Origin: Gammaproteobacteria bacterium
Lineage (GTDB): Bacteria; Pseudomonadota; Gammaproteobacteria; Steroidobacterales; Rariloculaceae
Length of the DNA: 64,000 nt
Assembly: GCA_022819855.1 (NCBI GenBank)
Contig: JAJEGN010000005.1
Coordinates: 69,724 to 133,723 of the forward strand
Direction: 5' to 3'
In this document: positions 1 to 64,000 of the stretch, piece after piece
Layout of the letters: each line of letters opens with the position of its first letter
Numbering within the stretch: position 1 is the stretch's first letter
Notes under the pieces: generated by a model
Seen by the model: the letters and a program-made list of their open reading frames with translations, nothing else
Databases searched by the model: none
Told to the model about the DNA's origin: nothing
Program-made: the position numbers and the translations under genes

Positions 1-1
1 A

Positions 2-628
2 TCTGCGAATCCGCGCTTGGAAAAGACCGTAACGAACCTGCCAAACGTCGTGCTGTCTTCCCGGCAGCACACTCCGACGGCTCAACGTCCCGAAGGAACA
101 CTTGTATTTATGAGAACTGGTGACGGAAACGATGCTCTCGCCTACATCGACCGCGGAGGCAAGAGCATCACCGAGTCCCCACTCGAAATCCTCTCTGCTG
201 CTGAGTGCGCCGTCGGCACACCAGCACAGCGTCGCCACGAAGACCACCACGAGCTAGTCGTCGCGGGGATCAAGCAGCTTGTCAGCGAGGAGAAACGAAT
301 CGGTGGGCAACTGGGTCGGCCCTCCGGCGCGCGGTTTCGAGCGTACACGCGTCTCAAGTCGTATGCTGATCGAATTGAGGGCCAACTGTTCGACACGGAC
401 TCACTCCATAAGTCGATAAACGAAATCTACCGCTATCCCTTGCGTCAGTTGGCGGTTGACACAGTGAACCGGCAGCTTCGCAGTGGCGTCGACGACGCTC
501 GTTTGGCGGAGGTTGTCATCTCCCTGTACGAAGAAGGCCGACTCTGCCTGACCGGCGACGACGCCGAGCTTCAGGAACCGCAGATCATCTGCTCGCTCGG
601 GCTCTTCGACTATGAGGCGCAATCGTGA
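2..628 (+). CDS. 3' end of a gene that begins left of the window; unidentified product, translationally coupled to the downstream DNA methyltransferase
   Basis: Frame is open from nt 2 (no stop before the TTG listed at 17). The stop TGA 626-628 overlaps the GTG start at 625 (GTGA). No catalytic motif recognised in the ~209 visible residues. GC is lower than the core. Confidence 0.45.
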   Translation, partial: SANPRLEKTVTNLPNVVLSSRQHTPTAQRPEGTLVFMRTGDGNDALAYIDRGGKSITESPLEILSAAECAVGTPAQRRHEDHHELVVAGIKQLVSEEKRIGGQLGRPSGARFRAYTRLKSYADRIEGQLFDTDSLHKSINEIYRYPLRQLAVDTVNRQLRSGVDDARLAEVVISLYEEGRLCLTGDDAELQEPQIICSLGLFDYEAQS

Positions 629-3600
629 CGCCCGTCTCCATCGAATCACTTCGCCCACATCTGCTTGACTTCAACTTCCGCCGCCTGTTCGTGGAGGGTC
701 TCGGTTGGGACCACCATCGAGCGGTACCGGTTTCAGTACTCGTCAATGACCATGAGTACTCACTCGAAGCCGTCGCGGAGAAAGCTGGCTTCGCGGTCTT
801 TGTTTGCAGCCCCGGTCGAGATGGAGCAGTACCTCCGTATCCGATACGGCGCAAAATCGAAAACCGAATTAGCACGCTGGCATTCGAGCATTTGATTGTG
901 TTCGTCGACGTCGACCGAACTACACAGACATGGCAATGGGTCAAGCGGGAGAGTGGTCAAGCAACGGCATGTCGGGAACAGACATTCCACGCTGGACACT
1001 CCGGAGAGGCGGTGTTGCAACGCCTACAAGAGGTCGCGTTCACGCTTGACGACGAAGCCAAAGGTATCCCCATTTCCGAGGTAACTGCTCGTGTCTACAA
1101 GGCCTTTGATGTAGAGAGGGTTACCAAGCGCTATTTTGAGCGTTTCAAGACCGAATTAGCTGCGTTCGGTAACTTCATCGAAGGCATCGCCGCCCAGGGT
1201 GATCGCGACTGGTACGCATCTCTCATGCTGAATCGCATGATGTTTGTGTATTTTGTTCAGAAGCGGGGTTTTCTTGACGGTGACATCAACTACCTCCGTA
1301 ACCGTTTGAAGATTGTCCAACAACAAAGTGGTGGCGCCCGCTTCCAGCAATTTTACCGGCTTTTTTTGCTACGTCTGTTTCATGAGGGTCTCGGGCAACC
1401 CGAAGCGCAGAGAGCTCCAGAGCTGGCAGCTCTGCTAGGTACAGTGCCCTTTCTCAATGGCGGCCTTTTTGACGTTCATGAGTTGGAGCGTGAAAACCCT
1501 GGAATAAATATTTCCGACGCAGCATTTGAAAGGATTTTCGATTTTTTTGATAGCTATCGCTGGCATCTGGATGAACGCCCCTATCGAGAAGACAACGAAA
1601 TTAATCCAGACGTACTCGGCTACATATTTGAGAAATTCATCAACCAAAAACAGATGGGTGCCTACTACACCAAGGAGGATATCACCGGATACATTACACG
1701 AAACACTGTAATTCCCTTCCTGTTTGACAAAGCAAAGAAGGAATGTCCCGTGGCCTTCGCGCCGTCGGGTGGCATTTGGAGTTTACTCTGCGACGACCCC
1801 GACCGGTACATTTATCCTTCCGTCGGTCACGGTATGGCGTGGAATGTGCGTCGGAACGGTTTGCCGGTACGCCTAGATGCGCCTATCGCGTTGCCCGAAG
1901 AAATAGCGGTTGGGATTAATGACGTTTCCAAACGCAGTAGCTGGAATGACTATGCTCCTGACGCCTACGCCCTGCAAACTGAGACATGGAGGGAAGTGAT
2001 TGCCCGCCGCCAGCGGTACAGTGAAGTTCGCGCCAGACTGGAGTCAGGAAAGTTGCAGAATATCGACGATCTCATCACGTTCAATTTGGATATCGAGAGG
2101 TTCACGAACGATGTAATTTCCCAGAGCGAAGGGCCCGAACTAGTACGCGCATTCTGGCACGCCATACATGAGATATCAGTGCTCGATCCTACCTGTGGTT
2201 CCGGTGCATTCCTGTTTGCAGCCCTGAAGACTCTAGAGCCACTCTACACCGCTTGCCTTGAGGGTATGCGAGGGTTTCTGAGCGACTTAGAGCAAACCGA
2301 GCGGCCGCATTCGCCAAGGGCGCTGCTTGATTTCCATGAAATCTTGGAGAGGATCAACGAGCACCCCAGCGAACGGTATTTCATTCTGAAATCCATCGTG
2401 CTCAACAACCTTTACGGTGTGGACATAATGGAAGAGGCCGTTGAAATCTGCAAGCTACGGCTCTTCCTCAAACTAGTTGCGCAACTGAAAACGTACGACC
2501 AAATCGAGCCCTTGCCTGACATAGATTTTAACATTCGAGCAGGTAACACGCTGGTCGGGTATACGTCCATAAATTCAGTGCGTAAGGCGATGACTGTGAC
2601 GGCTGACGGGCAACGTCGTCAAGTATTTCCTGAGGATAAGGCAACACTTGTTCGTATCGAGAAAGAAGCCCACGACGCGAGTGTTGCGTTTGAGGAATTC
2701 CGGACGAAGCAATCTGTGCTCGACGCATCAGTGCCGATCACCGACAAGGCTAGCTTGCAACAGCGGTTGGAGTCGTTACGGGAGGAGCTTGACCGATACT
2801 TAGCTTCCGAGTACGGAATCGATCTCAGACATCGGAGTCGCTACAACGCATGGCGTAGGAGCCATAAACCCTTTCATTGGCTGGTAGAGTTCTACGAGCC
2901 CATGCGCCGAGGTGGCTTTGACGTTATTGTCGGCAATCCACCGTATGTCGAAATGTCAAAGGTCAAAAAAGCGTACACGCTTCTGGGCTTAAACCTTACG
3001 AAGACCGGAAATCTATACGCAATTTGCATCGAGCGATTCTTAAATATTCTCGGAGCAAGTCGAAGGTTGGGAGTAATTGTGCCAATAAGTTCCATTTCCA
3101 CACCACGAATGTTGCCCTTGATGCGACTGCTGAGTAATGTTCATCGCCTCTATATAAGCAACTTTGCCGTGCGTCCATCAAAGTTGTTCGTAGGAGTGGA
3201 TATGAATCTCACCATTTTGCTGGGTACAAACCGAACTGATACACAGATTGTGCAAGTTTTTTCCACCAGGTATAACCGATGGCAGGAACACACAAGGCCG
3301 CATCTTTTTGCGACGATAGCGTATCGAGAGACAAATTTCTTTGATTCCATGGCAGCGTTCCCGAAGCTTGGGTGCCAAAAGGACAGAGAGATTCTTCACA
3401 AGCTCCGTAAGCATGAGTCGCTACAACAGTTTCGGGTTAAGCGAAGTAAGGATGCTATATTCTACCATAGTGGAGGACGCTATTTCCGAAAGTGCGTCAG
3501 GACTAAGCACTCCAATGAGTATAAAGAATTATTCGTAAAGGATGGATATTCGGAAAGCATTTTATGTCTACTTTCGTCATCGCTTTATTATTGGTTATGG

Positions 3601-3921
3601 ATACTTTTGTCGGACTGCTATCACGTAACTCAGCTCGATGTTGATACCGTACCTGTGGCCTCGTCGCTCATTCATGATGACGAGTTGGGTGGTTTGGCTG
3701 GAGAGTTAATAGATGACCTAAAAAGAAACTCTACGACTAGGACTCGAAAAAGGTCCGATGGAAGCATAAGGCGCGAAGTGAACTATGACGTTGGAGCGTC
3801 AAAGCATATTATTGATCGTATTGACAAGGTGCTAGGGACTCATTACGGACTTAGCGATGCGGATGTCGATTATATTGTAAACTATGACTTCAAATTTCGA
3901 TTTTCTGCAAGGAGGTCATGA
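625..3921 (+). CDS. Large (1098 aa) gamma-class N6-adenine DNA methyltransferase, Eco57I/type IIG-like layout with C-terminal specificity region
   Basis: Motif I DPTCGSGAFLF (nt 2185-2217) precedes motif IV VIVGNPPYVEM (NPPY = nt 2935-2946). The C-terminal SLYYWLWILLSDCYHVTQLDVDTVPV segment resembles TaqI_C-type target-recognition domains. No PD-(D/E)xK motif is visible in the ~520-aa N-terminal region. Confidence 0.85.
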   Translation: MTPVSIESLRPHLLDFNFRRLFVEGLGWDHHRAVPVSVLVNDHEYSLEAVAEKAGFAVFVCSPGRDGAVPPYPIRRKIENRISTLAFEHLIVFVDVDRTTQTWQWVKRESGQATACREQTFHAGHSGEAVLQRLQEVAFTLDDEAKGIPISEVTARVYKAFDVERVTKRYFERFKTELAAFGNFIEGIAAQGDRDWYASLMLNRMMFVYFVQKRGFLDGDINYLRNRLKIVQQQSGGARFQQFYRLFLLRLFHEGLGQPEAQRAPELAALLGTVPFLNGGLFDVHELERENPGINISDAAFERIFDFFDSYRWHLDERPYREDNEINPDVLGYIFEKFINQKQMGAYYTKEDITGYITRNTVIPFLFDKAKKECPVAFAPSGGIWSLLCDDPDRYIYPSVGHGMAWNVRRNGLPVRLDAPIALPEEIAVGINDVSKRSSWNDYAPDAYALQTETWREVIARRQRYSEVRARLESGKLQNIDDLITFNLDIERFTNDVISQSEGPELVRAFWHAIHEISVLDPTCGSGAFLFAALKTLEPLYTACLEGMRGFLSDLEQTERPHSPRALLDFHEILERINEHPSERYFILKSIVLNNLYGVDIMEEAVEICKLRLFLKLVAQLKTYDQIEPLPDIDFNIRAGNTLVGYTSINSVRKAMTVTADGQRRQVFPEDKATLVRIEKEAHDASVAFEEFRTKQSVLDASVPITDKASLQQRLESLREELDRYLASEYGIDLRHRSRYNAWRRSHKPFHWLVEFYEPMRRGGFDVIVGNPPYVEMSKVKKAYTLLGLNLTKTGNLYAICIERFLNILGASRRLGVIVPISSISTPRMLPLMRLLSNVHRLYISNFAVRPSKLFVGVDMNLTILLGTNRTDTQIVQVFSTRYNRWQEHTRPHLFATIAYRETNFFDSMAAFPKLGCQKDREILHKLRKHESLQQFRVKRSKDAIFYHSGGRYFRKCVRTKHSNEYKELFVKDGYSESILCLLSSSLYYWLWILLSDCYHVTQLDVDTVPVASSLIHDDELGGLAGELIDDLKRNSTTRTRKRSDGSIRREVNYDVGASKHIIDRIDKVLGTHYGLSDADVDYIVNYDFKFRFSARRS

Positions 3922-4036
3922 TAGGTTGCTGGACACTGGAAGGATTGGTGGAAATTGGGCAATGAATGCGAGGTAAGGGAGAGCAGGGTTTCTGCCAAGA
4001 TTTTCTAAGAATAGTGGCAAGTTGGAGAAAAGTGTG

Positions 4037-4234
4037 ATGCCTGTTGTATTACCGGAACCAGACGATGTGATGTTGGATAGCGCAGGTGGTGAGACGCCAC
4101 TTTGGGTTTGTCCAAATTGTGAAGTGGGGCAACGAATTGAGGGATTCGGCTGGCGCAAGCGAGACGATGTTTATCCTGGCCAAAACGTTTGGCACAAACA
4201 GTCGTGGTGCAAAGCGTGTCGAGGTGAAACATAG
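4037..4234 (+). CDS. Small hypothetical zinc-ribbon-like protein (CxxC ... CxxC)
   Basis: ATG at 4037 in the 4022..4234 ORF. Contains CPNC and CKAC pairs about 30 residues apart. No other support. Confidence 0.25.
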   Translation: MPVVLPEPDDVMLDSAGGETPLWVCPNCEVGQRIEGFGWRKRDDVYPGQNVWHKQSWCKACRGET

Positions 4235-4326
4235 GAAACAAGTAGTGTGTTGGTGGGCACCATCAACTGTATGAAAAAAACAGTGGTCCTGTAAGAAATC
4301 TTGTGTGCTGAGCCGTCTTTCATCGT

Positions 4327-4545
4327 CTAAACCGTCAGCACAAAGCGTTCGCCGAACTGGATGGCGAACTGCGCCTTGGCAGCATGCCATTCCCTGGGCG
4401 GGTTTTTCCACTTCGCTGTGATATTCCTCAGCGCCAAGTAAACTAGCTTCGTCGCCGAGACGTTGCTTCGGAATCCCTGCAAGTTGCGAGTCACCTGTTG
4501 GGCATCAACGAGCACTTCAAGTCGCTGCAGAATTGCCATATGCAT
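4327..4545 (-). pseudogene. Relic of an IS256 (mutator)-family transposase, extreme C-terminus only
   Basis: Translation SATKLVYLALRNITAKWKNPPREWHAAKAQFAIQFGERF matches the conserved C-terminal tail of IS256-family transposases. Only ~50-70 codons remain and there is no DDE region. Confidence 0.6.
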
Positions 4546-4984
4546 ACCACTGATGAGCTAGATGGACCTGTTTGGTCCAGAATGCCAGCATGGTATCTTC
4601 TCGAGTATCTGGCAGAACCTCGAGATACTCCATCCATTCGAAAAAGTTATCCGCTGGTCGAGAGTCGAGTCTGCCGATCACCAAAGCGCTTGCCATGAAA
4701 TTAGCAGCGACATAGGATTCCACTGAAAGGTAGCCAAGGCAATCTCCGACTATACGTCGATCCAGGCCGGACCAGTCGTAGGTATTTATTCTGTACGCAT
4801 CGCCATGACTAATGTTTGGATAGTGAAAGTCTACGCCCTTTACTAAGTCAGAATACGAGATGAGCCCAAATCTCCTACCGGTCGCTTCGATACGTTCGCG
4901 AAGGAGCGCAAGCGCGGCAGGGTCGTGCGGACCGTATTCCCAATTTATCTCTTCAAACTTAGCGAGAATTTTTTCGCGCATCAT
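4517..4984 (-). CDS. Hypothetical protein (155 aa from MMREK start), no recognisable domain
   Basis: ORF 4517..5035, with the start moved to ATG 4984. That ATG overlaps the xthA stop (ATGA on the minus strand). GC is about 50% in a spot count versus a visibly richer xthA. The 3' end abuts the IS256 relic. Confidence 0.45.
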   Translation of the reverse strand: MMREKILAKFEEINWEYGPHDPAALALLRERIEATGRRFGLISYSDLVKGVDFHYPNISHGDAYRINTYDWSGLDRRIVGDCLGYLSVESYVAANFMASALVIGRLDSRPADNFFEWMEYLEVLPDTREDTMLAFWTKQVHLAHQWYAYGNSAAT

Positions 4985-5751
4985 ATCCTCGTAAACTCCG
5001 CCACAACGGGCGTGTGATCCGATGGCCTCTCCCACCTCCGCGGCCCAACATCAATATGACTCCCCGTACACAGCCCGCTCAACCCCTCCGACGCTAGTAT
5101 CAAGTCAATCCGCATCCCCAAGTTCCGCCTGAAGGCAGCAGCCCGATAATCCCACCAGCTATACGATTTTTCAGGCTGCTCGAACAGCCGAAACGTGTCG
5201 GTGAATCCAAGCTCCAGAATCCCGGCCAAAGCGTCCCGCTCCTTGTCCGTACATAGCACCTTGCCTTCCCAAGCGGCCGGATCGTGAACGTCGCGATCAT
5301 CCGGTGCGATGTTGAAATCTCCCAGGATCACACGGTGCTCGTAGCGATCCGCTTCGCTCGCAAGCTGCGCGTGCAGCGCCGCAAGCCACTCGAGCTTGTA
5401 CACGTACTTGTCCGACTCAACGCTCTGCCCGTTCGGCACGTACAGATTCATGACGCGCACGCCGCCGTAGGTCGCGGCCAGCACGCGTCGCTGAGGATCT
5501 TCGAACCCGTCAATCTCGGTCGCGACATCCTCCCCCGACTCCCGCGAGATCAACGCGACGCCGTTATACGTCGGCTGCCCGCTGAACACCGCGTGATACC
5601 CAGCGCTCTCGAACGCCTCAACAGGAAAGTTCTCATCCGTGAGCTTCGTCTCCTGCAGCGCAAGAACATCCGGCTTGTCGCTCTCGAGCCACGCCAACAC
5701 ATGGTCGAGCCGAACCCTGAGGCTGTTAACGTTCCAGGTTGCGATTTTCAT
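4981..5751 (-). CDS. xthA: Exodeoxyribonuclease III
   Basis: 256 aa. N-terminus MKIATWNVNSLRVR and C-terminal SDHTPV are typical of the ExoIII/EEP family. Confidence 0.9.
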   Translation of the reverse strand: MKIATWNVNSLRVRLDHVLAWLESDKPDVLALQETKLTDENFPVEAFESAGYHAVFSGQPTYNGVALISRESGEDVATEIDGFEDPQRRVLAATYGGVRVMNLYVPNGQSVESDKYVYKLEWLAALHAQLASEADRYEHRVILGDFNIAPDDRDVHDPAAWEGKVLCTDKERDALAGILELGFTDTFRLFEQPEKSYSWWDYRAAAFRRNLGMRIDLILASEGLSGLCTGSHIDVGPRRWERPSDHTPVVAEFTRI

Positions 5752-5818
5752 GGGATGCGGAGTCTAGCGCATGAGCCCCAGCAGGTAGCATCCGGCCCGC
5801 GCCGTCGAGCCCCTGGAG

Positions 5819-7861
5819 TCAATCCGCCGCACTGATCCCGGTCTGCCTCAACAACGCCTCCAACCGCGGCTCCCGCCCCCGAAAATCAACAAACGCATCC
5901 ATCGCATCCCTGCTCCCCCCAACCGCCAATATCGACCGCCGAAACCGTTCCGCCGTCGCCCCGTCAAAAGCCCCCGCCTCCTCGAACGCCGCAAAGGCAT
6001 CGGCAGCCAGCACCTCCGCCCACTTGTAGCTGTAATAGCCCGCGGCGTACCCGCCGGCGAAGATGTGCGCGAAGGTGTTCTCGAAGCGGTTGTAGTCGGG
6101 CGGCTGGATCACGGCCACCTCATCGCGAACCCGCTGCAGCAGCGCCCGAACCTCCCCGCCCGACGGCGCCTCCGGCGCGTGGTGCAGCTCGAAATCGAAC
6201 AACGCGAATTCGAGCTGCCTGACCATGGCCAGCCCCGAGAGGAACGTGCGCGACTCGTTGAGCGTCGCGATCTTCTCGTCCGGCAGGGGCTCGCCCGTCT
6301 CGTGGTGGCGCGAGATCTCCCTGAGCACCTCGGGCAGCCAGGCGTAGTTCTCGAGGAACTGGCTCGGCAGCTCCACGGCATCCCAGGCGACGCCGTTGAT
6401 GCCCGACAGGGACGGATACTCGACCTCGGTCAGCAGGTGGTGCAGCGAGTGGCCGAATTCGTGAAAGAGCGTCACGACCTCGGAGTGCGTGATCAGCGAC
6501 GGCGCGTCGTCGACGGGCGAGCTGAAGTTGCAGACGAGGTGGGCGACCGGGAGCTGCGTGCCGCCGTTGAGCCGCGCCCGGTTCACGCAGGTGTCCATCC
6601 AGGCGCCTGAGCGCTTGTTCGGCCGCGCGAAGAGATCCGTGTACAGGCCGCCGACCGGCTTGCCGTCGGCGCGTGAAATCGCGTAGTAGCGAACGCTCTC
6701 GTGCCAGGGCGCCTCCACCTCCTGCACCTTGAGCCGGATGCCGAACAAGCGCTCCGCGAGCGCGAACAGGCCGTCCAGCACACGCGGCAACGGGAAGTAG
6801 GCGCGCAGCTCCTCCTCCGAGAGCTTGAACCGCTCCTGCTTGAGTTTCTCGCCGTAGTAGCTCACGTCCCAGGGCGCGAGCTCGCGGCCGGCGTAGTCGT
6901 TGAGCGTCTTGAGCTCGTCGCGCGCCCGCTCGCGGCTGCGGGCGGCCAGGTCCCTGAGAAAGGCGATGACTTCGTCCGGCGAGCCCGCCATCTTCGTCGC
7001 GAGCGACCACTCGGAGTAGTCGTTGAAGCCGAGCAGGGTCGCGGCTTCGTGCCGCAGCTTGAGGATTTCGTCGATGATCGGCGCGTTGTCCCAGCGCTCG
7101 GGCTCGGGCCCTTGGTCGGACGCGCGCGTCGCCCACGCCCGGTAGTAGAGCGCACGCAGTTCCTCCGAATCCGCGTGGGTCACCACGGCCATGTAGGTCG
7201 GCCCGTTGAGCGCGAGGAGCCAGCCGTCGAGGCCCTTCTCGCGGGCGGCCTTGCGGGCGCCGTCGAGCACGATGGCCGGGATCCCGGCGAGCTTCGCTGC
7301 GTCGGTCTCGTGGTGGGAGAAGGCGTCCGTCGCGTCGAGCAGATTCTGTTCGAACGCCGCTCTTCGTTCGGCGTGCGCCTTGACGAGCTTGCGGAACTGC
7401 GCCTTCTCGGCGTCGGGCAGCGCGACGCCCGACAGGCGAAAGTTCCTGAGCGTGTGGCGCACCACCTGCGCTTCGGTGCCCTCGCCCGCGCCGATGCGCT
7501 CGTCGAGCGCGACGAAGCGGCGATGCAGCACGGCATCCTGTTCGAGTTCGGTGCCGAACTCGGTGATCTGCGGCAGGCAGAGGTTGTAGGCGTCGCGCAG
7601 TTCGGGCGACGAGACGACCGAGTTCAGGTGCGAAACCGGGCTCCATACACGGTGCACGCTTTCGTGTATCTTCTCGAACGCCTTGAGCCAGTCGGTCGTC
7701 GGTTCCTCGACTTCGCGCAGCTCATCGAGCGCTTCGCGCTGCGTGCGCAACAGCGACTGCACGGCGGGCTCGACGTGTTCGGGCATGATCGCCGCGAACC
7801 GCGGCAGGCCGCCGGGCGCAAGCAGGGGGTTTTCGTCGTGATCGGACAACGGTTCGGTCAT
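5819..7861 (-). CDS. prlC: Oligopeptidase A (M3 family zinc metallopeptidase)
   Basis: 680 aa with the HEFGH zinc motif (LFHEFGHSLHH). Length and layout are typical of PrlC/Dcp. Confidence 0.9.
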   Translation of the reverse strand: MTEPLSDHDENPLLAPGGLPRFAAIMPEHVEPAVQSLLRTQREALDELREVEEPTTDWLKAFEKIHESVHRVWSPVSHLNSVVSSPELRDAYNLCLPQITEFGTELEQDAVLHRRFVALDERIGAGEGTEAQVVRHTLRNFRLSGVALPDAEKAQFRKLVKAHAERRAAFEQNLLDATDAFSHHETDAAKLAGIPAIVLDGARKAAREKGLDGWLLALNGPTYMAVVTHADSEELRALYYRAWATRASDQGPEPERWDNAPIIDEILKLRHEAATLLGFNDYSEWSLATKMAGSPDEVIAFLRDLAARSRERARDELKTLNDYAGRELAPWDVSYYGEKLKQERFKLSEEELRAYFPLPRVLDGLFALAERLFGIRLKVQEVEAPWHESVRYYAISRADGKPVGGLYTDLFARPNKRSGAWMDTCVNRARLNGGTQLPVAHLVCNFSSPVDDAPSLITHSEVVTLFHEFGHSLHHLLTEVEYPSLSGINGVAWDAVELPSQFLENYAWLPEVLREISRHHETGEPLPDEKIATLNESRTFLSGLAMVRQLEFALFDFELHHAPEAPSGGEVRALLQRVRDEVAVIQPPDYNRFENTFAHIFAGGYAAGYYSYKWAEVLAADAFAAFEEAGAFDGATAERFRRSILAVGGSRDAMDAFVDFRGREPRLEALLRQTGISAAD

Positions 7862-7884
7862 TGGGGTGTTCCGGAGGATAACGG

Positions 7885-9339
7885 GTGAAGTCGTTCGATC
7901 TGATTGTACTCGGCGGCGGCAGCGGCGGTCTCGCGGTCGCCCAGCGCGCGGCCGAGTACGGCGCGCGCGTGGCCGTCTTCGAGCACGACCGTCTCGGCGG
8001 CACCTGCGTCAACGTCGGCTGCGTTCCGAAGAAGGTCATGTGGAATGCGGCCGAGATCGCTCACTTGATGCGGCAGGCGTCGCATTACGGTTTCGATCTG
8101 CGCGTCGGTGGGCACGACTGGGGGCTGTTGAAGCGGGGGCGGGACGCTTATGTGGAGCGGCTGAACGGGATTTATCGGCGGAATCTCGACAACAAGGACA
8201 TTGTGACCGTGCATTCGCATGGGCGGTTTACGGGGGCGCGGGAAATTGTCGATGAGGCTGGGGAGAGGTATCGCGCGGAGCATGTCGTGATTGCGACGGG
8301 CGGGTATCCGCGAGTGCCGGAGTTGCCGGGGGCGGAGCGGGGCATTACTTCGGACGGGTTCTTCGAGCTGGAGGCGCAGCCGGAGCGTGTGGCGGTTGTG
8401 GGCAGCGGGTACATCGCGGTGGAACTTGCGGGCATCTTCCGGTCGCTCGGGAGCGAAGTGTCGGTGTTCGTGCGCTTCGACAAGCTGCTGCGAAGCTTTG
8501 ACCCGATGCTGTCCGATCACCTGATGCAGCACATGCGCGACGCGGGGATCGAGATCGTGACTGGAGCGGTGCCGCGGGCGGTTGGCGGGGCGGCCGGCGG
8601 TGCAGCCAGCGGTGCCCAAGCTGGCATGGACAGTGGTGCCGACGGCAGCGCGGGTGACAGTGCGGATGGCGGCGCCGACAAGCACGCGGCCAGCAACGCG
8701 CCCGGTATCACGCTCGAGACCGAGGACGGCCGCACCTTCGCCGGCTTCGACGCGCTGCTCTGGGCCGTTGGCCGGCAGCCGAACACCTCGGGACTCGGGC
8801 TGGAAAAAGCCGGCGTCGAGACGGCGCCGCGCGGGCACATTCCCGTGGATGCCTGGCAGAACACGAACGTGGCCGGCATCTATGCGATCGGCGACGTGGC
8901 AGGGAAGGCCGAGCTTACGCCCGTGGCCATCGCCGCGGGCAGGCGTCTCGGCGATCGCCTGTTCGGCGGCCAGCCGGAACGGAAGCTGAGCTACGAGATC
9001 GTCCCGACGGTGATCTTTTCCCATCCGCCGATCGGAACGATCGGACTGACGGAGGCCGAGGCGAGTGAGCGTTACGGTGACGACGCGCTACGCGTCTACA
9101 AGTCGGAGTTCGTGCCGATGTTCAACGCGCTGACCGAAGCGAAGCCGAGGACCGCGATGAAGCTGGTCACCGTCGGCGAGGAAGAACGCGTCGTCGGCTG
9201 TCACGTCATCGGGCCGGGCGCCGACGAGATGGCGCAGGGCTTCGCAGTCGCCATGTCAATGGGCGCCTGCAAGCGCGATCTCGACGACACGATCGCGATT
9301 CACCCGACGAGCGCCGAGGAACTCGTGACGATGCGGTGA
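7885..9339 (+). CDS. gor: Glutathione-disulfide reductase, with an internal ~40-aa Gly/Ala/Asp/Ser insertion
   Basis: GTG start. Has the GGGSGG FAD motif, the redox-active GGTCVNVGCVPKK and the C-terminal HPTSAEELVTMR. Confidence 0.9.
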   Translation: MKSFDLIVLGGGSGGLAVAQRAAEYGARVAVFEHDRLGGTCVNVGCVPKKVMWNAAEIAHLMRQASHYGFDLRVGGHDWGLLKRGRDAYVERLNGIYRRNLDNKDIVTVHSHGRFTGAREIVDEAGERYRAEHVVIATGGYPRVPELPGAERGITSDGFFELEAQPERVAVVGSGYIAVELAGIFRSLGSEVSVFVRFDKLLRSFDPMLSDHLMQHMRDAGIEIVTGAVPRAVGGAAGGAASGAQAGMDSGADGSAGDSADGGADKHAASNAPGITLETEDGRTFAGFDALLWAVGRQPNTSGLGLEKAGVETAPRGHIPVDAWQNTNVAGIYAIGDVAGKAELTPVAIAAGRRLGDRLFGGQPERKLSYEIVPTVIFSHPPIGTIGLTEAEASERYGDDALRVYKSEFVPMFNALTEAKPRTAMKLVTVGEEERVVGCHVIGPGADEMAQGFAVAMSMGACKRDLDDTIAIHPTSAEELVTMR

Positions 9340-9547
9340 TCGGCGACGGACCCGGTGGATGCGTGCCGATATGCGGCGATCTTGCGTAGTAAAAGCGACT
9401 ATCTTCTTTGAAATGCTCCGATCGTGCGTCGATCTTGCGACGATCGTCGGGGGTTTTGGCTAATCCGGTGGGTTTGGGGGTCGAAACGCTTCGGGCCGTC
9501 GCGTTCCAGCCAGAATTGCTCGCGCGTATCGCGCCGATCCGCCCTGA

Positions 9548-10375
9548 TCAGTTAACAAGCGTTGCGAGCACTGCCGAGGTATCCGGCCGGTGCCCCCGCC
9601 AGATCAGATACGACTCCGCCGCCTGCTCGACGAGCATCCCCCAGCCCTGCTCGGCCTGACCTGCGCCGTGCGCGCGCGCCCAGGCGACGAACGGCGTGTC
9701 ATCGGCTCCGTAGGCCAGGTCGTAACAGAAGCTCCCCGGGGTGAGCAAAGTGCCGGGGAACGCGGGCTGCTCGCCCTTGAGTCCCGCCGATGTCGCGTTG
9801 ATTACGATGCTGAACGGCGGGAGCTTGCCGAGATCCTCGAAGGAGCTCACGATGATCTCGCCGAGTCCGAGGAACTCTTTTCTCAGATCGTAGGCGCGCT
9901 CCACGGTGCGGTTCGCGAGCCACAATTCGGAAGGCTCCCCGCCGAGCAACGGCCCGACGATGCCGCGGGCCGCTCCGCCCGCGCCGAGGATGAGCACTCG
10001 TCGGCCGGCGACGCTCTGCTTGAGGTTGACGGTCAGGTCGCGCATGAACCCGATGCCGTCGGTGTTGTCCCCGCGGATCGAGTCGTGCTCGATGCTCAGC
10101 GTGTTGACCGCCTGCGCGAGCGCAGCTTCCTGGCCGATGTGCTCCGATAGCCGATACGCTGCCCGCTTGTGCGGCACCGTGACGTTGAGTCCCTTGCCGC
10201 CGGACTCGAAGAATTCCCGCACGACCGACTCGAACTCGTCAGGCGCCGCGTCTATGAGATCGTAGGTCAGCCGATCGCCCGCCTGGCCCGCGAACATGCC
10301 ATGGATGAGCGGGGAACGGCTGTGGCGGATCGGATGGCCCACGACGGCGTAGCGATCCGGCTCAGGCGAATTCAA
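9548..10375 (-). CDS. aroE: Shikimate dehydrogenase
   Basis: 275 aa. Has YAVVGHPIRHSRSPLIHGMF at the N-terminus and the GAGGAARG NADP motif. Confidence 0.9.
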   Translation of the reverse strand: MNSPEPDRYAVVGHPIRHSRSPLIHGMFAGQAGDRLTYDLIDAAPDEFESVVREFFESGGKGLNVTVPHKRAAYRLSEHIGQEAALAQAVNTLSIEHDSIRGDNTDGIGFMRDLTVNLKQSVAGRRVLILGAGGAARGIVGPLLGGEPSELWLANRTVERAYDLRKEFLGLGEIIVSSFEDLGKLPPFSIVINATSAGLKGEQPAFPGTLLTPGSFCYDLAYGADDTPFVAWARAHGAGQAEQGWGMLVEQAAESYLIWRGHRPDTSAVLATLVN

Positions 10376-10517
10376 CGATCTCCTCCCTTGATCGGTCCGA
10401 CTTCAGGAGCCTGCGCTGGCGGGATGGCGCCATCGAACTGCCGCTTTCGCGCATCCTATTGGCACACACTCCTTGCGGGCTTGGATTTTCCACGGTTTCC
10501 GGTAGCTTTTCTAACCC

Positions 10518-11132
10518 ATGTCCCAGAAAAAGACCGATCAGGCCACCGTCACGCGCTGCCCCTGGAGCCTCGGCGTCAACGACACCATGCTCCGCTACCA
10601 CGACACCGAATGGGGCATCCTGGTCCGCGACGACCACCGGCACTTCGAGTTCCTGGTCCTCGAGAGCGCGCAGGCGGGCCTGAGCTGGCGCACGATTCTC
10701 GACAAGCGCGAGGGCTACCGCCGCGCGTTTGCCGGTTTCGACGTGGAACGCGTCGCCCGCTTCAACCGGCGTTCGGTCGAACGCCTCGTGGCCGATCCCC
10801 GCATCGTCAGAAACCGCCTCAAGATCGAGTCGGCGATCAACAACGCGCGGCAGTTTCTGGCCGTCCAGGAGGAATTCGGCAGCTTCACCGACTACATCTG
10901 GCGCTTCGTCGGCGGCGAAACGATTGTCAATCGCTGGCAGACGCAAACCGAAATGCCAGCAACGAGCACCGAGTCGGATCTTCTGAGCCGCGACCTCAAG
11001 TCCCGCGGCTTCAAGTTCGTGGGCTCGATAGTCGTCTATTCGCACATGCAGGCGACGGGGCTCGTCAACGACCACATCGTCGACTGCTTCCGGCATGCCG
11101 AGTGCGGGCTTGAGAGCTTGCCGTCGCAATAG
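10518..11132 (+). CDS. tag: DNA-3-methyladenine glycosylase I
   Basis: RCPW ... YHDTEWG ... FEFLVLESAQAGLSWRTIL is the typical Tag signature. Confidence 0.9.
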   Translation: MSQKKTDQATVTRCPWSLGVNDTMLRYHDTEWGILVRDDHRHFEFLVLESAQAGLSWRTILDKREGYRRAFAGFDVERVARFNRRSVERLVADPRIVRNRLKIESAINNARQFLAVQEEFGSFTDYIWRFVGGETIVNRWQTQTEMPATSTESDLLSRDLKSRGFKFVGSIVVYSHMQATGLVNDHIVDCFRHAECGLESLPSQ

Positions 11133-11139
11133 CCATAAT
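11110..11139 (+). promoter_or_regulatory. Putative sigma70 promoter of tRNA-Arg copy 1 (TTGAGA - 18 nt - CATAAT)
   Basis: TTGAGA at 11110-11115 and CATAAT at 11134-11139, ending 22 nt before the tRNA 5' end. The same block is duplicated at 28801-28830. It lies within the last codons of tag. Confidence 0.35.
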
Positions 11140-11161
11140 CCGGCTGATCACTTTCACGACC

Positions 11162-11237
11162 GCGCCCGTAGCTCAGTGGATAGAGCGCTGCCCTCCGGAG
11201 GCAGAAGTCGGGGGTTCGAATCCCTCCGGGCGCGCCA
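11162..11237 (+). tRNA. tRNA-Arg (anticodon CCG), CCA encoded
   Basis: 76-nt cloverleaf. Acceptor GCGCCCG/CGGGCGC. Anticodon stem CTGCC/GGCAG with loop CTCCGGA. T-arm GGGGG-TTCGAAT-CCCTC, discriminator G, then CCA. Confidence 0.95.
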
Positions 11238-11312
11238 ACCTTCGACGGTCCATTCCGGACACATGGTTTACAGTTTGCTCCGTGGACGAAACCACGCTCG
11301 CAGGAAATCACG

Positions 11313-11915
11313 ATGTCCGACCCGAAAATCACCGAACTCGAACAGCAAATCTCCGAGCTCACCGGAAAGCTGAACGAATTGCGCAAGGAGGCCGAGCCCC
11401 AGCCGGTGCCGGACTACCGCTTCGAAACGTTGAGCGGCGAAGTCTCCCTGCTCGATCTTTTCGCCGGCAAGCAGCAGTTGCTGGCCATACACAACATGGG
11501 CCAGGGATGCCGCTACTGCACCTTGTGGGCGGACGGCTTCAACGGCTTGCTTGCGCACCTGGAGACCGCCATGTCCGTGGTGTTGCTGTCCAGCGACCCT
11601 CCCCAGCTACAACGCGACTTCGCAAGCTCCCGCAACTGGCGCTTCCGCCTCGCTTCCCACGGCGGCGGCCGCTACATCAGCGAGCAGACCGTGATGGAGG
11701 GCGTGGACAACATGCCCGGTGCGGTGGTCTACGAGCGTTCGGGCGACCAGGTGTTCCGCAAGAACAGCACCGTATTCGGGCCCGGCGATCTCTACTGTAC
11801 GTTCTGGCCGCTGCTTGCGCTCGCGGGCATCGACCAGGCCCAGTGGACGCCCCAGTTCCGCTACTGGACGCCTCCGGCGACCATGGATGACGGCGGGGAG
11901 AACCTGCTCGAGTAG
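11313..11915 (+). CDS. DUF899-like thioredoxin-fold protein
   Basis: N-terminal coiled segment, then YRFETLSGEVSLLDLF...QGCRYCTLWADGFNGLLAHL. This is the layout typical of DUF899 proteins. Confidence 0.65.
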   Translation: MSDPKITELEQQISELTGKLNELRKEAEPQPVPDYRFETLSGEVSLLDLFAGKQQLLAIHNMGQGCRYCTLWADGFNGLLAHLETAMSVVLLSSDPPQLQRDFASSRNWRFRLASHGGGRYISEQTVMEGVDNMPGAVVYERSGDQVFRKNSTVFGPGDLYCTFWPLLALAGIDQAQWTPQFRYWTPPATMDDGGENLLE

Positions 11916-11925
11916 CAAGGCGAAG

Positions 11926-12996
11926 TTACGCGGTCCAATCGATAAGCCCGCCGAGCAATGAAGGATCCTTGTTCCACACGAGCTCGTAGGCCGCCGGAAT
12001 CTCTTCCACCGAAAACCGGTGACTGATCAATGGGCGAACATCCAGAGATCCGTAGCGCATGAGGTTGAGAATCGCGCGGATGTCTTCGCCGGTGGTCCAG
12101 ACGTCGCGGTTGACGTACGGTGCGGAGCCCTCGGCTACGACGGGCGGCCACTCGCTGATCGCGATGTCCGTGCGGTGAAGCGCCCAGGGTTTCGAGTTCA
12201 CATATCCGCCGATCAGGACGGCGCCCTTCATCATCAGCGATTGGGTGATGTTCGGCTCGACGTCGCCATGCACGGTCGACAGCATCATGACTCGGCCGCG
12301 TTCGCTCACGAGTTCAACCGCCTGCTCGAGTGGCCCGCGCAATCCCGTGGCTTCGAGAACCACCGGAATTCCACCCAGACCGAGTGCGTCGACGACGTTC
12401 ACCAGCTCCTCCGGCTGAGTGACCGGATTGATCGCAATGTGGGCGCCGAGCTTTCTCGCCATCTCGAGTCTTGTGTCGTCGATGTCGGTGACGATGACCG
12501 GCACCGCGCCGGCAATACGCGCCATCTGCGCAGCCAGCGCGCCGACGAGCCCCTGGCCCATGATCAGCGCCGGTTCGCCAAGTTCCAGTTTGCTGCGCCG
12601 AATGCCGAAGAGCGCGGCCTGAGCGAGATTGAAGAAAGCCGCCTGCTCGAGATCGGTACCTTCGGGAACGGGAACCACAAGCCGTTCGTCGAGAAGCTGG
12701 TAATCGGCGTGCCTTGCGAGCGCGACCACCTGGTCGCCCGGCTTGTACATGACAACATCCGAACCGACATCGACAACAGTTGCGGCGAGGCTGTAGCCGA
12801 TGTCCTGCGGCAGCGGCAGGATGTGTCCGGCCATCAGCGTACTCTCGGTCCCCGGACTCAGCGTGCTGAACTCCGCCTTGAGCAACAGTTCGTTCGCTGA
12901 TGGAGCGCCGATCTCCGCGCCCTTGAGGACGACCTTCCCCACGCTCTCGACATGTGCAAACAGGCTCTTCAAGGTCACTCCCGGGCGGGTCGCCAC
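11926..12996 (-). CDS. Zinc-type/medium-chain alcohol dehydrogenase family oxidoreductase
   Basis: 356 aa with an MDR layout and the GQGLVGALAAQMARIAGA Rossmann motif. Confidence 0.75.
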   Translation of the reverse strand: MATRPGVTLKSLFAHVESVGKVVLKGAEIGAPSANELLLKAEFSTLSPGTESTLMAGHILPLPQDIGYSLAATVVDVGSDVVMYKPGDQVVALARHADYQLLDERLVVPVPEGTDLEQAAFFNLAQAALFGIRRSKLELGEPALIMGQGLVGALAAQMARIAGAVPVIVTDIDDTRLEMARKLGAHIAINPVTQPEELVNVVDALGLGGIPVVLEATGLRGPLEQAVELVSERGRVMMLSTVHGDVEPNITQSLMMKGAVLIGGYVNSKPWALHRTDIAISEWPPVVAEGSAPYVNRDVWTTGEDIRAILNLMRYGSLDVRPLISHRFSVEEIPAAYELVWNKDPSLLGGLIDWTA

Positions 12997-13089
12997 TGCC
13001 GACCGCTATTTCACATCACCCGTTGAGGAATTCCCAGACATGCCTGCTGCTATCATCGCGCGGACTTCGAAAACTCCCCTGAAGCGGCG

Positions 13090-14250
13090 ATGCAGATCAT
13101 GATTCGAAAGCCCTGGACACTGGTTCCTGCAATCGTGGCAGCGCTGATTGCCTGTCACGCATCGGCCCAGGTGCCGACTACCCAAACGGCCGTCGTGCAA
13201 ACGCGCAACGGAGGGCCGGAGGTTCTGGAGTTGCAGACGGTGCCGGTGCTTGAGCCGGGTCCGGGCCAGGTCCTGATCAGGGTCCACGCTGCCGCGGTCA
13301 ATCCGGTGGATTGGCGGATGCGCGAGGGTTACCGTGGGAGGCAACCGGCGCCCGGAGACGAAGCCCCGCCCGGAAGCCCCGCAGCGCAGGAAGGCCAGGC
13401 GGCGCCGGCAGGCCAGGAACCGCGCCGAAGACCGCCTCCGGTCGAACCGCCCGTCCGGATTCCGGGGTTCGACGCCGCAGGGACGATAGCCGCGATCGGT
13501 CCCGACGTGACGGGAGTGTCGGTAGGTGACGCGGTCTTCACGATGATCGGGATGATCCGCGTCGACGGATTGAACGGGGGATATTCCGAGTACGTGGTCG
13601 CGCCGGCCGATCGTTCCCTTCCGATGCCCGACGGGTTCACGTTCGCCGAAGCTGCGGGACTGGGTACGGTCGGTCTCGCGGCCGCACGCGTTCTGGTCCC
13701 GGTAGACATCCAGCCGGGTCAGCGCGTGTTCGTCAACGGAATCGCCGGCGGCGTGGGCAGTTCCGCGGCGCAGATCGCGAAGGCGCGGGGCGCGATCGTG
13801 ATCGGCACGGCGTCGGCGCGTCACCACGAGTACCTCGAGTCGATCGGCGTCGACCAGATCGTCGATTACACGCAGGTCGATTTCGAAGACGTCGTGGAGC
13901 CCGTCGACCTGTACGTGGAAACGGTAGGTCCTGAATTCGCAACCCGCGGCCTGCAGATCATCAAGCCTGGCGGCGCGATCGCAAGCGTGGTCGGCGTGCC
14001 CGCTGCCGAGCTTTGCACGCAGGCGGAAGTGGATTGCCCCGAACTCGGTCCGCCCGATGCGCAGCCGGAGGGGGGCGCCATGTCGGAACCTGCGCTGTTG
14101 GAGCGCGTTCGGCAACTTGCGGACGAGGGCAGTTTCCAAATCAACGTCGACCGGGCGTTTCCGCTTGCCGAGGCCGGAGCCGCGCAGGAGTACAACCGGG
14201 AAGGCCACACGACGGGCAAGGTTATCCTGATCGTCCGCGAGGAAATCTGA
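13090..14250 (+). CDS. Quinone-oxidoreductase-like MDR protein with signal-peptide-like N-terminus and a Pro/Ala-rich insertion
   Basis: Shows QVLIRVHAAAVNPVDW and the C-terminal GKVILIV. The N-terminus WTLVPAIVAALIACHASAQ looks like a Sec signal. The insertion is RGRQPAPGDEAPPGSPAAQEGQAAPAGQEPRRRPPPVEPP. Confidence 0.7.
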   Translation: MQIMIRKPWTLVPAIVAALIACHASAQVPTTQTAVVQTRNGGPEVLELQTVPVLEPGPGQVLIRVHAAAVNPVDWRMREGYRGRQPAPGDEAPPGSPAAQEGQAAPAGQEPRRRPPPVEPPVRIPGFDAAGTIAAIGPDVTGVSVGDAVFTMIGMIRVDGLNGGYSEYVVAPADRSLPMPDGFTFAEAAGLGTVGLAAARVLVPVDIQPGQRVFVNGIAGGVGSSAAQIAKARGAIVIGTASARHHEYLESIGVDQIVDYTQVDFEDVVEPVDLYVETVGPEFATRGLQIIKPGGAIASVVGVPAAELCTQAEVDCPELGPPDAQPEGGAMSEPALLERVRQLADEGSFQINVDRAFPLAEAGAAQEYNREGHTTGKVILIVREEI

Positions 14251-14433
14251 GCGATTCTTCCGGCGCGACAACGGCGCGTCGGACAGGAGCCATCCAGCGA
14301 CGGGATGACCACTCTTCCCCGTACTGGAATCCGTCCGCCCGATAGGAACCATCCGCAAGCGCGATTCGTCCCCGCTTTCCTCAGTCGTTACCATTCGGCG
14401 TTCGCCGGAGTCACCCCGGAACGAGGCTGAGAC

Positions 14434-16353
14434 GTGTCAACCCACGATGTCGTCGTGATGGGCGCGGGCCACAATGGGCTCGTCGCTGCGGCGTACCTCG
14501 CAAAGGCCGGCAAGAGCGTGCTGGTCCTGGAGCGCAAGCCGCACTACGGCGGCGGCGTCGCCACGCGCGAACTGACGCTGCCCGGCTACCTGCACGACGA
14601 GCACAGCACTGTCCACATCATGCTCCAGGGCAACCCGCTGCTGCGGGAGGACGAACTGGGCCTCATCGGCGAATTCGGCCTGAAATACCACTACCCCGAG
14701 TTGCCCTGGGCAACGATCTTCGCCGACGGTCGGGTCATCCGTTGCTGGAAGGATCTCGACCGCACCTGCGAGGGCATCGCCGAATTTTCGCCTCGCGACG
14801 CCGAGGCCTACCGCAAGTTCGCCCGGGCGAGCCAAAAGGCGCTGCCGATGCTGACGGCGGGGCTGTACGCTCCACCATCGCCGCTTGGCGCGTTCACCGC
14901 GATGATGGATCAGAGCGACGAAGGACGCTTCATGCTCGACATCATGTCGCGCAGTGCGCTGGACGTGGTCGACCTGTTCTTCGAAAGCGACCTGATGAAG
15001 CTGCATATCGTGCGCATGGTCACCGAAAATCTGCAGATGCCGGACGAACTCGGCACCGGCATGGGCGCGTTCCTGATGCCCGGGATCATGCATACCTACG
15101 GCGTGTCGCAGCCGATTGGCGGCTCGGGTGAGTTGTCGCACGCACTCGTGCGTTGCATCGAACACTACGGCGGCGAGGTCCGCTGCGAATCGGAGGTCGC
15201 GCGGGTGATCGTGAGTTCGGGCCGGGCGACCGGACTGGAACTCGTCTCCGGTGAGCAGTGCCTCGCGAACGACGGAGTGATCGGCGCCATCCACCCGCAC
15301 GTCCTGCGCAAGTTCGTCGACGGCGTGCCGGAAGCCGTTCTCCAACGCGCCGAGAACGTTACGCTCTCGACGTTCTCTCTCCTGATAACGCACATGGCGC
15401 TCAAGGAGCGCGCCCGCCTCAGGGCCGAGGCGGGCGAAGGCGCCGTGATGACGGAACTCGTCGCCGACGACAACCTCGGCGAGCTGCTTGACGATTACGA
15501 CGAGCTGCGCCGAGGCCGTGTTCCGAAACGCCGGCTGATCGCCGGCGGCGACAACGCGGGCAACGATCCGAGCCGGGCGCCCGAGGGAGCGGGCGTCTTC
15601 TACGGCGTCACGTTCGCGCCCTACAACTTGCGCGCCGGCGGCCCCGCGAGATGGGACGACTACAAGGAACAGTGCGCGGACGAGAGCCTCGAGTACTATC
15701 GCAGGTTCTTCACGAACCTGACCGACGACAACATCCTTGCCCGCGTCGTTCGCTCGCCTCTCGACCACGAACGCGAAAGCCCGAACAGTTTCGTGAAGGG
15801 CGACGCGCACGGCTGCGCGCCGTTCATGTACCAGTCGCTCGGTCACCGCCCGACGCCCGACCTTGGTCAGTTCACGGTGCCGGGTGTCGAAGGCCTGTAT
15901 CTCGTCGGCCCGTTCCAGCACCCGGGCGGCGGCGTATTCGGGGCGGGCCGCGCCACGGCGATCCGAATGTTCGACGACTTCGGGATGGACTTCGACGGTA
16001 CCTTCGCGGGCGGGTCGGATGACGGTACGACGAGAACCGTGTCGGCGCCGGCATCGGCGGACGCGAGTACTGCTCCCGACGATTCGGGGATGCCGCGCGA
16101 CGCCGCGCGACCGGGGCGGCAGGGTTCCGCGGCCGACGACGCGGACATGCGCCTCTACGACGCCAACGACGCAGAGCTCATGTCCGTCAGCGACATCGAC
16201 CGTGACGCCAACACGCTCGTGATCAGGGGCAAGACCTTCGGCACGATGCCGATGACCGCGAAACTGCGACCGGGCGACGTGCGCAAGGGCATGAAGCTTC
16301 TCGGTCTGCGGAAACTGTTGTTCCTCGTCACCTTGCCGTTCCGGCGAAACTGA
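14434..16353 (+). CDS. Phytoene-desaturase (CrtI)-family FAD/NAD(P)-dependent oxidoreductase with ~110-aa C-terminal extension
   Basis: GTG start. Has the VVVMGAGHNGLVAAAYLAKAGKSVLVLERKPHYGG dinucleotide-binding motif. Confidence 0.8.
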   Translation: MSTHDVVVMGAGHNGLVAAAYLAKAGKSVLVLERKPHYGGGVATRELTLPGYLHDEHSTVHIMLQGNPLLREDELGLIGEFGLKYHYPELPWATIFADGRVIRCWKDLDRTCEGIAEFSPRDAEAYRKFARASQKALPMLTAGLYAPPSPLGAFTAMMDQSDEGRFMLDIMSRSALDVVDLFFESDLMKLHIVRMVTENLQMPDELGTGMGAFLMPGIMHTYGVSQPIGGSGELSHALVRCIEHYGGEVRCESEVARVIVSSGRATGLELVSGEQCLANDGVIGAIHPHVLRKFVDGVPEAVLQRAENVTLSTFSLLITHMALKERARLRAEAGEGAVMTELVADDNLGELLDDYDELRRGRVPKRRLIAGGDNAGNDPSRAPEGAGVFYGVTFAPYNLRAGGPARWDDYKEQCADESLEYYRRFFTNLTDDNILARVVRSPLDHERESPNSFVKGDAHGCAPFMYQSLGHRPTPDLGQFTVPGVEGLYLVGPFQHPGGGVFGAGRATAIRMFDDFGMDFDGTFAGGSDDGTTRTVSAPASADASTAPDDSGMPRDAARPGRQGSAADDADMRLYDANDAELMSVSDIDRDANTLVIRGKTFGTMPMTAKLRPGDVRKGMKLLGLRKLLFLVTLPFRRN

Positions 16354-16362
16354 CGGCCGCGT

Positions 16363-17106
16363 ATGGCGAAGTCGCACGAAGGGCGCGTGGCGATCCTGAC
16401 AGGCGGGGCCGGCGGGCTCGGCAGGCACTTCACGCGTGCGCTGGCGGAGGCCGGTTGCGACGTTGCGATTGCCGACATCGCGGATGCTTCCGACGCGGTC
16501 GCCGACGTCGAGGCAGACGGGAGGCGCGGCTATAGCGAGATCTGCGACCTGTCCGACGCCGACGCCGTACGTGCGTTCGCCAACAACGTCCTCGACGAGT
16601 TCGGGCGCGTCGATATTCTCGTCAACAATGCGGCGTATCTGCCCCTGATCCCGTACGAGGAACTCGAGATCGAGCAGTTCAGGAAGTTCGAAGCCGTGAA
16701 CGTCGAAGCGTCCCTGCTGCTGGCCCAGGCAATCACCCCCGGCATGAAGGAGCGCGGTTACGGCCGCATCGTGCAGATCGCTTCGAGCACGCTCGGCACG
16801 CCGATGCCGGGCTTCCTCCCCTACATCACGACCAAGGCCGCAGGCGTCGGCCTCGTGCGGGCACTCGCGGCGGAACTCGGACCCTACGGAATCACGGTGA
16901 ACGCGCTGTCGCCAGGACTCACGCGCACGCCAGAGGCGGAAAGGAACATACCGGCCGAGCAGTTCGATGCCGTTCGCGAACGGCAGTTGATCAAGCGGAC
17001 CGAGGAGCCCGAGGATCTCTGCGGTGCACTGCTGTACCTGACATCGGACGACAGCGGATTCGTCACGGGACAGACGATCAATTGCGACGGCGGGGTAGTC
17101 TTCTGA
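16363..17106 (+). CDS. Short-chain dehydrogenase/reductase
   Basis: TGGAGGLG cofactor motif and YITTK (YxxxK) catalytic motif; 247 aa. Confidence 0.85.
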   Translation: MAKSHEGRVAILTGGAGGLGRHFTRALAEAGCDVAIADIADASDAVADVEADGRRGYSEICDLSDADAVRAFANNVLDEFGRVDILVNNAAYLPLIPYEELEIEQFRKFEAVNVEASLLLAQAITPGMKERGYGRIVQIASSTLGTPMPGFLPYITTKAAGVGLVRALAAELGPYGITVNALSPGLTRTPEAERNIPAEQFDAVRERQLIKRTEEPEDLCGALLYLTSDDSGFVTGQTINCDGGVVF

Positions 17107-17108
17107 CC

Positions 17109-17882
17109 ATGAGCACCAGCAAACTCGTCATATTCCATCACCTGCCCGACAACAACGACCGGCCGGCGCTCGAGCGCTGGTTCGCGGAGCGGCACTGCCC
17201 GGAGGTCTGTGCGCAGGTCCCCTGGACGACCCGCTACCTGTTGTACCGTCCGGTGCCGCCGCCGCCCGGGGCGAAGGACTACGGCTACATCAACTACCGC
17301 GTTCACGAGAACTGGGTGCGGAGCCCCGAAGACCGGCGCGGGGTCAATGGACTACTGTCGTTCTCGCACCAGCCGGGCTACATGGACGTGGCGGTAGCCA
17401 ACGTGCCGGGCGAACCCACCGAGGACTTCCTCGGCGCGGAACTGCGTCATGACGACAAGACGATCCTGCGCTGGGTGACGCTGTTTCGCTACCCGGACCG
17501 CGTCCCGGTCGAAGAGGGTGAAGACTGGTACCTGAACGTCCACGTCCCCGAGGTCTGCAAGCAGCCCGGCCTGACCCGATTCTTCAGCCACAGGGTGCTG
17601 ACCGGTCAGACGATCCCGCGTTCGAGCGGGCAGCGTCCGTTCTTCGACAAGGTGCCGCCCCTGATCACGAAGTCCTGGCACCGGCTTTCGGAACTCTGGT
17701 ACGAGAACGACGCCGGCTGGGTCGACTCGATCCTGACTAACCCGCCTGCCTATACGCCCGCGCCCTGGGCTGCGGGGAGCCGCTACCCGTTCCTCGTGCC
17801 TGGCGAGGAGTTCGTCAGTACGTTTCTGCTGGAACGGCCGGATCAGGACCTGCTGCAGATGAGGAGCCTGCGCTACTTCTGA
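17109..17882 (+). CDS. Tandem EthD-like (dimeric alpha/beta-barrel) protein, paralogue 1
   Basis: Start moved to ATG 17109 (MSTSKLVIFHH). Two repeats of the pattern ERWFAERHCPEV / EDWYLNVHVPEVCKQPGLTRFFSH. Clear paralogue of 19665..20465. Confidence 0.5.
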   Translation: MSTSKLVIFHHLPDNNDRPALERWFAERHCPEVCAQVPWTTRYLLYRPVPPPPGAKDYGYINYRVHENWVRSPEDRRGVNGLLSFSHQPGYMDVAVANVPGEPTEDFLGAELRHDDKTILRWVTLFRYPDRVPVEEGEDWYLNVHVPEVCKQPGLTRFFSHRVLTGQTIPRSSGQRPFFDKVPPLITKSWHRLSELWYENDAGWVDSILTNPPAYTPAPWAAGSRYPFLVPGEEFVSTFLLERPDQDLLQMRSLRYF

Positions 17883-17972
17883 TTGCCGCCGACGAGTGCC
17901 TGGCCTGTTCGCGGCCATCCCACGCCGAGTCGCCGGCGGACATGCATCCGACCTGCGTCAGCGACAAGGGCG

Positions 17973-18383
17973 TTAACCGTCTTCCACGAACTCGATGAGA
18001 TTGCCGGCGCAGTCGCGGATGAAGAAGCCCGTACCGAAGTCTTCCCGCACGACCATGGCCACATCGGCGTCCTTCTCCGTCATCTGCGTGAGGAAGGCTT
18101 CTGCATCGTCCACGCGGAAGGCCACGTGCTTGTTGCCGTGGGTCTTGAGGTCGCGATCGGGATAGCGGCGGTCTTCGGGCAGCGGCTTGGCGTCGAGCAC
18201 CTCGAACAGCTCGAACCGCAGGTCGCCCTTGCGGATCATGACGACCTTGGCGTTGGCGCCGGGAATGGCAAACCTTCGCTCGACCTCGAAGCCCAGCATC
18301 TCGCGATACCAGTCGATGGCTTCATCGAGATCCGGCACGCTGACGCCGCCGTGATGAAAGTCGAAAGTCGGATCCGCTGCCAT
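17973..18383 (-). CDS. Glyoxalase/bleomycin-resistance/VOC family protein
   Basis: 136 aa. FHHGGVSVPDLDEAIDWY ... HVAFRVDD follows the pattern of VOC metal-binding modules. Confidence 0.8.
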   Translation of the reverse strand: MAADPTFDFHHGGVSVPDLDEAIDWYREMLGFEVERRFAIPGANAKVVMIRKGDLRFELFEVLDAKPLPEDRRYPDRDLKTHGNKHVAFRVDDAEAFLTQMTEKDADVAMVVREDFGTGFFIRDCAGNLIEFVEDG

Positions 18384-18495
18384 GTGGGTTCTTGTTGTCA
18401 GTTCAGGTCAGGACGAGTTCCGCATCGTACAGCAGGGAGTGTCGGGAAACGTATCGATTTTTTCGATAGGTGGTATTTGCCTGCGGTCTGATTCG

Positions 18496-19422
18496 CTACA
18501 CGAGCTTGCTTGCGGTTTCGGTGAACATTTCCCGCAACCACGCGTGTCCCGCGTCGAACTCGTGGCGCTTGTGCCAGATGAGGACCTCGTTCAACGGCGG
18601 AAAATCGACCGGCGGCTGCATGATCCTGACATCGACGTTCCTGGACAGCGACCGGGCCAGGCGCCGCGGAATCAGGGCGATCAGATCCGTGCCGGGCACC
18701 ATGAATACCAGCGTCGAGAAGTTCGGCGCCGCCGCCCGAATGTCGATATCCATGGAAATCTGGGCGTGTGAAATCTCTTCGAGCGTCGGTACGCGTCGGC
18801 CGAAGTCGTGGGAAACGTGCGGAAGACTGGTGTAGTCCTCAAGCGTCAGTTCGTCGCCGATATGCGGGTGATCGGCATCAGCCACGCACACCCAGTCGTC
18901 CTCGAACAGTTCATCGACGTTGAGGTTCTCCGATACGAGCGTCGATTCGCTTTTCGGGTCGACCAGGGCCCGGATCATCAGGTCCGCCCGGCCGGTTTCC
19001 AGCCGTTCGTGATCGCGCCCGCCGAGCATCGCGACCTGGATCTTGATGCCCGGCGCCTCGCTCGAAATTCGGCGAATGACTTCGGGCACGAGTACGGTTG
19101 CCACGTAATCGCTCATGAGCACGGTAAACGACCGCCTGGCCGTCGTTGGGTCGAATTCAGGTTCCGTATCGATGGTGTTTTGAATCTCGAGCAGAATTTC
19201 GCGCACGGGCGCGATCAGCGCCGTGGCGCGCGGCGTCAACTCCATCGATCTGCCCACGCGTATCAGCAAGGGATCGTTGAATCGTTCCCGCAGCCTTTGC
19301 AAGGCGCCGCTCATCGCGGGCTGGGACATGAACAAGCGCTCGGACGCGCGCGTGACGTTCTTCTCCTCGAGCAGGGCGTCGAGCGCGACGAGCAGATTCA
19401 GATCGAAGCGATTGAAATGCAT
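18496..19422 (-). CDS. LysR-family transcriptional regulator
   Basis: N-terminal HTH FDLNLLVALDALLEEKNVTRASERLFMSQPAMSGALQRLR. 308 aa, divergent from the EthD-like gene at 19665. Confidence 0.9.
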   Translation of the reverse strand: MHFNRFDLNLLVALDALLEEKNVTRASERLFMSQPAMSGALQRLRERFNDPLLIRVGRSMELTPRATALIAPVREILLEIQNTIDTEPEFDPTTARRSFTVLMSDYVATVLVPEVIRRISSEAPGIKIQVAMLGGRDHERLETGRADLMIRALVDPKSESTLVSENLNVDELFEDDWVCVADADHPHIGDELTLEDYTSLPHVSHDFGRRVPTLEEISHAQISMDIDIRAAAPNFSTLVFMVPGTDLIALIPRRLARSLSRNVDVRIMQPPVDFPPLNEVLIWHKRHEFDAGHAWLREMFTETASKLV

Positions 19423-19664
19423 CTCGGATCTCCCGGGCCCGGCACTGCCGCGAGCCCAAACTGCATGAAATCAATCATACCCGCGATGGTTCCGGCGGAG
19501 TTTCACAACGTGCTGGCACGCAGATTCCGCGTCGGGGTACAGTGAAAAGGCACTAACGTCCGAGAGCGCCGACTCGCCAGGTTTCGACCCGCGAGCCCGG
19601 GTCCCGGCGGGAGTCACGGACACCAACCCCATCGAATCCGGTCCCGAACAGAGGGAGGAACGGG

Positions 19665-20465
19665 ATGCTGCGCAGTTACCTGATACTCAATCTTTCCGAC
19701 ATGAACCACCTGCCTCTGATGGAGAGATGGCTGCTCAAGGATCATGCTCGCGAGACGATCGGCCAGCTCGATCCGATCCTCGAGCGGTACACGAGCTACC
19801 GCGCGATCCCTGCGCCGGACGGTTCGGAGCGCTTCTACCCGTACAACTGGCGAATGACCGAACACTGGTGGCGCGAGCCTCCCTGGGTCGGCGGCGTCAT
19901 GGACCACGGCACGGCGTTCGGCGAGGTCTGGCCGCCGGGCTACGCGAACGCCGTGGGCATGCCGGAAGGCGCCGCACGCAGCGCCGGCTGGGGCGGGAAT
20001 CCGGGCGGACCGCACCCGCCGGTCATGGTCTTCGTACAGAGCCGCAGAGCGGACGACTTCGTGGGCAAGGGTCTGACGATCGATGACGGCACGAACATAC
20101 GCTGGATCACGGCGCACAAGTACCCGGACGGCGTGCCGGTCGACGAGGGCGAGGACTGGTTTCTCAACGTCCACGTCAAGGAAGTGGCGGAGCAACCGGG
20201 ACTCAAGCGCTTCTTCAGCTACAAGCAGGTGGAACAGCCGAGACTCGGCCCGTTCGTGAGGGTATCCGAACTCTGGTACGAGAACGCCAACGCCTGGCGC
20301 GAGGCGGTCGTCGAATCCCCGCCCGGCTACACGAAACCGGACTGGGCCACCCACGACCAGTATCCCTTTCTGCAGCCCGCGGTGGACTTCGTCTGCCAGT
20401 TCCTGCTCGAGGCGCCGACGGACGACTTCAAGCGCTACCTGAGGCCGTACATCACCACGGCGTAA
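19665..20465 (+). CDS. Tandem EthD-like protein, paralogue 2
   Basis: Shares GEDWFLNVHVKEVAEQPGLKRFFSY and SELWYENANAW blocks with 17109..17882. Confidence 0.5.
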   Translation: MLRSYLILNLSDMNHLPLMERWLLKDHARETIGQLDPILERYTSYRAIPAPDGSERFYPYNWRMTEHWWREPPWVGGVMDHGTAFGEVWPPGYANAVGMPEGAARSAGWGGNPGGPHPPVMVFVQSRRADDFVGKGLTIDDGTNIRWITAHKYPDGVPVDEGEDWFLNVHVKEVAEQPGLKRFFSYKQVEQPRLGPFVRVSELWYENANAWREAVVESPPGYTKPDWATHDQYPFLQPAVDFVCQFLLEAPTDDFKRYLRPYITTA

Positions 20466-20582
20466 TAGGGCGTTTCTGTATCAGCCAATGCGATAGCAGC
20501 TATCGATAAGCACGATTGGATTACCCGCAATGAATCCCCGAGCATGGACGATTCATTCTCAGGAGACTCAGCGGGTTCCAAA

Positions 20583-23156
20583 ATGCCGAAACAACCACTC
20601 GAGCTGAGGCACATTCCTCGTAGCGCCATCGCCGTTGCAGTGTCTGTCGGCCTGTTGCACGCGTCCGGTTCGCAAGCCCAGGAAGCCGATGGCGCCGTGC
20701 TCGAGGAAGTCGTCGTCACTGCCGAGAAGCGCGAAGCGGACCTGCAGAAGACGTCGATGTCCATCCAGGTTTTCACGGCCGAACAGCTCAGGGTCCAGGG
20801 CAAGAAACGCATCGACGAAATCATGCGCGGGATCGTGGGCGTCGCTTCGCAGGGCAGCCAGGTCGGCGACTCCTTCTTCCTGCGAGGCATCGGCGTGGGT
20901 TCCGGGCCACAGCCGCCGGGCACCGCGACACCGGTCGTGGCGGTGCTCATCGACGGCGTTTACCAGAATCGCGGCGAGACGGTGCGCGGCGGCACGCTCG
21001 ACATGGCGCAGGTTGAGGTGATGCGCGGCACCCAGAGCACGACGCTCGGGGCTGCATCGCTGGCCGGCGCCGTCAGCCTGGTTTCGAACGATCCGGTCTT
21101 TGAATTCGAAGGCAACGGTGCGCTCGAATTCGGCAGTTTCGACCTGACCAGTTTCGAAGGCGTGGTCAACGTGCCGCTGGCCGACAACCAGGCCATCCGT
21201 ATCGCCTATTCCGATATCCAGAGGGACGGCTACATTTCGTCCGGCGCCGGCGATTCGGACCTGCAGAACTACCGGATCAAGTACCGCATCCAGCCGAACG
21301 ACGATCTGAACATCGTGTTGACCGCGTCGCAGAACAAGATCGGCGGCAACGGCGTCGACACGAGCGTGCTGACCTATGGCGGCTTCTGGGCGCCGTACAA
21401 CGAGGCTCAGGATCCCCTGCGCCCGGTCGCTCCGCCACCGCCTCCGCCGCCGCCCGGGCCGCCGGGCGGTCCTCCTCCTCCGCCCCCACCCCCACCGCCG
21501 CCGGGGCCGCCGGGTGGCGGCTGCATGCCGGCGCCCTGTTACGACGTGACGATGGGCACCTTGTTCGGCCATATCAACGACGGCACGACGTACCGCGATC
21601 GCGACGACCCCTGGGACGACGGGTATCCGGCGAATTCCTGGCCGAACAGCCCGTTCCGCGACACGACCATCGACCAGTACAGCGTGGAGATCGAGTGGAC
21701 GACCGGAATCGGCGTGCTGAGCATTGCGCCGTCGTACCAGGAGGCGCGTTTCCTGTCTGAAGAACCGCCGCGCGGCACGGACTGGCGCAGCGAGGATCGA
21801 CGGCAGGAGACGACCCAGGTCGATGTCCAGTTGACGTCGTCGCCGGACATGCCGTTCGAGTGGCTCGCCGGGATCTATTACTACGACACCGAGCTCGACG
21901 GGACATTCCGGTCGGCCGGTTTTCCCGGGTTCGGCGCCGGGCCGTTCTGCCCTGCGGTGAGCGTTTCTGAGAGCGCGTATTGCTGGTCGTTCGACAACAA
22001 CGCGCACGAGACGTTTTCGGTCTACGCGAACGCCGCTTTTCCGGTCACGGATGCGTTTCGTATCGTTGCGGGGCTGCGCCAGAGCGACGACGAAAAGTCC
22101 TTCCTGAACCATCCCGACACCCCTGGCGACAGCAGCGGTCCGGGACCGGGAGGCTTTCCTCCGGCGAGAACCGGTTCGAGGGAGTGGGACGACCTCACCT
22201 ATCGCGTAGGCGTCGAATACGACCTGACCGGTGGCGACTCGATGGTCTACGGGATTTTCGCCACGGGTTACCAGGCAGGCAATATTTTCGGGTTTGCCCC
22301 GGCTGGTACGGTCGCCGAGACCCTCGATCAATTGACCATCGGTTACAAGAGCCGCTGGCTCGAGGATCGGGTGCAATTCAACATCGAGTACTTCGATTCC
22401 GAATACCACGACCGCATGCTGGACGGTTCGGTGGGCGTGGAGATCAATCCGCAGTTCGCGCCGCCGTTCCCCGCCTGTTCGGCGTTCCCGTTCCCGAACG
22501 CGGCGTTCTACGATCCGCGCAGCGGTTATGCGTGCTACCAGATACTCAGCTCGACCATTCCCGACCTCATCAGTGAGGGCGTGGACATCGAGCTGAGCTG
22601 GCTCATGACGGACAACGACCGGCTGGATCTGTCGGTGGAGTTTCTGGACTCGATCACGACGGCGCCGACCGGCCTGCCATCGGAAGCCGAGTTTGCTTCG
22701 GCGATGAACAACGCCGGCTTCATGGACGCAGGCACGGTTGCGTCGATGTACGGCAATCTCTCGGCGCTCAACGCGTCATACGATGGTCTGGTGCTGCAGA
22801 ACTCGCCCGAGACGACCATGAACCTGACGTACAGCCACATCTTCCAGATAGCAGACGGCAGCGATCTCACGTTGAGCCTGAATGCCGAGTTGCGCAGCGA
22901 CTACTGGTCGTTGGGCGGCGCGCCGGGAGCGAACATCGCCAACCCCGGCAAGTCCATTCAGGACGACTATGAGCTCTTCAATGTCTATCTGAACTGGGTG
23001 TCGGCCGATGGCAGGTGGTCGGTAAACGCCTACGCGCGCAACGTCGGCGACGAGGCCGTGCAAACGAACTACGGCCCTCCGTTCGGCGGCGGAGCCGAGT
23101 ACGTGACGCTCGCGCCGCCGCGTACCTACGGCGTTGGCGCGACGATTAATTTCTGA
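20583..23156 (+). CDS. TonB-dependent outer-membrane receptor with an internal poly-proline insertion
   Basis: Start at ATG 20583 gives a signal peptide. Plug-domain motif VVVTAEKRE, beta-barrel-length body and terminal aromatic residue (..GATINF). The insertion is PPPPPPPPGPPGGPPPPPPPPPPPGPPGGG. Confidence 0.85.
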   Translation: MPKQPLELRHIPRSAIAVAVSVGLLHASGSQAQEADGAVLEEVVVTAEKREADLQKTSMSIQVFTAEQLRVQGKKRIDEIMRGIVGVASQGSQVGDSFFLRGIGVGSGPQPPGTATPVVAVLIDGVYQNRGETVRGGTLDMAQVEVMRGTQSTTLGAASLAGAVSLVSNDPVFEFEGNGALEFGSFDLTSFEGVVNVPLADNQAIRIAYSDIQRDGYISSGAGDSDLQNYRIKYRIQPNDDLNIVLTASQNKIGGNGVDTSVLTYGGFWAPYNEAQDPLRPVAPPPPPPPPGPPGGPPPPPPPPPPPGPPGGGCMPAPCYDVTMGTLFGHINDGTTYRDRDDPWDDGYPANSWPNSPFRDTTIDQYSVEIEWTTGIGVLSIAPSYQEARFLSEEPPRGTDWRSEDRRQETTQVDVQLTSSPDMPFEWLAGIYYYDTELDGTFRSAGFPGFGAGPFCPAVSVSESAYCWSFDNNAHETFSVYANAAFPVTDAFRIVAGLRQSDDEKSFLNHPDTPGDSSGPGPGGFPPARTGSREWDDLTYRVGVEYDLTGGDSMVYGIFATGYQAGNIFGFAPAGTVAETLDQLTIGYKSRWLEDRVQFNIEYFDSEYHDRMLDGSVGVEINPQFAPPFPACSAFPFPNAAFYDPRSGYACYQILSSTIPDLISEGVDIELSWLMTDNDRLDLSVEFLDSITTAPTGLPSEAEFASAMNNAGFMDAGTVASMYGNLSALNASYDGLVLQNSPETTMNLTYSHIFQIADGSDLTLSLNAELRSDYWSLGGAPGANIANPGKSIQDDYELFNVYLNWVSADGRWSVNAYARNVGDEAVQTNYGPPFGGGAEYVTLAPPRTYGVGATINF

Positions 23157-23331
23157 GCGCACGGTCAGGGTGACCGGCCAGTCGGCGCCCAACGCCTGCG
23201 CGGCCGCCTGGCAGCCCGCGGCAGACACGCGTGTCGCACCGGGATCGGCGAGGCGGTCTTCCGCTGAACGCAGGGGGATTTTCGCGACGGGCTGCCAGCT
23301 TCGTCTATCTTGTTTTTCGAGAGGATTCGTC

Positions 23332-24867
23332 ATGGTCAACAACTACCGGATCGGCAAACCATCCCGACTGTCCCTGCTGGCGGTATTGGCGTCGTGTTGT
23401 GCGATCGCGTTCGCACAGGATGACTCCGGCGACTACCTGACGGTCTACCCGAACAGCCTGACCGATCGGGAGCGGCCCTTCGTCGAGCGGTACCTGGCCG
23501 AGAACCGGGCGATCGCCGAACGCGGGCCGATCGACGTGCAGGCGCTGATCGACGGGTCGCTGCCCGAAGACACGCCGGGAGTCGGTCCCGTCATCGAGGC
23601 GACGCCGGAAATGGTCGCCTACCAGAACGGCAAGTACGATCCCGACAACCGGCTCTACACCGACGCCGACTACGCGCGCGACCTGGGCTACGAAGACCTG
23701 CTCGCCTATCCCACATTCGGGGCGCACGACGATTCGTTCATGGTGCCGTTCCCGGGGCCGGCACGGGACAAGCTGCTGGTTTCCCAGCTCAACCACAGCG
23801 TGACCATGCACCGGCCGATCTATCCGGGCGACCGGCTCTTCCTCGTCGCGGACGAGCGCACGGTCACGGATCTCACGCCGGCCGAAGGCGACACCTACCG
23901 GCGGATCGCCATCTCCACGAAGGGCAGCGTCTACAACCAGCGCGGCGAGAAGGTGAACGATGTCGTTTTCCAGGTTCTGGAAAGCGTCAGACAGTACCGG
24001 GAGGGCATGGCGCCGGAGCCGACCGACGGCCCTCCGGGTCCGGGTGGCATGGCGTTCTGGATCGGCCCCGACTGGATGAGCCGCCCGCAACACGTCTACA
24101 CGGATGAGGACTGGGAGCGGATCGCGACGCTCTGGCGTAACGAACATCGCCAGGGCGCGGAGCCGCTCTACTGGGAAGACGTGAACATCGGCGACCGGCC
24201 GACGGTGACCGTCGATGGTCCCGTCATCGAGAGCGTGAGCCCGCGCGCGCTCGTGGGGCTGGGCGCCGGCGGCAACCGCACGCTCAGGGCGGAGATACTT
24301 GCCGGCGACGGGTCCCTGGTCCGGCGGGAAGATGGCATCTATACAACCGAGGATCGCGAGGATCACGTCCCGGAGGCGCCGGGAATGGCGGGTGGTCCGC
24401 CTCCCGGCGCGCCGCCGCCTCCACCACCGCCGGAACTGGAACAGGGCCGGATCGACACCACCGAACTGCATGAGACCGTTCCGGACGAGCGTGGGATCCT
24501 GATCAACTACATGGCTCGCGACTACGCCGTTCGCCACGTCAACAACTGGATGGGCGATCACGGCTGGTTGCAGAACATCCGTTGGGGAATCATGCCCGTG
24601 GAGCTCATGGCCGACGCAGGCTATGACGTTCCGAGACATCCGACGGCGGCGAGCTTCCTCGACAAGGTGCCGGACATGGAGGGCAGGTATATCAACGCTC
24701 ACGGCCTGACCACGGATCTCGCGATCGTCAATTCCTACGTGTACGACAAGTACTACCGCAACGGTGAGCCGATGGTGGAGCTTGCGCTGTGGGCGGAGTC
24801 GATCGACGGCTACATCTGGTGGGCCGGCGGGGCGACCGTGAGGTTGCCGTCGAGGGGCGTGAACTGA
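23332..24867 (+). CDS. Secreted protein, possibly double hotdog (MaoC-hydratase-like) fold; tentative
   Basis: Start moved to ATG 23332 (GAGGA upstream), giving the signal-like SRLSLLAVLASCCAIAFAQ. YTDADYARDLGYEDLLAYPTF resembles MaoC N-terminal halves. Contains a GGPPPGAPPPPPPP tract. Confidence 0.45.
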   Translation: MVNNYRIGKPSRLSLLAVLASCCAIAFAQDDSGDYLTVYPNSLTDRERPFVERYLAENRAIAERGPIDVQALIDGSLPEDTPGVGPVIEATPEMVAYQNGKYDPDNRLYTDADYARDLGYEDLLAYPTFGAHDDSFMVPFPGPARDKLLVSQLNHSVTMHRPIYPGDRLFLVADERTVTDLTPAEGDTYRRIAISTKGSVYNQRGEKVNDVVFQVLESVRQYREGMAPEPTDGPPGPGGMAFWIGPDWMSRPQHVYTDEDWERIATLWRNEHRQGAEPLYWEDVNIGDRPTVTVDGPVIESVSPRALVGLGAGGNRTLRAEILAGDGSLVRREDGIYTTEDREDHVPEAPGMAGGPPPGAPPPPPPPELEQGRIDTTELHETVPDERGILINYMARDYAVRHVNNWMGDHGWLQNIRWGIMPVELMADAGYDVPRHPTAASFLDKVPDMEGRYINAHGLTTDLAIVNSYVYDKYYRNGEPMVELALWAESIDGYIWWAGGATVRLPSRGVN

Positions 24868-24945
24868 CCGATCCGGGGGCTCCGGCAGTCAGGCAGACGG
24901 CAACGTAACCGTTCGGCTGCAAGCGAAGGAAGACGGGGACGACTG

Positions 24946-26541
24946 ATGCGATTCTCAACAGCAGCGTTTGCAACAGGCTTGGCAGCGCTTGCGATGGCGG
25001 GCGGCCTGACAAGCGTCGCGTCGGCACAGGAAGGGGCACCGGGAGGTCCAGCGCCCGAGGGGGCGCAGCCGGGCGGGCCGCCGCCCGGTGGACCGCCACC
25101 GGGAGGATTCCCACCGGGCGGACCGCCGCCTGGGGGGTTTCCGCCTGGAGGGCCGCCCCCTGGAGGGTTTCCGCCCGGCGGGCCGCCGCCCATGCCATCG
25201 ACCGCCGATACCGAATACACGGCGGCAATCCATGTCGAGGATGGCCGCTTCGATGCGGAACGATCCGAGTCCGAACAGGTCATCATGGCTGGCCGCATCG
25301 ATGACTCGGCCGCGGTCGATGTCCGGATCGAATCCGACCGGGACGACTTCAACGGCGTATTCGTGCGCGGAGAAGCGTCGACCTTTGCGCTGACCGACGC
25401 GACGATCAGGCTCAATGGCGACGGCAGCAACGACTTCCTCGGGCTCGGCGCCGGCGTGATGGCCGAAGGCGGCGCCACGGTCATCGTGACGGACGTCGAC
25501 ATCGAAACGAACGGCGTGATCGCAGCGGCTACCATCGCAACGGGGAACGCGGTCATGCGTGTGTATGACTCGACGCTGCGCGCCAATGGCGGGGAGCTTC
25601 CCGATGACTTCGTTCCGGTGATCGGTCCGGGCATGAAGACGCCGCCGGCGCCGCTCGGCATCACCGGCACGGCGCGCACGAACGTGACGATGGGCAACGC
25701 CCGGAGCTACTTCTACGACTCCACGATCATCGCCGAAGGCTGGGGCGCGCTGTCCACGGACGCCTGCGGCGGCGACGTCTATCTCGAGGCCAACGACTCG
25801 GTAATCATCGTCAACAACAGCGGCTATGGTCTCTACGCCGACAACGGCTGCACCGTCGTCTTCAACGACTCGACGATCACGTCAGCCACCTACGGCGGCA
25901 TTCTGGCCGGCGTCGGCTACATCACGTTGAACAACGTGGCGACGGAAGCGGCGAAGAACGTCCTGATGATCCACAGCGTGTTCGGGCGCCCGTCGGAGTC
26001 AGGCAGCGTGACCATCAGCGGGGGCAGCCATCAGAGCGGCGAGGCGATCGTTCTCGTGAAGAGCGCCAACCTGAATCTCGAAATCGACGGGGCGACACTC
26101 GATCCGGGCGACGGCAATCTCATTCACTCGATCGTCAACGACGACGCCAACAGAACTAGGGTCGACGGCGCCGAGACGCCGGGGATCAACGTAACGCTCA
26201 GCAACATGACCCTGAACGGCGACATTCGGCATGAAGACACCGTGGACCGGGACATGACGGTTTCGCTGCTTGGCACGCACCTGACCGGCGCGGTCGTCGA
26301 TGCGCAAATCAACCTCGATGACGACAGCAACTGGACGGCCACCGGCGACTCCCGCGTTCGCCTCGACGATGCTCGCGACATCGATCGGATCGATGCGCTG
26401 CCGGGAGTGGTCGTCACGGTCGTTGACAGAGACGATGCCATGGTTGCCGCGAGCCGCCGTCTGCCGGGCGGCGGGCAACTCGTCGTCGAGAGTGCTGCGG
26501 TGCCTGCGGCGGCGCTTGCCGCTGCTACGGGCGGACGATAA
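24946..26541 (+). CDS. Secreted protein with N-terminal (PPGGPPPGGF)n repeat and probable parallel beta-helix body
   Basis: Signal peptide AALAMAGGLTSVASAQ, then the Pro/Gly repeat. After that come periodic short beta-strand/turn segments rich in N/G/T/V (..NDSVIIVNNSGYGLYADNGCTVVFNDSTITSATYGG..). Confidence 0.5.
   Translation: MRFSTAAFATGLAALAMAGGLTSVASAQEGAPGGPAPEGAQPGGPPPGGPPPGGFPPGGPPPGGFPPGGPPPGGFPPGGPPPMPSTADTEYTAAIHVEDGRFDAERSESEQVIMAGRIDDSAAVDVRIESDRDDFNGVFVRGEASTFALTDATIRLNGDGSNDFLGLGAGVMAEGGATVIVTDVDIETNGVIAAATIATGNAVMRVYDSTLRANGGELPDDFVPVIGPGMKTPPAPLGITGTARTNVTMGNARSYFYDSTIIAEGWGALSTDACGGDVYLEANDSVIIVNNSGYGLYADNGCTVVFNDSTITSATYGGILAGVGYITLNNVATEAAKNVLMIHSVFGRPSESGSVTISGGSHQSGEAIVLVKSANLNLEIDGATLDPGDGNLIHSIVNDDANRTRVDGAETPGINVTLSNMTLNGDIRHEDTVDRDMTVSLLGTHLTGAVVDAQINLDDDSNWTATGDSRVRLDDARDIDRIDALPGVVVTVVDRDDAMVAASRRLPGGGQLVVESAAVPAAALAAATGGR
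25081..25191 (+). repeat. In-frame 30-nt tandem repeat, 3.7 copies, encoding PPGGPPPGGF
   Basis: Units at 25081-25110, 25111-25140 and 25141-25170, plus a partial unit at 25171-25191. All differences between units are synonymous. Confidence 0.9.
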
Positions 26542-26619
26542 TTTCGCTTGCAGCGATTGACCCGAAGCTGACTCTTGTCGACCCCGGCTGCGGGATCGGC
26601 GACGCTCCGAATGCCGCTC

Positions 26620-27243
26620 TTAGCGGTCGATATATCTGTAACGTAAAGTCTCCCCGCTGCCTTCCACCGTAAGGTCGGCAAACGGGTTGTAGTCCGTGTT
26701 CTTGACGACTCTCCATAGCTTGAAAAGCTGCGGCAGGAACACGCCCCAGTTGCCGACCTCCTGCGCGCAGTGTTCTGCCCAGACCAGCCCGTCCGCATGT
26801 GTTTCCTTCTTGCGCGTGCCGATGCCTGTCGAACGGCCCTTGACCCCGTAGTCGGTCTTCTCCCACTGGTGGATGCGGTACCCCATCGGGTCGGGGTTCT
26901 CCATGCTCTCGGGACCGAATCCAAGCCCGGCCACGACGACGACGTGCTCGTACACGATCAGCTCCTTGATCCACATCGGCACCTCGTCGAGATCCTCGAA
27001 GCGGATATACAGGTTCCGTCGCGTACCGTCCGACCACGTCTGCGGCGCCAGGTGGATCGACTTGATCGGGTTGCCGTGCTTCGGCGGCACTTCCCAGGTC
27101 AGAGGTTCATGTTCCTCCGGGTGCCAGAGAATGAACCCCTTTTCCATGTTGCTCCAGAACCAGTCGATCATCTCGGCGGTAACGCCTTCGTGCCGCCAGT
27201 GCAGATGTGTTCCGATGTCGTCCTGGGTGACCGTGTATTCCAT
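26620..27243 (-). CDS. Possible DAPG-hydrolase (PhlG)-like metallohydrolase; tentative
   Basis: 207 aa. WFWSNMEKGFILWHPEEHE and the H-x3-E pair in WAEHCAQE recall the Zn ligands of the PhlG family. Called from memory only. Confidence 0.4.
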   Translation of the reverse strand: MEYTVTQDDIGTHLHWRHEGVTAEMIDWFWSNMEKGFILWHPEEHEPLTWEVPPKHGNPIKSIHLAPQTWSDGTRRNLYIRFEDLDEVPMWIKELIVYEHVVVVAGLGFGPESMENPDPMGYRIHQWEKTDYGVKGRSTGIGTRKKETHADGLVWAEHCAQEVGNWGVFLPQLFKLWRVVKNTDYNPFADLTVEGSGETLRYRYIDR

Positions 27244-27308
27244 TGTGCGCCCTCGTTTCTTCCGCGGATTGCCGTCCGGATAGCCTGGTATCGGGTTCGC
27301 CCGAAAAT

Positions 27309-28610
27309 CTACGTTGCGAACGCGTAATCCCTGTCTTCCGCATTCGCGTCAGGGATCTTGCGCATGGTCAGTATGGTCACGAAGGACACGACCAGCAGAC
27401 CGATGAGAACGTAATAGGCGTTGGTCAGCATGCCCGCGTCGTTGAACGCGGCCATGAAGGCAACCGCAAATGCCATGGGGACCGCCTGGATGGTCATGAT
27501 CCACTTGTTGGCGGCCATGAAATGCTTGCGCCCGTAGACATAGGTGGTTATGCACGGGTGCATGGTGGGAACGCCTCCGGTCATGCAGGCGACGCCGAAC
27601 GCCCAGACCACCATCAGGACCTCGCTTCCTCCCACGGGCATGACGGCAAGCGGGACGACGGCAAAGAAGAAGAGGATGTTCAATACGAGCGAAGCCTTGA
27701 TCGACCCCAGCTTGTCGTCGATCCAGCCGATGACGTAACTCATCGGGATGCCTGAAGCGGCACCCACCGACAGCCAGATGAGCGCCTCGCTGACGAACAG
27801 ATTGGGCACGTTTTCGGGCGTGCTGAGGCTGATGTAGCGCACGGCCATGTAGGCCATCATCGCGACGATGACGAATTGCAGAATCCCGTAGGAAACGATC
27901 AGTTGCCATGCCCTGACTTCGCCAAGCAGTTGCCTGACGGTGATCGGCTCCCCCGCATCCTGCTCTTCGGACAGCGGCCGGTGATCGGCGCCGTCGGGAA
28001 ATAGCCCGGATTCCTCGGGCGTATCCTTTATGCCGAATGCGGCGACAAGGACCATTGCGACCAGAATTGCCGCGATGACGGCATAGACGTTCAGCCCGAG
28101 ACCCACGTCATTCGCGAGCCAGTTCATCGCCGCGATGCCGATGATGGAAAACAGCGGAGCTCCCGCGGTGACGACGCCGAGCACCCGTCCCCGGTACTTG
28201 ATGAACCAGTTGGCGGCGAGCAGGAAAGCGCCCAGCAGCAGCGGCACGACGAGCGCGCGTACTACGAACAGGCTCACGGCGTAGATAGCGTAGTTCTCGC
28301 CGGCAAGGGCGATCCCGAGGCAGCCGAGCGCGAGCAGCAGAATCGACGGTACGAGGATTCTCCTGACGCCGTACTTCACGTAGGCCGCGCCGGCCACGAG
28401 GTAAAGCACGATGGAAACGATCGCGGCGGCGGTCACCGGATTGGTGATCGCCAGGTCATCCCATCCATAGGTCGCTTGCAGATAGGGTGTCAGGACATTC
28501 AGGTGATCGGTCTGCAGCCCGGCGTAAAAGAACATCAGAAAGACGCCCAGCAACATCAGCAGTAAGGCCTGCCCGGTAAATTTCCGATCGTTGAACATTG
28601 CGGTACCCAC
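27309..28610 (-). CDS. MFS-type transporter
   Basis: 433 aa and hydrophobic throughout, with about 12 predicted helices. Has a central hydrophilic loop and the loop motif GWIDDKLGSIK. Confidence 0.75.
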   Translation of the reverse strand: MGTAMFNDRKFTGQALLLMLLGVFLMFFYAGLQTDHLNVLTPYLQATYGWDDLAITNPVTAAAIVSIVLYLVAGAAYVKYGVRRILVPSILLLALGCLGIALAGENYAIYAVSLFVVRALVVPLLLGAFLLAANWFIKYRGRVLGVVTAGAPLFSIIGIAAMNWLANDVGLGLNVYAVIAAILVAMVLVAAFGIKDTPEESGLFPDGADHRPLSEEQDAGEPITVRQLLGEVRAWQLIVSYGILQFVIVAMMAYMAVRYISLSTPENVPNLFVSEALIWLSVGAASGIPMSYVIGWIDDKLGSIKASLVLNILFFFAVVPLAVMPVGGSEVLMVVWAFGVACMTGGVPTMHPCITTYVYGRKHFMAANKWIMTIQAVPMAFAVAFMAAFNDAGMLTNAYYVLIGLLVVSFVTILTMRKIPDANAEDRDYAFAT

Positions 28611-28800
28611 GCGATTCGTTGTTGCCGGCGATTATGCATGAGACCGACCGGACGACACGCAGCGCCTTCCAGGCCCTCCCATGCATCCGGCCTAGCCTAG
28701 GGTGCACCGGTCTCAGCGGCCAATCGTTTAGGCAAATACTTCGTATCGGATGGGCAAATCCGGAGAGGCACGCCCGGCGTGGCATCCGTACTATGCGGGC

Positions 28801-28830
28801 TTGAGAGCGTGCGCTCGCAACGCCCATAAT
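28801..28830 (+). promoter_or_regulatory. Putative sigma70 promoter of tRNA-Arg copy 2 (TTGAGA - 18 nt - CATAAT)
   Basis: Duplicate of the 11110-11139 block. GCGGGCTTGAGAGC..CATAATCCG is conserved between the copies. Confidence 0.35.
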
Positions 28831-28859
28831 CCGTTCGACGGCTTGCTGCCGTTACGACC

Positions 28860-28935
28860 GCGCCCGTAGCTCAGTGGATAGAGCGCTGCCCTCCGGAGGC
28901 AGAAGTCGGGGGTTCGAATCCCTCCGGGCGCGCCA
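28860..28935 (+). tRNA. tRNA-Arg (anticodon CCG), second identical copy
   Basis: 76/76 nt identical to 11162-11237. Confidence 0.95.
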
Positions 28936-28950
28936 TTTTGCGATGTTTCG

Positions 28951-29038
28951 TTCCGGAGACATGGTTGACACTTTCAACGGGGCGAGCCGCGTTGTCGTGG
29001 CTTCCCCAATCCCAGATGTGTAAACCATGTCTCCGGAA
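28951..29038. repeat. 21-nt inverted repeat (one mismatch) separated by 46 nt, immediately downstream of tRNA copy 2
   Basis: Left arm TTCCGGAGACATGGTTGACAC (28951-28971). Right arm GTGTAAACCATGTCTCCGGAA (29018-29038). A single related arm sits at 11253-11272 after tRNA copy 1, with the same 15-nt offset. Confidence 0.9.
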
Positions 29039-29119
29039 TACTGTGTAAGCTACCTTGCCCCACGCACAGAAGCTCATCCCATCGAAAGCGCGACACGCAA
29101 CTATCGGAGTCGAGAGAAT

Positions 29120-31240
29120 ATGCTGATACGAGGAGCGATTGGCGCTGCGCTGGCACTGACGATGACCGCGGTCTGGGCTCAACAGGCGCTGGTCGAACCA
29201 GGCGATTCGAACGATATGGAAGACCCCTACATCTGGCTCGAGGACGTCGAAGGCGACGAAGCGCTGGCGTGGGTGGAACGGCAGAATGAGCAGTCGGTGG
29301 CGTACCTCGAATCGTTGCCGATGTTCGACGAGCTTTTCGAGCGGAGTCTCCAGATTCTCGATTCGGACGATCGCATCGCCTTTCCCGGCGTCCGCGGCGA
29401 CCACGTTTTCAATTTCTGGAGGGACGCGACCAATCCACGCGGTCTTTGGCGCCGCACGACCGTCGATGATTACGTTGCCGGCGATCCCGACTGGGAAGTC
29501 CTGCTGAACCTTGACGCGCTCGCCGAAGCCGAAGGCGAAGACTGGGTCTGGGGAGGCGTTGCATGCCTGCGCCCGGACTATCGCATCTGCGTGCTGGAGC
29601 TGTCTCGCGGCGGTGCCGACGCCGCGGTCATGCGCGAGTTCGATGTCGAGAACAAGGCGTTCGTGGATGACGGATTCGTCGCTCCCGAGGCGAAGTCCCG
29701 GCTGAGCTGGATCGACAGCGACTCCGTGTACATCGGCACCGACTTCGGTGAAGGCACGCTCACGGACTCCGGTTACGCCCGCACGGTTCGAGTCTGGAGG
29801 CGGGGCGAGCCGCTTTCGAATGCCACGGAAATCTTCGCCGGCGAGCAGTCCGATGTCGCGGCGAACGTATACCGCCGCTGGGATGGCGATTCTCCCTACG
29901 ACATCGCCGCAAGGTCATTGTCGTTCTACACGACGACGAGTTACCTGGTGACGGACGAGGGCGAGTTCCAACTGATCGACATCCCGGAGGACGCGAGTCT
30001 GGAGGGCATCTTCCACGGGCAGATGCTCGTGGCGCTCAAGTCCGACTGGACCGTGGACGGCGAGACGTTCGTGCAAGGGTCGCTGATCGCAGCGGACTTC
30101 GAGAAGTTCCTGCAGGGCGAACCCGACTTCCACGTGCTGTTCGTACCGACGCCGACTACGGCGTTGGTGGACGGCGGGGTGACGACGACGCGCGACTACC
30201 TGATTCTCAACATCCTTGAGGACGTGGCCAACCGTCTGGTTCGCTACGAACTGCGCGACGGCGAGTGGGTTTCGCAAGACATCGACACCGAAGCGCTCGG
30301 CAGCATCAGGGTGGTTGCCGCCTCGGACACATCGAACACGATTTTCTTCTCGTATGAGAATTTCCGGACACCCGACACGCTTTATGTCTCGCGGGATGGC
30401 GGCGCGAGCGCCGAAGCGCTGCAATCGTTGCCCGAGTTCTTCGACGCCGAGGGGGTGTCCGTCGAACAGCGCTTCGCCACGAGTTCGGATGGCACGAGAG
30501 TCCCCTATTTCCTGGTGCTTCCCGCGGGATTCGAAGCGAATGGAGACACCCCGACGCTGCTCTACGGCTACGGTGGCTTCGAGATCAGCCTGACCCCCGG
30601 TTACAGCTCGATCGTGGGCCATAGCTGGATTGCCCGCGGCGGCGCCTACGTTATTGCCAATATCCGCGGCGGCGGAGAGTACGGGCCTCGCTGGCACCAG
30701 GCGGCGCTGAAGGAAAACCGGCAACGCGCTTACGATGATTTCATCGCGGTCGCGGAAGATTTGATCGAGCGCGGCGTGACCAGATCCGGGCGCCTGGGCA
30801 TCCGCGGCGGCTCGAACGGCGGCCTCCTCACGGGCGTGATGCTGACGCAGCGCCCTGATCTGTGGAACGCGGTCATCGTGCAGGTGCCGCTACTCGACAT
30901 GAGGCGCTACAACCGGCTCCTGGCGGGAGCTTCCTGGATGGCCGAGTACGGCAACCCCGATACCGGCGACTGGGCGTACATCAGCGAATACTCGCCGTAC
31001 CAGAACGTTGAACGCGGCGTGGACTATCCGAAACCGTTCTTCACCACGTCAACCCGCGATGACCGCGTGCACCCGGGCCACGCAAGAAAGATGGTCGCGC
31101 GGATGACGGAGATGGGCCACGACCTGCTCTATTTCGAAAACACGGTCGGCGGCCATGCCGGCGCCTCGGACAACACGCAAAGGGCGAGGAACGAGGCCAT
31201 GATCTATAGCTATCTGTGGGATCAATTGGGTACGAAGTAA
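29120..31240 (+). CDS. Prolyl oligopeptidase (S9) family serine peptidase, secreted
   Basis: Start moved to ATG 29120, giving the signal peptide MLIRGAIGAALALTMTAVWAQ. Nucleophile elbow GGSNGGLL; DDRVHP and GGHAG lie near the C-terminus. Confidence 0.85.
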   Translation: MLIRGAIGAALALTMTAVWAQQALVEPGDSNDMEDPYIWLEDVEGDEALAWVERQNEQSVAYLESLPMFDELFERSLQILDSDDRIAFPGVRGDHVFNFWRDATNPRGLWRRTTVDDYVAGDPDWEVLLNLDALAEAEGEDWVWGGVACLRPDYRICVLELSRGGADAAVMREFDVENKAFVDDGFVAPEAKSRLSWIDSDSVYIGTDFGEGTLTDSGYARTVRVWRRGEPLSNATEIFAGEQSDVAANVYRRWDGDSPYDIAARSLSFYTTTSYLVTDEGEFQLIDIPEDASLEGIFHGQMLVALKSDWTVDGETFVQGSLIAADFEKFLQGEPDFHVLFVPTPTTALVDGGVTTTRDYLILNILEDVANRLVRYELRDGEWVSQDIDTEALGSIRVVAASDTSNTIFFSYENFRTPDTLYVSRDGGASAEALQSLPEFFDAEGVSVEQRFATSSDGTRVPYFLVLPAGFEANGDTPTLLYGYGGFEISLTPGYSSIVGHSWIARGGAYVIANIRGGGEYGPRWHQAALKENRQRAYDDFIAVAEDLIERGVTRSGRLGIRGGSNGGLLTGVMLTQRPDLWNAVIVQVPLLDMRRYNRLLAGASWMAEYGNPDTGDWAYISEYSPYQNVERGVDYPKPFFTTSTRDDRVHPGHARKMVARMTEMGHDLLYFENTVGGHAGASDNTQRARNEAMIYSYLWDQLGTK

Positions 31241-31331
31241 CAAGATTGGAAGGCGCCGGAGGCGCGAATTCCCAACGCCGGGATCCGTTTTTCCGGGCCC
31301 TTTCCAACGAATCCTTGGAGATGGAAAAGCA

Positions 31332-32774
31332 ATGAACGACAAGCGAATAAGTATTCCTGCATTGATCTGCTCAATGGTTTCGTTGGCAACTTCGCTCGCC
31401 GCAGGCTTGACGCGCGGCGCAGCTCCGACGCCGGCGGAACGTCTGCCGCGCGCCGCGAACCCCACCCGCCTCGCAAGCCTCACCCGCCTCGCAAGCCTCA
31501 CCCTTGCCGCAAGCCTCACGCTCGGTACGGCCACCGCGCTGGCGCAAGGTCTGCCGACGGCGGATCCCTCGGCTGTCGGCCTGTCCGCGGAGCGGCTCGG
31601 CCGTGTCGATGCGTTGATTGAGGGCGCCATCGCCGACGATCAGATCGCGGGCGCCGTGGCGCTAATCGCTCGAGACGGTCGCGTCGCACACCTGTCCGCC
31701 TACGGCATGGCCGACATCGATGACGGCGAGACGATGCAGACGGACACGATTTTCCGCTTCGCGTCCATGACGAAACCGATCACGAGCCTCGCCGTGATGA
31801 TGCTCTACGAGGAAGGCCATTTTCTGCTCAACGAGCCCGTTTCGCGATTTATTCCGGAGCTTGCAAATCCGAGCATGCTTTCGACAAAAGGCTCCGGAAT
31901 CGTTCCGGCCGGGAGCGAGATCTCGATCCACGATCTGCTCACCCACACGTCGGGATTGAGCTACGGCTTCCTTGCACAGGGCGCCGGACCCGCGGAACTC
32001 GCGCGCCGCTACGTGGAAGCCGGGGTGTCGGACGGCCTCGTCCAGACCGATGGCGTGATCGCCGACCTGCCAGGCCGGCTGAGCCAGGCTCCGTTGCTGT
32101 TCGAGCCGGGCACGCAATACGCGTACAGCCTGTCGATCGACGTGCTCGGCCGTCTGGTTGAGGTCGTCTCCGGCATGACGCTCGCAGAATTCTTCGAGAC
32201 CCGCATCTTTGAGCCGCTCGGCATGGACGACACGGCGTTCTTCATCGATGCGGAAACGGCGGCGGAACGCCTGGCCAGCGTCTACTCCACGGGCGAGGAC
32301 GGCAGCCTGGTCGAAACCGGCTCCGAGCCGATCGAGCTCGGCACGCTGCGTTACTCGGCGAGCTTTCACTACGACGGGCCACAGACCTACTTCTCTGGCG
32401 GCGCAGGACTTGTATCGACGGCGAGCGACTATGCGCGCTTTCTGCAGCTCATGCTGAACGGCGGTGCGCTTGACGGTGAACGGCTCGTCGCCCCGAAGAC
32501 CGTCGAGTTCATGACCCGCAACCAGATCGGCGACCTTGACGTGTCGCCGGGCGTCAAATTCGGGCTCGGCTTCGCTGTCATCGAGGATCCGGGCCAGGTG
32601 GGCGAGACACAGTCGGCAGGCAACTACTACTGGGGCGGGTTTTTCAACACGAGCTTCTTCGTCGATCCGGGCGAGCGGATGTTCGCCATCCTCCTGACCC
32701 AGCGTTTTCCGGGGGACCAGACGAACGTACGCGACAAGTTCGTGTCGGCGGTCTACCAGGCCCTGATTGAGTAA
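31332..32774 (+). CDS. Class C beta-lactamase-related serine hydrolase
   Basis: S-x-x-K motif in FRFASMTKPITS, with the typical length. The N-terminal region contains a hexapeptide repeat. Confidence 0.85.
   Translation: MNDKRISIPALICSMVSLATSLAAGLTRGAAPTPAERLPRAANPTRLASLTRLASLTLAASLTLGTATALAQGLPTADPSAVGLSAERLGRVDALIEGAIADDQIAGAVALIARDGRVAHLSAYGMADIDDGETMQTDTIFRFASMTKPITSLAVMMLYEEGHFLLNEPVSRFIPELANPSMLSTKGSGIVPAGSEISIHDLLTHTSGLSYGFLAQGAGPAELARRYVEAGVSDGLVQTDGVIADLPGRLSQAPLLFEPGTQYAYSLSIDVLGRLVEVVSGMTLAEFFETRIFEPLGMDDTAFFIDAETAAERLASVYSTGEDGSLVETGSEPIELGTLRYSASFHYDGPQTYFSGGAGLVSTASDYARFLQLMLNGGALDGERLVAPKTVEFMTRNQIGDLDVSPGVKFGLGFAVIEDPGQVGETQSAGNYYWGGFFNTSFFVDPGERMFAILLTQRFPGDQTNVRDKFVSAVYQALIE
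31465..31518 (+). repeat. 18-nt in-frame tandem repeat, 3 copies (third degenerate)
   Basis: CCCGCCTCGCAAGCCTCA twice (31465-31482, 31483-31500), then CCCTTGCCGCAAGCCTCA (31501-31518). Encodes (P/L)T(R/L)(L/A)AS units. Confidence 0.9.
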
Positions 32775-32937
32775 GTCTGCGGCCCGCGGGGTCTACCCGG
32801 CCGCCCCGCGCGGGGTAAAGACACGTCACGACCCCTGAGCGCCGAGCCCAGCAATGGCGCACCGTGCGCTGCCCTGGCACGCGTGCAGCCATTGCGTTGG
32901 AATCTGCTGCTGGGCGGTGGGCCAACCGCAGCCGGGA

Positions 32938-33468
32938 TTATTCAGCTAGCGGAACCTGCTCGATCATGTAATCGACTGCCGAAGTGACCTCAGCGTCGGA
33001 CAGATCGACACGTCCCCCTTTTGCCGGCATGAAACCGACCTCGCCCTGGTACCCGGCGATGGAACGCTCGTGGAGTATCTCGATTCCCTGTTCGATCCTC
33101 GGTAGCCAGGCTTCGACGTTCCCGATCACCGGCGCGCCGCCGACGCCAGGTTCCGAGTGGCACAGATAGCAGGCTTCGTTATAGGTCTGCGCGCCCGTCA
33201 GAACCGTGTCCACCGGCTCCGGTGCCGCGATGGCGACGGTGACCGCCGCCGCCGCTTCGAGTTCCGGATCGCCGATCAGCAGCACGCTGCCGACCGGACG
33301 AATCCGCTCCGCGATCGCAGCCTGCACCTCGGGATCGTCGAGCGCGAACTGGTCCCGAGCTTCGAACGCGTTCATGCGCACGAAGAACACCACCCCGACG
33401 ACCACGCCGACAAAGATGCCGAGCGCGAGCATGAAGCTGTCGAAAAACCGGTGATCCCGCGTGCTCAA
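32938..33468 (-). CDS. Membrane-anchored c-type cytochrome (c5-like)
   Basis: N-terminal TM helix, then a single CYLCH haem motif with downstream Met (GFMPAKGG). Confidence 0.75.
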   Translation of the reverse strand: MSTRDHRFFDSFMLALGIFVGVVVGVVFFVRMNAFEARDQFALDDPEVQAAIAERIRPVGSVLLIGDPELEAAAAVTVAIAAPEPVDTVLTGAQTYNEACYLCHSEPGVGGAPVIGNVEAWLPRIEQGIEILHERSIAGYQGEVGFMPAKGGRVDLSDAEVTSAVDYMIEQVPLAE

Positions 33469-33532
33469 TGTGCGTTCCCGAGGGTTGAGGCGGCGCGATT
33501 ATAGCCGAACGGTATGCACTGGCCAGGACTGC

Positions 33533-35032
33533 TCAACGGTTCCGCTCCAGACAGCGCATCTGCAGCGCTTCGGCGAGGTGAGCGAACTCGGGTTTCTCGC
33601 AGCCGCCGAGATCGGCGATGGTTCTTGCCGTCCTGAGCACGCGCACGGTGCCGCGGGCGCTGAGCTGCCACGTGCTGACGGCCTGCTTGAGCAGCGCGAG
33701 ACCGTCGCGGTCGAGCGGCACGGCGCGCCATACGGCGGCGTCCTCGAGCTGCGCGTTCAGGCAACCGTCACGGGCGAGCTGCCGTTCCCGCGCTGCGGCG
33801 ATGCGCTCGCCGAGCTCGGCGGATTCGGATCGGCCGGAGTCCGACGCGAGCTCCGCGAAGCTCACCTGCGGGACCTCGATGTGCAGGTCGAAGCGGTCGA
33901 GCAGCGGACCGGACACCCGGCCCTGGTATTGCTGAAGACGCGTGAGCGAGCAGCGGCAGCGGTCGGTGCCGTCGCCGAGGTAGCCGCAGGGACAGGGGTT
34001 CATCGCGGCGACCAACTGGAACTCGGCGGGAAAGGAAATCTGCTCGCGAACGCGGGAGATCCTGACGACCCCTGATTCCATCGGTTCGCGCAGCGCCTCG
34101 AGCGCCATGCGATTGAACTCGGGCAACTCGTCGAGGAAGAGCACACCGCGGTGAGCGAGGGAGACCTCGCCCGGTCTGGGCCGAGCGCCGCCGCCGACGA
34201 GGGCCTGCGCCGAGGTCGTGTGGTGCGGCGCCCGGAACGGCGGATCGATGCCGTTGGCGAGCGCCGAGCGTTCGCCCGCGACCGAGGCGATGCTCGCAAC
34301 GCCGAGCGCATCCTCCCAGTCGAGCGGCGGGATCAGCCCGCGCAGCCGTTCGGCGAGCATGCTCTTGCCGCTGCCGGGCGGACCGACCATGAGCAGATTG
34401 TGGCCGCCCGCGGCCGCGACGGTCAGCGCGCGCTTGGCGGCGGCGTGACCGCGCACCTCGCTGAGGTCGGCCGCGCTCAGGCGCTTGCGCGGCGGTTTGC
34501 GCGGCTCGATCCGCTGGAGCCGCGAGTTGCCGTGAAGAAACTCGATGACCTCCTTGAGATGGCTCGCACGGTAGACCTCGGCGTCTTCGACGAGCGCGGC
34601 TTCGTCGGTATTTCCCGCGGGCAGGATCACGCGGCGCCTCGCCGCCCGGGCGGCGAGCACGGCCGGCAAGGCGCCCGTGACGGGCCTGAGTTCTCCGCCG
34701 AGCGCGAGTTCGCCGATGAACTCGATGTCGTCGACCTTCCAGTTGAGTTTCTTGTCCGCCTTGACGACGCCGAGCGCGATCGCGAGATCGAAGCGCCCGC
34801 CGTCCTTGCGGACATCTGCCGGGCCGAGATGCGCGGTGATCTTGCTGGGAGGGACCGGCAGCCCACTCGTGTGCAACGCCGCCCGCACGCGATCGCGGCT
34901 CTCTCGCACGGCGGCTGTCGGCAGCCCCGTGATCGCGAAGCCCGGCAGCCCGCCCGCCAGGTGCACCTCGACGGTCACCTCGAAAGCCGTGAGCCCGGCC
35001 TGACCCCGGCTGATCAGCCGCGCGAGCGACAC
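33533..35032 (-). CDS. comM: Mg-chelatase-like ATPase ComM/YifB
   Basis: N-terminal Lon-like domain (VEVHLAGGLPGFAITGLP), Walker A GPPGSGKSMLA, and Cys-rich CPCGYLGDGTDRCRC. Confidence 0.9.
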   Translation of the reverse strand: MSLARLISRGQAGLTAFEVTVEVHLAGGLPGFAITGLPTAAVRESRDRVRAALHTSGLPVPPSKITAHLGPADVRKDGGRFDLAIALGVVKADKKLNWKVDDIEFIGELALGGELRPVTGALPAVLAARAARRRVILPAGNTDEAALVEDAEVYRASHLKEVIEFLHGNSRLQRIEPRKPPRKRLSAADLSEVRGHAAAKRALTVAAAGGHNLLMVGPPGSGKSMLAERLRGLIPPLDWEDALGVASIASVAGERSALANGIDPPFRAPHHTTSAQALVGGGARPRPGEVSLAHRGVLFLDELPEFNRMALEALREPMESGVVRISRVREQISFPAEFQLVAAMNPCPCGYLGDGTDRCRCSLTRLQQYQGRVSGPLLDRFDLHIEVPQVSFAELASDSGRSESAELGERIAAARERQLARDGCLNAQLEDAAVWRAVPLDRDGLALLKQAVSTWQLSARGTVRVLRTARTIADLGGCEKPEFAHLAEALQMRCLERNR

Positions 35033-35212
35033 GTGCGATACCCGTCGAGTGCAGGGTCAGAGGCGAAGGCCGGGACTGGCGGACCGCCAGCGCGAGATCG
35101 ACACGCGCGGTATTTTCCGAACGCCGGGTCACGGGCGAAGATCGGGACCGCCGGGCCGTCAGCGCTACAACGAGAAGAGCGGCGACGGTCCGGTGCTGGC
35201 GCTGCCGGCAGG

Positions 35213-35473
35213 TCAATCGGTGTCGAGCGATTCCTCGAGTTCGGCGAGCCGTGCCTCGAGCGTGGCGAGCTTCTCGCGCGTGCGTTCGAGTACAGCGGTC
35301 TGCAAATCGAATTCCTCACGGCTCACCAGATCCATGCGCTCGATGCCCGACTGCAGCAGCGACTTGACGTTGCGCTCCACATCCTCGCCCAGAGCCTTGA
35401 CGTTCCTGGGAACCGCCTCGGTCAGTTGACGGGCGAGTTTGTCGAGATCGAGGCCCTTGGACTTGTCGTTCAT
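35213..35473 (-). CDS. ubiK: Ubiquinone biosynthesis accessory factor UbiK (YqiC/BMFP family)
   Basis: Start moved to ATG 35473 (MNDKSKG..). 86-aa coiled-coil protein with DLVSREEFDLQTAVLERTREKL, typical of the family. Confidence 0.7.
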   Translation of the reverse strand: MNDKSKGLDLDKLARQLTEAVPRNVKALGEDVERNVKSLLQSGIERMDLVSREEFDLQTAVLERTREKLATLEARLAELEESLDTD

Positions 35474-35644
35474 TTCACTATCCCTGGAAGATGGTTGCGA
35501 CCTGCAAATTCGCCGAAGACATCGAGAAAGAGGGCGATCATAACGCGTTGGCCGGCATTGCGGTGCCTGCAAAAGCGTTCGACACCCGCATGGCGTCCGG
35601 AGGCACGAAGCCGACCGCAGGCTGCTAAACTTCTGACGAGAACG

Positions 35645-37108
35645 ATGAGCAAGAGAAAAAAGCCGAGCCAGCCGGATCCGGAGGGCAGCCTCGAACAGGA
35701 CGAGGCTGCAGCGGAGAACGCTGAGGCTGCGACAGAGAGCGAGACGGGCGTCGCGGAGGAGGGCGCCACCGACGCCAGGGCCGTGGCTGGTGATGACGCG
35801 GCATCGGGCAGCGAGTCGGAGGTCGCGGAGGACGCTGTGGCTGACGAAGCATCCGCTGGCGACGATTCCGAGACGGCTGACGAAGCGGAGTCCGGCGACG
35901 TAACAGCGCTTGTTGCTGGCGCGACGTCCGACGACGAAGCAACTGCGGCCGATGAGGGCCCATCCAGGGATGAAGCCGGATCAGCCAAGCCCGAAGCCCC
36001 ACCGGAATCCGCGCCCCCGCTCGCCGCGCGTGTCGGCCGCTTGCGCGTCGGCAAGCTCGGCGCCGCGATGGCGTTGCTTGCGGCCGCCGGCGTCGCGGTC
36101 TTCGCGGTAGTCCTGTGGTGGCAGTTTCTGGAGGGCTACGTCAGCGAAGCGGCCAACAGCGCGGTTGCCGATGGCGGCGTGGCAGAGTCACCCGTCGGCG
36201 ATGTGGATGCCATTGCCGCCGACGACGGGCAAGGCATCGAGGCGGCCCTGCGCGCCCTGGACGCCCGCATCGCGGCGCTCGGCGAGGAACTGACCGCGAG
36301 CCGAGCGGAATTCGAGGTTCGCGTCGATCGGGCCGAGGCGCTGCTCGAAAACCTGCCGGCAAGGTTTGCCGCCCTTGAAAGGCGCGTCAACGCGGTCCAG
36401 GGCAGCACGCGCGAAGCGCGCGAGAGCCTGCTGCGCGAGGAAGCCGAATACTATCTGACGCTCGCCAATACCGAGCTCGAAATCGCTGGCCGCTGGGACA
36501 GCGCGATCTCCGCGCTCGAGATCGCCGACGACAAGCTGCGCGAACTCGGCAACCCGACGCTGCGCCCCGTCCGCGAGGCGATCTCCGCGGAGCTCATCGC
36601 TCTCAATTCGGTCGAGCAGCCCGACATCGAAGGCATCGTCATCACGCTCGGACGCCTGCTCGAACAGGCCCCCGATCTGTCGCTGCGCCCCGGCGGTCCG
36701 AACCGCTTCGCGGCGCCGGAAACCGGGCTCGATGACGCGCAACCGGGACTCGACAGGCTCTGGCTCGGCGTGCAAAACGCACTGCGCAGCATCGTGTCCG
36801 TCGAACGGCGCGAGGCGCCCGTCGCCCCCGTGCTCACGGCAGCGGAGCAGCAGCTCGCCCGGCGGCAACTCCAGCTCGAGCTTCAGCTTGCGCGCTTCGC
36901 GGCGACGAGCGGGAGTCAGGAGGCCTTCTCGTCCGGTGTGGCCGCCGCGCGCGCCGTGCTCGAGCAGGACTTCGACGCCGAGAGCGTGGCAGTCGAAAAC
37001 GCCGTCACGCTGCTCGACGGGCTGGCCGAGGTCGATGTCGCGCCGGTCAGGCCGGATATCGGCGAGTCGCTGAGGGCGCTGCGTGCGCTCAGCGCAGAGG
37101 GCGACTAG
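35645..37108 (+). CDS. hemX: HemX-family protein with long acidic low-complexity N-terminus
   Basis: Only the last 487 codons of the 985-aa ORF are used (ATG 35645). TM segment, then EAEYYLTLANTELEIAGRWDSAISALEIADDKL, typical of HemX. Followed by hemY. Confidence 0.7.
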   Translation: MSKRKKPSQPDPEGSLEQDEAAAENAEAATESETGVAEEGATDARAVAGDDAASGSESEVAEDAVADEASAGDDSETADEAESGDVTALVAGATSDDEATAADEGPSRDEAGSAKPEAPPESAPPLAARVGRLRVGKLGAAMALLAAAGVAVFAVVLWWQFLEGYVSEAANSAVADGGVAESPVGDVDAIAADDGQGIEAALRALDARIAALGEELTASRAEFEVRVDRAEALLENLPARFAALERRVNAVQGSTREARESLLREEAEYYLTLANTELEIAGRWDSAISALEIADDKLRELGNPTLRPVREAISAELIALNSVEQPDIEGIVITLGRLLEQAPDLSLRPGGPNRFAAPETGLDDAQPGLDRLWLGVQNALRSIVSVERREAPVAPVLTAAEQQLARRQLQLELQLARFAATSGSQEAFSSGVAAARAVLEQDFDAESVAVENAVTLLDGLAEVDVAPVRPDIGESLRALRALSAEGD

Positions 37109-38364
37109 TGCGCTTCGGGATCTGGGGTATCGGGGCCCTGATCGTCGGCGCGTTCGCCGCGCACTTCCTGCTGCAGGACAACGGCTACGTACTGATCAAC
37201 TTCAGGGGCTACGTCGTCGAGATGTCGGTTCCGGGCCTGATTCTCGCGCTCATCGCGCTCTACGTGCTCGTGCGCGTGCTCGTGAGGATCTGGCGCATGC
37301 CGCACGATCTCGGTGCGGCCGTGGCCGAGCACCGGGTCAAGCGTGCGCACCGCAAGCTCACGCGCGGGTTCATCCAGCTTTCCGAAGGCGACTGGCGCGC
37401 CGGAGAGCGGCTGCTCACGCGCGGCCTCAAGGGTTCGGACACGCCGCTCGTCAACTATCTCATGGCCGCCCGCGCGGCGCAGTTGCAGGGCTCGTCCGAG
37501 CGGCGCAACGAGTGGCTCAAACTCGCCTACGAGGAACTCCCCGAGGCGGAGACGGCAGTGCTGCTGACCCAGGCCGAGTTGCAGTTCGAGGCTGGCGAGC
37601 ACGAGCGGGCGCTCGCGACGCTGGAGCGGATTCTCGAGGCGAACTCCAGCCATCCGGCGGCCCTGGGGCTGCTGGCGCAGACCTACCGCGCGCTTGGGGA
37701 CCGGCAGCGCCTCGGAGAGCTGCTGCCCCGCCTCGGGCACGCGAAACTCAAGCCCGAATTGCTCGAAAGCACCGCCGCGGAGGGCTTCGAGTGGCTCGTC
37801 GACAGCGACAGTTTGACCCTCGAGGAACTCGACAAGCACTGGGCGGCGTTGCCGACGACGCTTCGCAAGGCGCCAGCGCTCATCCGCCTGCGCGGGCTCG
37901 CGCTTGCGCGGCTCGGCAAGGGAGACCAGGCCGAACGCGAACTGCGCGCAGCGCTCAAGCGAAACTGGGCGGCGGATGTCGTGCGCACGTACGGAGAAGT
38001 CAGGGGCGCCGACTCCATCAGGCAGCTCAGGCAGGCCGAGAGCTGGCTCGAGGAACACCCCGAGGACGGTGCGCTGCTGCAGGCGACGGCGCGCTTGTGC
38101 ATGTCGAACGAACTCTGGGGCAAGGCGAGGAGCTACCTGGAATCGAGCCTGGCGCTTGCTCCGGATGCGGACGGCTACGCGCTCTACGGCAGACTGCTCG
38201 ATGAGTTGGGCGAAGGCGAGAAGGCGGCGCTGTCCTATCGCTCGGGCCTCGATCTCGTGAGCGGTTCCGACCCGGATGTCCCGACGCTCGACGCGCCGCG
38301 CGCCGTTGCGCGCCTGTCCGGCGACGAAGCCCCGGTTCCGGCCGTCCGGAACCGAACCCCGTGA
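37108..38364 (+). CDS. hemY: HemY-family protein (TPR-containing inner-membrane protein)
   Basis: GTG 37108 overlaps the hemX stop by 1 nt. Two N-terminal TM helices (FLLQDNGYVLINFRGYVVEMS) and a TPR-like C-terminus. Confidence 0.8.
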   Translation: MRFGIWGIGALIVGAFAAHFLLQDNGYVLINFRGYVVEMSVPGLILALIALYVLVRVLVRIWRMPHDLGAAVAEHRVKRAHRKLTRGFIQLSEGDWRAGERLLTRGLKGSDTPLVNYLMAARAAQLQGSSERRNEWLKLAYEELPEAETAVLLTQAELQFEAGEHERALATLERILEANSSHPAALGLLAQTYRALGDRQRLGELLPRLGHAKLKPELLESTAAEGFEWLVDSDSLTLEELDKHWAALPTTLRKAPALIRLRGLALARLGKGDQAERELRAALKRNWAADVVRTYGEVRGADSIRQLRQAESWLEEHPEDGALLQATARLCMSNELWGKARSYLESSLALAPDADGYALYGRLLDELGEGEKAALSYRSGLDLVSGSDPDVPTLDAPRAVARLSGDEAPVPAVRNRTP

Positions 38365-38421
38365 GTTGATCCTGGGGTCCTGTCTGGCGTCCAGCGTCGC
38401 ATTCGGAGTGAGCGGAAAGCG

Positions 38422-39981
38422 TCAGTCGATCCCGAGTCCTTCCCAGATCCCGTCGATCCGCTCGACGACCTCGGGGCTCATCGAGATCGGCCGACCCCAG
38501 TTGCGCGTCACTTCACCGGGCCACTTGTTGGTCGCGTCGATGCCGAGCTTGGAGCCGAGGCCCGCGACGGGCGACGCGAAGTCCAGATAGTCGATCGGCG
38601 TCGATTCCACGAGCACCGTGTCGCGCGCCGGGTCGACGCGGGTCGATATCGCCCAGATAACATCCGGCCACGAGCGCACGTCGATATCCTCATCGACGAC
38701 GATGACGATCTTCGTGTACATGAACTGGCGCAGGAACGACCAGACGCCGAACATGATGCGGCGCGGATGGCCGATGTATTCCTTGCGCATGCTGACGACC
38801 GCGACCCGGTACGAGCACGCTTCGCTCGGCAGGTAGAAGTCGACGATCTCCGGAAACTGCGCGCGCAGGAGCGGCACGAACACATCGTTGAGCGCGAGGC
38901 CGAGAACCGACGGCTCGTCGGGCGGCCGGCCCGTGTAGGTCGTGTGATAGATCGGATCGCTGCGATGCGTGATCCGCTCCACCGTCATGACCGGGAAGGT
39001 CTCGACCTCGTTGTAGTAGCCGGTGTGATCGCCGAACGGACCTTCGGGCGCCGTGTCGTCGGGCGCGATGTGGCCCTCGAGCGTGATCTCGGCGTGCGCC
39101 GGAACGAGCAGGTCGGAGCCCAGGCACTTGACGAGGTCCGTGCGCCGGCCGCGTAACAGCCCCGCGAACGAGTATTCCGACAGCGTATTCGGGATCGGCG
39201 TGACGGCTGCGAGGATCGTCGCGGGGTCAGGGGCGATGCTGACCGCGACCGGAAACGGCTCGCCGGGACGCTGCTGCTTCCAGGCGGCAAAGTCGGTCGC
39301 GCCGCCGCGGTGCGCGAGCCAGCGCATGATCGCGCGGTTGCGGCCGATGAGCTGCTGGCGGTAGATGCCGAGGTTCTGCCGTCCGCCGTCGGGGCCGCGG
39401 GTCGTCGTGAGCCCCCAGGTGATCAGGGGTCCCGCGTCCTCGGGCCAGCAGGTCTGGATCGGCCAGGCGCCGAGGTCGACGTCGTCGCCTTCGATGCGGT
39501 GTTCCTGGCAAGGCGCCGAGCGCAGCGTGCGCGGCGCCATCTTGAGCACTTCCCTGAGCAGCGGCAGCTTCGACCAGGCGTCGCCGACGCCGCGCGGCGC
39601 TTCGGGCGTCCTGAGCGCGGCCAGCAGCTTGCCGAGGTCCTCGAAGCCTTCGGGACCTTCCGTTCCGAGTGCGGCGGCGATCCGGTCCGCCGTGCCGAAC
39701 AGGTTGGTGAGCACCCGAACGCCGCTGTCGCTGCCACCGCTGCCATTGCCGCCGTTGTTGCCGTTGCTGCTGCCGCTACCGCCGCCGCCACTGTCGCCGA
39801 CTGCGGTAAAGAGCAGCGCCGGACCCTGGCGCGCAAGCGTGCGCCGCGAGATTTCGGTGAGTTCCAGGTGCGGACTGACCGGCGTCGCGATCTCGCGCAG
39901 ATCGTTGCGCTCAACGAGCAGGTCGAGAAAGTCGCGGAAGTCCACGATCTTCTGTTGCGGTGTCGGCCAGAGCGAGTCCAT
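38422..39981 (-). CDS. ubiD: 4-hydroxy-3-polyprenylbenzoate decarboxylase, with a Gly/Ser/Asn insertion near the N-terminus
   Basis: 519 aa with UbiD-family blocks (LLFT..LTNLFGT, GIYRQQ, DHTGYYN). The insertion is [26 protein letters not shown]. Confidence 0.9.
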
Positions 39982-40150
39982 TTATAATCGTGGCGCCGTT
40001 AATTGTTCAGACGGGTTCCGTTCGACGCGTTCGATCGGCCGAAGCAGCGGATGATAGCGGATTCGCAACGGCGAATTCCCGCGGCCTCGCGGGTTCTCGA
40101 GTGGGCCAGGTTGCGATCTTCCATCCTCCGACTGGAGCATTGCCAGCGCC

Positions 40151-40972
40151 ATGCAGCTCGAGTTCGCAAAAATGCACGGTCTGGGCAACGACTTCATGAT
40201 CGTCCGCTGGCCTGACGGCCTCGATGTACCGATTGCCGAACGCGTGCGCGAACTCGCCGACCGCCGCCTCGGGGTCGGCTTCGACCAGTTGCTGCTCGTC
40301 GATGGGATCAATGCCGACGGCGCCGGCGCAAGTTACCGGATCTTCAATGCCAACGGCGGGGAAGTGGAGCAGTGCGGCAACGGCGCGCGCTGCGTCGCGA
40401 GCTTTCTGGCCGGAGCGCCCGGCGAAAGACTGAGCCTCACGAGCGCCGGCGGCACGATAGAGACCGAAGTGCTCGACGATGGGCTCGTCACGGTCGATTT
40501 CGGCGAGCCCGACTTTCGTCCGGCGTCCCTGCCGTTCGAGACGCCGACCCGACAGGATCGCTACAGCCTTGCACTCGGAGCCGGCGAAGCCCGGTTCGGC
40601 GCCGTGTCCGTCGGCAATCCGCATGCCGTGATCGAGGTGGATTCGGTGGACGGCGCGCCGGTCGGTATACTTGGCGCGGAGTTGGCAGTGCACCCGGCCT
40701 TCCCGCAAGGGGTCAATGTCGGGTTCATGCAGCGCGACGACCGCGAACATGCAAGGCTCAGGGTGTTCGAGCGCGGCGTCGGGGAGACGCGCGCCTGCGG
40801 CACCGGGGCCGCGGCGGCGGTGGCCGTCGGCCGAATCCGGGGGCAGTTCGCCGGCGAGGTGACAGTGAGTCTGCCGGGCGGCACATTGCGTGTCAGTTGG
40901 CCCGGGCCCGGAGCGCCCTTGCGGCAGACCGGTCCGGCAACCAGGGTATACGAGGGCCGAATCGAGCTATGA
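40151..40972 (+). CDS. dapF: Diaminopimelate epimerase
   Basis: FAKMHGLGNDFMIV, with catalytic Cys contexts EQCGNGARC and RACGTGAAA. Confidence 0.9.
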   Translation: MQLEFAKMHGLGNDFMIVRWPDGLDVPIAERVRELADRRLGVGFDQLLLVDGINADGAGASYRIFNANGGEVEQCGNGARCVASFLAGAPGERLSLTSAGGTIETEVLDDGLVTVDFGEPDFRPASLPFETPTRQDRYSLALGAGEARFGAVSVGNPHAVIEVDSVDGAPVGILGAELAVHPAFPQGVNVGFMQRDDREHARLRVFERGVGETRACGTGAAAAVAVGRIRGQFAGEVTVSLPGGTLRVSWPGPGAPLRQTGPATRVYEGRIEL

Positions 40973-41688
40973 GCGAACCGGAAACCAGCGCTGAAGCCAC
41001 TCCCGAATTCACCGAGTCCGAAGTCGCCGACTACCTGCGCGAACACCCGGACTTCTTCGAGCGCTACCCGTCTTTGCTCCTGCACATGAACATGCCGCAC
41101 GGCGTCGGGGACTCCGCGGTCTCCCTCGTCGAGCGGCAGGTATCGATGCTGCGGCAGCGAAACACCGAACTCGACCTGCGACTCGCCGAACTCGTGAGCG
41201 TCGCCAAGCTCAACGACACGCTCGTCCGGAACATCATCCGCCTCGGGGCCAGGCTCATGCGCGTTCCCGATACGAACGGCCGACTCGCGAAGCTCAAGTC
41301 GAGCCTCGAGAAGGACTTTTCGGCCGATAACGCGGTGCTCGTGCAGTTCGAGCCGGGCGCCTCGCCGCCGGAGTTGCCGGCCGACTTCGTGCTGCGCATC
41401 GACCGGGATCACGAGGCGCTCGAGGCGTTCGACGGTTTCCTGCGCACCGCGCGCCCGCGTTGCGGTCCGATCACGGACAGCCAGCGAAAGCTCGTTTTCG
41501 GCCGGGGCATCAAGTCCGCCGCGTTCGTGCCGCTCGGCGACGGCGCGAGGCTCGGTTTTCTCGTCATCGGGAGCAAGGACCCGAAGTATTTTCATCCCAC
41601 CAAGCGCACGGACTACCTGGGTCCCCTGGGCAATATCGTTGCGGCCGCGATCGAAAGCGGGCAACCCGATGGTGACGGAAGTCCGTAA
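40969..41688 (+). CDS. DUF484-family (GAF-like) protein
   Basis: ATG 40969 overlaps the dapF stop (ATGA). VADYLREHPDFFERYPSLL ... VSLVERQVSMLR is typical of DUF484. Conserved dapF-DUF484-xerC synteny. Confidence 0.75.
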   Translation: MSEPETSAEATPEFTESEVADYLREHPDFFERYPSLLLHMNMPHGVGDSAVSLVERQVSMLRQRNTELDLRLAELVSVAKLNDTLVRNIIRLGARLMRVPDTNGRLAKLKSSLEKDFSADNAVLVQFEPGASPPELPADFVLRIDRDHEALEAFDGFLRTARPRCGPITDSQRKLVFGRGIKSAAFVPLGDGARLGFLVIGSKDPKYFHPTKRTDYLGPLGNIVAAAIESGQPDGDGSP

Positions 41689-41828
41689 TGCTCCGAACAG
41701 CACCGGAGCCCATTGTTGGCCGCTCAATGACCGGTTGGTTTGTTTGGCGTCAAGCCATCGGCAACGGCGTCGTCCCGAGACGACCAGGCTCGCGAGATCC
41801 GGCGCGCGCGTCTCGACCCCGGTGAAAC

Positions 41829-42806
41829 ATGTTGTCCAGTGAACTTGATCGCTATCTGGCCGGGCTGACGACCGAACGCCGGCTGTCGCCGAATACGGTC
41901 GCGGCCTACCGGCGCGACCTCGGCGCGCTGCTCGACTTCTGCGCGCGCGGGGACATCGATACGCCGGATCGGCTCACCGTGCATCATGTCAGGCGGTTTG
42001 CTGCCGAAAGTCATGCCCGGGGCCTTTCGCCGCGCAGCATCGCGCGGCGCCTGTCGGCGGTCAGGAGTTTTCTGGACTCGCTCGTCGAGCGGGGCCGGCT
42101 GGGTTCGAATGTCGCCGTGCACGTGCAGGCGCCGAAATCGTCGCGTCGCCTGCCCGCCACGCTCGATGCAGACCAGGTCTCGAGCCTGCTCGATATCGAG
42201 TCGGATGACGATCTCGCGATTCGGGACCGGGCGATGCTCGAGCTTTTCTATTCGTCCGGACTCAGACTCGCGGAAGTCGTCGGCATGGACGTCACCGACG
42301 TCGACAGGGCGGACCGGACCGTGCGGGTCACCGGCAAGGGCGCGAAGAGCCGCGTCGTGCCGGTCGGACGCCTCGCGCTTGAGGCCATCGAGCGATGGCT
42401 CCCCGTTCGCTCCCGGATCGTCAGGGGCGGGGAGCTGGCCATGTTCGTGAGCAAGCGCGGCACGCGGCTCGCGGCGCGCAGCGTCCAGGCGCGGATCAAT
42501 CACTGGGCGCGCGTGCAGGGCAGCCCCACCGGCGTGCACCCGCACATGCTGCGCCACTCGTTCGCCACGCACATCCTCGAATCGAGCGGCGACCTCAGGG
42601 CCGTGCAGGAAATGCTCGGCCATTCGAGCCTGTCCACGACCCAGGTCTACACCCATCTCGACTTCCAGCACCTTGCGCAAAGCTACGACAAGGCGCATCC
42701 GCGCGCCCGGCGCGGCCAGGGTCAGCGTGACGGCGCCGCAGGCCGGACCCGATCGGCGCCTCCGCGCGCCCGCCGCGACGAGCGCGGCAGCCAGAAGACC
42801 TCGTGA
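41829..42806 (+). CDS. xerC: Tyrosine recombinase XerC
   Basis: N-terminal SAM-like core-binding domain. Catalytic region [12 protein letters not shown]...[15 protein letters not shown]. Confidence 0.9.
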
Positions 42807-43333
42807 GCGAGTTCCACGGCACGACGATCGTCTGTGTACGGCGTGACGGGCGCGTCGCGCTCGGCGGCGACGGCCAGGTCACGCTCGGCGACAAGGTCGT
42901 CAAGGGCAACGCGAGCAAGGTCCGGCGCCTGCACGAAGGGACGGTGCTTGCCGGTTTCGCCGGCGGCGCGGCGGATGCCTTCACGCTGTTCGACGCCTTC
43001 GAGGCCAAGCTCGACCAGTACGGGAACCTCAGGCGCGCCGCGATCGAGCTTGCCAGGGACTGGCGTACCGACCGCATGCTCCGGCGGCTCGATGCGCTGC
43101 TCTGCGTGGCCGACAGGGAGATGTCGCTCCTGATTTCGGGAACCGGCGACGTGATCGAGCCCGAGCACGATCTGCTCGCCATCGGTTCGGGCGGCGGCTA
43201 CGCGCAGGCGGCGGCGCAGGCGCTGCTCGAGCATACCGACCTCGACGCACGCCGCATCGTGGAGGAGGCGCTGGCCATCGCCGGCGAGATCTGCATCTAC
43301 ACGAACCGGACGGTCCGGGTCGAGGAATTGTAG
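42803..43333 (+). CDS. hslV: ATP-dependent protease subunit HslV
   Basis: N-terminal [24 protein letters not shown]; 176 aa. Confidence 0.95.
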
Positions 43334-43519
43334 GGAAGTACAGCCATTCTCACTTTGGCGTCCGACTTCACTGGCGGGCGCGAGATTTCTTCACTCTCCG
43401 GACGAATCAACCTCCAGACTCGTCCTGCGCACGGGACTGACGGGCATAATGGGCATCGCTAAGGGAAGCGCCGCAAATCATCGCTTCGAAGACGCCGCAG
43501 GAACACGCCGTAAACCACC

Positions 43520-44827
43520 ATGTCCATGACGCCCAGAGAAATCGTCCAGGAGCTCGACAAGCACATCGTCGGCCAGGACGACGCCAAGCGCGCCGTCGCG
43601 ATCGCGCTGCGCAACCGCTGGCGGCGCAGCCAGGTCGGCGAGCCGCTGCAGAGCGAAATCACGCCGAAGAACATCCTCATGATCGGCCCGACCGGCGTCG
43701 GCAAGACCGAGATCGCCAGACGGCTCGCGAGGCTCGCCAAGGCGCCGTTCATCAAGGTCGAGGCGACGAAGTTCACCGAGGTCGGCTATGTCGGGCGCGA
43801 GGTCGACTCGATCGTCCGGGATCTCGTCGACATGGCCGTCAAGATGCTGCGCGAGGACGCGATGCAGCGGGTCAGCCACCGCGCCAAGGACGCCGCCGAG
43901 GACCGCCTGCTCGATGCGTTGCTGCCGGGCGCGGGCAGCGCCGAGGACGGGCGCGATACGCGGCAGAAGTTTCGCAAGAAGCTCCGCGAGGGGGCTCTCG
44001 ACGAGCGCGAAATCGAGATCGACGTGCAGGCGCCGGCCGTCGGCGTCGAGATCATGGCGCCTCCGGGCATGGAGGAGATGACGAACCAGCTCCAGAGCAT
44101 GTTCCAGAATCTCGGCAGCGGCCGGCAGCGCTCGCGCAAGCTCAGGGTCAGGGATGCGCTCGGCCTGCTCGAGGACGAGGAAGCGGCGAAGATGATCGAC
44201 GAGGAAGATCTCAAGGTCGACGCCTTGCGCGCCGTGGAGCAGGACGGCATCGTGTTCATCGACGAACTCGACAAGGTCGCGCGGCGTGCGGAGACGCACG
44301 GCGCCGACGTCTCCCGCGAGGGCGTGCAGCGCGACCTGCTGCCACTCGTCGAGGGCTGCACGATCAGCACGCGCTACGGCATGGTCCGGACCGACCATAT
44401 CCTCTTCATCGCTTCGGGCGCGTTCAGCGTGGCGAAGCCGTCGGATCTGATCCCGGAGCTGCAGGGACGGTTTCCGATCCGCGTCGAACTCGGGGCGCTC
44501 GGCATCGAGGAATTCGTGCGGATCCTGACCGAACCCGACGCGTCGCTGACCGAGCAGTACCAGGGCCTGCTCGAGACCGAGCGTGTGGAGCTCCGCTTCG
44601 AGGACGACGGCGTTCGGCGCATCGCGGAGGTGTCGTACCAGGTCAACGAGCGCAGCGAGAACATCGGCGCGAGGCGCCTGCATACCGTGCTCGAGCGCCT
44701 GCTCGAGGTGATTTCCTACGAGGCCGCCGATCGCGGCGGCGAGACGGTCGTCGTCGATGCGGACTACGTCGATCGTCACCTGGGCGAACTGGTCCAGGAC
44801 GAAGACCTGAGCCGCTACATCCTGTAG
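43520..44827 (+). CDS. hslU: ATP-dependent protease ATPase subunit HslU
   Basis: [17 protein letters not shown], Walker [16 protein letters not shown], and C-terminal DLSRYIL. Confidence 0.95.
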
Positions 44828-44953
44828 TTGCCTGTGGCAGGCGCTCTACTGCAGTTGACCGACCATGCGTCCCTCTCGTGCGCGTTGCCGGGCATGCCGG
44901 CGGTCTCGCAGCGACGCCGAGTGCTTGCCACAAACCACCACGGAGCTTGAGAT

Positions 44954-45331
44954 TTGTCCGGTCAAACTTCGCCACCGCCCATCCCGACGGCGCTCACGCT
45001 CAAGCGCGGCCGCCGCGAACTCGCGATCGAATTTTCCGACGGCCTGTCGGCAGTGTTGACCGCGGAGTATCTGCGCGTGCACTCACCGTCCGCGGAGGTC
45101 ACTGGCCACGGAGTCGGCGAGGGCGTGCTCGTGACGGACAAGGAGACCGTCGCGATCGATCGCATCGACCCGGTCGGCCGTTACGCCGTCAGGCTCGTCT
45201 TCGACGACGGCCACGACACGGGCCTGTATACGTGGCCTATACTTCACGAGCTTTGCCGCGAGCGGGAACGAAAGTGGCAGCGCTACCAGGAGCGCCTTGC
45301 GGAACGCGGCCGCGAGCAGCCGGCGGAATAA
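44954..45331 (+). CDS. DUF971 (gamma-butyrobetaine hydroxylase-like N-terminal domain) protein
   Basis: LTAEYLRVHSPSAEV ... VGRYAVRLVFDDGHDTGLYTW is typical of DUF971. Confidence 0.7.
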   Translation: MSGQTSPPPIPTALTLKRGRRELAIEFSDGLSAVLTAEYLRVHSPSAEVTGHGVGEGVLVTDKETVAIDRIDPVGRYAVRLVFDDGHDTGLYTWPILHELCRERERKWQRYQERLAERGREQPAE

Positions 45332-45335
45332 TGCG

Positions 45336-46106
45336 ATGGCGACTGACAGCAATGCACAGAGCAGCGAGCGTCTGACCGATTTCGGTAGCGAGCGCGTGCG
45401 CTGGAGCGAGAAGAAGGCTCGCGTCAGAGGCGTCTTCGACTCCGTCGCATCCCGCTACGACCTCATGAACGATGCGATGTCGTTCGGACTGCATCGCCTC
45501 TGGAAGCGGTTCGCGATAGCCCGGACCGGACTCAGGCCGGGCGACTGCGCGCTCGATGTCGCCGCCGGCAGCGGTGATATCGCGCTCGGATTGGCTCGGC
45601 GCGTCGGCCCGACCGGCCGGGTCGTCGTCACCGACATCAACGCGGCCATGCTCGATGTCGGCCGCGACCGGCTGCTCGACGCCGGCCTCGTCCGCAACAT
45701 CGACTACGTGCTGGCCGACGCAGAAGCGCTGCCGTTCCGCTCGGCCGCATTCAACTGCGTGACCATCGGCTTCGGGCTGCGCAACGTCACGGACAAGGAA
45801 GCCGCACTCGGCTCGATTTTCCGCGTGCTAAAGCCCGGCGGCCGACTGCTCGTGCTCGAGTTCTCCCGACTGCGGCTCAGGGAGCTTGAACCGGTCTATG
45901 ATTTCTACTCCTTCCAGGTCTTGCCGCGCCTCGGGAGCCTGCTCGCCGGGGATTCGGAGAGCTACCGCTATCTTGCCGAGTCGATTCGCCGCCATCCGGA
46001 CCAGGACGCGATGCAGCGCCTGCTCGAGGCTGCGGGTTTCGAGCGCTGCACGTACCACAACCTCGCCGCGGGGATCGTCGCCCTGCACGCCGGCTACAGG
46101 CTGTAG
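45336..46106 (+). CDS. ubiE: Demethylmenaquinone/ubiquinone C-methyltransferase
   Basis: Start at ATG 45336. VFDSVASRYDLMNDAMSFGLHRLWK and SAM motif LDVAAGSGD. Confidence 0.9.
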   Translation: MATDSNAQSSERLTDFGSERVRWSEKKARVRGVFDSVASRYDLMNDAMSFGLHRLWKRFAIARTGLRPGDCALDVAAGSGDIALGLARRVGPTGRVVVTDINAAMLDVGRDRLLDAGLVRNIDYVLADAEALPFRSAAFNCVTIGFGLRNVTDKEAALGSIFRVLKPGGRLLVLEFSRLRLRELEPVYDFYSFQVLPRLGSLLAGDSESYRYLAESIRRHPDQDAMQRLLEAAGFERCTYHNLAAGIVALHAGYRL

Positions 46107-46176
46107 TAGTCCGTGACAGAATTCCGCGTCGCACGGGAACCGGCCAGGCGCCCTTCCGCTTCATGCAGCCGGGCCT

Positions 46177-46806
46177 GTGCGGCGGGTTGCTGAACCGATG
46201 GTCCTCGCGACGTGCCAGAGCATGCTGAACCGGACCATCGCCGACTCGACGGCGTCGCGCCGCGCTGCACAGGAACTCGAGGGCGAAAGCCTCGCGGTCG
46301 AGATCGACGGTACCGGCATCAGGGTGACGTTGCGGGTCAGTCAGGGCGAGATCACGCTCGCGACCGATGACGCAGGCCCCGTCAGCGCCGAACTCGGCGC
46401 AGGGCCGCTCGACCTGCTGCGCCTCGCGCGCGCCGGCAGTCTCGGCGAGCTTCGCGGCACGCAGGCCAGGCTCAGCGGCGACGTGAGCGTGGCCGAGGGC
46501 TTTGCGGAGTTGCTGAGGCTGGCCAGGCCCGATTTCGAAGAGGAATTGTCCGGCTGGATCGGCGACATCCCCGCACACGAGCTCGGCGACGCGACACGAG
46601 CGTTTGTGGGCTGGGGCTTTGCCGCGAGCCGTGCGCTCCGGGCGAACATGGCGGAGTACCTGCAGGAGGAAAGCCGTGTCATGCCGGGCCGCTACGAGGT
46701 CGGGGCGTTCTACGGCGATGTCGAACGGCTGTCGGACGATGTCGACCACGCGGCGGAGCGCCTGGACCGGCTGGAGCGATCGCTCGCGCGCGCTGCGCCC
46801 CGGTAG
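46177..46806 (+). CDS. ubiJ: Ubiquinone biosynthesis accessory factor UbiJ (SCP2 domain); start uncertain
   Basis: Located between ubiE and ubiB. SCP2-like N-terminal half and the conserved ARPDFEEELSGWIGD block. Confidence 0.6.
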   Translation: MRRVAEPMVLATCQSMLNRTIADSTASRRAAQELEGESLAVEIDGTGIRVTLRVSQGEITLATDDAGPVSAELGAGPLDLLRLARAGSLGELRGTQARLSGDVSVAEGFAELLRLARPDFEEELSGWIGDIPAHELGDATRAFVGWGFAASRALRANMAEYLQEESRVMPGRYEVGAFYGDVERLSDDVDHAAERLDRLERSLARAAPR

Positions 46807-46815
46807 TTCGAAACG

Positions 46816-48471
46816 ATGCGCCGCCTGCGACTGCTGCTGAGACTGTTCGCCATCGAGCGCACGTTGCTGCGTCACGGCCTCGACGAGATCGTTGTCCACA
46901 CCCATCGCTTCCGGACCGTCGTCGCGCTCCGAAAACTCCTGTACTTTGGCCGGCGCGCGTCACGCGGCCCGCTCGGCGAACGGATCAGGCTCGCGCTCGA
47001 GGAACTCGGGCCGTTGTTCGTCAAGTTCGGCCAGGCGGTGTCGGTGCGGCGCGACCTGCTGCCGCGCGAGATCGCCGATGAGCTTGCGAAGCTGCAGGAC
47101 AAGGTGCCGCCGTTCCCGGCCGAGGAGGTCGTCGCGATCCTCGAACGCGCGTTCGGACGGCCGGTAGACGAAACCTTCGCGGAGTTCGACTCCAACGCGC
47201 TCGCTGCAGCGTCGATCGCCCAGGCCCACGCGGCGAAACTCCCGGACGGCCAGGAGGTCGTCGTCAAGGTCCTGAGGCCGAACGTCCGGGCCATGATCCG
47301 GCGCGATCTCGAGGTCCTCTTCGCGCTCGCCGAAGTCGCCGAGCGGTACTGGCCGGAGGCACGCCGGCTGCGTCCGCTCGAAGTCGTCGCCGAATTCGAG
47401 AAGACGCTCGACCATGAGCTCGACCTCATGCGCGAGGCCGCGAGCGCCGCGCAGTTGAAGCGCAACTTCGAAGGGTCGGACCAGCTTTACGTGCCCGAGG
47501 TCCATTGGGACTGGTGCCGGCCGAACGTGCTCACGACCGAGCGGATCTTCGGCGTGCCGATCAATGACATCGAGGAGTTGAAACGCCGCGGCGCGAACAT
47601 CCGGCGGCTCGCCGAAAACGGCGTCGAGATCTTCTTCACGCAGGTGTTCCGCCACAACTTCTTCCACGCCGACATGCATCCGGGCAACATCTTCGTCGAC
47701 GTGACCGACCCCGAGCACCCGCGCTATGTGGCAGTCGACTTCGGGATCGTCGGCAGCCTGAGTTCGCGCGACCAGATGTATCTGGCGGAGAACTTCCTCG
47801 CGTTCTTCAAGCGCGACTACCGGCGCGTGGCGAAACTGCACGTCGACTCCGCCTGGGTGCCCGAGGACACGCGCGTCGACGAACTCGAAGCGGCCGTTCG
47901 CGCGGTCTGCGAGCCCGTCTTCAACAAGCCGCTCAAGGACATTTCCTTCGGTGTCGTGCTGCTTCGCTTGCTCGAGACGGCGAGGCGCTTCGACATGGAA
48001 GTCCAGCCGCAGCTCGTGCTGCTGCAGAAGACGCTGCTCGCGATCGAAGGGCTCGGCCGCGAACTCTATCCCGAGCTCGATCTGTGGAGCACCGCCATGC
48101 CGATCCTCGAGGACTGGGTGCGCGAGCGCCAGGACCCGCGCACGCAGGCGAAGCTGATCGTCGAAAACCTGCCGCAGATCGCGGAGGACCTGAGGCTCGT
48201 GCCGGAGCTGCTGCACAAGATCATCAGGCGAACCGAACGGCGGCTGAGCGAATCGCCGGCAGTTCGCGGCCGCCTCGCGGGCCGAACGTTCCGGGGTCCC
48301 GGACGCGCGGTCCGGCGGCAGTTTGCAGGCGCCGTGTTGCTGATCGCGGGCGTGCTCTGGACCGGCCTCGAGGCGGCGCCGGTCTGGGTGGGCTGGATCG
48401 GCGCCGGGGCGGGGCTGCTCCTGCTGTTCGTCGGTCGCCGGCGACCCCCCGGGAGGCGCCGTACGCGGTAG
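46816..48471 (+). CDS. ubiB: Ubiquinone biosynthesis regulatory kinase-like protein UbiB
   Basis: ABC1/UbiB blocks LGPLFVKFGQ, AAASIAQAHAA and HADMHPGNIF. C-terminal TM segments. Confidence 0.9.
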   Translation: MRRLRLLLRLFAIERTLLRHGLDEIVVHTHRFRTVVALRKLLYFGRRASRGPLGERIRLALEELGPLFVKFGQAVSVRRDLLPREIADELAKLQDKVPPFPAEEVVAILERAFGRPVDETFAEFDSNALAAASIAQAHAAKLPDGQEVVVKVLRPNVRAMIRRDLEVLFALAEVAERYWPEARRLRPLEVVAEFEKTLDHELDLMREAASAAQLKRNFEGSDQLYVPEVHWDWCRPNVLTTERIFGVPINDIEELKRRGANIRRLAENGVEIFFTQVFRHNFFHADMHPGNIFVDVTDPEHPRYVAVDFGIVGSLSSRDQMYLAENFLAFFKRDYRRVAKLHVDSAWVPEDTRVDELEAAVRAVCEPVFNKPLKDISFGVVLLRLLETARRFDMEVQPQLVLLQKTLLAIEGLGRELYPELDLWSTAMPILEDWVRERQDPRTQAKLIVENLPQIAEDLRLVPELLHKIIRRTERRLSESPAVRGRLAGRTFRGPGRAVRRQFAGAVLLIAGVLWTGLEAAPVWVGWIGAGAGLLLLFVGRRRPPGRRRTR

Positions 48472-48662
48472 GCCGCTGAAGTTCAAACGAACGGCAGCGA
48501 AGCGAGTCGGGGGCCGCCGTGGCGTCTTGCCGCGGTTTCGACCGTAATGATCGAGGCGGTAGCACGCGCGAAGCAAGGACGCTGCTCAGACGTCGCGGAC
48601 CGGCTCGCAAGTGGTCGATTGCGCGCGACTTCGCCCTTTCCGGCGTCGCAGTCGGCGAGCAG

Positions 48663-50357
48663 TTACTCCGACTCCGCGGCCTCCACCCCAAGACCGCCCG
48701 TAATCCCCTCGACCTGGTTGCCGACCTGAATGGAGCGCGTAATCGCGATCTCGTAAGGCGCGGACCCCTGCGGATCGACGTTGCCGCAGGAAAACGCGCG
48801 CAGCGTGCACTCCGATGTCGTATGGACGATACCGCGCTCGGCCATCATTCGCGTCATGAGTTCGGTCGCTTCGGCCATGTGCAGTATCGCGTTGTTCGGC
48901 CTGAACGAGCCCACGCCGATCGCGTAGTCGATCGGCATCAGCGGCTCGATGCTGCCGCCGAAGGTGCCGTCGTTCTTCTTGCCGAGGTCGTGCACCGCGA
49001 GATCGGCGCCCATATCGATCAGGTACTGGATCATCGAAACCTCGCCGAAGTTCGCGGCCATCATCAGCGGCGTGATGCCGTCGTTGCACGCCCAATTGAC
49101 GTCCGCGCCGTTATCGACGAGATAGCGCATCGTCTCGAGCCGTTCCCCGACCGATCGTCCCTGGCTGTAGCCGTCGATCCAGCCATAGCCGGAGGCGACG
49201 AGCAGCGGAGTCTCGTTGTCGCTGTTTCTGACGAGCGGGTCGGCGCCGCGCTCGTGGAGCAGCCGGACGAGCGTGATGTCGCCGGAATAGGCGGCGCGCA
49301 TGAGCGGTGTGGCGAACTTTACGCGCGGCGAGCCGCCGAAGTTCCTGCGCGACTCGGGGCGGTTGTCGATCCAGGCGTTGGCATTGGCGCCCGCGTCGAG
49401 CAGCTTCTGCACGAGCGGCAGCGGGTCTTCGGTCTGAGTCCACGGGAATCCCGGGTTCCATTCCATGTTGCGGCGGTCGACGGCCCAGAACAGCGGCGTG
49501 AAGCCTTCCGCGTCCGGATGATTGACGATTGCGCCGCGGTCGACCAGCAACGATGCGACGTCGTAATGGCCGTTGTAGATCGCGAGCCCGAGCGTGTTCT
49601 TGCCGTCGGCTGCGATCGCATCGACGTCGGCGCCCGCGTCGAGCAGCAGCCGCGCCGATTCGAGTTCACCCTCGCGCGCGGCGAACTGCAACGGCGTGAA
49701 GCCGCCGTTCGCATAGCTTTGCGGATACTCCTCGGGGTCGTAGTCGACCGGGGCGGTTCCCTCGACTCCGCGGGCGCCCCCGCGCGGTGCGACGACCTTC
49801 GATACGACATCGACCGGCGCTCCGGCCGCGAGCAAACGGTCGACGACGGCCGTGTGGCCTTCGTTGATGGCCCACACGAGCGCCGACGTGCCGCCCCAGC
49901 TTTCGATGGCCGCGACGTCGGCGCCGCGCTCGAGCAATACGTCGACTGCGCCCGGAAGGCCCGTGCGCGCGGCGAGCATGAGCGCCGTATCGCCATCGGG
50001 AGTGAGGGGAGCGTTCGGGTCGGCGCCGGCGTCGATCAGCAAACGAATCGCTGCGGCGCTGCCGTTGATCGCCGCGAGCCTCAGCGGCGTCGTGCCGGTC
50101 CGGTTTTCGATGGTCGGGTCGGCGCCGGCCTCGAGCAGCGCAAGCGCGAGCCCGGTATCGTCGTTCTGAACGGCCCAATGAAGCGCGGTGGAGCCGTCGA
50201 CCTGCTGTTCGTCGACGTCGACGCCGCGTGCGAGCGCGGCCTGGACGGCCTCGCCATCGCCGCGCATCGCGGCGTCAGCTATTTCACTGGCCCGCACTTC
50301 GGCCGCCGCGACGGAAAGCAGCGCCAGGCCAGTGATTCCGATGATGATCGAACGCAT
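48663..50357 (-). CDS. Secreted ankyrin-repeat protein (at least 10 ANK repeats)
   Basis: Signal peptide MRSIIIGITGLALLSVAAAEV. Repeated G-(T/F)-(T/S)-(P/A)-L-x-x-A-x-x-x-G units (DGSTALHWAV, TGTTPLRLAA, GFTPLQFAA, DGITPLMMAA ...). Confidence 0.85.
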   Translation of the reverse strand: MRSIIIGITGLALLSVAAAEVRASEIADAAMRGDGEAVQAALARGVDVDEQQVDGSTALHWAVQNDDTGLALALLEAGADPTIENRTGTTPLRLAAINGSAAAIRLLIDAGADPNAPLTPDGDTALMLAARTGLPGAVDVLLERGADVAAIESWGGTSALVWAINEGHTAVVDRLLAAGAPVDVVSKVVAPRGGARGVEGTAPVDYDPEEYPQSYANGGFTPLQFAAREGELESARLLLDAGADVDAIAADGKNTLGLAIYNGHYDVASLLVDRGAIVNHPDAEGFTPLFWAVDRRNMEWNPGFPWTQTEDPLPLVQKLLDAGANANAWIDNRPESRRNFGGSPRVKFATPLMRAAYSGDITLVRLLHERGADPLVRNSDNETPLLVASGYGWIDGYSQGRSVGERLETMRYLVDNGADVNWACNDGITPLMMAANFGEVSMIQYLIDMGADLAVHDLGKKNDGTFGGSIEPLMPIDYAIGVGSFRPNNAILHMAEATELMTRMMAERGIVHTTSECTLRAFSCGNVDPQGSAPYEIAITRSIQVGNQVEGITGGLGVEAAESE

Positions 50358-50580
50358 CGCCTAATCCCGATTCCGGACCAGCGATCCTCATTATGCACGC
50401 CAGCCCGCTCTGCGCTACGAGTCGGGCTCCTGATGTGCCCCGAATCGATTTCGAAGGGCAAGGCGTCATGTGCCTGGCAGTGGAGTCAGGCGCCAGGATG
50501 AAAACTCCTGATCCCGAATCGGCTGCGTTGAAACGATGGGTCCCGGACGGGCATAGTACGAACGAGAGAGGAGCTGATCG

Positions 50581-52995
50581 ATGCAACAGGCGTCAGGCGG
50601 CAAGAGAGTTCTGATCGCGGCCGTGGCCATAGCGGTGGTCGCGGCGTGGATCGGTTCGTATATCTTCTTCGGCAATTCCTCCGGGCCGCGCCCGGACGGC
50701 GCGATGTCGGCCGATGCCGCGGCCGGCCTCGTCGGCGAATTCTGCGTCGATTGCCACGATGACATCACGCAAACGGCCAACCTGACGCTCGAGCGCCCGG
50801 ACTACGCGGACATCGCCCACGACGCCGAGATGTGGGAGGCCGTGATCCGCAAGCTTCGCGCCGGCATGATGCCGCCGCCCGGCAACCCGCGGCCGGCCGA
50901 CGCCGACTACGCGGCGTTGCGCGACTGGCTCGAGCAGGAGATCGACTCGGCGGCTGCGTCGACGCCGGGAACGAAAGTCCTGCATCGACTGAACCGGACC
51001 GAGTACGCGAACGCGATCCGGGATCTGCTCGATCTCGAGATCGACCCGACCCTGTATCTGCCTCCGGACGACTCCAGCCGCGGCTTCGACAATATCGCGG
51101 GCTCGCTGACGATCTCGCCGACCCTGCTCGAGACTTACGTGACGGCCGCGACGAAGATCGCGCGCATGGCCGTCGGCTTCTGGAATACGCCGACCGAGCG
51201 GCTTTACATCAACAGGACCGACAGCTCCCAGGTCTACGAGCTCGAAGGCATGCCGTTCGGCACGCGCGGGGGCATGGTCGTGCAGCACGTGTTTCCCGGC
51301 GACGGCGACTACACGTTCACGATCCGCAACCTCGGCGTCGGCATCTACATTCCGAACGAGACCCTTGAGCTCAGCATCGACGGCGAGCGCGTGCACGAGT
51401 GGACCTATACCGAGATGGGCATGAGCGCGGGCATGGATTCGGCACGCGACGGCGAGCTCGTCGTCACGCTGCCGGTCGGCGCGGGCTCCAGAACCGTCGG
51501 CGCGACGTTTGTCGCGACGAATTATCGGCCGAGCCTGGACACTGCCCAGCACTTCGCGCGCAAGTCGCTCGAGAACGGCCGCGTGGCCGAACTCTCGAAC
51601 TACCCGGTGATCGGCGCGATGAACATCCAGGGTCCGTTCGATGCGACGCGACCGACCGACAGCGCGAGCCGCCAGAAGATCTTCACCTGTCGCCCGGCCA
51701 CCGAGGCGGAGGAAGAAGCGTGCGCGACCGACATCATCTCGACGCTGACGCGCCGGGCGTTCCGGCGCCCGGTCCGGCCCGGCGATCTCGAGCTCTTCAT
51801 GGGCTTCTATCACGACGGCCGCGAACTCGGTTCGTTCGACGACGGCATCGAGCTTGCGTTGCGGCGCCTGCTTGCGAGCCCGCAGTTCCTCGTGCGCGTC
51901 GAGGAGGAACCGGAAGAGTTCGCCCCCGGCGAGATCTACCGGATCAACGACCTCGAGCTTGCATCGCGGCTCTCGTTCTTTCTCTGGAGCAGTCTGCCTG
52001 ACGACGAGCTGGTCGAGATCGCGGCTGACGGCCGCCTGAGCGACCCGGCGGTTCTGGAGCAGCAAGTGCTGAGGATGCTCGCCGATCCGCGGTCCGCGAG
52101 CCTCATCGAGAACTTCGCGCAGCAGTGGCTGTATCTGCGCAATCTCGACACGACGGCGCCCGCGCAGACCGTATTTCCCGACTGGGACGACGAGCTCCGG
52201 GTGAGCTTCCGCCGCGAGACCGAACTTCTCTTCGAGCACATCATGCGCGAGGACCGCGACGTGCTGGAGATCCTCACTGCCGACTACACGTTCGTCAACG
52301 AGCGCCTCGCCCGGCACTACGGCATCCCGAACATCTACGGGTCGCGCTTCCGACGTGTCGAGCTTGGGCCGGAGATGGACTATCGCCGCGGCATCCTGGG
52401 TCACGGCAGCTTTCTTTCGACGACCTGGGTGCAGAACAATCGTACCTCGCCGGTCAAGCGCGGCGTGTGGGTGCTCGAGAACATTCTCGGCACGCCGCCG
52501 CCGGAACCCCCGCCGGACGTGCCGGCCCTCGAGGAAACCTCGGCCGAAGGTTCGGGTCGAAGGCTCACGCTCCGCGAGCAGATGACGTTGCACCAGGTGC
52601 AGGAGCCGTGCGCGAGCTGTCACCGGATCATGGACAGCATCGGTTTCGCGCTCGAAAACTTCGCAGGCGACGGCCAGTGGCGCGAGCTGGACGGCGGCGC
52701 CGGCGGCACGCCGGTCGACGCGGCCGTCGAGATCTACGACGGTACGCTCGTCGACGGTCCCGTCGAGCTCCGCGCGGCGCTGCTGGAGTACTCGCCGCAG
52801 TTCATGCGGATGCTGACCGAAAAAATGATGACTTATGCGCTCGGGCGCGGCGTCGAATATTTCGATATGCCGGCAATTCGTGCGATAGTGGGGGATGCCG
52901 AGCAGAACGGGAACCGGTTTTCCCGTATCGTGCTCGGGATCGTGAGCAGTGACGCGTTTCAGATGAGAACGAAGGCAGTTCCGGACGAAGCGTGA
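50581..52995 (+). CDS. DUF1587/DUF1592/DUF1595/DUF1588/DUF1585 multi-domain protein with N-terminal CxxCH
   Basis: CVDCHD haem-like motif, LHRLNRTEYANAIRDLL, FLWSSLPDDEL, and CASCHRIMDSIGFALENFAGDGQWRE. Confidence 0.75.
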   Translation: MQQASGGKRVLIAAVAIAVVAAWIGSYIFFGNSSGPRPDGAMSADAAAGLVGEFCVDCHDDITQTANLTLERPDYADIAHDAEMWEAVIRKLRAGMMPPPGNPRPADADYAALRDWLEQEIDSAAASTPGTKVLHRLNRTEYANAIRDLLDLEIDPTLYLPPDDSSRGFDNIAGSLTISPTLLETYVTAATKIARMAVGFWNTPTERLYINRTDSSQVYELEGMPFGTRGGMVVQHVFPGDGDYTFTIRNLGVGIYIPNETLELSIDGERVHEWTYTEMGMSAGMDSARDGELVVTLPVGAGSRTVGATFVATNYRPSLDTAQHFARKSLENGRVAELSNYPVIGAMNIQGPFDATRPTDSASRQKIFTCRPATEAEEEACATDIISTLTRRAFRRPVRPGDLELFMGFYHDGRELGSFDDGIELALRRLLASPQFLVRVEEEPEEFAPGEIYRINDLELASRLSFFLWSSLPDDELVEIAADGRLSDPAVLEQQVLRMLADPRSASLIENFAQQWLYLRNLDTTAPAQTVFPDWDDELRVSFRRETELLFEHIMREDRDVLEILTADYTFVNERLARHYGIPNIYGSRFRRVELGPEMDYRRGILGHGSFLSTTWVQNNRTSPVKRGVWVLENILGTPPPEPPPDVPALEETSAEGSGRRLTLREQMTLHQVQEPCASCHRIMDSIGFALENFAGDGQWRELDGGAGGTPVDAAVEIYDGTLVDGPVELRAALLEYSPQFMRMLTEKMMTYALGRGVEYFDMPAIRAIVGDAEQNGNRFSRIVLGIVSSDAFQMRTKAVPDEA

Positions 52996-53065
52996 GTTTG
53001 ATTGCCGAAACCCATCGCGCTGGCGATGCCGACAGCCTCGCCACGGCCCGGGTCAAGGAGCAAGC

Positions 53066-54406
53066 GTGATGTTCATAACGAAAAAACACCTGCCGAGACG
53101 AACGTTCCTGCGCGGCGCCGGCGCGACAGTCGCGCTCCCGCTGCTCGACGCGATGATCCCGGCCGCAACGGCGCTCGCACAGACGGCGGCTGCGCCGGTC
53201 CGGCGATTCCTCGGCGTCTGGCATCCGCATGGTGCGTCGCCCGGTTACTGGAGCCCGCTGCAGGAAGGCAGGGACTTCGAGTTCTCGTTCATCACCGAGC
53301 CGCTCGAGGCCGTGCGCGATCACACCGTACTGATCAGTGGCCTCGACTGCACCGCAGCTTACTCGACGCCCGAAGAGCCGGGCGGCAATCATGCCCGGGG
53401 CGCCGTTTTCCTGTCCGGTGTACGGCCGCGGCGCGATGCCGTGAGCCCGTACCTCGGCGTCACGATCGACCAGTTGATTGCCGAGAAATACGGCCGCGAT
53501 ACGCTGCTCTCGTCGATCCAGCTCGGCATCGAGGATGCGAGCCACAACTCCGGCAACTGCAACTGGGGCTATAGCTGCGCTTACACGAACTCCGTGTCAT
53601 GGCCCGATCCGGAGACACCGCTGCCGACTGAGATCAATCCGCGCATCGCATTCGAACGGATGTTCGGCGACGGGTCGACGCCGGAGGAGCGGCGCCTCGG
53701 CCGCCTGCAGAGCGCGAGCGTGCTCGACTCGGTCACACACGAGATTCCCGGATTGAAGAACGGCCTCGCGATCGGCGACCAGGCGCGGCTCGACGACTAC
53801 CTGGACAAGGTCCGCGAGATCGAGCGCCGCATTCGCAACGCCGTCGACAGCCCGGCCGCCGAGGTCACGACCGACGTGCCTTTCGGCATTCCCGAGAGCA
53901 AGGGCGCCCACTACAAGCTCATGTACGACCTGATCGCGCTGGCGTTTCAGGCCGACATCACCCGCTCGGCGACGCTCATGCTCGGGCGCGACCTGTCGGG
54001 CACGAGCATTCCGGAGTCAGGCTACGAAGGCGGCTGGCACGGCCTCTCGCATCATGGCGACATTCCGGCCAACAAGGCCGGCTACGCGAAGGTGAACCGC
54101 TATCACGTCGCATATCTCGCCGATTTCTGCGAACAGTTGCGCGACACCGAGGACGGGGACGGCAACCTGCTCGACCATTCTCTCGTCTACAAGTCGAGCA
54201 ACATGGGCAACTCGCACCGGCATGCGCACGAGAAGGTGCCGACGATTCTGGTCGGCGGTATCGACGGCACGTTCGAGGGCAACCGGCATCTCGTGTATCG
54301 CGACAATACCGAGCGTTGCGCGAATCTGCTGCTCGCGATCCTGCATCTGTACGGTATCGAGCAAAACTCGATCGGCGAGAGCACGCATCCGCTCGAGATG
54401 GTCTGA
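53066..54406 (+). CDS. DUF1552 protein with Tat-like signal
   Basis: RRTFLRGAGATVALPLLDAM N-terminus; usual partner of the DUF1592-type gene upstream. Confidence 0.75.
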   Translation: MMFITKKHLPRRTFLRGAGATVALPLLDAMIPAATALAQTAAAPVRRFLGVWHPHGASPGYWSPLQEGRDFEFSFITEPLEAVRDHTVLISGLDCTAAYSTPEEPGGNHARGAVFLSGVRPRRDAVSPYLGVTIDQLIAEKYGRDTLLSSIQLGIEDASHNSGNCNWGYSCAYTNSVSWPDPETPLPTEINPRIAFERMFGDGSTPEERRLGRLQSASVLDSVTHEIPGLKNGLAIGDQARLDDYLDKVREIERRIRNAVDSPAAEVTTDVPFGIPESKGAHYKLMYDLIALAFQADITRSATLMLGRDLSGTSIPESGYEGGWHGLSHHGDIPANKAGYAKVNRYHVAYLADFCEQLRDTEDGDGNLLDHSLVYKSSNMGNSHRHAHEKVPTILVGGIDGTFEGNRHLVYRDNTERCANLLLAILHLYGIEQNSIGESTHPLEMV

Positions 54407-54458
54407 GTCCGTCGCGTTGGTGGGAGCGATTCGCTCGGCAGCGAGTTCCGCCCTGCGA

Positions 54459-55136
54459 ATGATTTCCGATCACTTACATCCGACGCCCTGCGGCAGTTCT
54501 GCGGCCGCGCGAGCAATGTCGACCGCGCCGGCCAGACTGTCCGCGCGCCGGCCAACGCTCCGCGGCAGTTCCGCTGCCGCTCGTGCCTTGCTGCTCGTCG
54601 TGCTCGGCATCGTGTCGATCGATGCCGCGCAGGCGCAGTTCGAGAACAACCGCAGGCCGCCCCGGCCGGATGTCACCTTGCCCGACGGCCCTGCCCGGCA
54701 GGTGATTCTGCGCAACTGCACGAAATGCCACGGAATCGACGAGTACGGCTACTACGCGCTCGACCGCGCCCGCTGGGACGCCGTGATCGAACGGATGAAG
54801 ACCGCAAAGAGCGGCCTTGCCGAAGGCACCGATATCTCCGACGCCGACAAGGAAATCCTGCTGGACTGGCTCGTCGCCGAGTACGGGCCGGATTCGGAGC
54901 CGCTCGCCCGTCAGTACGTGATCCGGCCGCTCGAGGACTTCGAGCTGCTCGACGATGCTGGGGCGACCGAATTGATCCAGACCGGATGCAGCGAATGTCA
55001 CGGCGTCGACACCGTGCTCGACGCGAACCTCACGGTGGAAGAGTGGCGGCTTCGGCTGATGCTCGAACTCAGCCGCGGCGGCGGCGTCCTGATCGCCGAC
55101 GCTGAGCCCCTCGTGCAGTGGCTGATCGGCCGCTAG
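54459..55136 (+). CDS. Small dihaem c-type cytochrome; start uncertain (54459 or 54516)
   Basis: Two CxxCH motifs (CTKCHG, CSECHG) after a signal-like LLLVVLGIVSIDAAQAQ. The listed start 54222 overlaps the DUF1552 gene and is not used. Confidence 0.6.
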   Translation: MISDHLHPTPCGSSAAARAMSTAPARLSARRPTLRGSSAAARALLLVVLGIVSIDAAQAQFENNRRPPRPDVTLPDGPARQVILRNCTKCHGIDEYGYYALDRARWDAVIERMKTAKSGLAEGTDISDADKEILLDWLVAEYGPDSEPLARQYVIRPLEDFELLDDAGATELIQTGCSECHGVDTVLDANLTVEEWRLRLMLELSRGGGVLIADAEPLVQWLIGR

Positions 55137-55966
55137 TTTGGCGGTAGTTTAGCCCGCAATTCGCTGGCTCAAATCGCCAACAATCGGACTCCTCACATAA
55201 GTCATTGAACTTATTTCGGTTATCGCCATTTGCAAGCTCGCCAGAATAACTGCGACCGACTTCAAGTAAGCATACCGTAAGCGACTTTCACCAAAAAACC
55301 AGCGCCTTCGTGCGCAGACTTGTCGGTAATTCTACCGACCAAGTTTTACGCTGTCGCTTCATGACAAACGGCCATTCCGCGCAACTTATGCGCGGCCAAA
55401 CATCCGTACGACCGGTCCCGCGCATGCCCACGATCAGCTATAGCTCGATTGCTTGCCGCCTTCGATCAGCCCGCACGCGTCTTACCTCTGAGACGAACTC
55501 TGCGCGATCCCTACAGTTCAGACAACAGCGCCTCGAGCCGCGCGGCGCACGCGGGCGACCGCCAAGTCGGGATCGGTTAGCGGACTGTGCCAGTCATCGA
55601 CAGCACTGCATCGTACCCATCGTCGCTCAGGGACCAAGGCGCTCTTGGCTGAACGCTAGAATGTCGCCTGATAGGTAACATCTAGCACTCTTCCCATAGC
55701 ACCACAAATCAAGTCCAGTTTGACGCGCTTGGAACTGAGAGCGAGCCTCGAAACTCTGGTACATTTGCTCCCAAGTGGGCGTGAAACTTTGCCTTGGCAT
55801 CCGCTCCGCGCACGACCGTCCGGCGAGCGGACAACAACGTTGATGATGGACCTGAACAAAGGTTACTGATGTTACTGCGCTACGAATCGACGGTCTCGTG
55901 GAGGAACCCCTGCCGTACCGGGGTTGCCACGAGCAATGAAATGCACAACGAACCGGCGTAGGGAAA

Positions 55967-57058
55967 ATGGCTGCATTCGATCTTCCCTCAAAACTCTCGA
56001 CATACCGGCTTCGCCTGTACCATCATTATTCACGTTCGGGTGAACGACTGCTGCGTGACGTTATCCGAAGATCATATGTTCATGTAGTCGAAGGGACCGT
56101 TTCCGACCGATGGAACGGCGGTACCTACGGCCACGACGCGCATTTCTACTTGCCAATTGAAGAACTGACCAAAGTCAATATCGACGATATCGAAGTTTTC
56201 ACAGAGCGAATCTGTGAAGATCTGAACAAAGTCTGTGATCGTGGCAAGCACGAGTTTTTCTCCACTGTTCACCTGCAGCTTTACGACGAGACCGACGAGC
56301 ACTGCCGCCGCGCCAAACCATTCCGTGGCAGCCCGGATCGCGATCCCGATACATTGTCTATCTGGAAGCGCGGGATGGTTCGCCTGTTCATCAGCCACCG
56401 CGACGAGCATAAGGCCAAGGCGAATGAACTGGCGCAAGCCCTGGAACCCTATGGCATATCGTCCTTCGTTGCACACGATTCGATCGAACCGATGACCCGT
56501 TGGCAGACCGAGATTCTTAACGGCCTGGAAACAATGGAAGCCATGCTGGCCTTTATCACCGATGATTTTCGCGAAAGCGTCTGGGCAAACCAGGAAATCG
56601 GTTTCGCCCTGGGCAGGGGAATTCCGATTGTTTCGCTGAAAATCCAGAAGTCAGACCCACACGGATTCATCGGCAGCCAACAGGCTCTCAAGTGCCATGT
56701 CGACGACATTGACACCGCGGCTCCCAAAATCTACGGGCTTATCGCGGAGAAGCTTGACAACGCCGAAAGATTGCAGCAGTCGCTCATACGCTCATTTGTG
56801 GCTTCGCCAAACTTCATTGAATCAATGGCCAGATTCGACCGAATGAACGCTGTCGTGTCCAACCTATCCGACCCCGAAGTTCAGCAAATCGTGAACGGTT
56901 ATCGGGATAACGACCAGCTTCATAACGCAGCCTATTTCAGGAGCCGTAATGGAAGGCTGTGCATGTTTCTGAATCGCGTAACCGGAAAGACATTCATCGT
57001 CGAGCGAAAAAATCTCGTTACTGTCGGCGACTCCGAAGAACTTGATGTTCCGTTCTGA
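55967..57058 (+). CDS. TIR-domain protein with unknown N- and C-terminal domains
   Basis: Residues ~137-245: VRLFISHRDEHKAKANELAQAL..SFVAHDSIEPMTRWQTEI..AMLAFITDDFRESVWANQEIGFA. This is a bacterial TIR pattern, with candidate catalytic Glu210 at nt 56594-56596. Low-GC island. Confidence 0.75.
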   Translation: MAAFDLPSKLSTYRLRLYHHYSRSGERLLRDVIRRSYVHVVEGTVSDRWNGGTYGHDAHFYLPIEELTKVNIDDIEVFTERICEDLNKVCDRGKHEFFSTVHLQLYDETDEHCRRAKPFRGSPDRDPDTLSIWKRGMVRLFISHRDEHKAKANELAQALEPYGISSFVAHDSIEPMTRWQTEILNGLETMEAMLAFITDDFRESVWANQEIGFALGRGIPIVSLKIQKSDPHGFIGSQQALKCHVDDIDTAAPKIYGLIAEKLDNAERLQQSLIRSFVASPNFIESMARFDRMNAVVSNLSDPEVQQIVNGYRDNDQLHNAAYFRSRNGRLCMFLNRVTGKTFIVERKNLVTVGDSEELDVPF

Positions 57059-57202
57059 CAATGTATTTCATAAAGGCCCAGAGGGCGCGCTCTCAAGAGC
57101 ATCAGCGAATCGTGGTCGATCGCGTCGTTGAGAGCGTCGCAAGAAAGCAAGTCAAAGCGGATTTAGGCACGCATTCAACTGTTGTTTGCAGTATCCCGTG
57201 GC

Positions 57203-58066
57203 ATGAACACGAACTCATCAGGAAGACGATTTGGCAGGACGACGCTCGTTGCGGCAGCGGAATTCCTCGAAGGCCATGTGCAGGCCGGATTCAACCAGAT
57301 GGCCGTCCGATTGGAACTGGAACGCGAAATACCGGAGGACACGGGTATGAGCGTGCAAAAGAAGTGCGCTCGGCTCGCGCGGATCGTCGCGAACGACCCG
57401 GATAGGGAAATCGACACGCTTGAAGGACGAAAGACATTGGCCGAGGCTGTCATTCTTGAGGCATTGGCACTGGCCGAATACGAGTCCGGCAATCGGGCAC
57501 AGATGGTACTCGAGCAGTCCCTAGCACGAGATGGCTACGCACTTCACTGGGAAGAGGGTGAGGAGTTCGCACGTTCTTGGTCCGGACGCGGCGGCGCGGC
57601 GCTAATTTCTGCGCTGCCACAGGAGTTAGCGGCTGACGAGCCCAATGATGAAGTTCGCCAGATCTTGCAGGAAAAAGGATTCGAGAGGACTCTGGGGCAC
57701 CTGAACCAGGCAGTGAGTGGTCACGGACGCGGCGATTGGGCAGCGGCGAACAGCCAGGTCCGCACGTTCGTGGAGAGCCTGGTGGAGGAGATAGCAATTG
57801 ACGTGGGTGTCACGAACGCGCATGAGTTGACCGCGGAAAACCGTCTTCGTGCACTACACAACCTTGGATTTCTCTCCAGTGAGCGCAATGAATGGTTGGG
57901 AGACGGCAAGGGTTTCATCAACGGGCTGATTAAGATGCTGCATACGGAAGGATCGCATCCTGGGTTGTCGGATGCAGATCACAGCACCTTCAGGTTACAT
58001 GTAGTATTGGTGACGGCTAGATTGTTGCTGCGCCGGTTGCGAGAGTTTCGCAATGACGATCGGTGA
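57203..58066 (+). CDS. All-helical protein with Abi_C/HEPN-like C-terminus; tentative
   Basis: ATG 57203 in ORF 57182..58066. The C-terminal INGLIKMLHTEGSHPGLSDADHSTFRLHVVLVTARLLL follows the Abi_C pattern (..lRN..g.aHG...), but with H in place of R. A separate R-x4-H occurs in NRLRALHNLG. Confidence 0.45.
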   Translation: MNTNSSGRRFGRTTLVAAAEFLEGHVQAGFNQMAVRLELEREIPEDTGMSVQKKCARLARIVANDPDREIDTLEGRKTLAEAVILEALALAEYESGNRAQMVLEQSLARDGYALHWEEGEEFARSWSGRGGAALISALPQELAADEPNDEVRQILQEKGFERTLGHLNQAVSGHGRGDWAAANSQVRTFVESLVEEIAIDVGVTNAHELTAENRLRALHNLGFLSSERNEWLGDGKGFINGLIKMLHTEGSHPGLSDADHSTFRLHVVLVTARLLLRRLREFRNDDR

Positions 58067-58259
58067 CGAACGCCGCACGACCGCTGTGAGCGCAGAGGCT
58101 GTAAAATGTAATCTGGATATACGCTCTGGGAGTGACTTGGCCGGCTCTGCCTAGGGCATCCGAACCTGACCGACGGTAGAATGCGACCGTTTTTTATGTG
58201 CCGATGTTGATTCCGCTTAGAAAATCGAGGAGCGAAACTTGGTAAATGCAGGAGCTCAT

Positions 58260-59258
58260 ATGTCAGTGCTGGTCGAAGACATCGAACTTGACCAGTCAAA
58301 CCCAAGGATTCGTAAGTTCCTTGAAATGTACGGCGACGAACCAACTTCAGAGCAAATCTTCCTTGCCCTCGGTGCCGGGAACGAGGATGACGTCGGTTCA
58401 TCGAACAGCACCACTTATGAGAAGCTTAAACAATCGATCATTTCGAACGGTGGCATCATACAGCCGATAATCTTGAACCGACGCAGCGACGGATCGCTGA
58501 TTTGCGTCGAGGGCAATACGCGTGTCGCCCTTTACAAACACTTTCACGATACCAATGTAAAAGGCGACTGGACGCACATCCCGGCATTGGTTCATGATGA
58601 GATCGACCAAGCGTCGGTCCACGCAATTCGCCTGCAGGTACATCTGGTTGGCCCCCGCCCTTGGGATCCCTATTCAAAAGCCAAGTACCTGTACGAGCTT
58701 CGCACACAGCAGCATCTTCCCTTCGCAACCATCGTGGACTATTGCGGTGGGCGCCAAAACGAAGTGGTCGAGAGCATAAATGCCTACGCTGACATGGAGC
58801 AATACTATCGTCCAGTTGTCGGCGACGACGGAGAGTTCGACACGACTCGCTTCAGTGGATTTGTGGAATTGCAGAAGCCCGGGCTGAAGCAGGCCATCAC
58901 TGCCGCAGGATTCGACTTAAGCGACTTCGCTCGATGGATTCATGACGGTAGGCTCTTCCCCCTGCAGAAGGTACGAGTACTTCCTCGTATCTTGCGCAAT
59001 GAGAAGGCCCGCGCGATTTTTCTCAAGCAGGGTGCGCGCACGGCTGAGTCAGTGCTGGAAAAGCCAGACCTAAATCGGACGCTTCAGGAGGCTGAAATCG
59101 GCCAATTTGCGCGGGCGCTGGTCGCCAAGATCGCCTCACTCCCTTACAGTGAGTGCCAACGAATTTCGAACGATATCGGCGGCGATACAGCACAGGCCCT
59201 AATTGACGCTCAAGCTGAACTCACGGAATTGACCAAATCCCTCGGCCTAACAACCTGA
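58260..59258 (+). CDS. ParB N-terminal (ParB/Srx fold) domain protein, paralogue 1
   Basis: ATG 58260 with AGGAG 5 nt upstream. IELDQSNPRI, then LKQSIISNGGIIQPIIL..DGSLICVEGNTRVALYKH (GxxR box at nt 58512-58523). Helical C-terminal half. Confidence 0.7.
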   Translation: MSVLVEDIELDQSNPRIRKFLEMYGDEPTSEQIFLALGAGNEDDVGSSNSTTYEKLKQSIISNGGIIQPIILNRRSDGSLICVEGNTRVALYKHFHDTNVKGDWTHIPALVHDEIDQASVHAIRLQVHLVGPRPWDPYSKAKYLYELRTQQHLPFATIVDYCGGRQNEVVESINAYADMEQYYRPVVGDDGEFDTTRFSGFVELQKPGLKQAITAAGFDLSDFARWIHDGRLFPLQKVRVLPRILRNEKARAIFLKQGARTAESVLEKPDLNRTLQEAEIGQFARALVAKIASLPYSECQRISNDIGGDTAQALIDAQAELTELTKSLGLTT

Positions 59259-59259
59259 T

Positions 59260-59673
59260 ATGCCCGAGTCAGCGGCCCATTCCAGCCTAGTCCAGACCGT
59301 CATCCGCTACGCGGAACGCGAATTCGGGGGCCTTGCCAATATCGCGATCCGAGAGGACGCGCTACGTCCGCTTAGGGGAGAAAGGCCGCCGAAAATTGAA
59401 GGCCATGTTCCAGACGTGTTCGTTATCAATGTCCCGACCACCACGACACTCATCGGCGAAGCCAAAACAGAGCACGATATCGATACTCACCATTCGCACC
59501 AGCAGATTTCAGCCTTTCTGCGTTACCTGTCAAATACGCCGCGGGGCATATTCGTATTTAGCGTTCCCTTCGGCTCCGCCGCGGCAGCCCGTAGGCTTCT
59601 TGCCCAACTCAACCAGCCCTTCTCGCACGCTGCCACCAGAACAGTCGTACTCAACACCTCAGATCTAGAGTAG
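59260..59673 (+). CDS. Small (137 aa) putative PD-(D/E)xK nuclease-fold protein
   Basis: HVPDVFVINVPTTTTLIGEAKT gives P51-D52 (nt 59413-59415) and E67-A-K69 (to nt 59466). Its start is 1 nt after the upstream stop. Confidence 0.5.
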   Translation: MPESAAHSSLVQTVIRYAEREFGGLANIAIREDALRPLRGERPPKIEGHVPDVFVINVPTTTTLIGEAKTEHDIDTHHSHQQISAFLRYLSNTPRGIFVFSVPFGSAAAARRLLAQLNQPFSHAATRTVVLNTSDLE

Positions 59674-59686
59674 AAATGATTCAGCT

Positions 59687-61168
59687 ATGTTGAAGGTTCG
59701 GAAGGCAGCAAATCTTCAAGCCAAATGGTCCGCATTCCCGCATCAACTGGATGCCTTCGAAGCAATCAAGGACCTCCCCTACGCGGCAGTTTTTCACGAG
59801 CAGGGACTTGGGAAAACAAAAATCGGCCTCGACCTGGCCTTGTCTTGGTTGGATCGCGATATCGTTGATTCTGTTCTTGTCGTCGCCAAGAAGTCGCTAA
59901 TCGCCAATTGGCGGTCGGAAGTAGCGACCCATTCCCACTTGACCCCGCGCATCCTGGGACAAGACCGCAACGCGAACTTTTTCGCCTTCAACAGCCCTGT
60001 GCGCCTTTATCTAATGCACTATGAGGCGCTGGTTTCGGAGCGCAAGCGCTTGGATCTCTTCCTTAGAACCCGCCGCGTGGGTGTGCTGCTGGACGAGGCG
60101 CAGAAGATCAAGAACCCCAACACGAGGATTAGCCGCGCGCTTCACGCACTTGCCGACGGCTTCGTCCGTCGAGTCATCATGACTGGTACCCCCGTAGCCA
60201 ATCGTCCCTACGATCTGTGGTCGCAGGTACGGTTCCTCGACGGCGGCAAGTCACTCGGTCACGATTTCACGGACTTCAAGCGCGCTCTGGACTTGACGAA
60301 CGAGCTCGCCCGTGACACGGAGCGTGCGACCGCCTTTGCCTCTGATCTCGACAGGCTCTTCGACAAGATTTCCCATTTTTCGATCCGCGAGACCAAGAAG
60401 ACCGCCGGACTGAATCTACCGGGCAAAACAATTCAAAACGTAGAGTGCCAGCTCGAGTCATCTCAGGCCGAGATGTACAACCAGTTCCGCTACGAACTCG
60501 CGGCCGTCGTCGTTCAAGAGGGACGAGCTGTTCTGGACGACGCCGAAGGCCTGCTAAAGCGCCTGCTTCGCCTAGTTCAAGTCGCATCGAATCCCGCGAC
60601 GATCGACCAATCCTACAAGGCACAACCCGGCAAACTCTTGTATTTGGACAACCTGGTCCACGAAGCGGTGGATGCAGGCGACAAGGTTATCGTCTGGACA
60701 TCGTTCACTGCAAACGCGGACTTTCTGGGACTGCATCTGGCCGAGTTTGGCGCCGTTGTTGTGCATGGTGGGCTTAGCCTCGGAGTTCGCGAAGAAGCGC
60801 TTGCTACTTTCAAGACCAATCCGGAGTGCCAAGTCCTTGTAGCCACACCCGGAGCTGCGAAGGAAGGGCTGACGTTAACTGTCGCCAACCATGCGGTGTT
60901 TTTTGATCGCAGCTTCAGTCTCGACGATTACCTGCAAGCGCAAGACCGTATCCATAGAATTTCGCAAGACAAACCCTGCCATGTAACCAATTTGGTTGCG
61001 ACTGGTACGGTAGACGCTTGGGTGGACGCATTGCTAGCCGCCAAGCATCTGGCTGCTCAACTCGGACAAGGCGACATTACCCGCCGGGAATACGACCGCC
61101 GCGCCGACTACGCGTTTGGAGATATGGTTCGAGATGTCCTGCAGCTAGACGGAGCAGTTGAACAATGA
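59687..61168 (+). CDS. Compact SNF2-family helicase/translocase
   Basis: Motif I EQGLGKTK (nt 59804-59818), II LLDEAQKIKN (DEAQ = nt 60092-60103), III MTGTPVANRPYDLWSQVRFL, V ATPGAAKEGLTL, VI QAQDRIHRISQ. Confidence 0.9.
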   Translation: MLKVRKAANLQAKWSAFPHQLDAFEAIKDLPYAAVFHEQGLGKTKIGLDLALSWLDRDIVDSVLVVAKKSLIANWRSEVATHSHLTPRILGQDRNANFFAFNSPVRLYLMHYEALVSERKRLDLFLRTRRVGVLLDEAQKIKNPNTRISRALHALADGFVRRVIMTGTPVANRPYDLWSQVRFLDGGKSLGHDFTDFKRALDLTNELARDTERATAFASDLDRLFDKISHFSIRETKKTAGLNLPGKTIQNVECQLESSQAEMYNQFRYELAAVVVQEGRAVLDDAEGLLKRLLRLVQVASNPATIDQSYKAQPGKLLYLDNLVHEAVDAGDKVIVWTSFTANADFLGLHLAEFGAVVVHGGLSLGVREEALATFKTNPECQVLVATPGAAKEGLTLTVANHAVFFDRSFSLDDYLQAQDRIHRISQDKPCHVTNLVATGTVDAWVDALLAAKHLAAQLGQGDITRREYDRRADYAFGDMVRDVLQLDGAVEQ

Positions 61169-62175
61169 CCGACTCAAAAACAAAAGATTCACAGCCAGAG
61201 ACACTGCTCATTCGCGGGGTGGATATACCAGTTCAGACTGTGACGATGTTGCAGGCAGATCTCCGCTTCTTTGTCGACAATCCGCGGGTCTATTCCATCC
61301 TTCGATTGGACGGCAGCAAGCCAAGCCAGGCCGACATACAGCAAAAGCTGCTTAAAATGGATCACGTCAAAGCACTGATTCAGGACATAAAGCGCGATGG
61401 CGGACTAACCGATCCTGTCATCGTCCGGGCCGGTAGTATGGAGGTCTTGGAAGGAAACAGCCGACTCGCGGCTTACCGCGTGTTGTACAGGATCGACCCT
61501 ATTAGGTGGGCCAAGATCAAGTGCAGGCTCTTGCCCGAGGATATCGATGAACGTCTCATCTTCGCGCTACTCGGTCAGTACCACATCAAGGGCAAGAAGG
61601 ATTGGGCCCCGTTTGAACAGGCTGGATTTCTCTATCGACGTTCAACGACTCACAATCTTGACCCCGCACAGCTCGCCCGAGAGATCGGCTTGTCGAAGAG
61701 GAAGGTCGAACACCTTATCGCCACCTACCAGTTCATGCTCGATCATAAAGAGAGCGATACAGCCCGCTGGAGCTACTACGACGAATATCTGAAGTCCCGG
61801 ATAATCCGTAAAGCGCGGCTCAATCAGCCCGGCTTCGACGACCTTGTCGTCGAGAAGATCAAGTCTGGAGAGATTGCGAAAGCAGTCGATGTCCGCAACC
61901 GATTGCCCGTGATCTGCTCTGCGCCCAAGGTATTGAAGAAATTCGCGAAGAGGGCTTATGACTTCGAGGATGCGCACGAACAAGCCGTGGATGCCGGGGC
62001 CGACAGCGCGCCCTATCGAAGGCTTGCCACATTTCGGCAATGGATTGCGAAGCCGGAAGTGGCCAGAACCCTGGGACGTACTCAAGGACAGACCCGGAAG
62101 AAAATTGAGTTCGAGCTTGACAAGCTCGCGAGGCGCATCCAGGTCGTGAGAGGCCAGCTCAATCGGAAAACCTGA
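61165..62175 (+). CDS. ParB N-terminal domain protein, paralogue 2
   Basis: ATGA overlap with the SNF2 stop. FVDNPRV, then LIQDIKRDGGLTDPVIVRAGSMEVLEGNSRLAAYR (GxxRxxA box at nt 61453-61464). Its C-terminal half is alignable with that of 58260..59258. Confidence 0.7.
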   Translation: MTDSKTKDSQPETLLIRGVDIPVQTVTMLQADLRFFVDNPRVYSILRLDGSKPSQADIQQKLLKMDHVKALIQDIKRDGGLTDPVIVRAGSMEVLEGNSRLAAYRVLYRIDPIRWAKIKCRLLPEDIDERLIFALLGQYHIKGKKDWAPFEQAGFLYRRSTTHNLDPAQLAREIGLSKRKVEHLIATYQFMLDHKESDTARWSYYDEYLKSRIIRKARLNQPGFDDLVVEKIKSGEIAKAVDVRNRLPVICSAPKVLKKFAKRAYDFEDAHEQAVDAGADSAPYRRLATFRQWIAKPEVARTLGRTQGQTRKKIEFELDKLARRIQVVRGQLNRKT

Positions 62176-62241
62176 ATCTACGCCAGGTCACAAAACGCAC
62201 GACGGCAGATATACCCCTTGACTCGCAGAAAAAATCAACGC

Positions 62242-62266
62242 AAAGTGCAGCCTACGGCTGCACTTT
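62242..62266 (+). promoter_or_regulatory. Perfect 11-bp stem / 3-nt loop hairpin in the only sizeable intergenic gap of the operon
   Basis: AAAGTGCAGCC-TAC-GGCTGCACTTT, followed 8 nt later by TTTT. A TTGACT hexamer lies at 62218-62223 upstream. The function (attenuator, terminator or processing site) is not established. Confidence 0.5.
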
Positions 62267-62283
62267 AGGGGAATTTTCGGCTC

Positions 62284-63312
62284 ATGTCGTCCACAATTGC
62301 GATCGACTGCCTCCGCGGCCGGTCGGCGCACCGTTCAGTCTTGCTCGGGTGTGCGCCCGCAGACTTGCTGTATAAGGTGAGCTTTCCGGATGTTTTCGAC
62401 GAGGATAGCGGACACGGCTATCAGCGACCCTTCAATGAGCGGCACAGTCAGGACTTCCGGCGCTACATCAAGAAAGCTCACAGTTCAACCATTCCGCTGA
62501 CACTGAACCTACGGCCTTCTGCCGAAGGCAAGTGGCGCATCCTCGAATTGACCAATGGCAGGGTTCGGTTGGAAATAGATGCCAATGCAGGAAAGATCAT
62601 GGCGCAGGTCGATTGCCAGCACCGGCTCGGCCATTTGGGTGACCTCCCGATTCAGTTGCCCTTCATGTGTTTCATTGGGCTCTCCGAGCAGGACGAGATG
62701 GAGATTTTCAGCATCATAAACGGCAAAGCCAAGGGACTGAGCACTAGCTTGCTGGACTACCACGCAGCGCAGCTTGCCGAGAATCTGGCAGAAGACCGCC
62801 CAGAATTGTTCATCGCATTACAGCTCAACAGCATCGAAGACTCGCCATTCTTTCGACGGTTGAACTTAGGCGGTAAGACCACATCCGGACTCAAGCGAAT
62901 TGTCTCGTTGCGGATGATGCAGCAGGCAGTCAAGAAATTCTTGAAGGCAACCGCAATCCTTTCCACTGACTCTGTTGACCACGCCGCTACCGTGGTCCTT
63001 GACTTCTGGACTGCGGTCTCGGTTGTGCTTGCAGACCAATGGGCGAACCCCCGTCGACATATGATTGCCAAGGGTATCGGGGTCTATTCGCTCATGACGA
63101 TAGCAGCCGATATTTACATAGAGTGCCGTGATGCCGATAGGAACTGCGACAGGCGGGCCTTCATCACTGCCCTGGCAGATTTTGCCGGCTCGATTGATTG
63201 GTCCACCTCAGGCCCTCTCAAGGGGTTTGGCGGACAAGGCGGGGTCACGGCCGCCGTTGACCACCTACGCGAAGCGAGAAAACAGGCACGATACAAGGTG
63301 GTGAATGGCTAA
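62284..63312 (+). CDS. DGQHR-domain (DndB/DpdB-like, ParB-fold) protein
   Basis: GYQRPFNERHSQDFRRYI, then QVDCQHRLGHL (DCQHR = nt 62611-62625). This is a variant of the DGQHR signature. Confidence 0.75.
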   Translation: MSSTIAIDCLRGRSAHRSVLLGCAPADLLYKVSFPDVFDEDSGHGYQRPFNERHSQDFRRYIKKAHSSTIPLTLNLRPSAEGKWRILELTNGRVRLEIDANAGKIMAQVDCQHRLGHLGDLPIQLPFMCFIGLSEQDEMEIFSIINGKAKGLSTSLLDYHAAQLAENLAEDRPELFIALQLNSIEDSPFFRRLNLGGKTTSGLKRIVSLRMMQQAVKKFLKATAILSTDSVDHAATVVLDFWTAVSVVLADQWANPRRHMIAKGIGVYSLMTIAADIYIECRDADRNCDRRAFITALADFAGSIDWSTSGPLKGFGGQGGVTAAVDHLREARKQARYKVVNG

Positions 63313-64000
63313 CAAGAACATTCTCCTCATTGAACCGGGCTACAAGAACAAGTATCCACCGCTCGGTTTGATGAAGATTGCCCAATATCACGGTCCGCGT
63401 GGCAAGAGAGACCGTGTGCGCTTCATCAAGGGAACCGACCGCTCGGTTCTATCTGAGGCTTGGGACCGGATCTACGTCACGACGCTTTTCTCTTTCGAAT
63501 ACCGAAAGACCGCACAGACGATCGACTTCGCCTTGGATGTCGCCAATAGGCAGGCCGACAAAGTCTTCGTCGGCGGCATAGCAGCGTCGCTCATGCATGA
63601 ACGCTTCCTTAACGAACCGCGCTGGCAAGGCGTGCGCTTCATCAAAGGACTGCTGTCAGCGCCGCCCGCGATTTCCCTTCAACTTGATGACTTCGCAGAA
63701 GAGCTCTACGCAGACGACACCATCGGGAAGCCGATAGAAGATCTCGTGCCAGATTACGGCATCATTGACCAGATCGACTATAACTACGCCGTTCGGGACG
63801 CGTACTTTGCGTACACGACCCGTGGCTGCATCCGCAAATGTCACTTTTGCGGTGTGCCAAAGCTTGAGGGCAAACAGCGCGACACTGAGTCGTTGAGTTC
63901 AACCGTACGTGCCATTGAGGAACTATACGGGCCGAAGAAAGACCTGATCCTCATGGACAACAACGTTGTCGCTTCTCCTCGCTTTAAGGAAATAATTGCC
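63305..64000 (+). CDS. Radical SAM protein with B12-binding-like N-terminal domain (5' partial; runs off the window)
   Basis: Not in the ORF track because there is no stop. ATG 63305 overlaps the upstream gene by 8 nt, and the frame is open for 232 codons. NILLIEPGYKNKYPPLGLMKIAQYH (B12-binding-type start), then YTTRGCIRKCHFCGVP with CxxxCxxC at nt 63827-63850. Confidence 0.8.
   Translation, partial: MANKNILLIEPGYKNKYPPLGLMKIAQYHGPRGKRDRVRFIKGTDRSVLSEAWDRIYVTTLFSFEYRKTAQTIDFALDVANRQADKVFVGGIAASLMHERFLNEPRWQGVRFIKGLLSAPPAISLQLDDFAEELYADDTIGKPIEDLVPDYGIIDQIDYNYAVRDAYFAYTTRGCIRKCHFCGVPKLEGKQRDTESLSSTVRAIEELYGPKKDLILMDNNVVASPRFKEIIA

Follow-up and report, generated by a model that had tools for sequence, protein, structure and literature searches.

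A mobile operon with a radical SAM–GHKL core that looks like an undescribed cousin of the Dnd/Dpd DNA-marking defence systems

Introduction

What is done by a close-set series of genes for ParB-like, nuclease-like, SNF2, DGQHR-domain and radical SAM (rSAM) proteins, lying together in low-GC DNA at the end of the 64,000-nucleotide stretch analysed here (the window)? An earlier note, made from the sequence alone, had proposed a candidate DNA-modification and defence operon. On comparison with characterised families, the operon looks like an undescribed cousin of the Dnd/Dpd DNA-marking defence systems, although neither its chemistry nor its phenotype has been tested.

Organization of the locus

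The first six genes, or 5' two-thirds, of a nine-gene mobile operon lie inside the window. The remainder was read from the parent contig, for which virtual positions extend the window numbering.

55967-57058, TIR gene (TIR_2, 2e-14), neighbour
58260-59258, plus strand, g1, ParB-like protein 1, module A, 332 aa from ATG
59260-59673, plus strand, g2, PD-(D/E)xK-type nuclease candidate, module A, 137 aa
59687-61168, plus strand, g3, minimal SNF2 ATPase, module A, 493 aa
61165-62175, plus strand, g4, ParB-like protein 2, module A, 336 aa
62242-62266, no strand assigned, hairpin with a perfect stem of 11 bp, seen in the sequence itself, within the 108 nt that part module A from the core
62284-63312, plus strand, g5, DGQHR-domain (DndB/DpdB-like) protein, core, 342 aa
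63305 to beyond 64000, plus strand, g6, rSAM enzyme, core, first 232 of 544 aa in the window
virtual 64936-66519, GHKL1 ATPase, downstream of g6 on the parent contig
virtual 66591-68510, PIN_8 nuclease, downstream of GHKL1 on the parent contig
virtual 68500-70050, GHKL2 ATPase, downstream of PIN_8 on the parent contig

The earlier description of six genes, with their spacing, a hairpin and low-GC surroundings, was re-derived from the sequence and holds, with one correction: a gap given as 14 nt, between g2 and g3, measures 13 nt. Genes g1 and g2 are separated by 1 nt and g4 and g5 by 108 nt, g3 and g4 overlap in an ATGA, and g5 and g6, which ends at virtual position 64939, overlap by 8 nt. Because of these 4-nt and 8-nt overlaps, translational coupling of g3 with g4 and of g5 with g6 is suggested. 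Operon GC is 54-56%, against 65-68% in the flanks, and the low-GC island spans ~55300 to ~71300 in window coordinates. The hairpin has a perfect 11-bp stem and a loop of 3 nt and stands at the boundary where module A meets the DGQHR–rSAM–GHKL core, with no function established for it; when the T-run is included, a terminator is scored for the minus strand only, not for the plus strand.

Conservation and linkage

Had the gene set not been conserved as a unit elsewhere, the proposal would have failed. It recurs across phyla in a modular form, in 80 genome loci from the 80 species genomes surveyed, and in the 57 metagenome loci that yielded an rSAM gene. The invariant core consists of the rSAM enzyme and, translationally coupled to it, a GHKL ATPase of the Hsp90/MutL type; a DGQHR protein usually precedes the rSAM enzyme. 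All 80 genome loci have the rSAM and GHKL genes side by side, and the pairing is kept for rSAM homologues at only 41-44% identity; the DGQHR gene lies directly upstream of the rSAM gene in 61 of the 80, and at one locus (P0210) the C-terminal half of the DGQHR protein is naturally fused to the rSAM enzyme (BLASTP 2e-18). The pairing of rSAM and DGQHR proteins on which the earlier proposal turned is thus frequent but not universal, and the obligate partner of the rSAM enzyme is the GHKL ATPase, which lies outside the window.

The ParB–nuclease–SNF2–ParB set (module A), formerly taken as a fixed part of the system, proves to be one of several modules. It and the PIN_8–GHKL pair (module C) are optional, interchangeable accessories that switch side and orientation and substitute for one another. 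Both are missing from 20 of the 80 genome loci, most of which have another accessory module. Those of other genomes include a Card1-like nuclease fused to a DGQHR domain, and a set made up of a HerA/FtsK ATPase, a GHKL ATPase and an unknown protein. Median identities to the window proteins are 74% for rSAM, 59% for SNF2, 56% for DGQHR, 49% for GHKL1, 48% for ParB and 32% for PIN_8, a pattern which fits a constrained writer with faster-evolving restriction parts.

Modules that are separable and vary in orientation and position, module A being set off from the core by 108 nt that contain a hairpin, could also be two or three independent systems (ParB–nuclease–SNF2–ParB, DGQHR–rSAM–GHKL and PIN_8–GHKL) that are mere neighbours in a defence island. 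The linkage data make this hardly credible. A metagenome search anchored on ParB2, a protein of module A, recovered the rSAM gene in 57 of 60 informative loci, in 14 of them with the rSAM enzyme below 60% identity, and no locus with both flanks of at least 3.5 kb lacked it. Module C adjoins the core in all four distant contexts examined, at 41-46% identity. By comparison, the TIR gene and a neighbouring 255-aa ORF are each conserved with the system in none of the 80 genome loci and are genuinely unrelated neighbours; the TIR gene noticed earlier is real, but its supposed association with the system is absent.

Proteins of the core

The g5 protein matches the DGQHR model TIGR03187 with 132.5 bits (cutoff 58.85), which upholds its original assignment even though the motif itself reads DCQHR, with a Cys that is at least 90% conserved in the g5 family. 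It also matches Pfam DndB (2.6e-7) and PADLOC DpdB (6.8e-17), while the DndB equivalog model gave no match at E <= 0.01.

The g6 protein had been called a radical SAM enzyme of the B12-binding type. The first half of that description stands: C175, C179 and C182 form the CxxxCxxC motif, and the AF2 model (pLDDT 87) combines an N-terminal Rossmann-like domain of the cobalamin-binding type with a TIM barrel and finds as its top Foldseek matches MgmA, TsrM, MiaB, CysS, OxsB and TokK, mainly class-B rSAM enzymes. Cobalamin binding remains unproven; the Pfam B12-binding model does not match g6, and reaches only sub-threshold scores in two distant homologues. The substrates of these fold neighbours range from protein (MgmA) and tRNA (MiaB) to tryptophan (TsrM) and small molecules. 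A C-terminal helical domain of ~130 residues is specific to the g6 family.

Every component other than the rSAM enzyme is a member of a DNA-handling family. Catalytic residues are intact throughout the operon, including the rSAM cluster, the Bergerat motifs of the GHKL proteins, the acidic residues of the PIN nuclease, the SNF2 motifs and the E, PD and EAK of the small nuclease.

Proteins of module A

That the operon encodes two ParB-like proteins is borne out. The AF2 model of g4 (pLDDT 86) matched only ParB, Noc, Spo0J, KorB and PadC structures among its top 35 Foldseek matches in the PDB (probabilities 0.97-1.00), and at the level of this predicted model the ParB fold is confirmed. Among g4 orthologues, Pfam matches below threshold are most often to ParB_N and HTH_ParB, and some homologues carry the NCBI name "ParB N-terminal domain-containing protein". 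The g1 protein aligns with g4 over its full length as a paralogue (hhalign probability 100%, E 1.7e-49), with NPR, EGNxR and H..R.W motifs invariant among 23 orthologues; the GxxR-type NTP-binding box is indeed kept, as EGNxR.

For g2, profile searches returned no HMM match, and there is no fold support. E3, H7, P51-D52 and G66-E67-A68-K69-T70 are nonetheless invariant among 25 orthologues of 27-73% identity, and on motif conservation alone g2 is a PD-(D/E)xK-type nuclease candidate. The minimal SNF2 assignment of g3 is firmer, with matches to SNF2-rel_dom (2.5e-27) and Helicase_C (5e-16) and motifs GLGK, DE(A)Q and QxxDRxHR at least 95% conserved; its nearest relatives are the helicase cores of ZorD, DpdE and SCO1167, and it falls far under all equivalog cutoffs.

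Relationship to known systems

No named system corresponding to the operon was found in PADLOC, NCBIfam or full-text literature (open-access papers and bioRxiv only), and no PADLOC model covers it, as had been predicted. A canonical core hidden beyond the window would have undone the proposal; the three downstream genes on the parent contig encode only two GHKL ATPases with a PIN_8 nuclease between them, and no Dnd, Dpd or Ssp core enzyme.

The resemblance to Dpd lies in a DGQHR/ParB-superfamily protein beside a putative modifying enzyme, in the likeness of g3 to the DpdE core (PADLOC 4.5e-35) and in a large mobile operon that divides into a block for writing and a helicase/nuclease block for restriction. 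The operon differs from Dpd in lacking the TGT-like DpdA, DpdC (DUF328) and preQ0 genes; g5 reaches 59 bits against the 300-bit cutoff of the DpdB equivalog and g3 34 bits against the 500-bit cutoff for DpdE, an rSAM–GHKL pair serves as putative writer, and PIN_8 and mini-REase types supply the nucleases. With Dnd and Ssp, whose modular organisation has been re-analysed (PMC10853773), the operon shares a DndB-family DGQHR protein and the logic of a conserved modification block with variable docked nuclease modules, and REase–DGQHR fusions in related loci match DGQHR_dnd_1. It has, however, no DndA, DndC, DndD, DndE or SspABCD and no sulfur-mobilising enzyme, and an rSAM enzyme is not part of Dnd/Ssp.

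GHKL ATPases are a known theme in restriction-modification systems (Iyer, Abhiman and Aravind 2008, PMC2292703). As with the MORC/paraMORC proteins, the GHKL ATPases here have intact Bergerat motifs and lie, in mobile operons that resemble restriction-modification systems, beside nucleases and helicases of the SNF2 or another SF2 type. No partner of the rSAM, ParB or DGQHR kind is mentioned in PMC2292703, however (0 occurrences); the GHKL proteins of the operon score best against Hsp90/HtpG-type models, and the obligate partner of one of them is an rSAM enzyme, not a methyltransferase.

The cobalamin-dependent class B rSAM methylases (MgmA, TsrM, CysS, TokK, OxsB) share the two-domain architecture and CxxxCxxC motif of g6 and are its top Foldseek matches (E 2e-9 to 3e-6), but identity is only 10-15% and TM-scores are 0.36-0.56. 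The missing Pfam B12-binding match, the family-specific C-terminal domain, the GHKL ATPase and DGQHR partners, and an unknown substrate further set g6 apart. The CTP-dependent ParB/Noc/KorB DNA clamps likewise share an N-terminal NTPase domain, an HTH domain and conserved NPR and GxxR-type boxes with the ParB-like proteins, which differ in having no ParA partner or partition context, in always flanking the SNF2 ATPase and mini-nuclease as two paralogues, and in replacing the canonical GERR box with EGN(S/T)R, of unknown nucleotide specificity. Component A of PDC-M38 is the sole PADLOC model touched by g1 (PDC-M38A, a weak match at 3e-6) and g4 (3e-11), through the ParB-like N-terminal region; the match covers ~150 of 715 model positions, no other component of the operon matches PDC-M38, and no paper describing it was found among open-access papers and bioRxiv.

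A proposed function

The account that we favour, with no more than moderate confidence, makes the operon a Dnd/Dpd-type system for DNA modification and restriction, modular in build, in which the rSAM enzyme is the writer. The core would write a covalent mark on the host's own DNA, a step that is inferred; there is no direct evidence that DNA is the substrate of the rSAM enzyme. Loading of the rSAM enzyme and exposure of the target atom would fall to the DGQHR NTPase and the GHKL clamp, much as the DpdB ATPase does this for DpdA; DpdB is a ParB-like ATPase required for Dpd DNA modification (PMC12839542). Restriction would be the part of the ParB-like clamps, SNF2 translocase and nucleases, which would scan DNA and cut what is unmarked. 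As a guess from fold, cobalamin-dependent methylation of a carbon or phosphorus centre would be the most natural mark.

A single coherent conflict system need not mark self DNA. The rSAM–GHKL pair might instead be an effector or sensor directed against the invader or against nucleotides or RNA of the cell, triggered when the ParB, DGQHR or SNF2 proteins detect foreign DNA; radical DNA damage, a viperin-like nucleotide analogue, or tRNA or rRNA modification leading to abortive infection are possible actions. Prokaryotic viperins are rSAM enzymes able to act as antiviral effectors, the tRNA enzyme MiaB is among the fold neighbours of g6, the nuclease modules yielded no domain for reading a modified base (such as SRA, YTH or HARE-HTH), and the linkage data are equally compatible with any single-system model. 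We regard this alternative as unlikely, though it cannot be set aside. An extra effector would be redundant, since the system already has up to three dedicated nucleases, and the known DGQHR systems, Dnd and Dpd, are to our knowledge all systems that mark self DNA by modification. The rSAM enzyme is also the slowest-evolving part, unlike typical fast-evolving effectors and sensors, and its N-terminal Rossmann domain and long C-terminal helical domain differ from viperin.

Distribution and mobility

The operon is horizontally mobile. It is found on chromosomes and on 12 large plasmids (7 conjugative, including pNL1), at variable insertion sites with mobile-element hallmarks and integrases and with neighbours such as AbiE and TIR, for which there are no enrichment statistics. 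Carriers that can be grown in culture include Novosphingobium aromaticivorans DSM 12444, on plasmid pNL1, and Rhizobium leguminosarum WSM1325. A constant tie to partition or conjugation modules would have spoken for maintenance rather than defence; none exists, and in the surveyed loci the system is accompanied neither by ParA nor by any constant gene for replication, partition or transfer.

This setting bears on a further possibility, that the operon serves the mobile element and not the host, with plasmids or ICEs modifying their own DNA against host restriction or excluding competitors and the ParB-like proteins acting in maintenance or inter-plasmid conflict. The plasmid-borne copies speak for it, as do neighbours that include ArdC, DUF932, SRAP, RadC, ERF, RepA, integrases and resolvases; according to PMC12839542, which cites Maindola 2014, ParB/Srx proteins mediate inter-plasmid conflict. 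Most loci, however, lie on long chromosomal contigs, at variable sites beside housekeeping genes, the constant plasmid functions just mentioned are missing, and up to three nucleases fit restriction better than anti-restriction. Defence systems themselves commonly ride on mobile elements, so the mobile context does not discriminate, and we consider a mobile-element function improbable.

A role in DNA repair or chromosome maintenance, with an rSAM lyase or repair enzyme working alongside a MutL-like ATPase, SNF2 and nucleases, appears very improbable. DNA repair by an rSAM enzyme is known from spore photoproduct lyase, and GHKL (MutL), SNF2 and PIN-type nucleases are all found in repair pathways. 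The operon is widespread in soil bacteria and patchy in distribution, with 309 carriers among 185,579 species representatives. The low-GC island, the mobile contexts, the module swaps, rSAM enzymes 67-84% identical across phyla, and an IS66 element that adjoins window position 59160, inside g1, in two other assemblies of the same organism, and so disrupts the operon in a strain variant, point to horizontal transfer of an accessory trait.

Organization of the operon

An operon for DNA modification or defence had been proposed in the earlier note from sequence alone, and its six open reading frames were confirmed here at unchanged positions. As that note anticipated, the operon runs on past the window: the rest of the radical SAM (rSAM) gene and the genes for a GHKL ATPase (GHKL1), a PIN_8 protein and a second GHKL ATPase (GHKL2) are found on L001, a 393-kb metagenome-assembled scaffold that is the same DNA by exact-protein match (L001 coordinate + 52283 = window coordinate).

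Genes of the operon (window coordinates; the last three genes lie beyond the window)
58260-59258: first ParB-like protein (ParB1), 332 aa
59260-59673: nuclease candidate, 137 aa
59687-61168: SNF2 protein, 493 aa
61165-62175: second ParB-like protein (ParB2), 336 aa
62284-63312: DGQHR protein, 342 aa
63305 to window end: rSAM protein, 232 codons inside the window; full protein 544 aa
L001: GHKL1 ATPase, 527 aa, 4-nt overlap with the rSAM gene
L001: PIN_8 protein, 639 aa, after GHKL1
L001: GHKL2 ATPase, 516 aa, after PIN_8 and followed by a strand switch

The junctions are as first described (a 1-nt gap, an ATGA overlap, a 108-nt gap and an 8-nt overlap), except that a gap reported as 14 nt is 13 nt. 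The perfect hairpin said to occupy the 108-nt gap is present at 62242-62266, with an 11-bp stem and a 3-nt loop. In a consensus scan it qualifies as a terminator on the minus strand only, where a T-run follows; a plus-strand terminator is unsupported, since the T-run trails the hairpin on the minus strand. The low-GC setting also holds, at 54-56% GC for the operon versus 65-68% over most of the window, and the extended contig shows the island to be about 16 kb long.

In two further assemblies of this organism (L004 1-2564; L005 1-30), identity with the window begins only at 59160, within ParB1 and 99 nt before its stop codon, where an IS66 element adjoins. Upstream of that breakpoint in GCA_022827975.1 (L004) is a complete IS66-family element (TnpA/TnpB/TnpC), which suggests either a strain variant with a disrupted first ParB gene or an assembly-graph branch. 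Just past the other end of the operon, on the minus strand (L001 17976-19702, corresponding to virtual window positions 70259-71985), is a 136-aa ORF of no family with a marginal PADLOC match (E 0.002). It is followed by a 119-aa fragment matching PADLOC mREase_II (1e-25; type II methyl-directed restriction enzyme) and, beyond this, by a ParE/ParD toxin-antitoxin pair at the island edge.

The radical SAM enzyme and its core partners

The CxxxCxxC motif of the rSAM protein (C175/C179/C182) is shared by 40 sequences, the most distant being 31% identical. The Pfam Radical_SAM match is sub-threshold (23.7 bits vs 29.5), and assignment to the radical SAM superfamily is met by the cluster motif in a predicted partial TIM barrel, on which AF2 and Foldseek agree. 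The AF2 model of the full 544-aa protein has a pLDDT of 87, and its nearest structures in Foldseek are MgmA, TsrM, CysS, TokK and OxsB, which are class-B, cobalamin-dependent enzymes, together with MiaB/RimO. Model confidence is high for the N-terminal α/β domain. Pfam B12-binding matches only two distant homologues, both below threshold; cobalamin binding is unproven and cobalamin use is inferred. The cysteines of the triad are the only ones in columns conserved at 90% or more, and no TRAM domain was matched in the protein. A MiaB/RimO-type methylthiotransferase was therefore ruled out, there being neither a conserved N-terminal cysteine nor a TRAM domain.

The rSAM family, both large and conserved to an unusual degree, comprises more than 7,800 database proteins and, at E < 1e-30, 272 clusters at 50% identity. 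Few of the best 120 relatives, which are 78-100% identical to the query, carry a name, and this is only "radical SAM protein" or "hypothetical protein". Three homologues of ~805-824 aa (P0144, P0159 and P0163) have a ~380-aa helical C-terminal extension without a Pfam match. At one locus (L086) such an extended rSAM gene comes after a ParB-138aa-SNF2-ParB block, and a separate DGQHR gene is absent.

The protein encoded immediately upstream of rSAM meets the criterion for the DGQHR-domain family, with 132.5 bits against TIGR03187 (cutoff 58.85). Its own motif is DCQHR (D110-C111-Q112-H113-R114), the cysteine being at least 90% conserved in the subfamily. It is not a DpdB equivalog (NF041060, 59.2 bits, cutoff 300); the DndB equivalog TIGR03233 gave no match at E ≤ 0.01, and a single-sequence search of solved structures gave nothing at E ≤ 1. 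The ParB2 and DGQHR families showed no detectable relationship by hhalign (probability 0.1%), so that profiles did not bring out their shared superfamily.

The GHKL proteins score highest against Hsp90/HtpG-type models, with HATPase_c_3 at 36.7 and 47.4 bits, and Bergerat-fold motifs I-III are met. For GHKL1 the residues conserved at 90% or more are E53, N57 and D60; D94, G96 and G98; and G123, F124, R125, G126, G128 and R129.

ParB-like, nuclease-like and SNF2 proteins

Neither ParB-like protein matches Pfam above threshold, and searches of solved structures with the single ParB2 sequence and the ParB2 family profile returned nothing at E ≤ 1. The ParB fold of ParB2 accordingly had to be shown by AF2 and Foldseek: the model has a pLDDT of 86, and its top 35 PDB matches are all ParB, Noc, Spo0J, KorB or PadC. 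Among ParB2 orthologues, the sub-threshold Pfam matches are most often ParB_N and HTH_ParB. ParB1 is a full-length paralogue of ParB2 (hhalign E 1.7e-49), and NPR and EGNxR boxes are invariant in both families (E96-G97-N98-x-R100 in ParB2). The original description of two ParB/Srx-fold proteins with a GxxR box thus stands, for ParB2 by modelling and for ParB1 by paralogy. As regards plasmid maintenance, a less likely function for the operon, no ParA-type gene of a ParABS set was seen in the clustered neighbourhoods or among sampled neighbour proteins, without a ParA-specific search.

The 137-aa protein has no match in Pfam, NCBIfam or PADLOC. In 25 orthologues otherwise 27-73% identical, an E, an H, PD and GEAKT are invariant, a pattern compatible with an active PD-(D/E)xK nuclease; this rests on motif conservation only, with no fold model. 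The third product is an SNF2 family ATPase, for which motifs I, II and VI are met: SNF2-rel_dom (2.5e-27) and Helicase_C (5e-16) are matched in Pfam at 96 and 59 bits, and conservation is 95% or higher for GLGK, DE(A)Q and QxxDRxHR, which bears out its earlier portrayal as a minimal SNF2 protein with all motifs. Its resemblance is limited to the helicase cores of ZorD, DpdE and SCO1167-type proteins, with scores far below all equivalog cutoffs.

Conservation and modular assembly

A scan of one genome per species found at least 309 stretches encoding an rSAM relative, of which 80 loci were kept for analysis. Their rSAM proteins share 67-84% identity with the query, and the loci come from Alphaproteobacteria, Binatia, Acidobacteriota, Eremiobacterota, Armatimonadota, Verrucomicrobiota and Gammaproteobacteria. 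The rSAM and GHKL genes are adjacent in every locus (80/80), and DGQHR is immediately upstream in 61 of the 80. The block ParB-137aa-SNF2-ParB (module A) is present in 33/80 and PIN_8 in 35-46 of 80, depending on method; neighbourhood clustering used crude ORF calls (longest ORFs). Neither module A nor the PIN_8 module is fixed in side or orientation. In 17/80 loci a Card1-like nuclease of ~790 aa carries a fused DGQHR domain, and a recurrent neighbour set, an alternative accessory module beside the core, comprises a HerA/FtsK ATPase, a GHKL protein and a PP_RS20740-like protein, with DUF5131 in some loci. This HerA/FtsK set is seen in Acidobacteriota (L062, L064, L069, L074-L076, L079 and L080), where the PP_RS20740-like protein is 290 aa; its DUF5131 protein is a relative of 'radical SAM mobile pair protein A'.

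Median identities to the window proteins are 74% for rSAM, 59% for SNF2, 56% for DGQHR, 49% for GHKL1, 48% for ParB, 40% for GHKL2, 36% for the 137-aa protein and 32% for PIN_8. The catalytic motifs of the operon proteins are all intact.

Linkage was also tested from the accessory side, by anchoring on ParB2 in 80 metagenome loci, a test that bears on accidental adjacency as an explanation of the gene order. The rSAM gene accompanies ParB2 in 57/80, including 14 at less than 60% identity. In 20/80 the flanks are too short to judge and in 3 with one informative flank rSAM is missing; among loci with both flanks of at least 3.5 kb, none lacks it. PIN_8-GHKL pairs at 41-46% identity adjoin an rSAM-sized gene and a GHKL gene in 4 of 4 cases, with or without DndB, and rSAM homologues at only 41-44% identity retain the same partners. 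In one protein (P0210, 791 aa) the C-terminal half of DGQHR is fused to the rSAM N-terminus (BLASTP 2e-18). Taken together, ParB2 linkage, the PIN_8 contexts, the partners of distant rSAM homologues and this fusion indicate that the accessory modules depend on the DGQHR-rSAM-GHKL1 core. The operon is one modular system, and accidental adjacency is the less likely account.

On one metagenome contig (L174 3118-9554) a ~550-aa gene, as long as rSAM, is followed by a GHKL gene, and such a pair occurs twice in tandem (558+522 and 546+491 aa) upstream of a single PIN_8-GHKL module, beside IS66 and AbiE genes. No Pfam match was recorded for the ~550-aa genes, and their rSAM homology is not established.

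Relationship to known DNA-marking systems

DNA self-marking without methyltransferases is known from a small set of systems, the phosphorothioate of Dnd/Ssp and the 7-deazaguanine of Dpd. The operon meets neither the DpdA TGT criterion nor the DpdB equivalog criterion of Dpd, and it does not meet the core-enzyme criterion of Dnd/Ssp. No TGT, DpdA or DpdC match was obtained in its nine proteins with Pfam, NCBIfam or PADLOC; DndA/IscS, DndC (PAPS-reductase-like), a DndD/SspC-type ATPase, DndE and SspABCD were not detected in the operon or in a 10-kb extension. The absence of the defining Dnd, Dpd and Ssp enzymes, noticed in the visible part, thus extends to the longer contig, which shows no DndACDE, DpdA/C or SspABCD. 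It had also been expected that no existing model would cover the operon, and in PADLOC v2.0 rSAM, GHKL1 and PIN_8 indeed give 0 matches; the other operon proteins have generic helicase, ParB or DpdB-domain matches only, and no PADLOC or NCBIfam system model fits the core.

The likeness to Dnd, Ssp and Dpd is one of construction, a slow-evolving enzymatic core with faster-evolving, swappable helicase/nuclease modules. In those systems a conserved core is likewise combined with swappable modules, and a DGQHR protein stands beside the modifying enzyme (PMC10853773; PMC12839542). GHKL ATPases within R-M operons are also an established theme (PMC2292703). The system is read here as one of the DGQHR-associated modification-restriction systems, a known class. 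A description of the gene set was not found in open-access papers or preprints, and it is not covered in the Dnd and BREX reappraisals (PMC10853773, PMC12839542) or in the 2008 MORC paper (PMC2292703); absence elsewhere is not proven.

A proposed mechanism

By inference from these parallels (the pattern of core and module evolution, the DGQHR neighbour and the GHKL-in-R-M theme), DGQHR, rSAM and GHKL would act jointly to mark the host's own DNA, with the two NTPases loading rSAM and opening the duplex for it, and the ParB-like clamps, SNF2 and the nucleases would restrict unmarked DNA. The model goes beyond the established anatomy, linkage, folds and intact active sites: DNA as substrate and the self/non-self logic are, as is cobalamin use, inferred without experimental evidence. 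It is proposed only tentatively, with somewhat less than even confidence, that a cobalamin-type rSAM enzyme, with a DGQHR NTPase and a GHKL clamp as its loaders, places on DNA a hitherto unknown covalent mark that serves as the self label of restriction. The mark could be a C-methyl, a P-methyl or another adduct beyond the reach of SN2 methyltransferases, made by radical chemistry. The restriction system so envisaged would be widespread and modular, in soil Alphaproteobacteria, Acidobacteriota, Binatia and other phyla. The main rival also accepts a single system and makes rSAM its effector; a function in DNA repair is considered less likely.

A new DNA mark, if rSAM does write one, would represent a categorically new chemistry: radical-SAM-based chemistry would be third among non-methyltransferase DNA self-marking systems, and the mark the third DGQHR-associated epigenetic mark after phosphorothioate and 7-deazaguanine. 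A function would be assigned to a large conserved family so far annotated just "radical SAM protein", and for epigenomics the new adduct could account for unexplained SMRT/nanopore signals in rhizobia and sphingomonads. Its interest would extend to the genetic tractability of carrier bacteria and to enzyme chemistry on duplex DNA. Should rSAM turn out to act on something other than DNA, an obligate rSAM-GHKL pair with swappable nuclease modules would nonetheless be a new conflict-system architecture.

Genomic setting

The system is found at variable chromosomal sites and on 12 PLSDB plasmids, among them pNL1 of Novosphingobium aromaticivorans DSM 12444 (SARO_RS17510 to SARO_RS17535, annotated only generically). 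Several Rhizobium and Mesorhizobium plasmids also carry it, and culturable, genetically tractable strains are among the carriers. Neighbours include integrases, resolvases, RepA, ArdC and AbiE, and also housekeeping genes. When 150 neighbour proteins drawn at random were scanned with Pfam, without a control set, only a qualitative picture of a mobile-element setting emerged, and no defence-island enrichment is claimed. A phage collection yielded distant homologues only, all under 40% identity and outside the system's context; the one from a Marinitoga virus adjoins HerA/NurA. A BFVD fold search returned generic B12-like rSAM proteins only.

The following features lie elsewhere in the window:

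625-3921, plus strand: 1098-aa ORF with Eco57I (9e-23) and MmeI methyltransferase domains
11103-11276 and 28794-28974: two tRNA-Arg(CCG) loci, 17.7 kb apart
25039-25191: degenerate tandem repeat, 15/30-nt period
55967-57058: TIR protein, TIR_2 2e-14
57182-58066: 255/294-aa ORF following the TIR gene, no database match

The TIR gene beside the operon had been noted as fitting defence-island logic. It and the ORF that follows share the low-GC island, yet neither is conserved with the operon in any locus (0/80), and both were rejected as parts of the system. The TIR protein comes nearest to the models ThsB and Thoeris type III ThcB4 but stays below the cutoff of each, and the two genes are probably a separate defence gene pair. 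The 1098-aa ORF, in low-GC DNA (48-55%), probably encodes a type IIG restriction-modification enzyme; the window would then have a second defence-type island. Around the tRNA-Arg(CCG) genes ~180 bp are repeated between the loci at 85-91% identity; duplication of a tRNA locus is one possible reading, and the termini of an integrated element another. The tandem repeat would encode a Pro/Gly-rich (PGG-type) stretch.

Follow-up and report, generated by a model that had tools for sequence, protein, structure and literature searches.

The 64,000-nucleotide window analysed here appears to end in a conserved, horizontally mobile operon, which encodes a DGQHR-domain protein of a DCQHR subtype, a radical SAM enzyme and an Hsp90-like GHKL ATPase and which may belong to an uncharacterised, Dnd/Dpd-like, DNA-directed defence system with a DNA mark made by the radical SAM enzyme. 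We hold this reading tentatively, at slightly less than an even chance; it builds on observed gene content, coupling, conservation and co-occurrence and on computed fold assignments. A full-text literature search returned no description of a system that combines DGQHR, radical SAM and Hsp90-like proteins.

The original prediction was that the window closes with a radical SAM gene that had escaped the list of open reading frames and is translationally coupled to the DGQHR gene. The frame starts at ATG 63305-63307 and is free of stop codons for 232 codons, up to the window end at 64000; it is missing from the list because it runs off the window. Its translation begins with MANKNILLIEPGYKNKYPPLGL and contains the cluster peptide CIRKCHFC, both as originally quoted. 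The stop codon of the DGQHR gene (TAA, 63310-63312) produces an 8-nt overlap with the radical SAM start (ATGGCTAA), a Shine-Dalgarno-like run (AAGGTGG, 63295-63301) lies ahead of the ATG, and the identical 8-nt overlap recurs in 53 of the 62 related loci that hold both genes, across phyla. A database search with the window fragment gave 913 relatives at E ≤ 1e-3 (best, 87-88% identity), and the fragment is 75-89% identical to the N-termini of full-length proteins of 526-546 aa from 80 genomes. Since the window holds only the first ~43% of the gene, which is cut by the window end, we infer its integrity and the presence of the downstream GHKL gene from relatives that are 88-89% identical. The full-length gene is intact in 74 of the 80 related loci, and disrupted by a frameshift, internal deletion or truncation in six (L001/L032, L002, L035, L043 and L076). 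Systematic truncation of the family, considered because of the short matches listed, was rejected, as these are due to fragmentary contigs and one frameshifted long-read genome.

Table 1. Features at the right-hand end of the window
Feature	Position	Strand	Basis
ParB-like protein 1, 339 aa, first of four-gene module	58239..59258	+	EGNxR box, weak ParB matches
Small protein p137, 137 aa, PD-(D/E)xK-like motif, putative nuclease	59260..59673	+	Motif alone
SNF2-family helicase, 493 aa	59687..61168	+	PF00176 E 2.5e-27, PF00271 E 5e-16
ParB-like protein 2, 336 aa, start overlaps SNF2 stop by 4 nt	61165..62175	+	Same family as ParB-like protein 1
TTGACT, inferred -35-like box of the DGQHR/radical SAM operon promoter	62218..62223	+	Position conserved among loci
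Dyad TGCA-N9-TGCA (TGCAGCCTACGGCTGCA), putative binding site of the DGQHR protein	62246..62262		Motif conservation
DGQHR-domain protein, DCQHR subtype, 342 aa, ParB/DndB superfamily	62284..63312	+	TIGR03187 profile match
Orphan radical SAM enzyme, N-terminal 232 codons: flavodoxin/Rossmann-like domain, CX3CX2C motif, barrel start	63305..64000	+	Translation

This is a real radical SAM gene that falls into no characterised metabolic family. Its cluster motif reads C175-IRK-C179-HF-C182 (CX3CX2C), and the protein reached no Pfam, NCBIfam or PADLOC family threshold, with sub-threshold matches located around this motif. Against PF04055 (cutoff 29.5 bits) the window fragment scored 20.3 bits, full-length homologues 23.5-25.2 bits and some divergent members 29.4-29.9 bits. 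The best scores against characterised families were 15-25 bits, compared to cutoffs of 251-775 (for instance, 19-21 bits against 357 for TIGR01125 and 15-16 bits against 251 for TIGR00089), and the weak NCBIfam matches around the motif (TIGR04072, HpnJ, PhpK, BchE and RimO) were likewise all far under their cutoffs. Sequence and profile searches of the PDB returned RimO alone, weakly, PADLOC-DB v2 returned no match at E ≤ 0.01, and the matches of a BFVD fold search were all unannotated phage COG1032 and radical SAM proteins. Longer members of the family (640-820 aa) have additional regions, none of which had a Pfam match, so that they offered no clue to a fusion.

An AlphaFold2 model of the 89%-identical homologue P0121 (mean pLDDT 71) has an alpha/beta domain at residues 5-125 (~125 residues), a linker, the CX3CX2C motif at ~175, a partial TIM barrel and an all-helical C-terminus with no TRAM domain. 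Foldseek matched this model at a probability of 1.00, although with modest TM-scores (0.27-0.47), to MtaB (9a6d), RimO (4jc0), lysine 2,3-aminomutase (2a5h) and GDGT-MAS (7tol), and matched the N-terminal domain to the B12-binding proteins AerR (7te2) and 1y80 and also to the receiver-like domain of CpaE. As for the class-B, B12-binding architecture originally proposed, a flavodoxin/Rossmann-like N-terminal domain does precede the cluster motif, but PF02310 (cutoff 32.1 bits) stayed below threshold, with E values of 0.075 for a close homologue and 9.5e-4 and 2.2e-4 for divergent members, and a class-B assignment would be one of layout, which methylthiotransferases share. Among 40 diverse family members C175, C179 and C182 are the only invariant cysteines, and residues 1-174 are cysteine-free, which leaves no auxiliary cluster. 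Methylthiolation, one of the chemistries first suggested, is unlikely because only the three cluster cysteines are present. We rejected a methylthiotransferase as candidate, given the missing auxiliary-cluster cysteines and a helical C-terminus in place of TRAM, and also a viperin-like enzyme, to which there was no similarity and for which no family model occurred among the NCBIfam matches.

The pairing of the radical SAM and DGQHR genes, on which the original prediction centred, recurs in 65 of the 80 loci as judged by ORF clustering, and in 62 of the 80 with a near-full-length adjacent copy. The co-occurrence of this subfamily with DGQHR genes thus extends beyond the window, and the linkage spans at least seven phyla-level groups. 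However, the near-constant partner of the radical SAM enzyme is an Hsp90-like GHKL ATPase, encoded downstream of it in 77 of the 80 loci, whose gene, judging from these relatives, would lie just beyond the window. The radical SAM stop and GHKL start overlap (ATGA or GTGA) in ~65 of 70 loci, and a clade of ~40% identity keeps the pairing even where the two genes have changed places. The GHKL partner carries PF13589 (HATPase_c_3, a Bergerat fold), and its family profile matches the N-terminal domain of HtpG (E 4.8e-11). In Foldseek its top 46 matches were Hsp90, HtpG, TRAP1 and GRP94 proteins, followed by the chromatin ATPase SMCHD1, and the Hsp90-family alignments span 330-586 columns and cover both N-terminal and middle domains. 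With 27.5 bits against 371 for NF003555 it does not qualify as an HtpG equivalog, and it had no match in PADLOC-DB v2 at E ≤ 0.01. Paralogous GHKL genes are paired either with a PIN_8 nuclease or with a HerA-like ATPase and an unknown protein, f20.

The DGQHR protein matched TIGR03187 at E 2.4e-38 (132.5 bits; cutoff 58.85), and the eponymous motif reads DCQHR in all 62 of the 62 radical-SAM-linked copies. It scored 59.2 bits against the DpdB model NF041060 (cutoff 300), 29.7 bits against TIGR04172 (cutoff 450) and, marginally, 30.4 bits against PF14072 DndB (29.1), and found no match in a PDB search. An equivalog of DpdB or DndB was rejected because the scores are far under the cutoffs and dpdA and dndCDE genes are absent; no Dnd family occurred among the recurrent neighbour families of the radical SAM loci. 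The DGQHR gene is itself absent from ~20% of these loci.

Upstream of the DGQHR gene, a strict TGCA-N9-TGCA dyad is found ~40 nt from the start codon in 55 of the 62 loci with an adjacent DGQHR gene. When the spacing was relaxed to N5-17 it was present in 57 of the 62, against a background of 1.8% in random 113-nt windows drawn from these loci, and it is usually the sole copy within 20 kb. The copy in the window sits inside an 11-bp perfect inverted repeat (62242-62266). The dyad overlaps the inferred -10 region of the operon promoter, and TTGAC occurs 27-30 nt upstream of its first TGCA in 26 of the 62 loci (exactly 28 nt in 21). In the ~16 loci without an adjacent DGQHR gene, the 250 nt preceding the radical SAM start contain no dyad. 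As a precedent, the promoter of dndB itself holds a TACG-N10-CGTA site to which DndB binds (PMC4507180). Since the conserved dyad co-varies with the DGQHR gene, the DGQHR protein looks like a DndB-type autorepressor, by analogy and from sequence conservation.

The four genes that precede the operon in the window form a ParB-like/p137/SNF2/ParB-like module that is syntenic in ~28 of the 80 loci. An EGNxR box is invariant in the alignment of the ParB-like family, whose profile weakly matches ParB N-terminal domains in the PDB (7bnr, E 8e-3); ParB-like protein 1 has a weak PADLOC match to PDC-M38A, and plasmid orthologues of ParB-like protein 2 bear the PGAP name 'ParB N-terminal domain-containing protein'. 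The 22 homologues of p137 share invariant P51, D52, G66-E67-A68-K69-T70 and D73 (PD...GEAKT), and, as p137 has no Pfam, NCBIfam or PDB sequence match, its putative nuclease fold comes from this motif. The SNF2 helicase shows partial similarities to ZorD (E 1.9e-40) and DpdE (E 4.5e-35) in PADLOC. In many genomes a second Hsp90-like ATPase also occurs, in a pair with a PIN-like nuclease. At the island edge the GC content falls from 66% to 55% and a TIR gene lies next door. Related loci elsewhere carry a gene of the AIPR family (Abi), integrases, IS elements and toxin-antitoxin genes, some of these loci lie on conjugative plasmids, and upstream of one divergent locus there are DEAD, MZB and NERD-UvrD genes. 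Overall, the recurrent neighbours (ParB-like, DGQHR, SNF2, PD-(D/E)xK-like and PIN-like) point to nucleic acid, mostly DNA. A scan of the island found no tRNA and no Rfam family, hence no cobalamin or SAM riboswitch, and a generic promoter and terminator scan performed at chance level, with a hairpin alone flagged.

The radical SAM family comprises at least 7,868 matching sequence clusters at 90% identity and 279 representatives at 50% clustering (E ≤ 1e-30), and a search of 185,579 species genomes gave 261 matching stretches, which span Proteobacteria, Acidobacteriota, Binatia, Eremiobacterota, Armatimonadota and Verrucomicrobiota. Among 72,556 plasmids the full-length gene is present on 12 records (~9 independent plasmids). 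Two cultured strains carry the system on plasmids, Novosphingobium aromaticivorans DSM 12444 on pNL1 (SARO_RS17510-17535) and Rhizobium leguminosarum WSM1325 on pR132505 (RLEG_RS34110-34150). The PIN-like protein is encoded on the same 12 records, once 90 kb from the radical SAM gene, and in this search the pair of PIN-like nuclease and second Hsp90-like ATPase occurred only on plasmids bearing the radical SAM gene. Seven of the 12 records, and no others, carry the ParB-like module, with ParB-like protein 2 on 7 of 7. In at least two loci (L070 and L077) the three-gene core stands alone within ±10 kb. Mean pairwise identity in the same 52 loci was 74.5% for the radical SAM protein, 57.5% for the DGQHR protein and 48.5% for the GHKL ATPase, a ranking that fits a constrained catalyst with faster-diverging partners.

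We propose that the operon, the ParB-like/PD-(D/E)xK-like/SNF2/ParB-like module and, often, the PIN-like nuclease with its Hsp90-like ATPase would work as one conflict system. The DGQHR protein would bind TGCA-N9-TGCA over the inferred -10 region and repress the operon as DndB does, as the motif co-variation suggests. The radical SAM enzyme would use a single [4Fe-4S] cluster and SAM to form a 5'-deoxyadenosyl radical and, together with an ATP-gated Hsp90-like clamp, could place a covalent mark on host DNA, gene context being what suggests DNA as the substrate. If the N-terminal domain binds cobalamin, this mark could be C-methylation, and the nuclease and helicase modules would attack DNA that lacks it. 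In its fullest form, namely an unprecedented radical-SAM-dependent covalent self mark on DNA, with an Hsp90-like ATP clamp delivering the enzyme, a DndB-like repressor in control and PIN-like and SNF2/PD-(D/E)xK/ParB-like restriction modules reading the mark, the proposal is possible though rather doubtful. Several observations count against the DNA-marking reading. ATPases of the Hsp90 type are known classically for chaperoning proteins and not as DNA clamps; the GHKL paralogues with PIN or HerA-like partners fit a sensor-effector design equally; the DGQHR gene is dispensable in some loci and the core can stand alone; and the nuclease call for p137 comes from its motif only.

An explanation that dispenses with self-marking is sensor-effector immunity, in which the Hsp90-like ATPase would sense infection or hold the enzyme inactive, the radical SAM protein would act as an effector that makes a viperin-style antiviral nucleotide analogue or damages invading nucleic acid, and the DGQHR protein would only regulate expression. 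The same type of GHKL ATPase accompanies alternative enzymes (radical SAM, PIN_8 nuclease, HerA-like with f20), which resembles effector swapping, its gene is the fastest-evolving component, the three-gene core can occur on its own, as in L070 and L077, and radical SAM defence effectors already exist in viperins and Ophion. However, the enzyme is unrelated to viperins in sequence, tight repression of the DndB kind is characteristic of the control of modification, and no plasmid in the set carries the PIN or ParB/SNF2 module unless it also has the radical SAM gene, a dependence expected of restriction that relies on modification and not of independent effectors. We consider this explanation unlikely.

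The enzyme could instead act on protein or RNA, either maturing or activating a partner with the Hsp90-like ATPase as client chaperone or modifying tRNA or rRNA as MiaB, RimO, RlmN and Cfr do. In structure it comes closest to MtaB and RimO, whose substrates are tRNA and ribosomal protein S12, and its partner has the fold of Hsp90 proteins, which handle protein clients; yet the hallmarks of methylthiotransferases are absent and the recurrent neighbours all point to nucleic acid, mostly DNA, so that we regard such a substrate as very unlikely. Finally, an ordinary metabolic gene beside the DGQHR gene by chance, or a truncated pseudogene, could be imagined from the six disrupted relatives and the 232 codons visible in the window. 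This is highly improbable: no characterised family was matched, the DGQHR linkage with its identical overlap is kept in 53 loci across phyla, and the stop-free window fragment is close to intact genes. Chance adjacency and a family-wide pseudogene, either of which would have undermined the original prediction, are contradicted by synteny and by the intact homologues.

Dnd and Dpd showed that bacterial self/non-self marking extends beyond methylation. If the DNA-marking reading is correct, the operon would represent a third chemistry for complex bacterial modification-restriction, beside phosphorothioation and 7-deazaguanine, and the first such system whose mark on genomic DNA comes from a radical SAM enzyme of the host. 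A radical-SAM mark would add both a chemistry and an enzyme class to DNA epigenetics and phage defence, and a base or backbone modification of this kind may at present escape sequencing and LC-MS pipelines. The system would also give an Hsp90-type ATPase, an enzyme usually regarded as a chaperone of proteins, a part in nucleic-acid conflict. The gene cluster is widespread, mobile and apparently unstudied rather than a rare curiosity, and its carriage by tractable cultured strains makes the proposal directly testable.

Among known systems, Ophion (OpnABC) and prokaryotic viperins likewise place a radical SAM enzyme inside a defence gene cluster, but the radical SAM protein of Ophion is viperin-related and has a PHP domain protein and a PRTase as partners, whereas the enzyme described here is COG1032-like and is accompanied by Hsp90-like and DGQHR proteins; we therefore regard Ophion as unrelated to this operon. 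MORC/paraMORC and the GHKL ATPases of restriction-modification, as well as SMCHD1, share a Bergerat-fold ATPase (PF13589) in a nucleic-acid conflict locus, but the GHKL partner here best matches Hsp90, HtpG and TRAP1 rather than MORC or MutL. With COG1032-type radical SAM enzymes (class B methylases; MiaB, RimO and MtaB) the enzyme shares the order of N-terminal alpha/beta domain, linker, CX3CX2C motif and partial TIM barrel; a helical C-terminal domain and an acidic tail, found in no other family, set it apart, and the three auxiliary cysteines of the UPF0004 type and the TRAM domain of MiaB, RimO and MtaB are absent. Phage thymidine-hypermodification radical SAM enzymes and spore photoproduct lyase are precedents for action on bases already in DNA; they have no detectable specific sequence relationship to the enzyme here, and serve phage anti-restriction or DNA repair, whereas the enzyme here belongs to a host operon together with a DGQHR regulator and an ATPase of the Hsp90 type. 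In the Dpd 7-deazaguanine system (DpdA/B/C with DpdD-K) a DGQHR/ParB-like protein also adjoins a DNA-modifying enzyme, which is what we predict here, within a multi-gene island that has an SNF2-like helicase, DpdE, resembled by the one in the window. Unlike in Dpd, no TGT-like DpdA or DpdC was found among the island ORFs scanned, and whereas DpdB is an essential ATPase cofactor, the DGQHR gene here is dispensable in a fifth of loci and has its own putative operator. Dnd phosphorothioation (dndBCDE with DndFGH restriction) differs in that DndA, DndC, DndD and DndE have no homologues here, the chemistry here falls to a true radical SAM protein, the ATPase resembles Hsp90 and not SMC/ABC proteins, and the motif is DCQHR. 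Nevertheless, both systems have a DGQHR protein encoded first in the operon, a palindromic operator in its own promoter (that of DndB and, putatively, TGCA-N9-TGCA here), an Fe-S enzyme and an ATPase in one operon, separate nuclease and helicase modules, and residence on mobile islands.

The gene pair at the right end of the window proved as the original prediction had described it: the DGQHR gene is genuine by its TIGR03187 match (see table), the radical SAM frame is open through base 64000, and the translation contains both the quoted start peptide, MANKNILLIEPGYKNKYPPLGL, at its N-terminus and the cluster motif C175-x3-C179-x2-C182. The DGQHR stop codon (63310-63312) lies inside the radical SAM frame, giving the expected 8-nt overlap (ATGGCTAA), which recurs in related loci, and AAGGTGG is found just 5' of the radical SAM start. 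As had also been pointed out, the frame is absent from the ORF track, because frames running off the window are skipped.

Features of the window and conserved components of the related loci (counts per 80 loci; ORFs of 81 loci clustered into families)
Feature	Window position	Strand	Related loci	Remarks
TIR-domain protein	55967-57058	+		PF13676, E 2e-14; weak ThsB/ThcB4-like matches
Unannotated 294-aa ORF	57182-58066	+		Low-GC island edge, just 5' of ParB-like module
ParB-like / p137 / SNF2 / ParB-like	58239-62175		~28/80	p137, a 137-aa protein
SNF2 + three ParB-like genes			~9/80	Variant of the preceding module
Inferred promoter-operator	62218-62266			TTGACT, 22 nt, then TGCA-N9-TGCA dyad
Dyad TGCA-N9-TGCA, putative operator	62246-62262			~40 nt 5' of DGQHR start, within 11-bp perfect inverted repeat
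DGQHR gene	62284-63312	+	65/80 by clustering; 62 adjacent, near full length	342 aa; TIGR03187, E 2.4e-38; directly 5' of radical SAM gene; 8-nt overlap in 53/62
Radical SAM frame	63305-64000	+		From ATG; no stop
GHKL ATPase (~525 aa)			77/80	Directly 3' of radical SAM gene; ATGA or GTGA stop/start overlap in ~65/70
PIN_8 protein (~650 aa) + paralogous GHKL			39/80	PF18476, E 3.5e-23
Large DGQHR protein (540-790 aa)			19/80	
HerA-like / GHKL / unknown protein			~10/80	DUF5131 gene often present

In a database search the 232-aa radical SAM fragment had 913 relatives at E <= 1e-3, and a scan of one genome per species gave 261 matching stretches, the best 80 of which (75-89% identical to the window fragment) form our locus set and come from Alpha- and Gammaproteobacteria, Acidobacteriota, Binatia, Eremiobacterota, Armatimonadota and Verrucomicrobiota. 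Starting at the homologous ATG, the full-length gene, which the original prediction had called for, is intact at 526-546 aa in 74/80 of these loci; of the others, one from a long-read genome has a frameshift, one IS-associated copy is degraded, and a few are truncated. The frameshift (L001/L032, 10001-11630) splits the gene into 277 + 269 aa and is possibly an assembly error, and the degraded copy (L002, 9304-11185) has an internal deletion and lies beside an ISL3 transposase, with the DGQHR gene replaced. Clustered at 90% identity, the matches to a full-length query make up at least 7,868 clusters, and 279 representatives at 50% clustering reach E <= 1e-30. The enzyme reached no model threshold in Pfam, NCBIfam or PADLOC; its best sub-threshold matches lie around the cluster motif and score 15-25 bits where the cutoffs are 251-775 bits; they were to B12-binding radical SAM families (TIGR04072, HpnJ, PhpK, BchE) and to RimO/MiaB. 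Source annotations call family members either ‘radical SAM protein’ or ‘hypothetical protein’ and nothing more specific. By sequence comparison, the enzyme is a member of a large orphan family. Relatives less than 35% identical are short phage proteins (~290-330 aa, 27-33% identical; phage-like contigs L117, L118, L157 and many of L103-L162) without the conserved partners, some with an SNF2 helicase directly 3'; annotated phages carrying them include Marinitoga camini virus 1, Clostridium phage phiCT453B and Bacteroides LoVEphage.

The fold was modelled on P0121, a homologue with 89% identity to the window fragment (mean pLDDT 71, with high confidence at residues 1-350). In the model an N-terminal alpha/beta domain (~residues 5-125) is joined by a linker to the cluster loop and a partial barrel; the C-terminal region, modelled with less confidence, is helical and has a disordered acidic tail. 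Its best Foldseek matches in the PDB were MtaB and RimO, followed by lysine 2,3-aminomutase, B12-binding domains (AerR, 1y80) and the B12-radical-SAM enzyme GDGT-MAS. The class-B layout originally proposed is thus fair as architecture, but methylthiotransferases have the same layout, and PF02310 (B12-binding) scores only below threshold, in divergent family members. Residues 1-174 of the window translation are cysteine-free and just three cysteines are invariant across the family, and therefore no auxiliary cluster is predicted. Whereas MtaB/RimO-type methylthiotransferases, which share the N-terminal domain and radical SAM layout, have an auxiliary cluster, the orphan enzyme lacks its cysteines, which argues against the methylthiolation option of the original prediction.

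Co-occurrence with DGQHR genes, a check proposed at the outset, was borne out, and a GHKL ATPase gene is an even more constant neighbour (see table). The GHKL family profile matches the HtpG N-terminal domain (E 4.8e-11), the top 46 Foldseek matches of its model (pLDDT 75.6) are Hsp90, HtpG, TRAP1 and GRP94 over 330-586 columns, with SMCHD1 next, and some sources label these partners ‘molecular chaperone Hsp90/HtpG’; PADLOC holds no model for the family. On profile and predicted structure, the GHKL partner is Hsp90-like. The radical SAM / GHKL pairing is kept in a ~40%-identical clade, in reversed order in some loci, one locus having DEAD, MZB and NERD-UvrD genes 5' of the pair. On IMG/VR contigs L098-L102 and L107 (~40-45% identical), GHKL precedes radical SAM with a 4-nt overlap and is itself preceded by two unannotated proteins (~355 and ~550 aa); in L098 a weakly nucleoside 2-deoxyribosyltransferase-like protein is encoded 3' of the pair.

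Among the variable modules, p137 has an invariant PD...GEAKT motif, PD-(D/E)xK-like in the family alignment, and the ParB-like proteins, which conserve an EGNxR box, show weak similarity to ParB N-terminal domains. The HerA-like module (L073, 3793-8886; also L059, L069, L075, L080 and L081) comprises a HerA-like ATPase (DUF87), a third GHKL paralogue and a ~300-aa unknown protein; the DUF5131 gene often with it belongs to the three-Cys Gp37/Gp68 family (PF07505, E 5e-99). In the large DGQHR protein (L008, 2493-4616; L001, 13215-14828; SARO_RS17535 on pNL1) the DGQHR motif is canonical and the C-terminal region weakly matches PADLOC PDC-M34B; the protein occurs mostly in loci without the SNF2/ParB-like module; L005 has both.

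In a set of 72,556 plasmids, 12 records, representing about nine independent plasmids, have the radical SAM gene at full length; they include pNL1 (Novosphingobium aromaticivorans DSM 12444) and pR132505 (Rhizobium leguminosarum WSM1325). The PIN_8 protein is encoded on the same 12 records, in one of them 90 kb away from the radical SAM gene, with one distant match elsewhere, and seven of the 12, but no other record, have the ParB-like module. Nuclease/helicase modules confined in this way to replicons with the radical SAM / GHKL pair are what one would expect if restriction components depended on a modification function. In the window, GC falls from ~66% to ~55% near 55.2 kb and stays low to the end, which marks an island; the drop (~55000-55500) resembles the left edge of an island gained by horizontal transfer, with its right boundary beyond the window, and a search of 50000-64000 for a tRNA gene found none. 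The TIR gene and the 294-aa ORF, which both lie at the island edge and of which neither is conserved in the 80 loci, may be a separate defence pair. Related loci have an AIPR family (Abi) gene, integrases, IS elements and toxin-antitoxin genes, and some are on conjugative plasmids. Mean pairwise identity over the same 52 loci is 74.5% for radical SAM, 57.5% for DGQHR and 48.5% for GHKL.

The DGQHR protein itself scores far under the cutoffs of the DpdB and DndB-type equivalog models, and all 62 radical-SAM-linked copies have a DCQHR motif. With exact N9 spacing the dyad occurs in 55/62 loci with an adjacent DGQHR gene (consensus AAnnTGCAGyCnnnnnnTGCAnnTT), and with N5-17 spacing in 57/62, compared with 1.8% of random 113-nt windows of the same loci; TGCA-N9-TGCA is usually single copy in 20 kb, and loci without a DGQHR gene have no copy in the 250 nt 5' of the radical SAM start. 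TTGAC lies 28 nt 5' of the dyad in 21 loci, so that the inferred -10 region and start of transcription would lie under the dyad. A precedent for such an operator is DndB, which acts through TACG-N10-CGTA palindromes as repressor of its own operon (PMC4507180). A regulatory role is probable for the DGQHR protein, with DndB-like autoregulation as the parsimonious reading, which the absence of its gene from ~20% of loci fits.

Overall, these features show a mobile, translationally coupled DGQHR / radical SAM / Hsp90-like operon behind an autonomous promoter-operator, together with nuclease and helicase modules that co-occur with it exclusively. We tentatively propose, by parallel with Dnd and Dpd, that the radical SAM enzyme, aided by an ATP-gated Hsp90-like clamp, would put a mark on host DNA and that the nuclease modules would restrict DNA without it. 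The main rival, in which the enzyme would be the source of an antiviral product within a sensor-effector system, is consistent with GHKL paralogues paired with alternative enzymes and with operon cores that stand alone; beside the plasmid distribution of the modules, we consider it rather unlikely. Modification of protein or RNA by the enzyme is improbable, and, with the recurring overlap and a largely intact gene, chance adjacency of the radical SAM and DGQHR genes, or a pseudogene, is very hard to credit.

Ophion, a radical SAM defence system considered as a relative, is unrelated, and full-text literature searches turned up nothing on DGQHR, radical SAM and Hsp90-like proteins together. There is a realistic chance of a new DNA chemistry in the proposed marking system, whose modification-restriction logic would parallel that of Dnd and Dpd.
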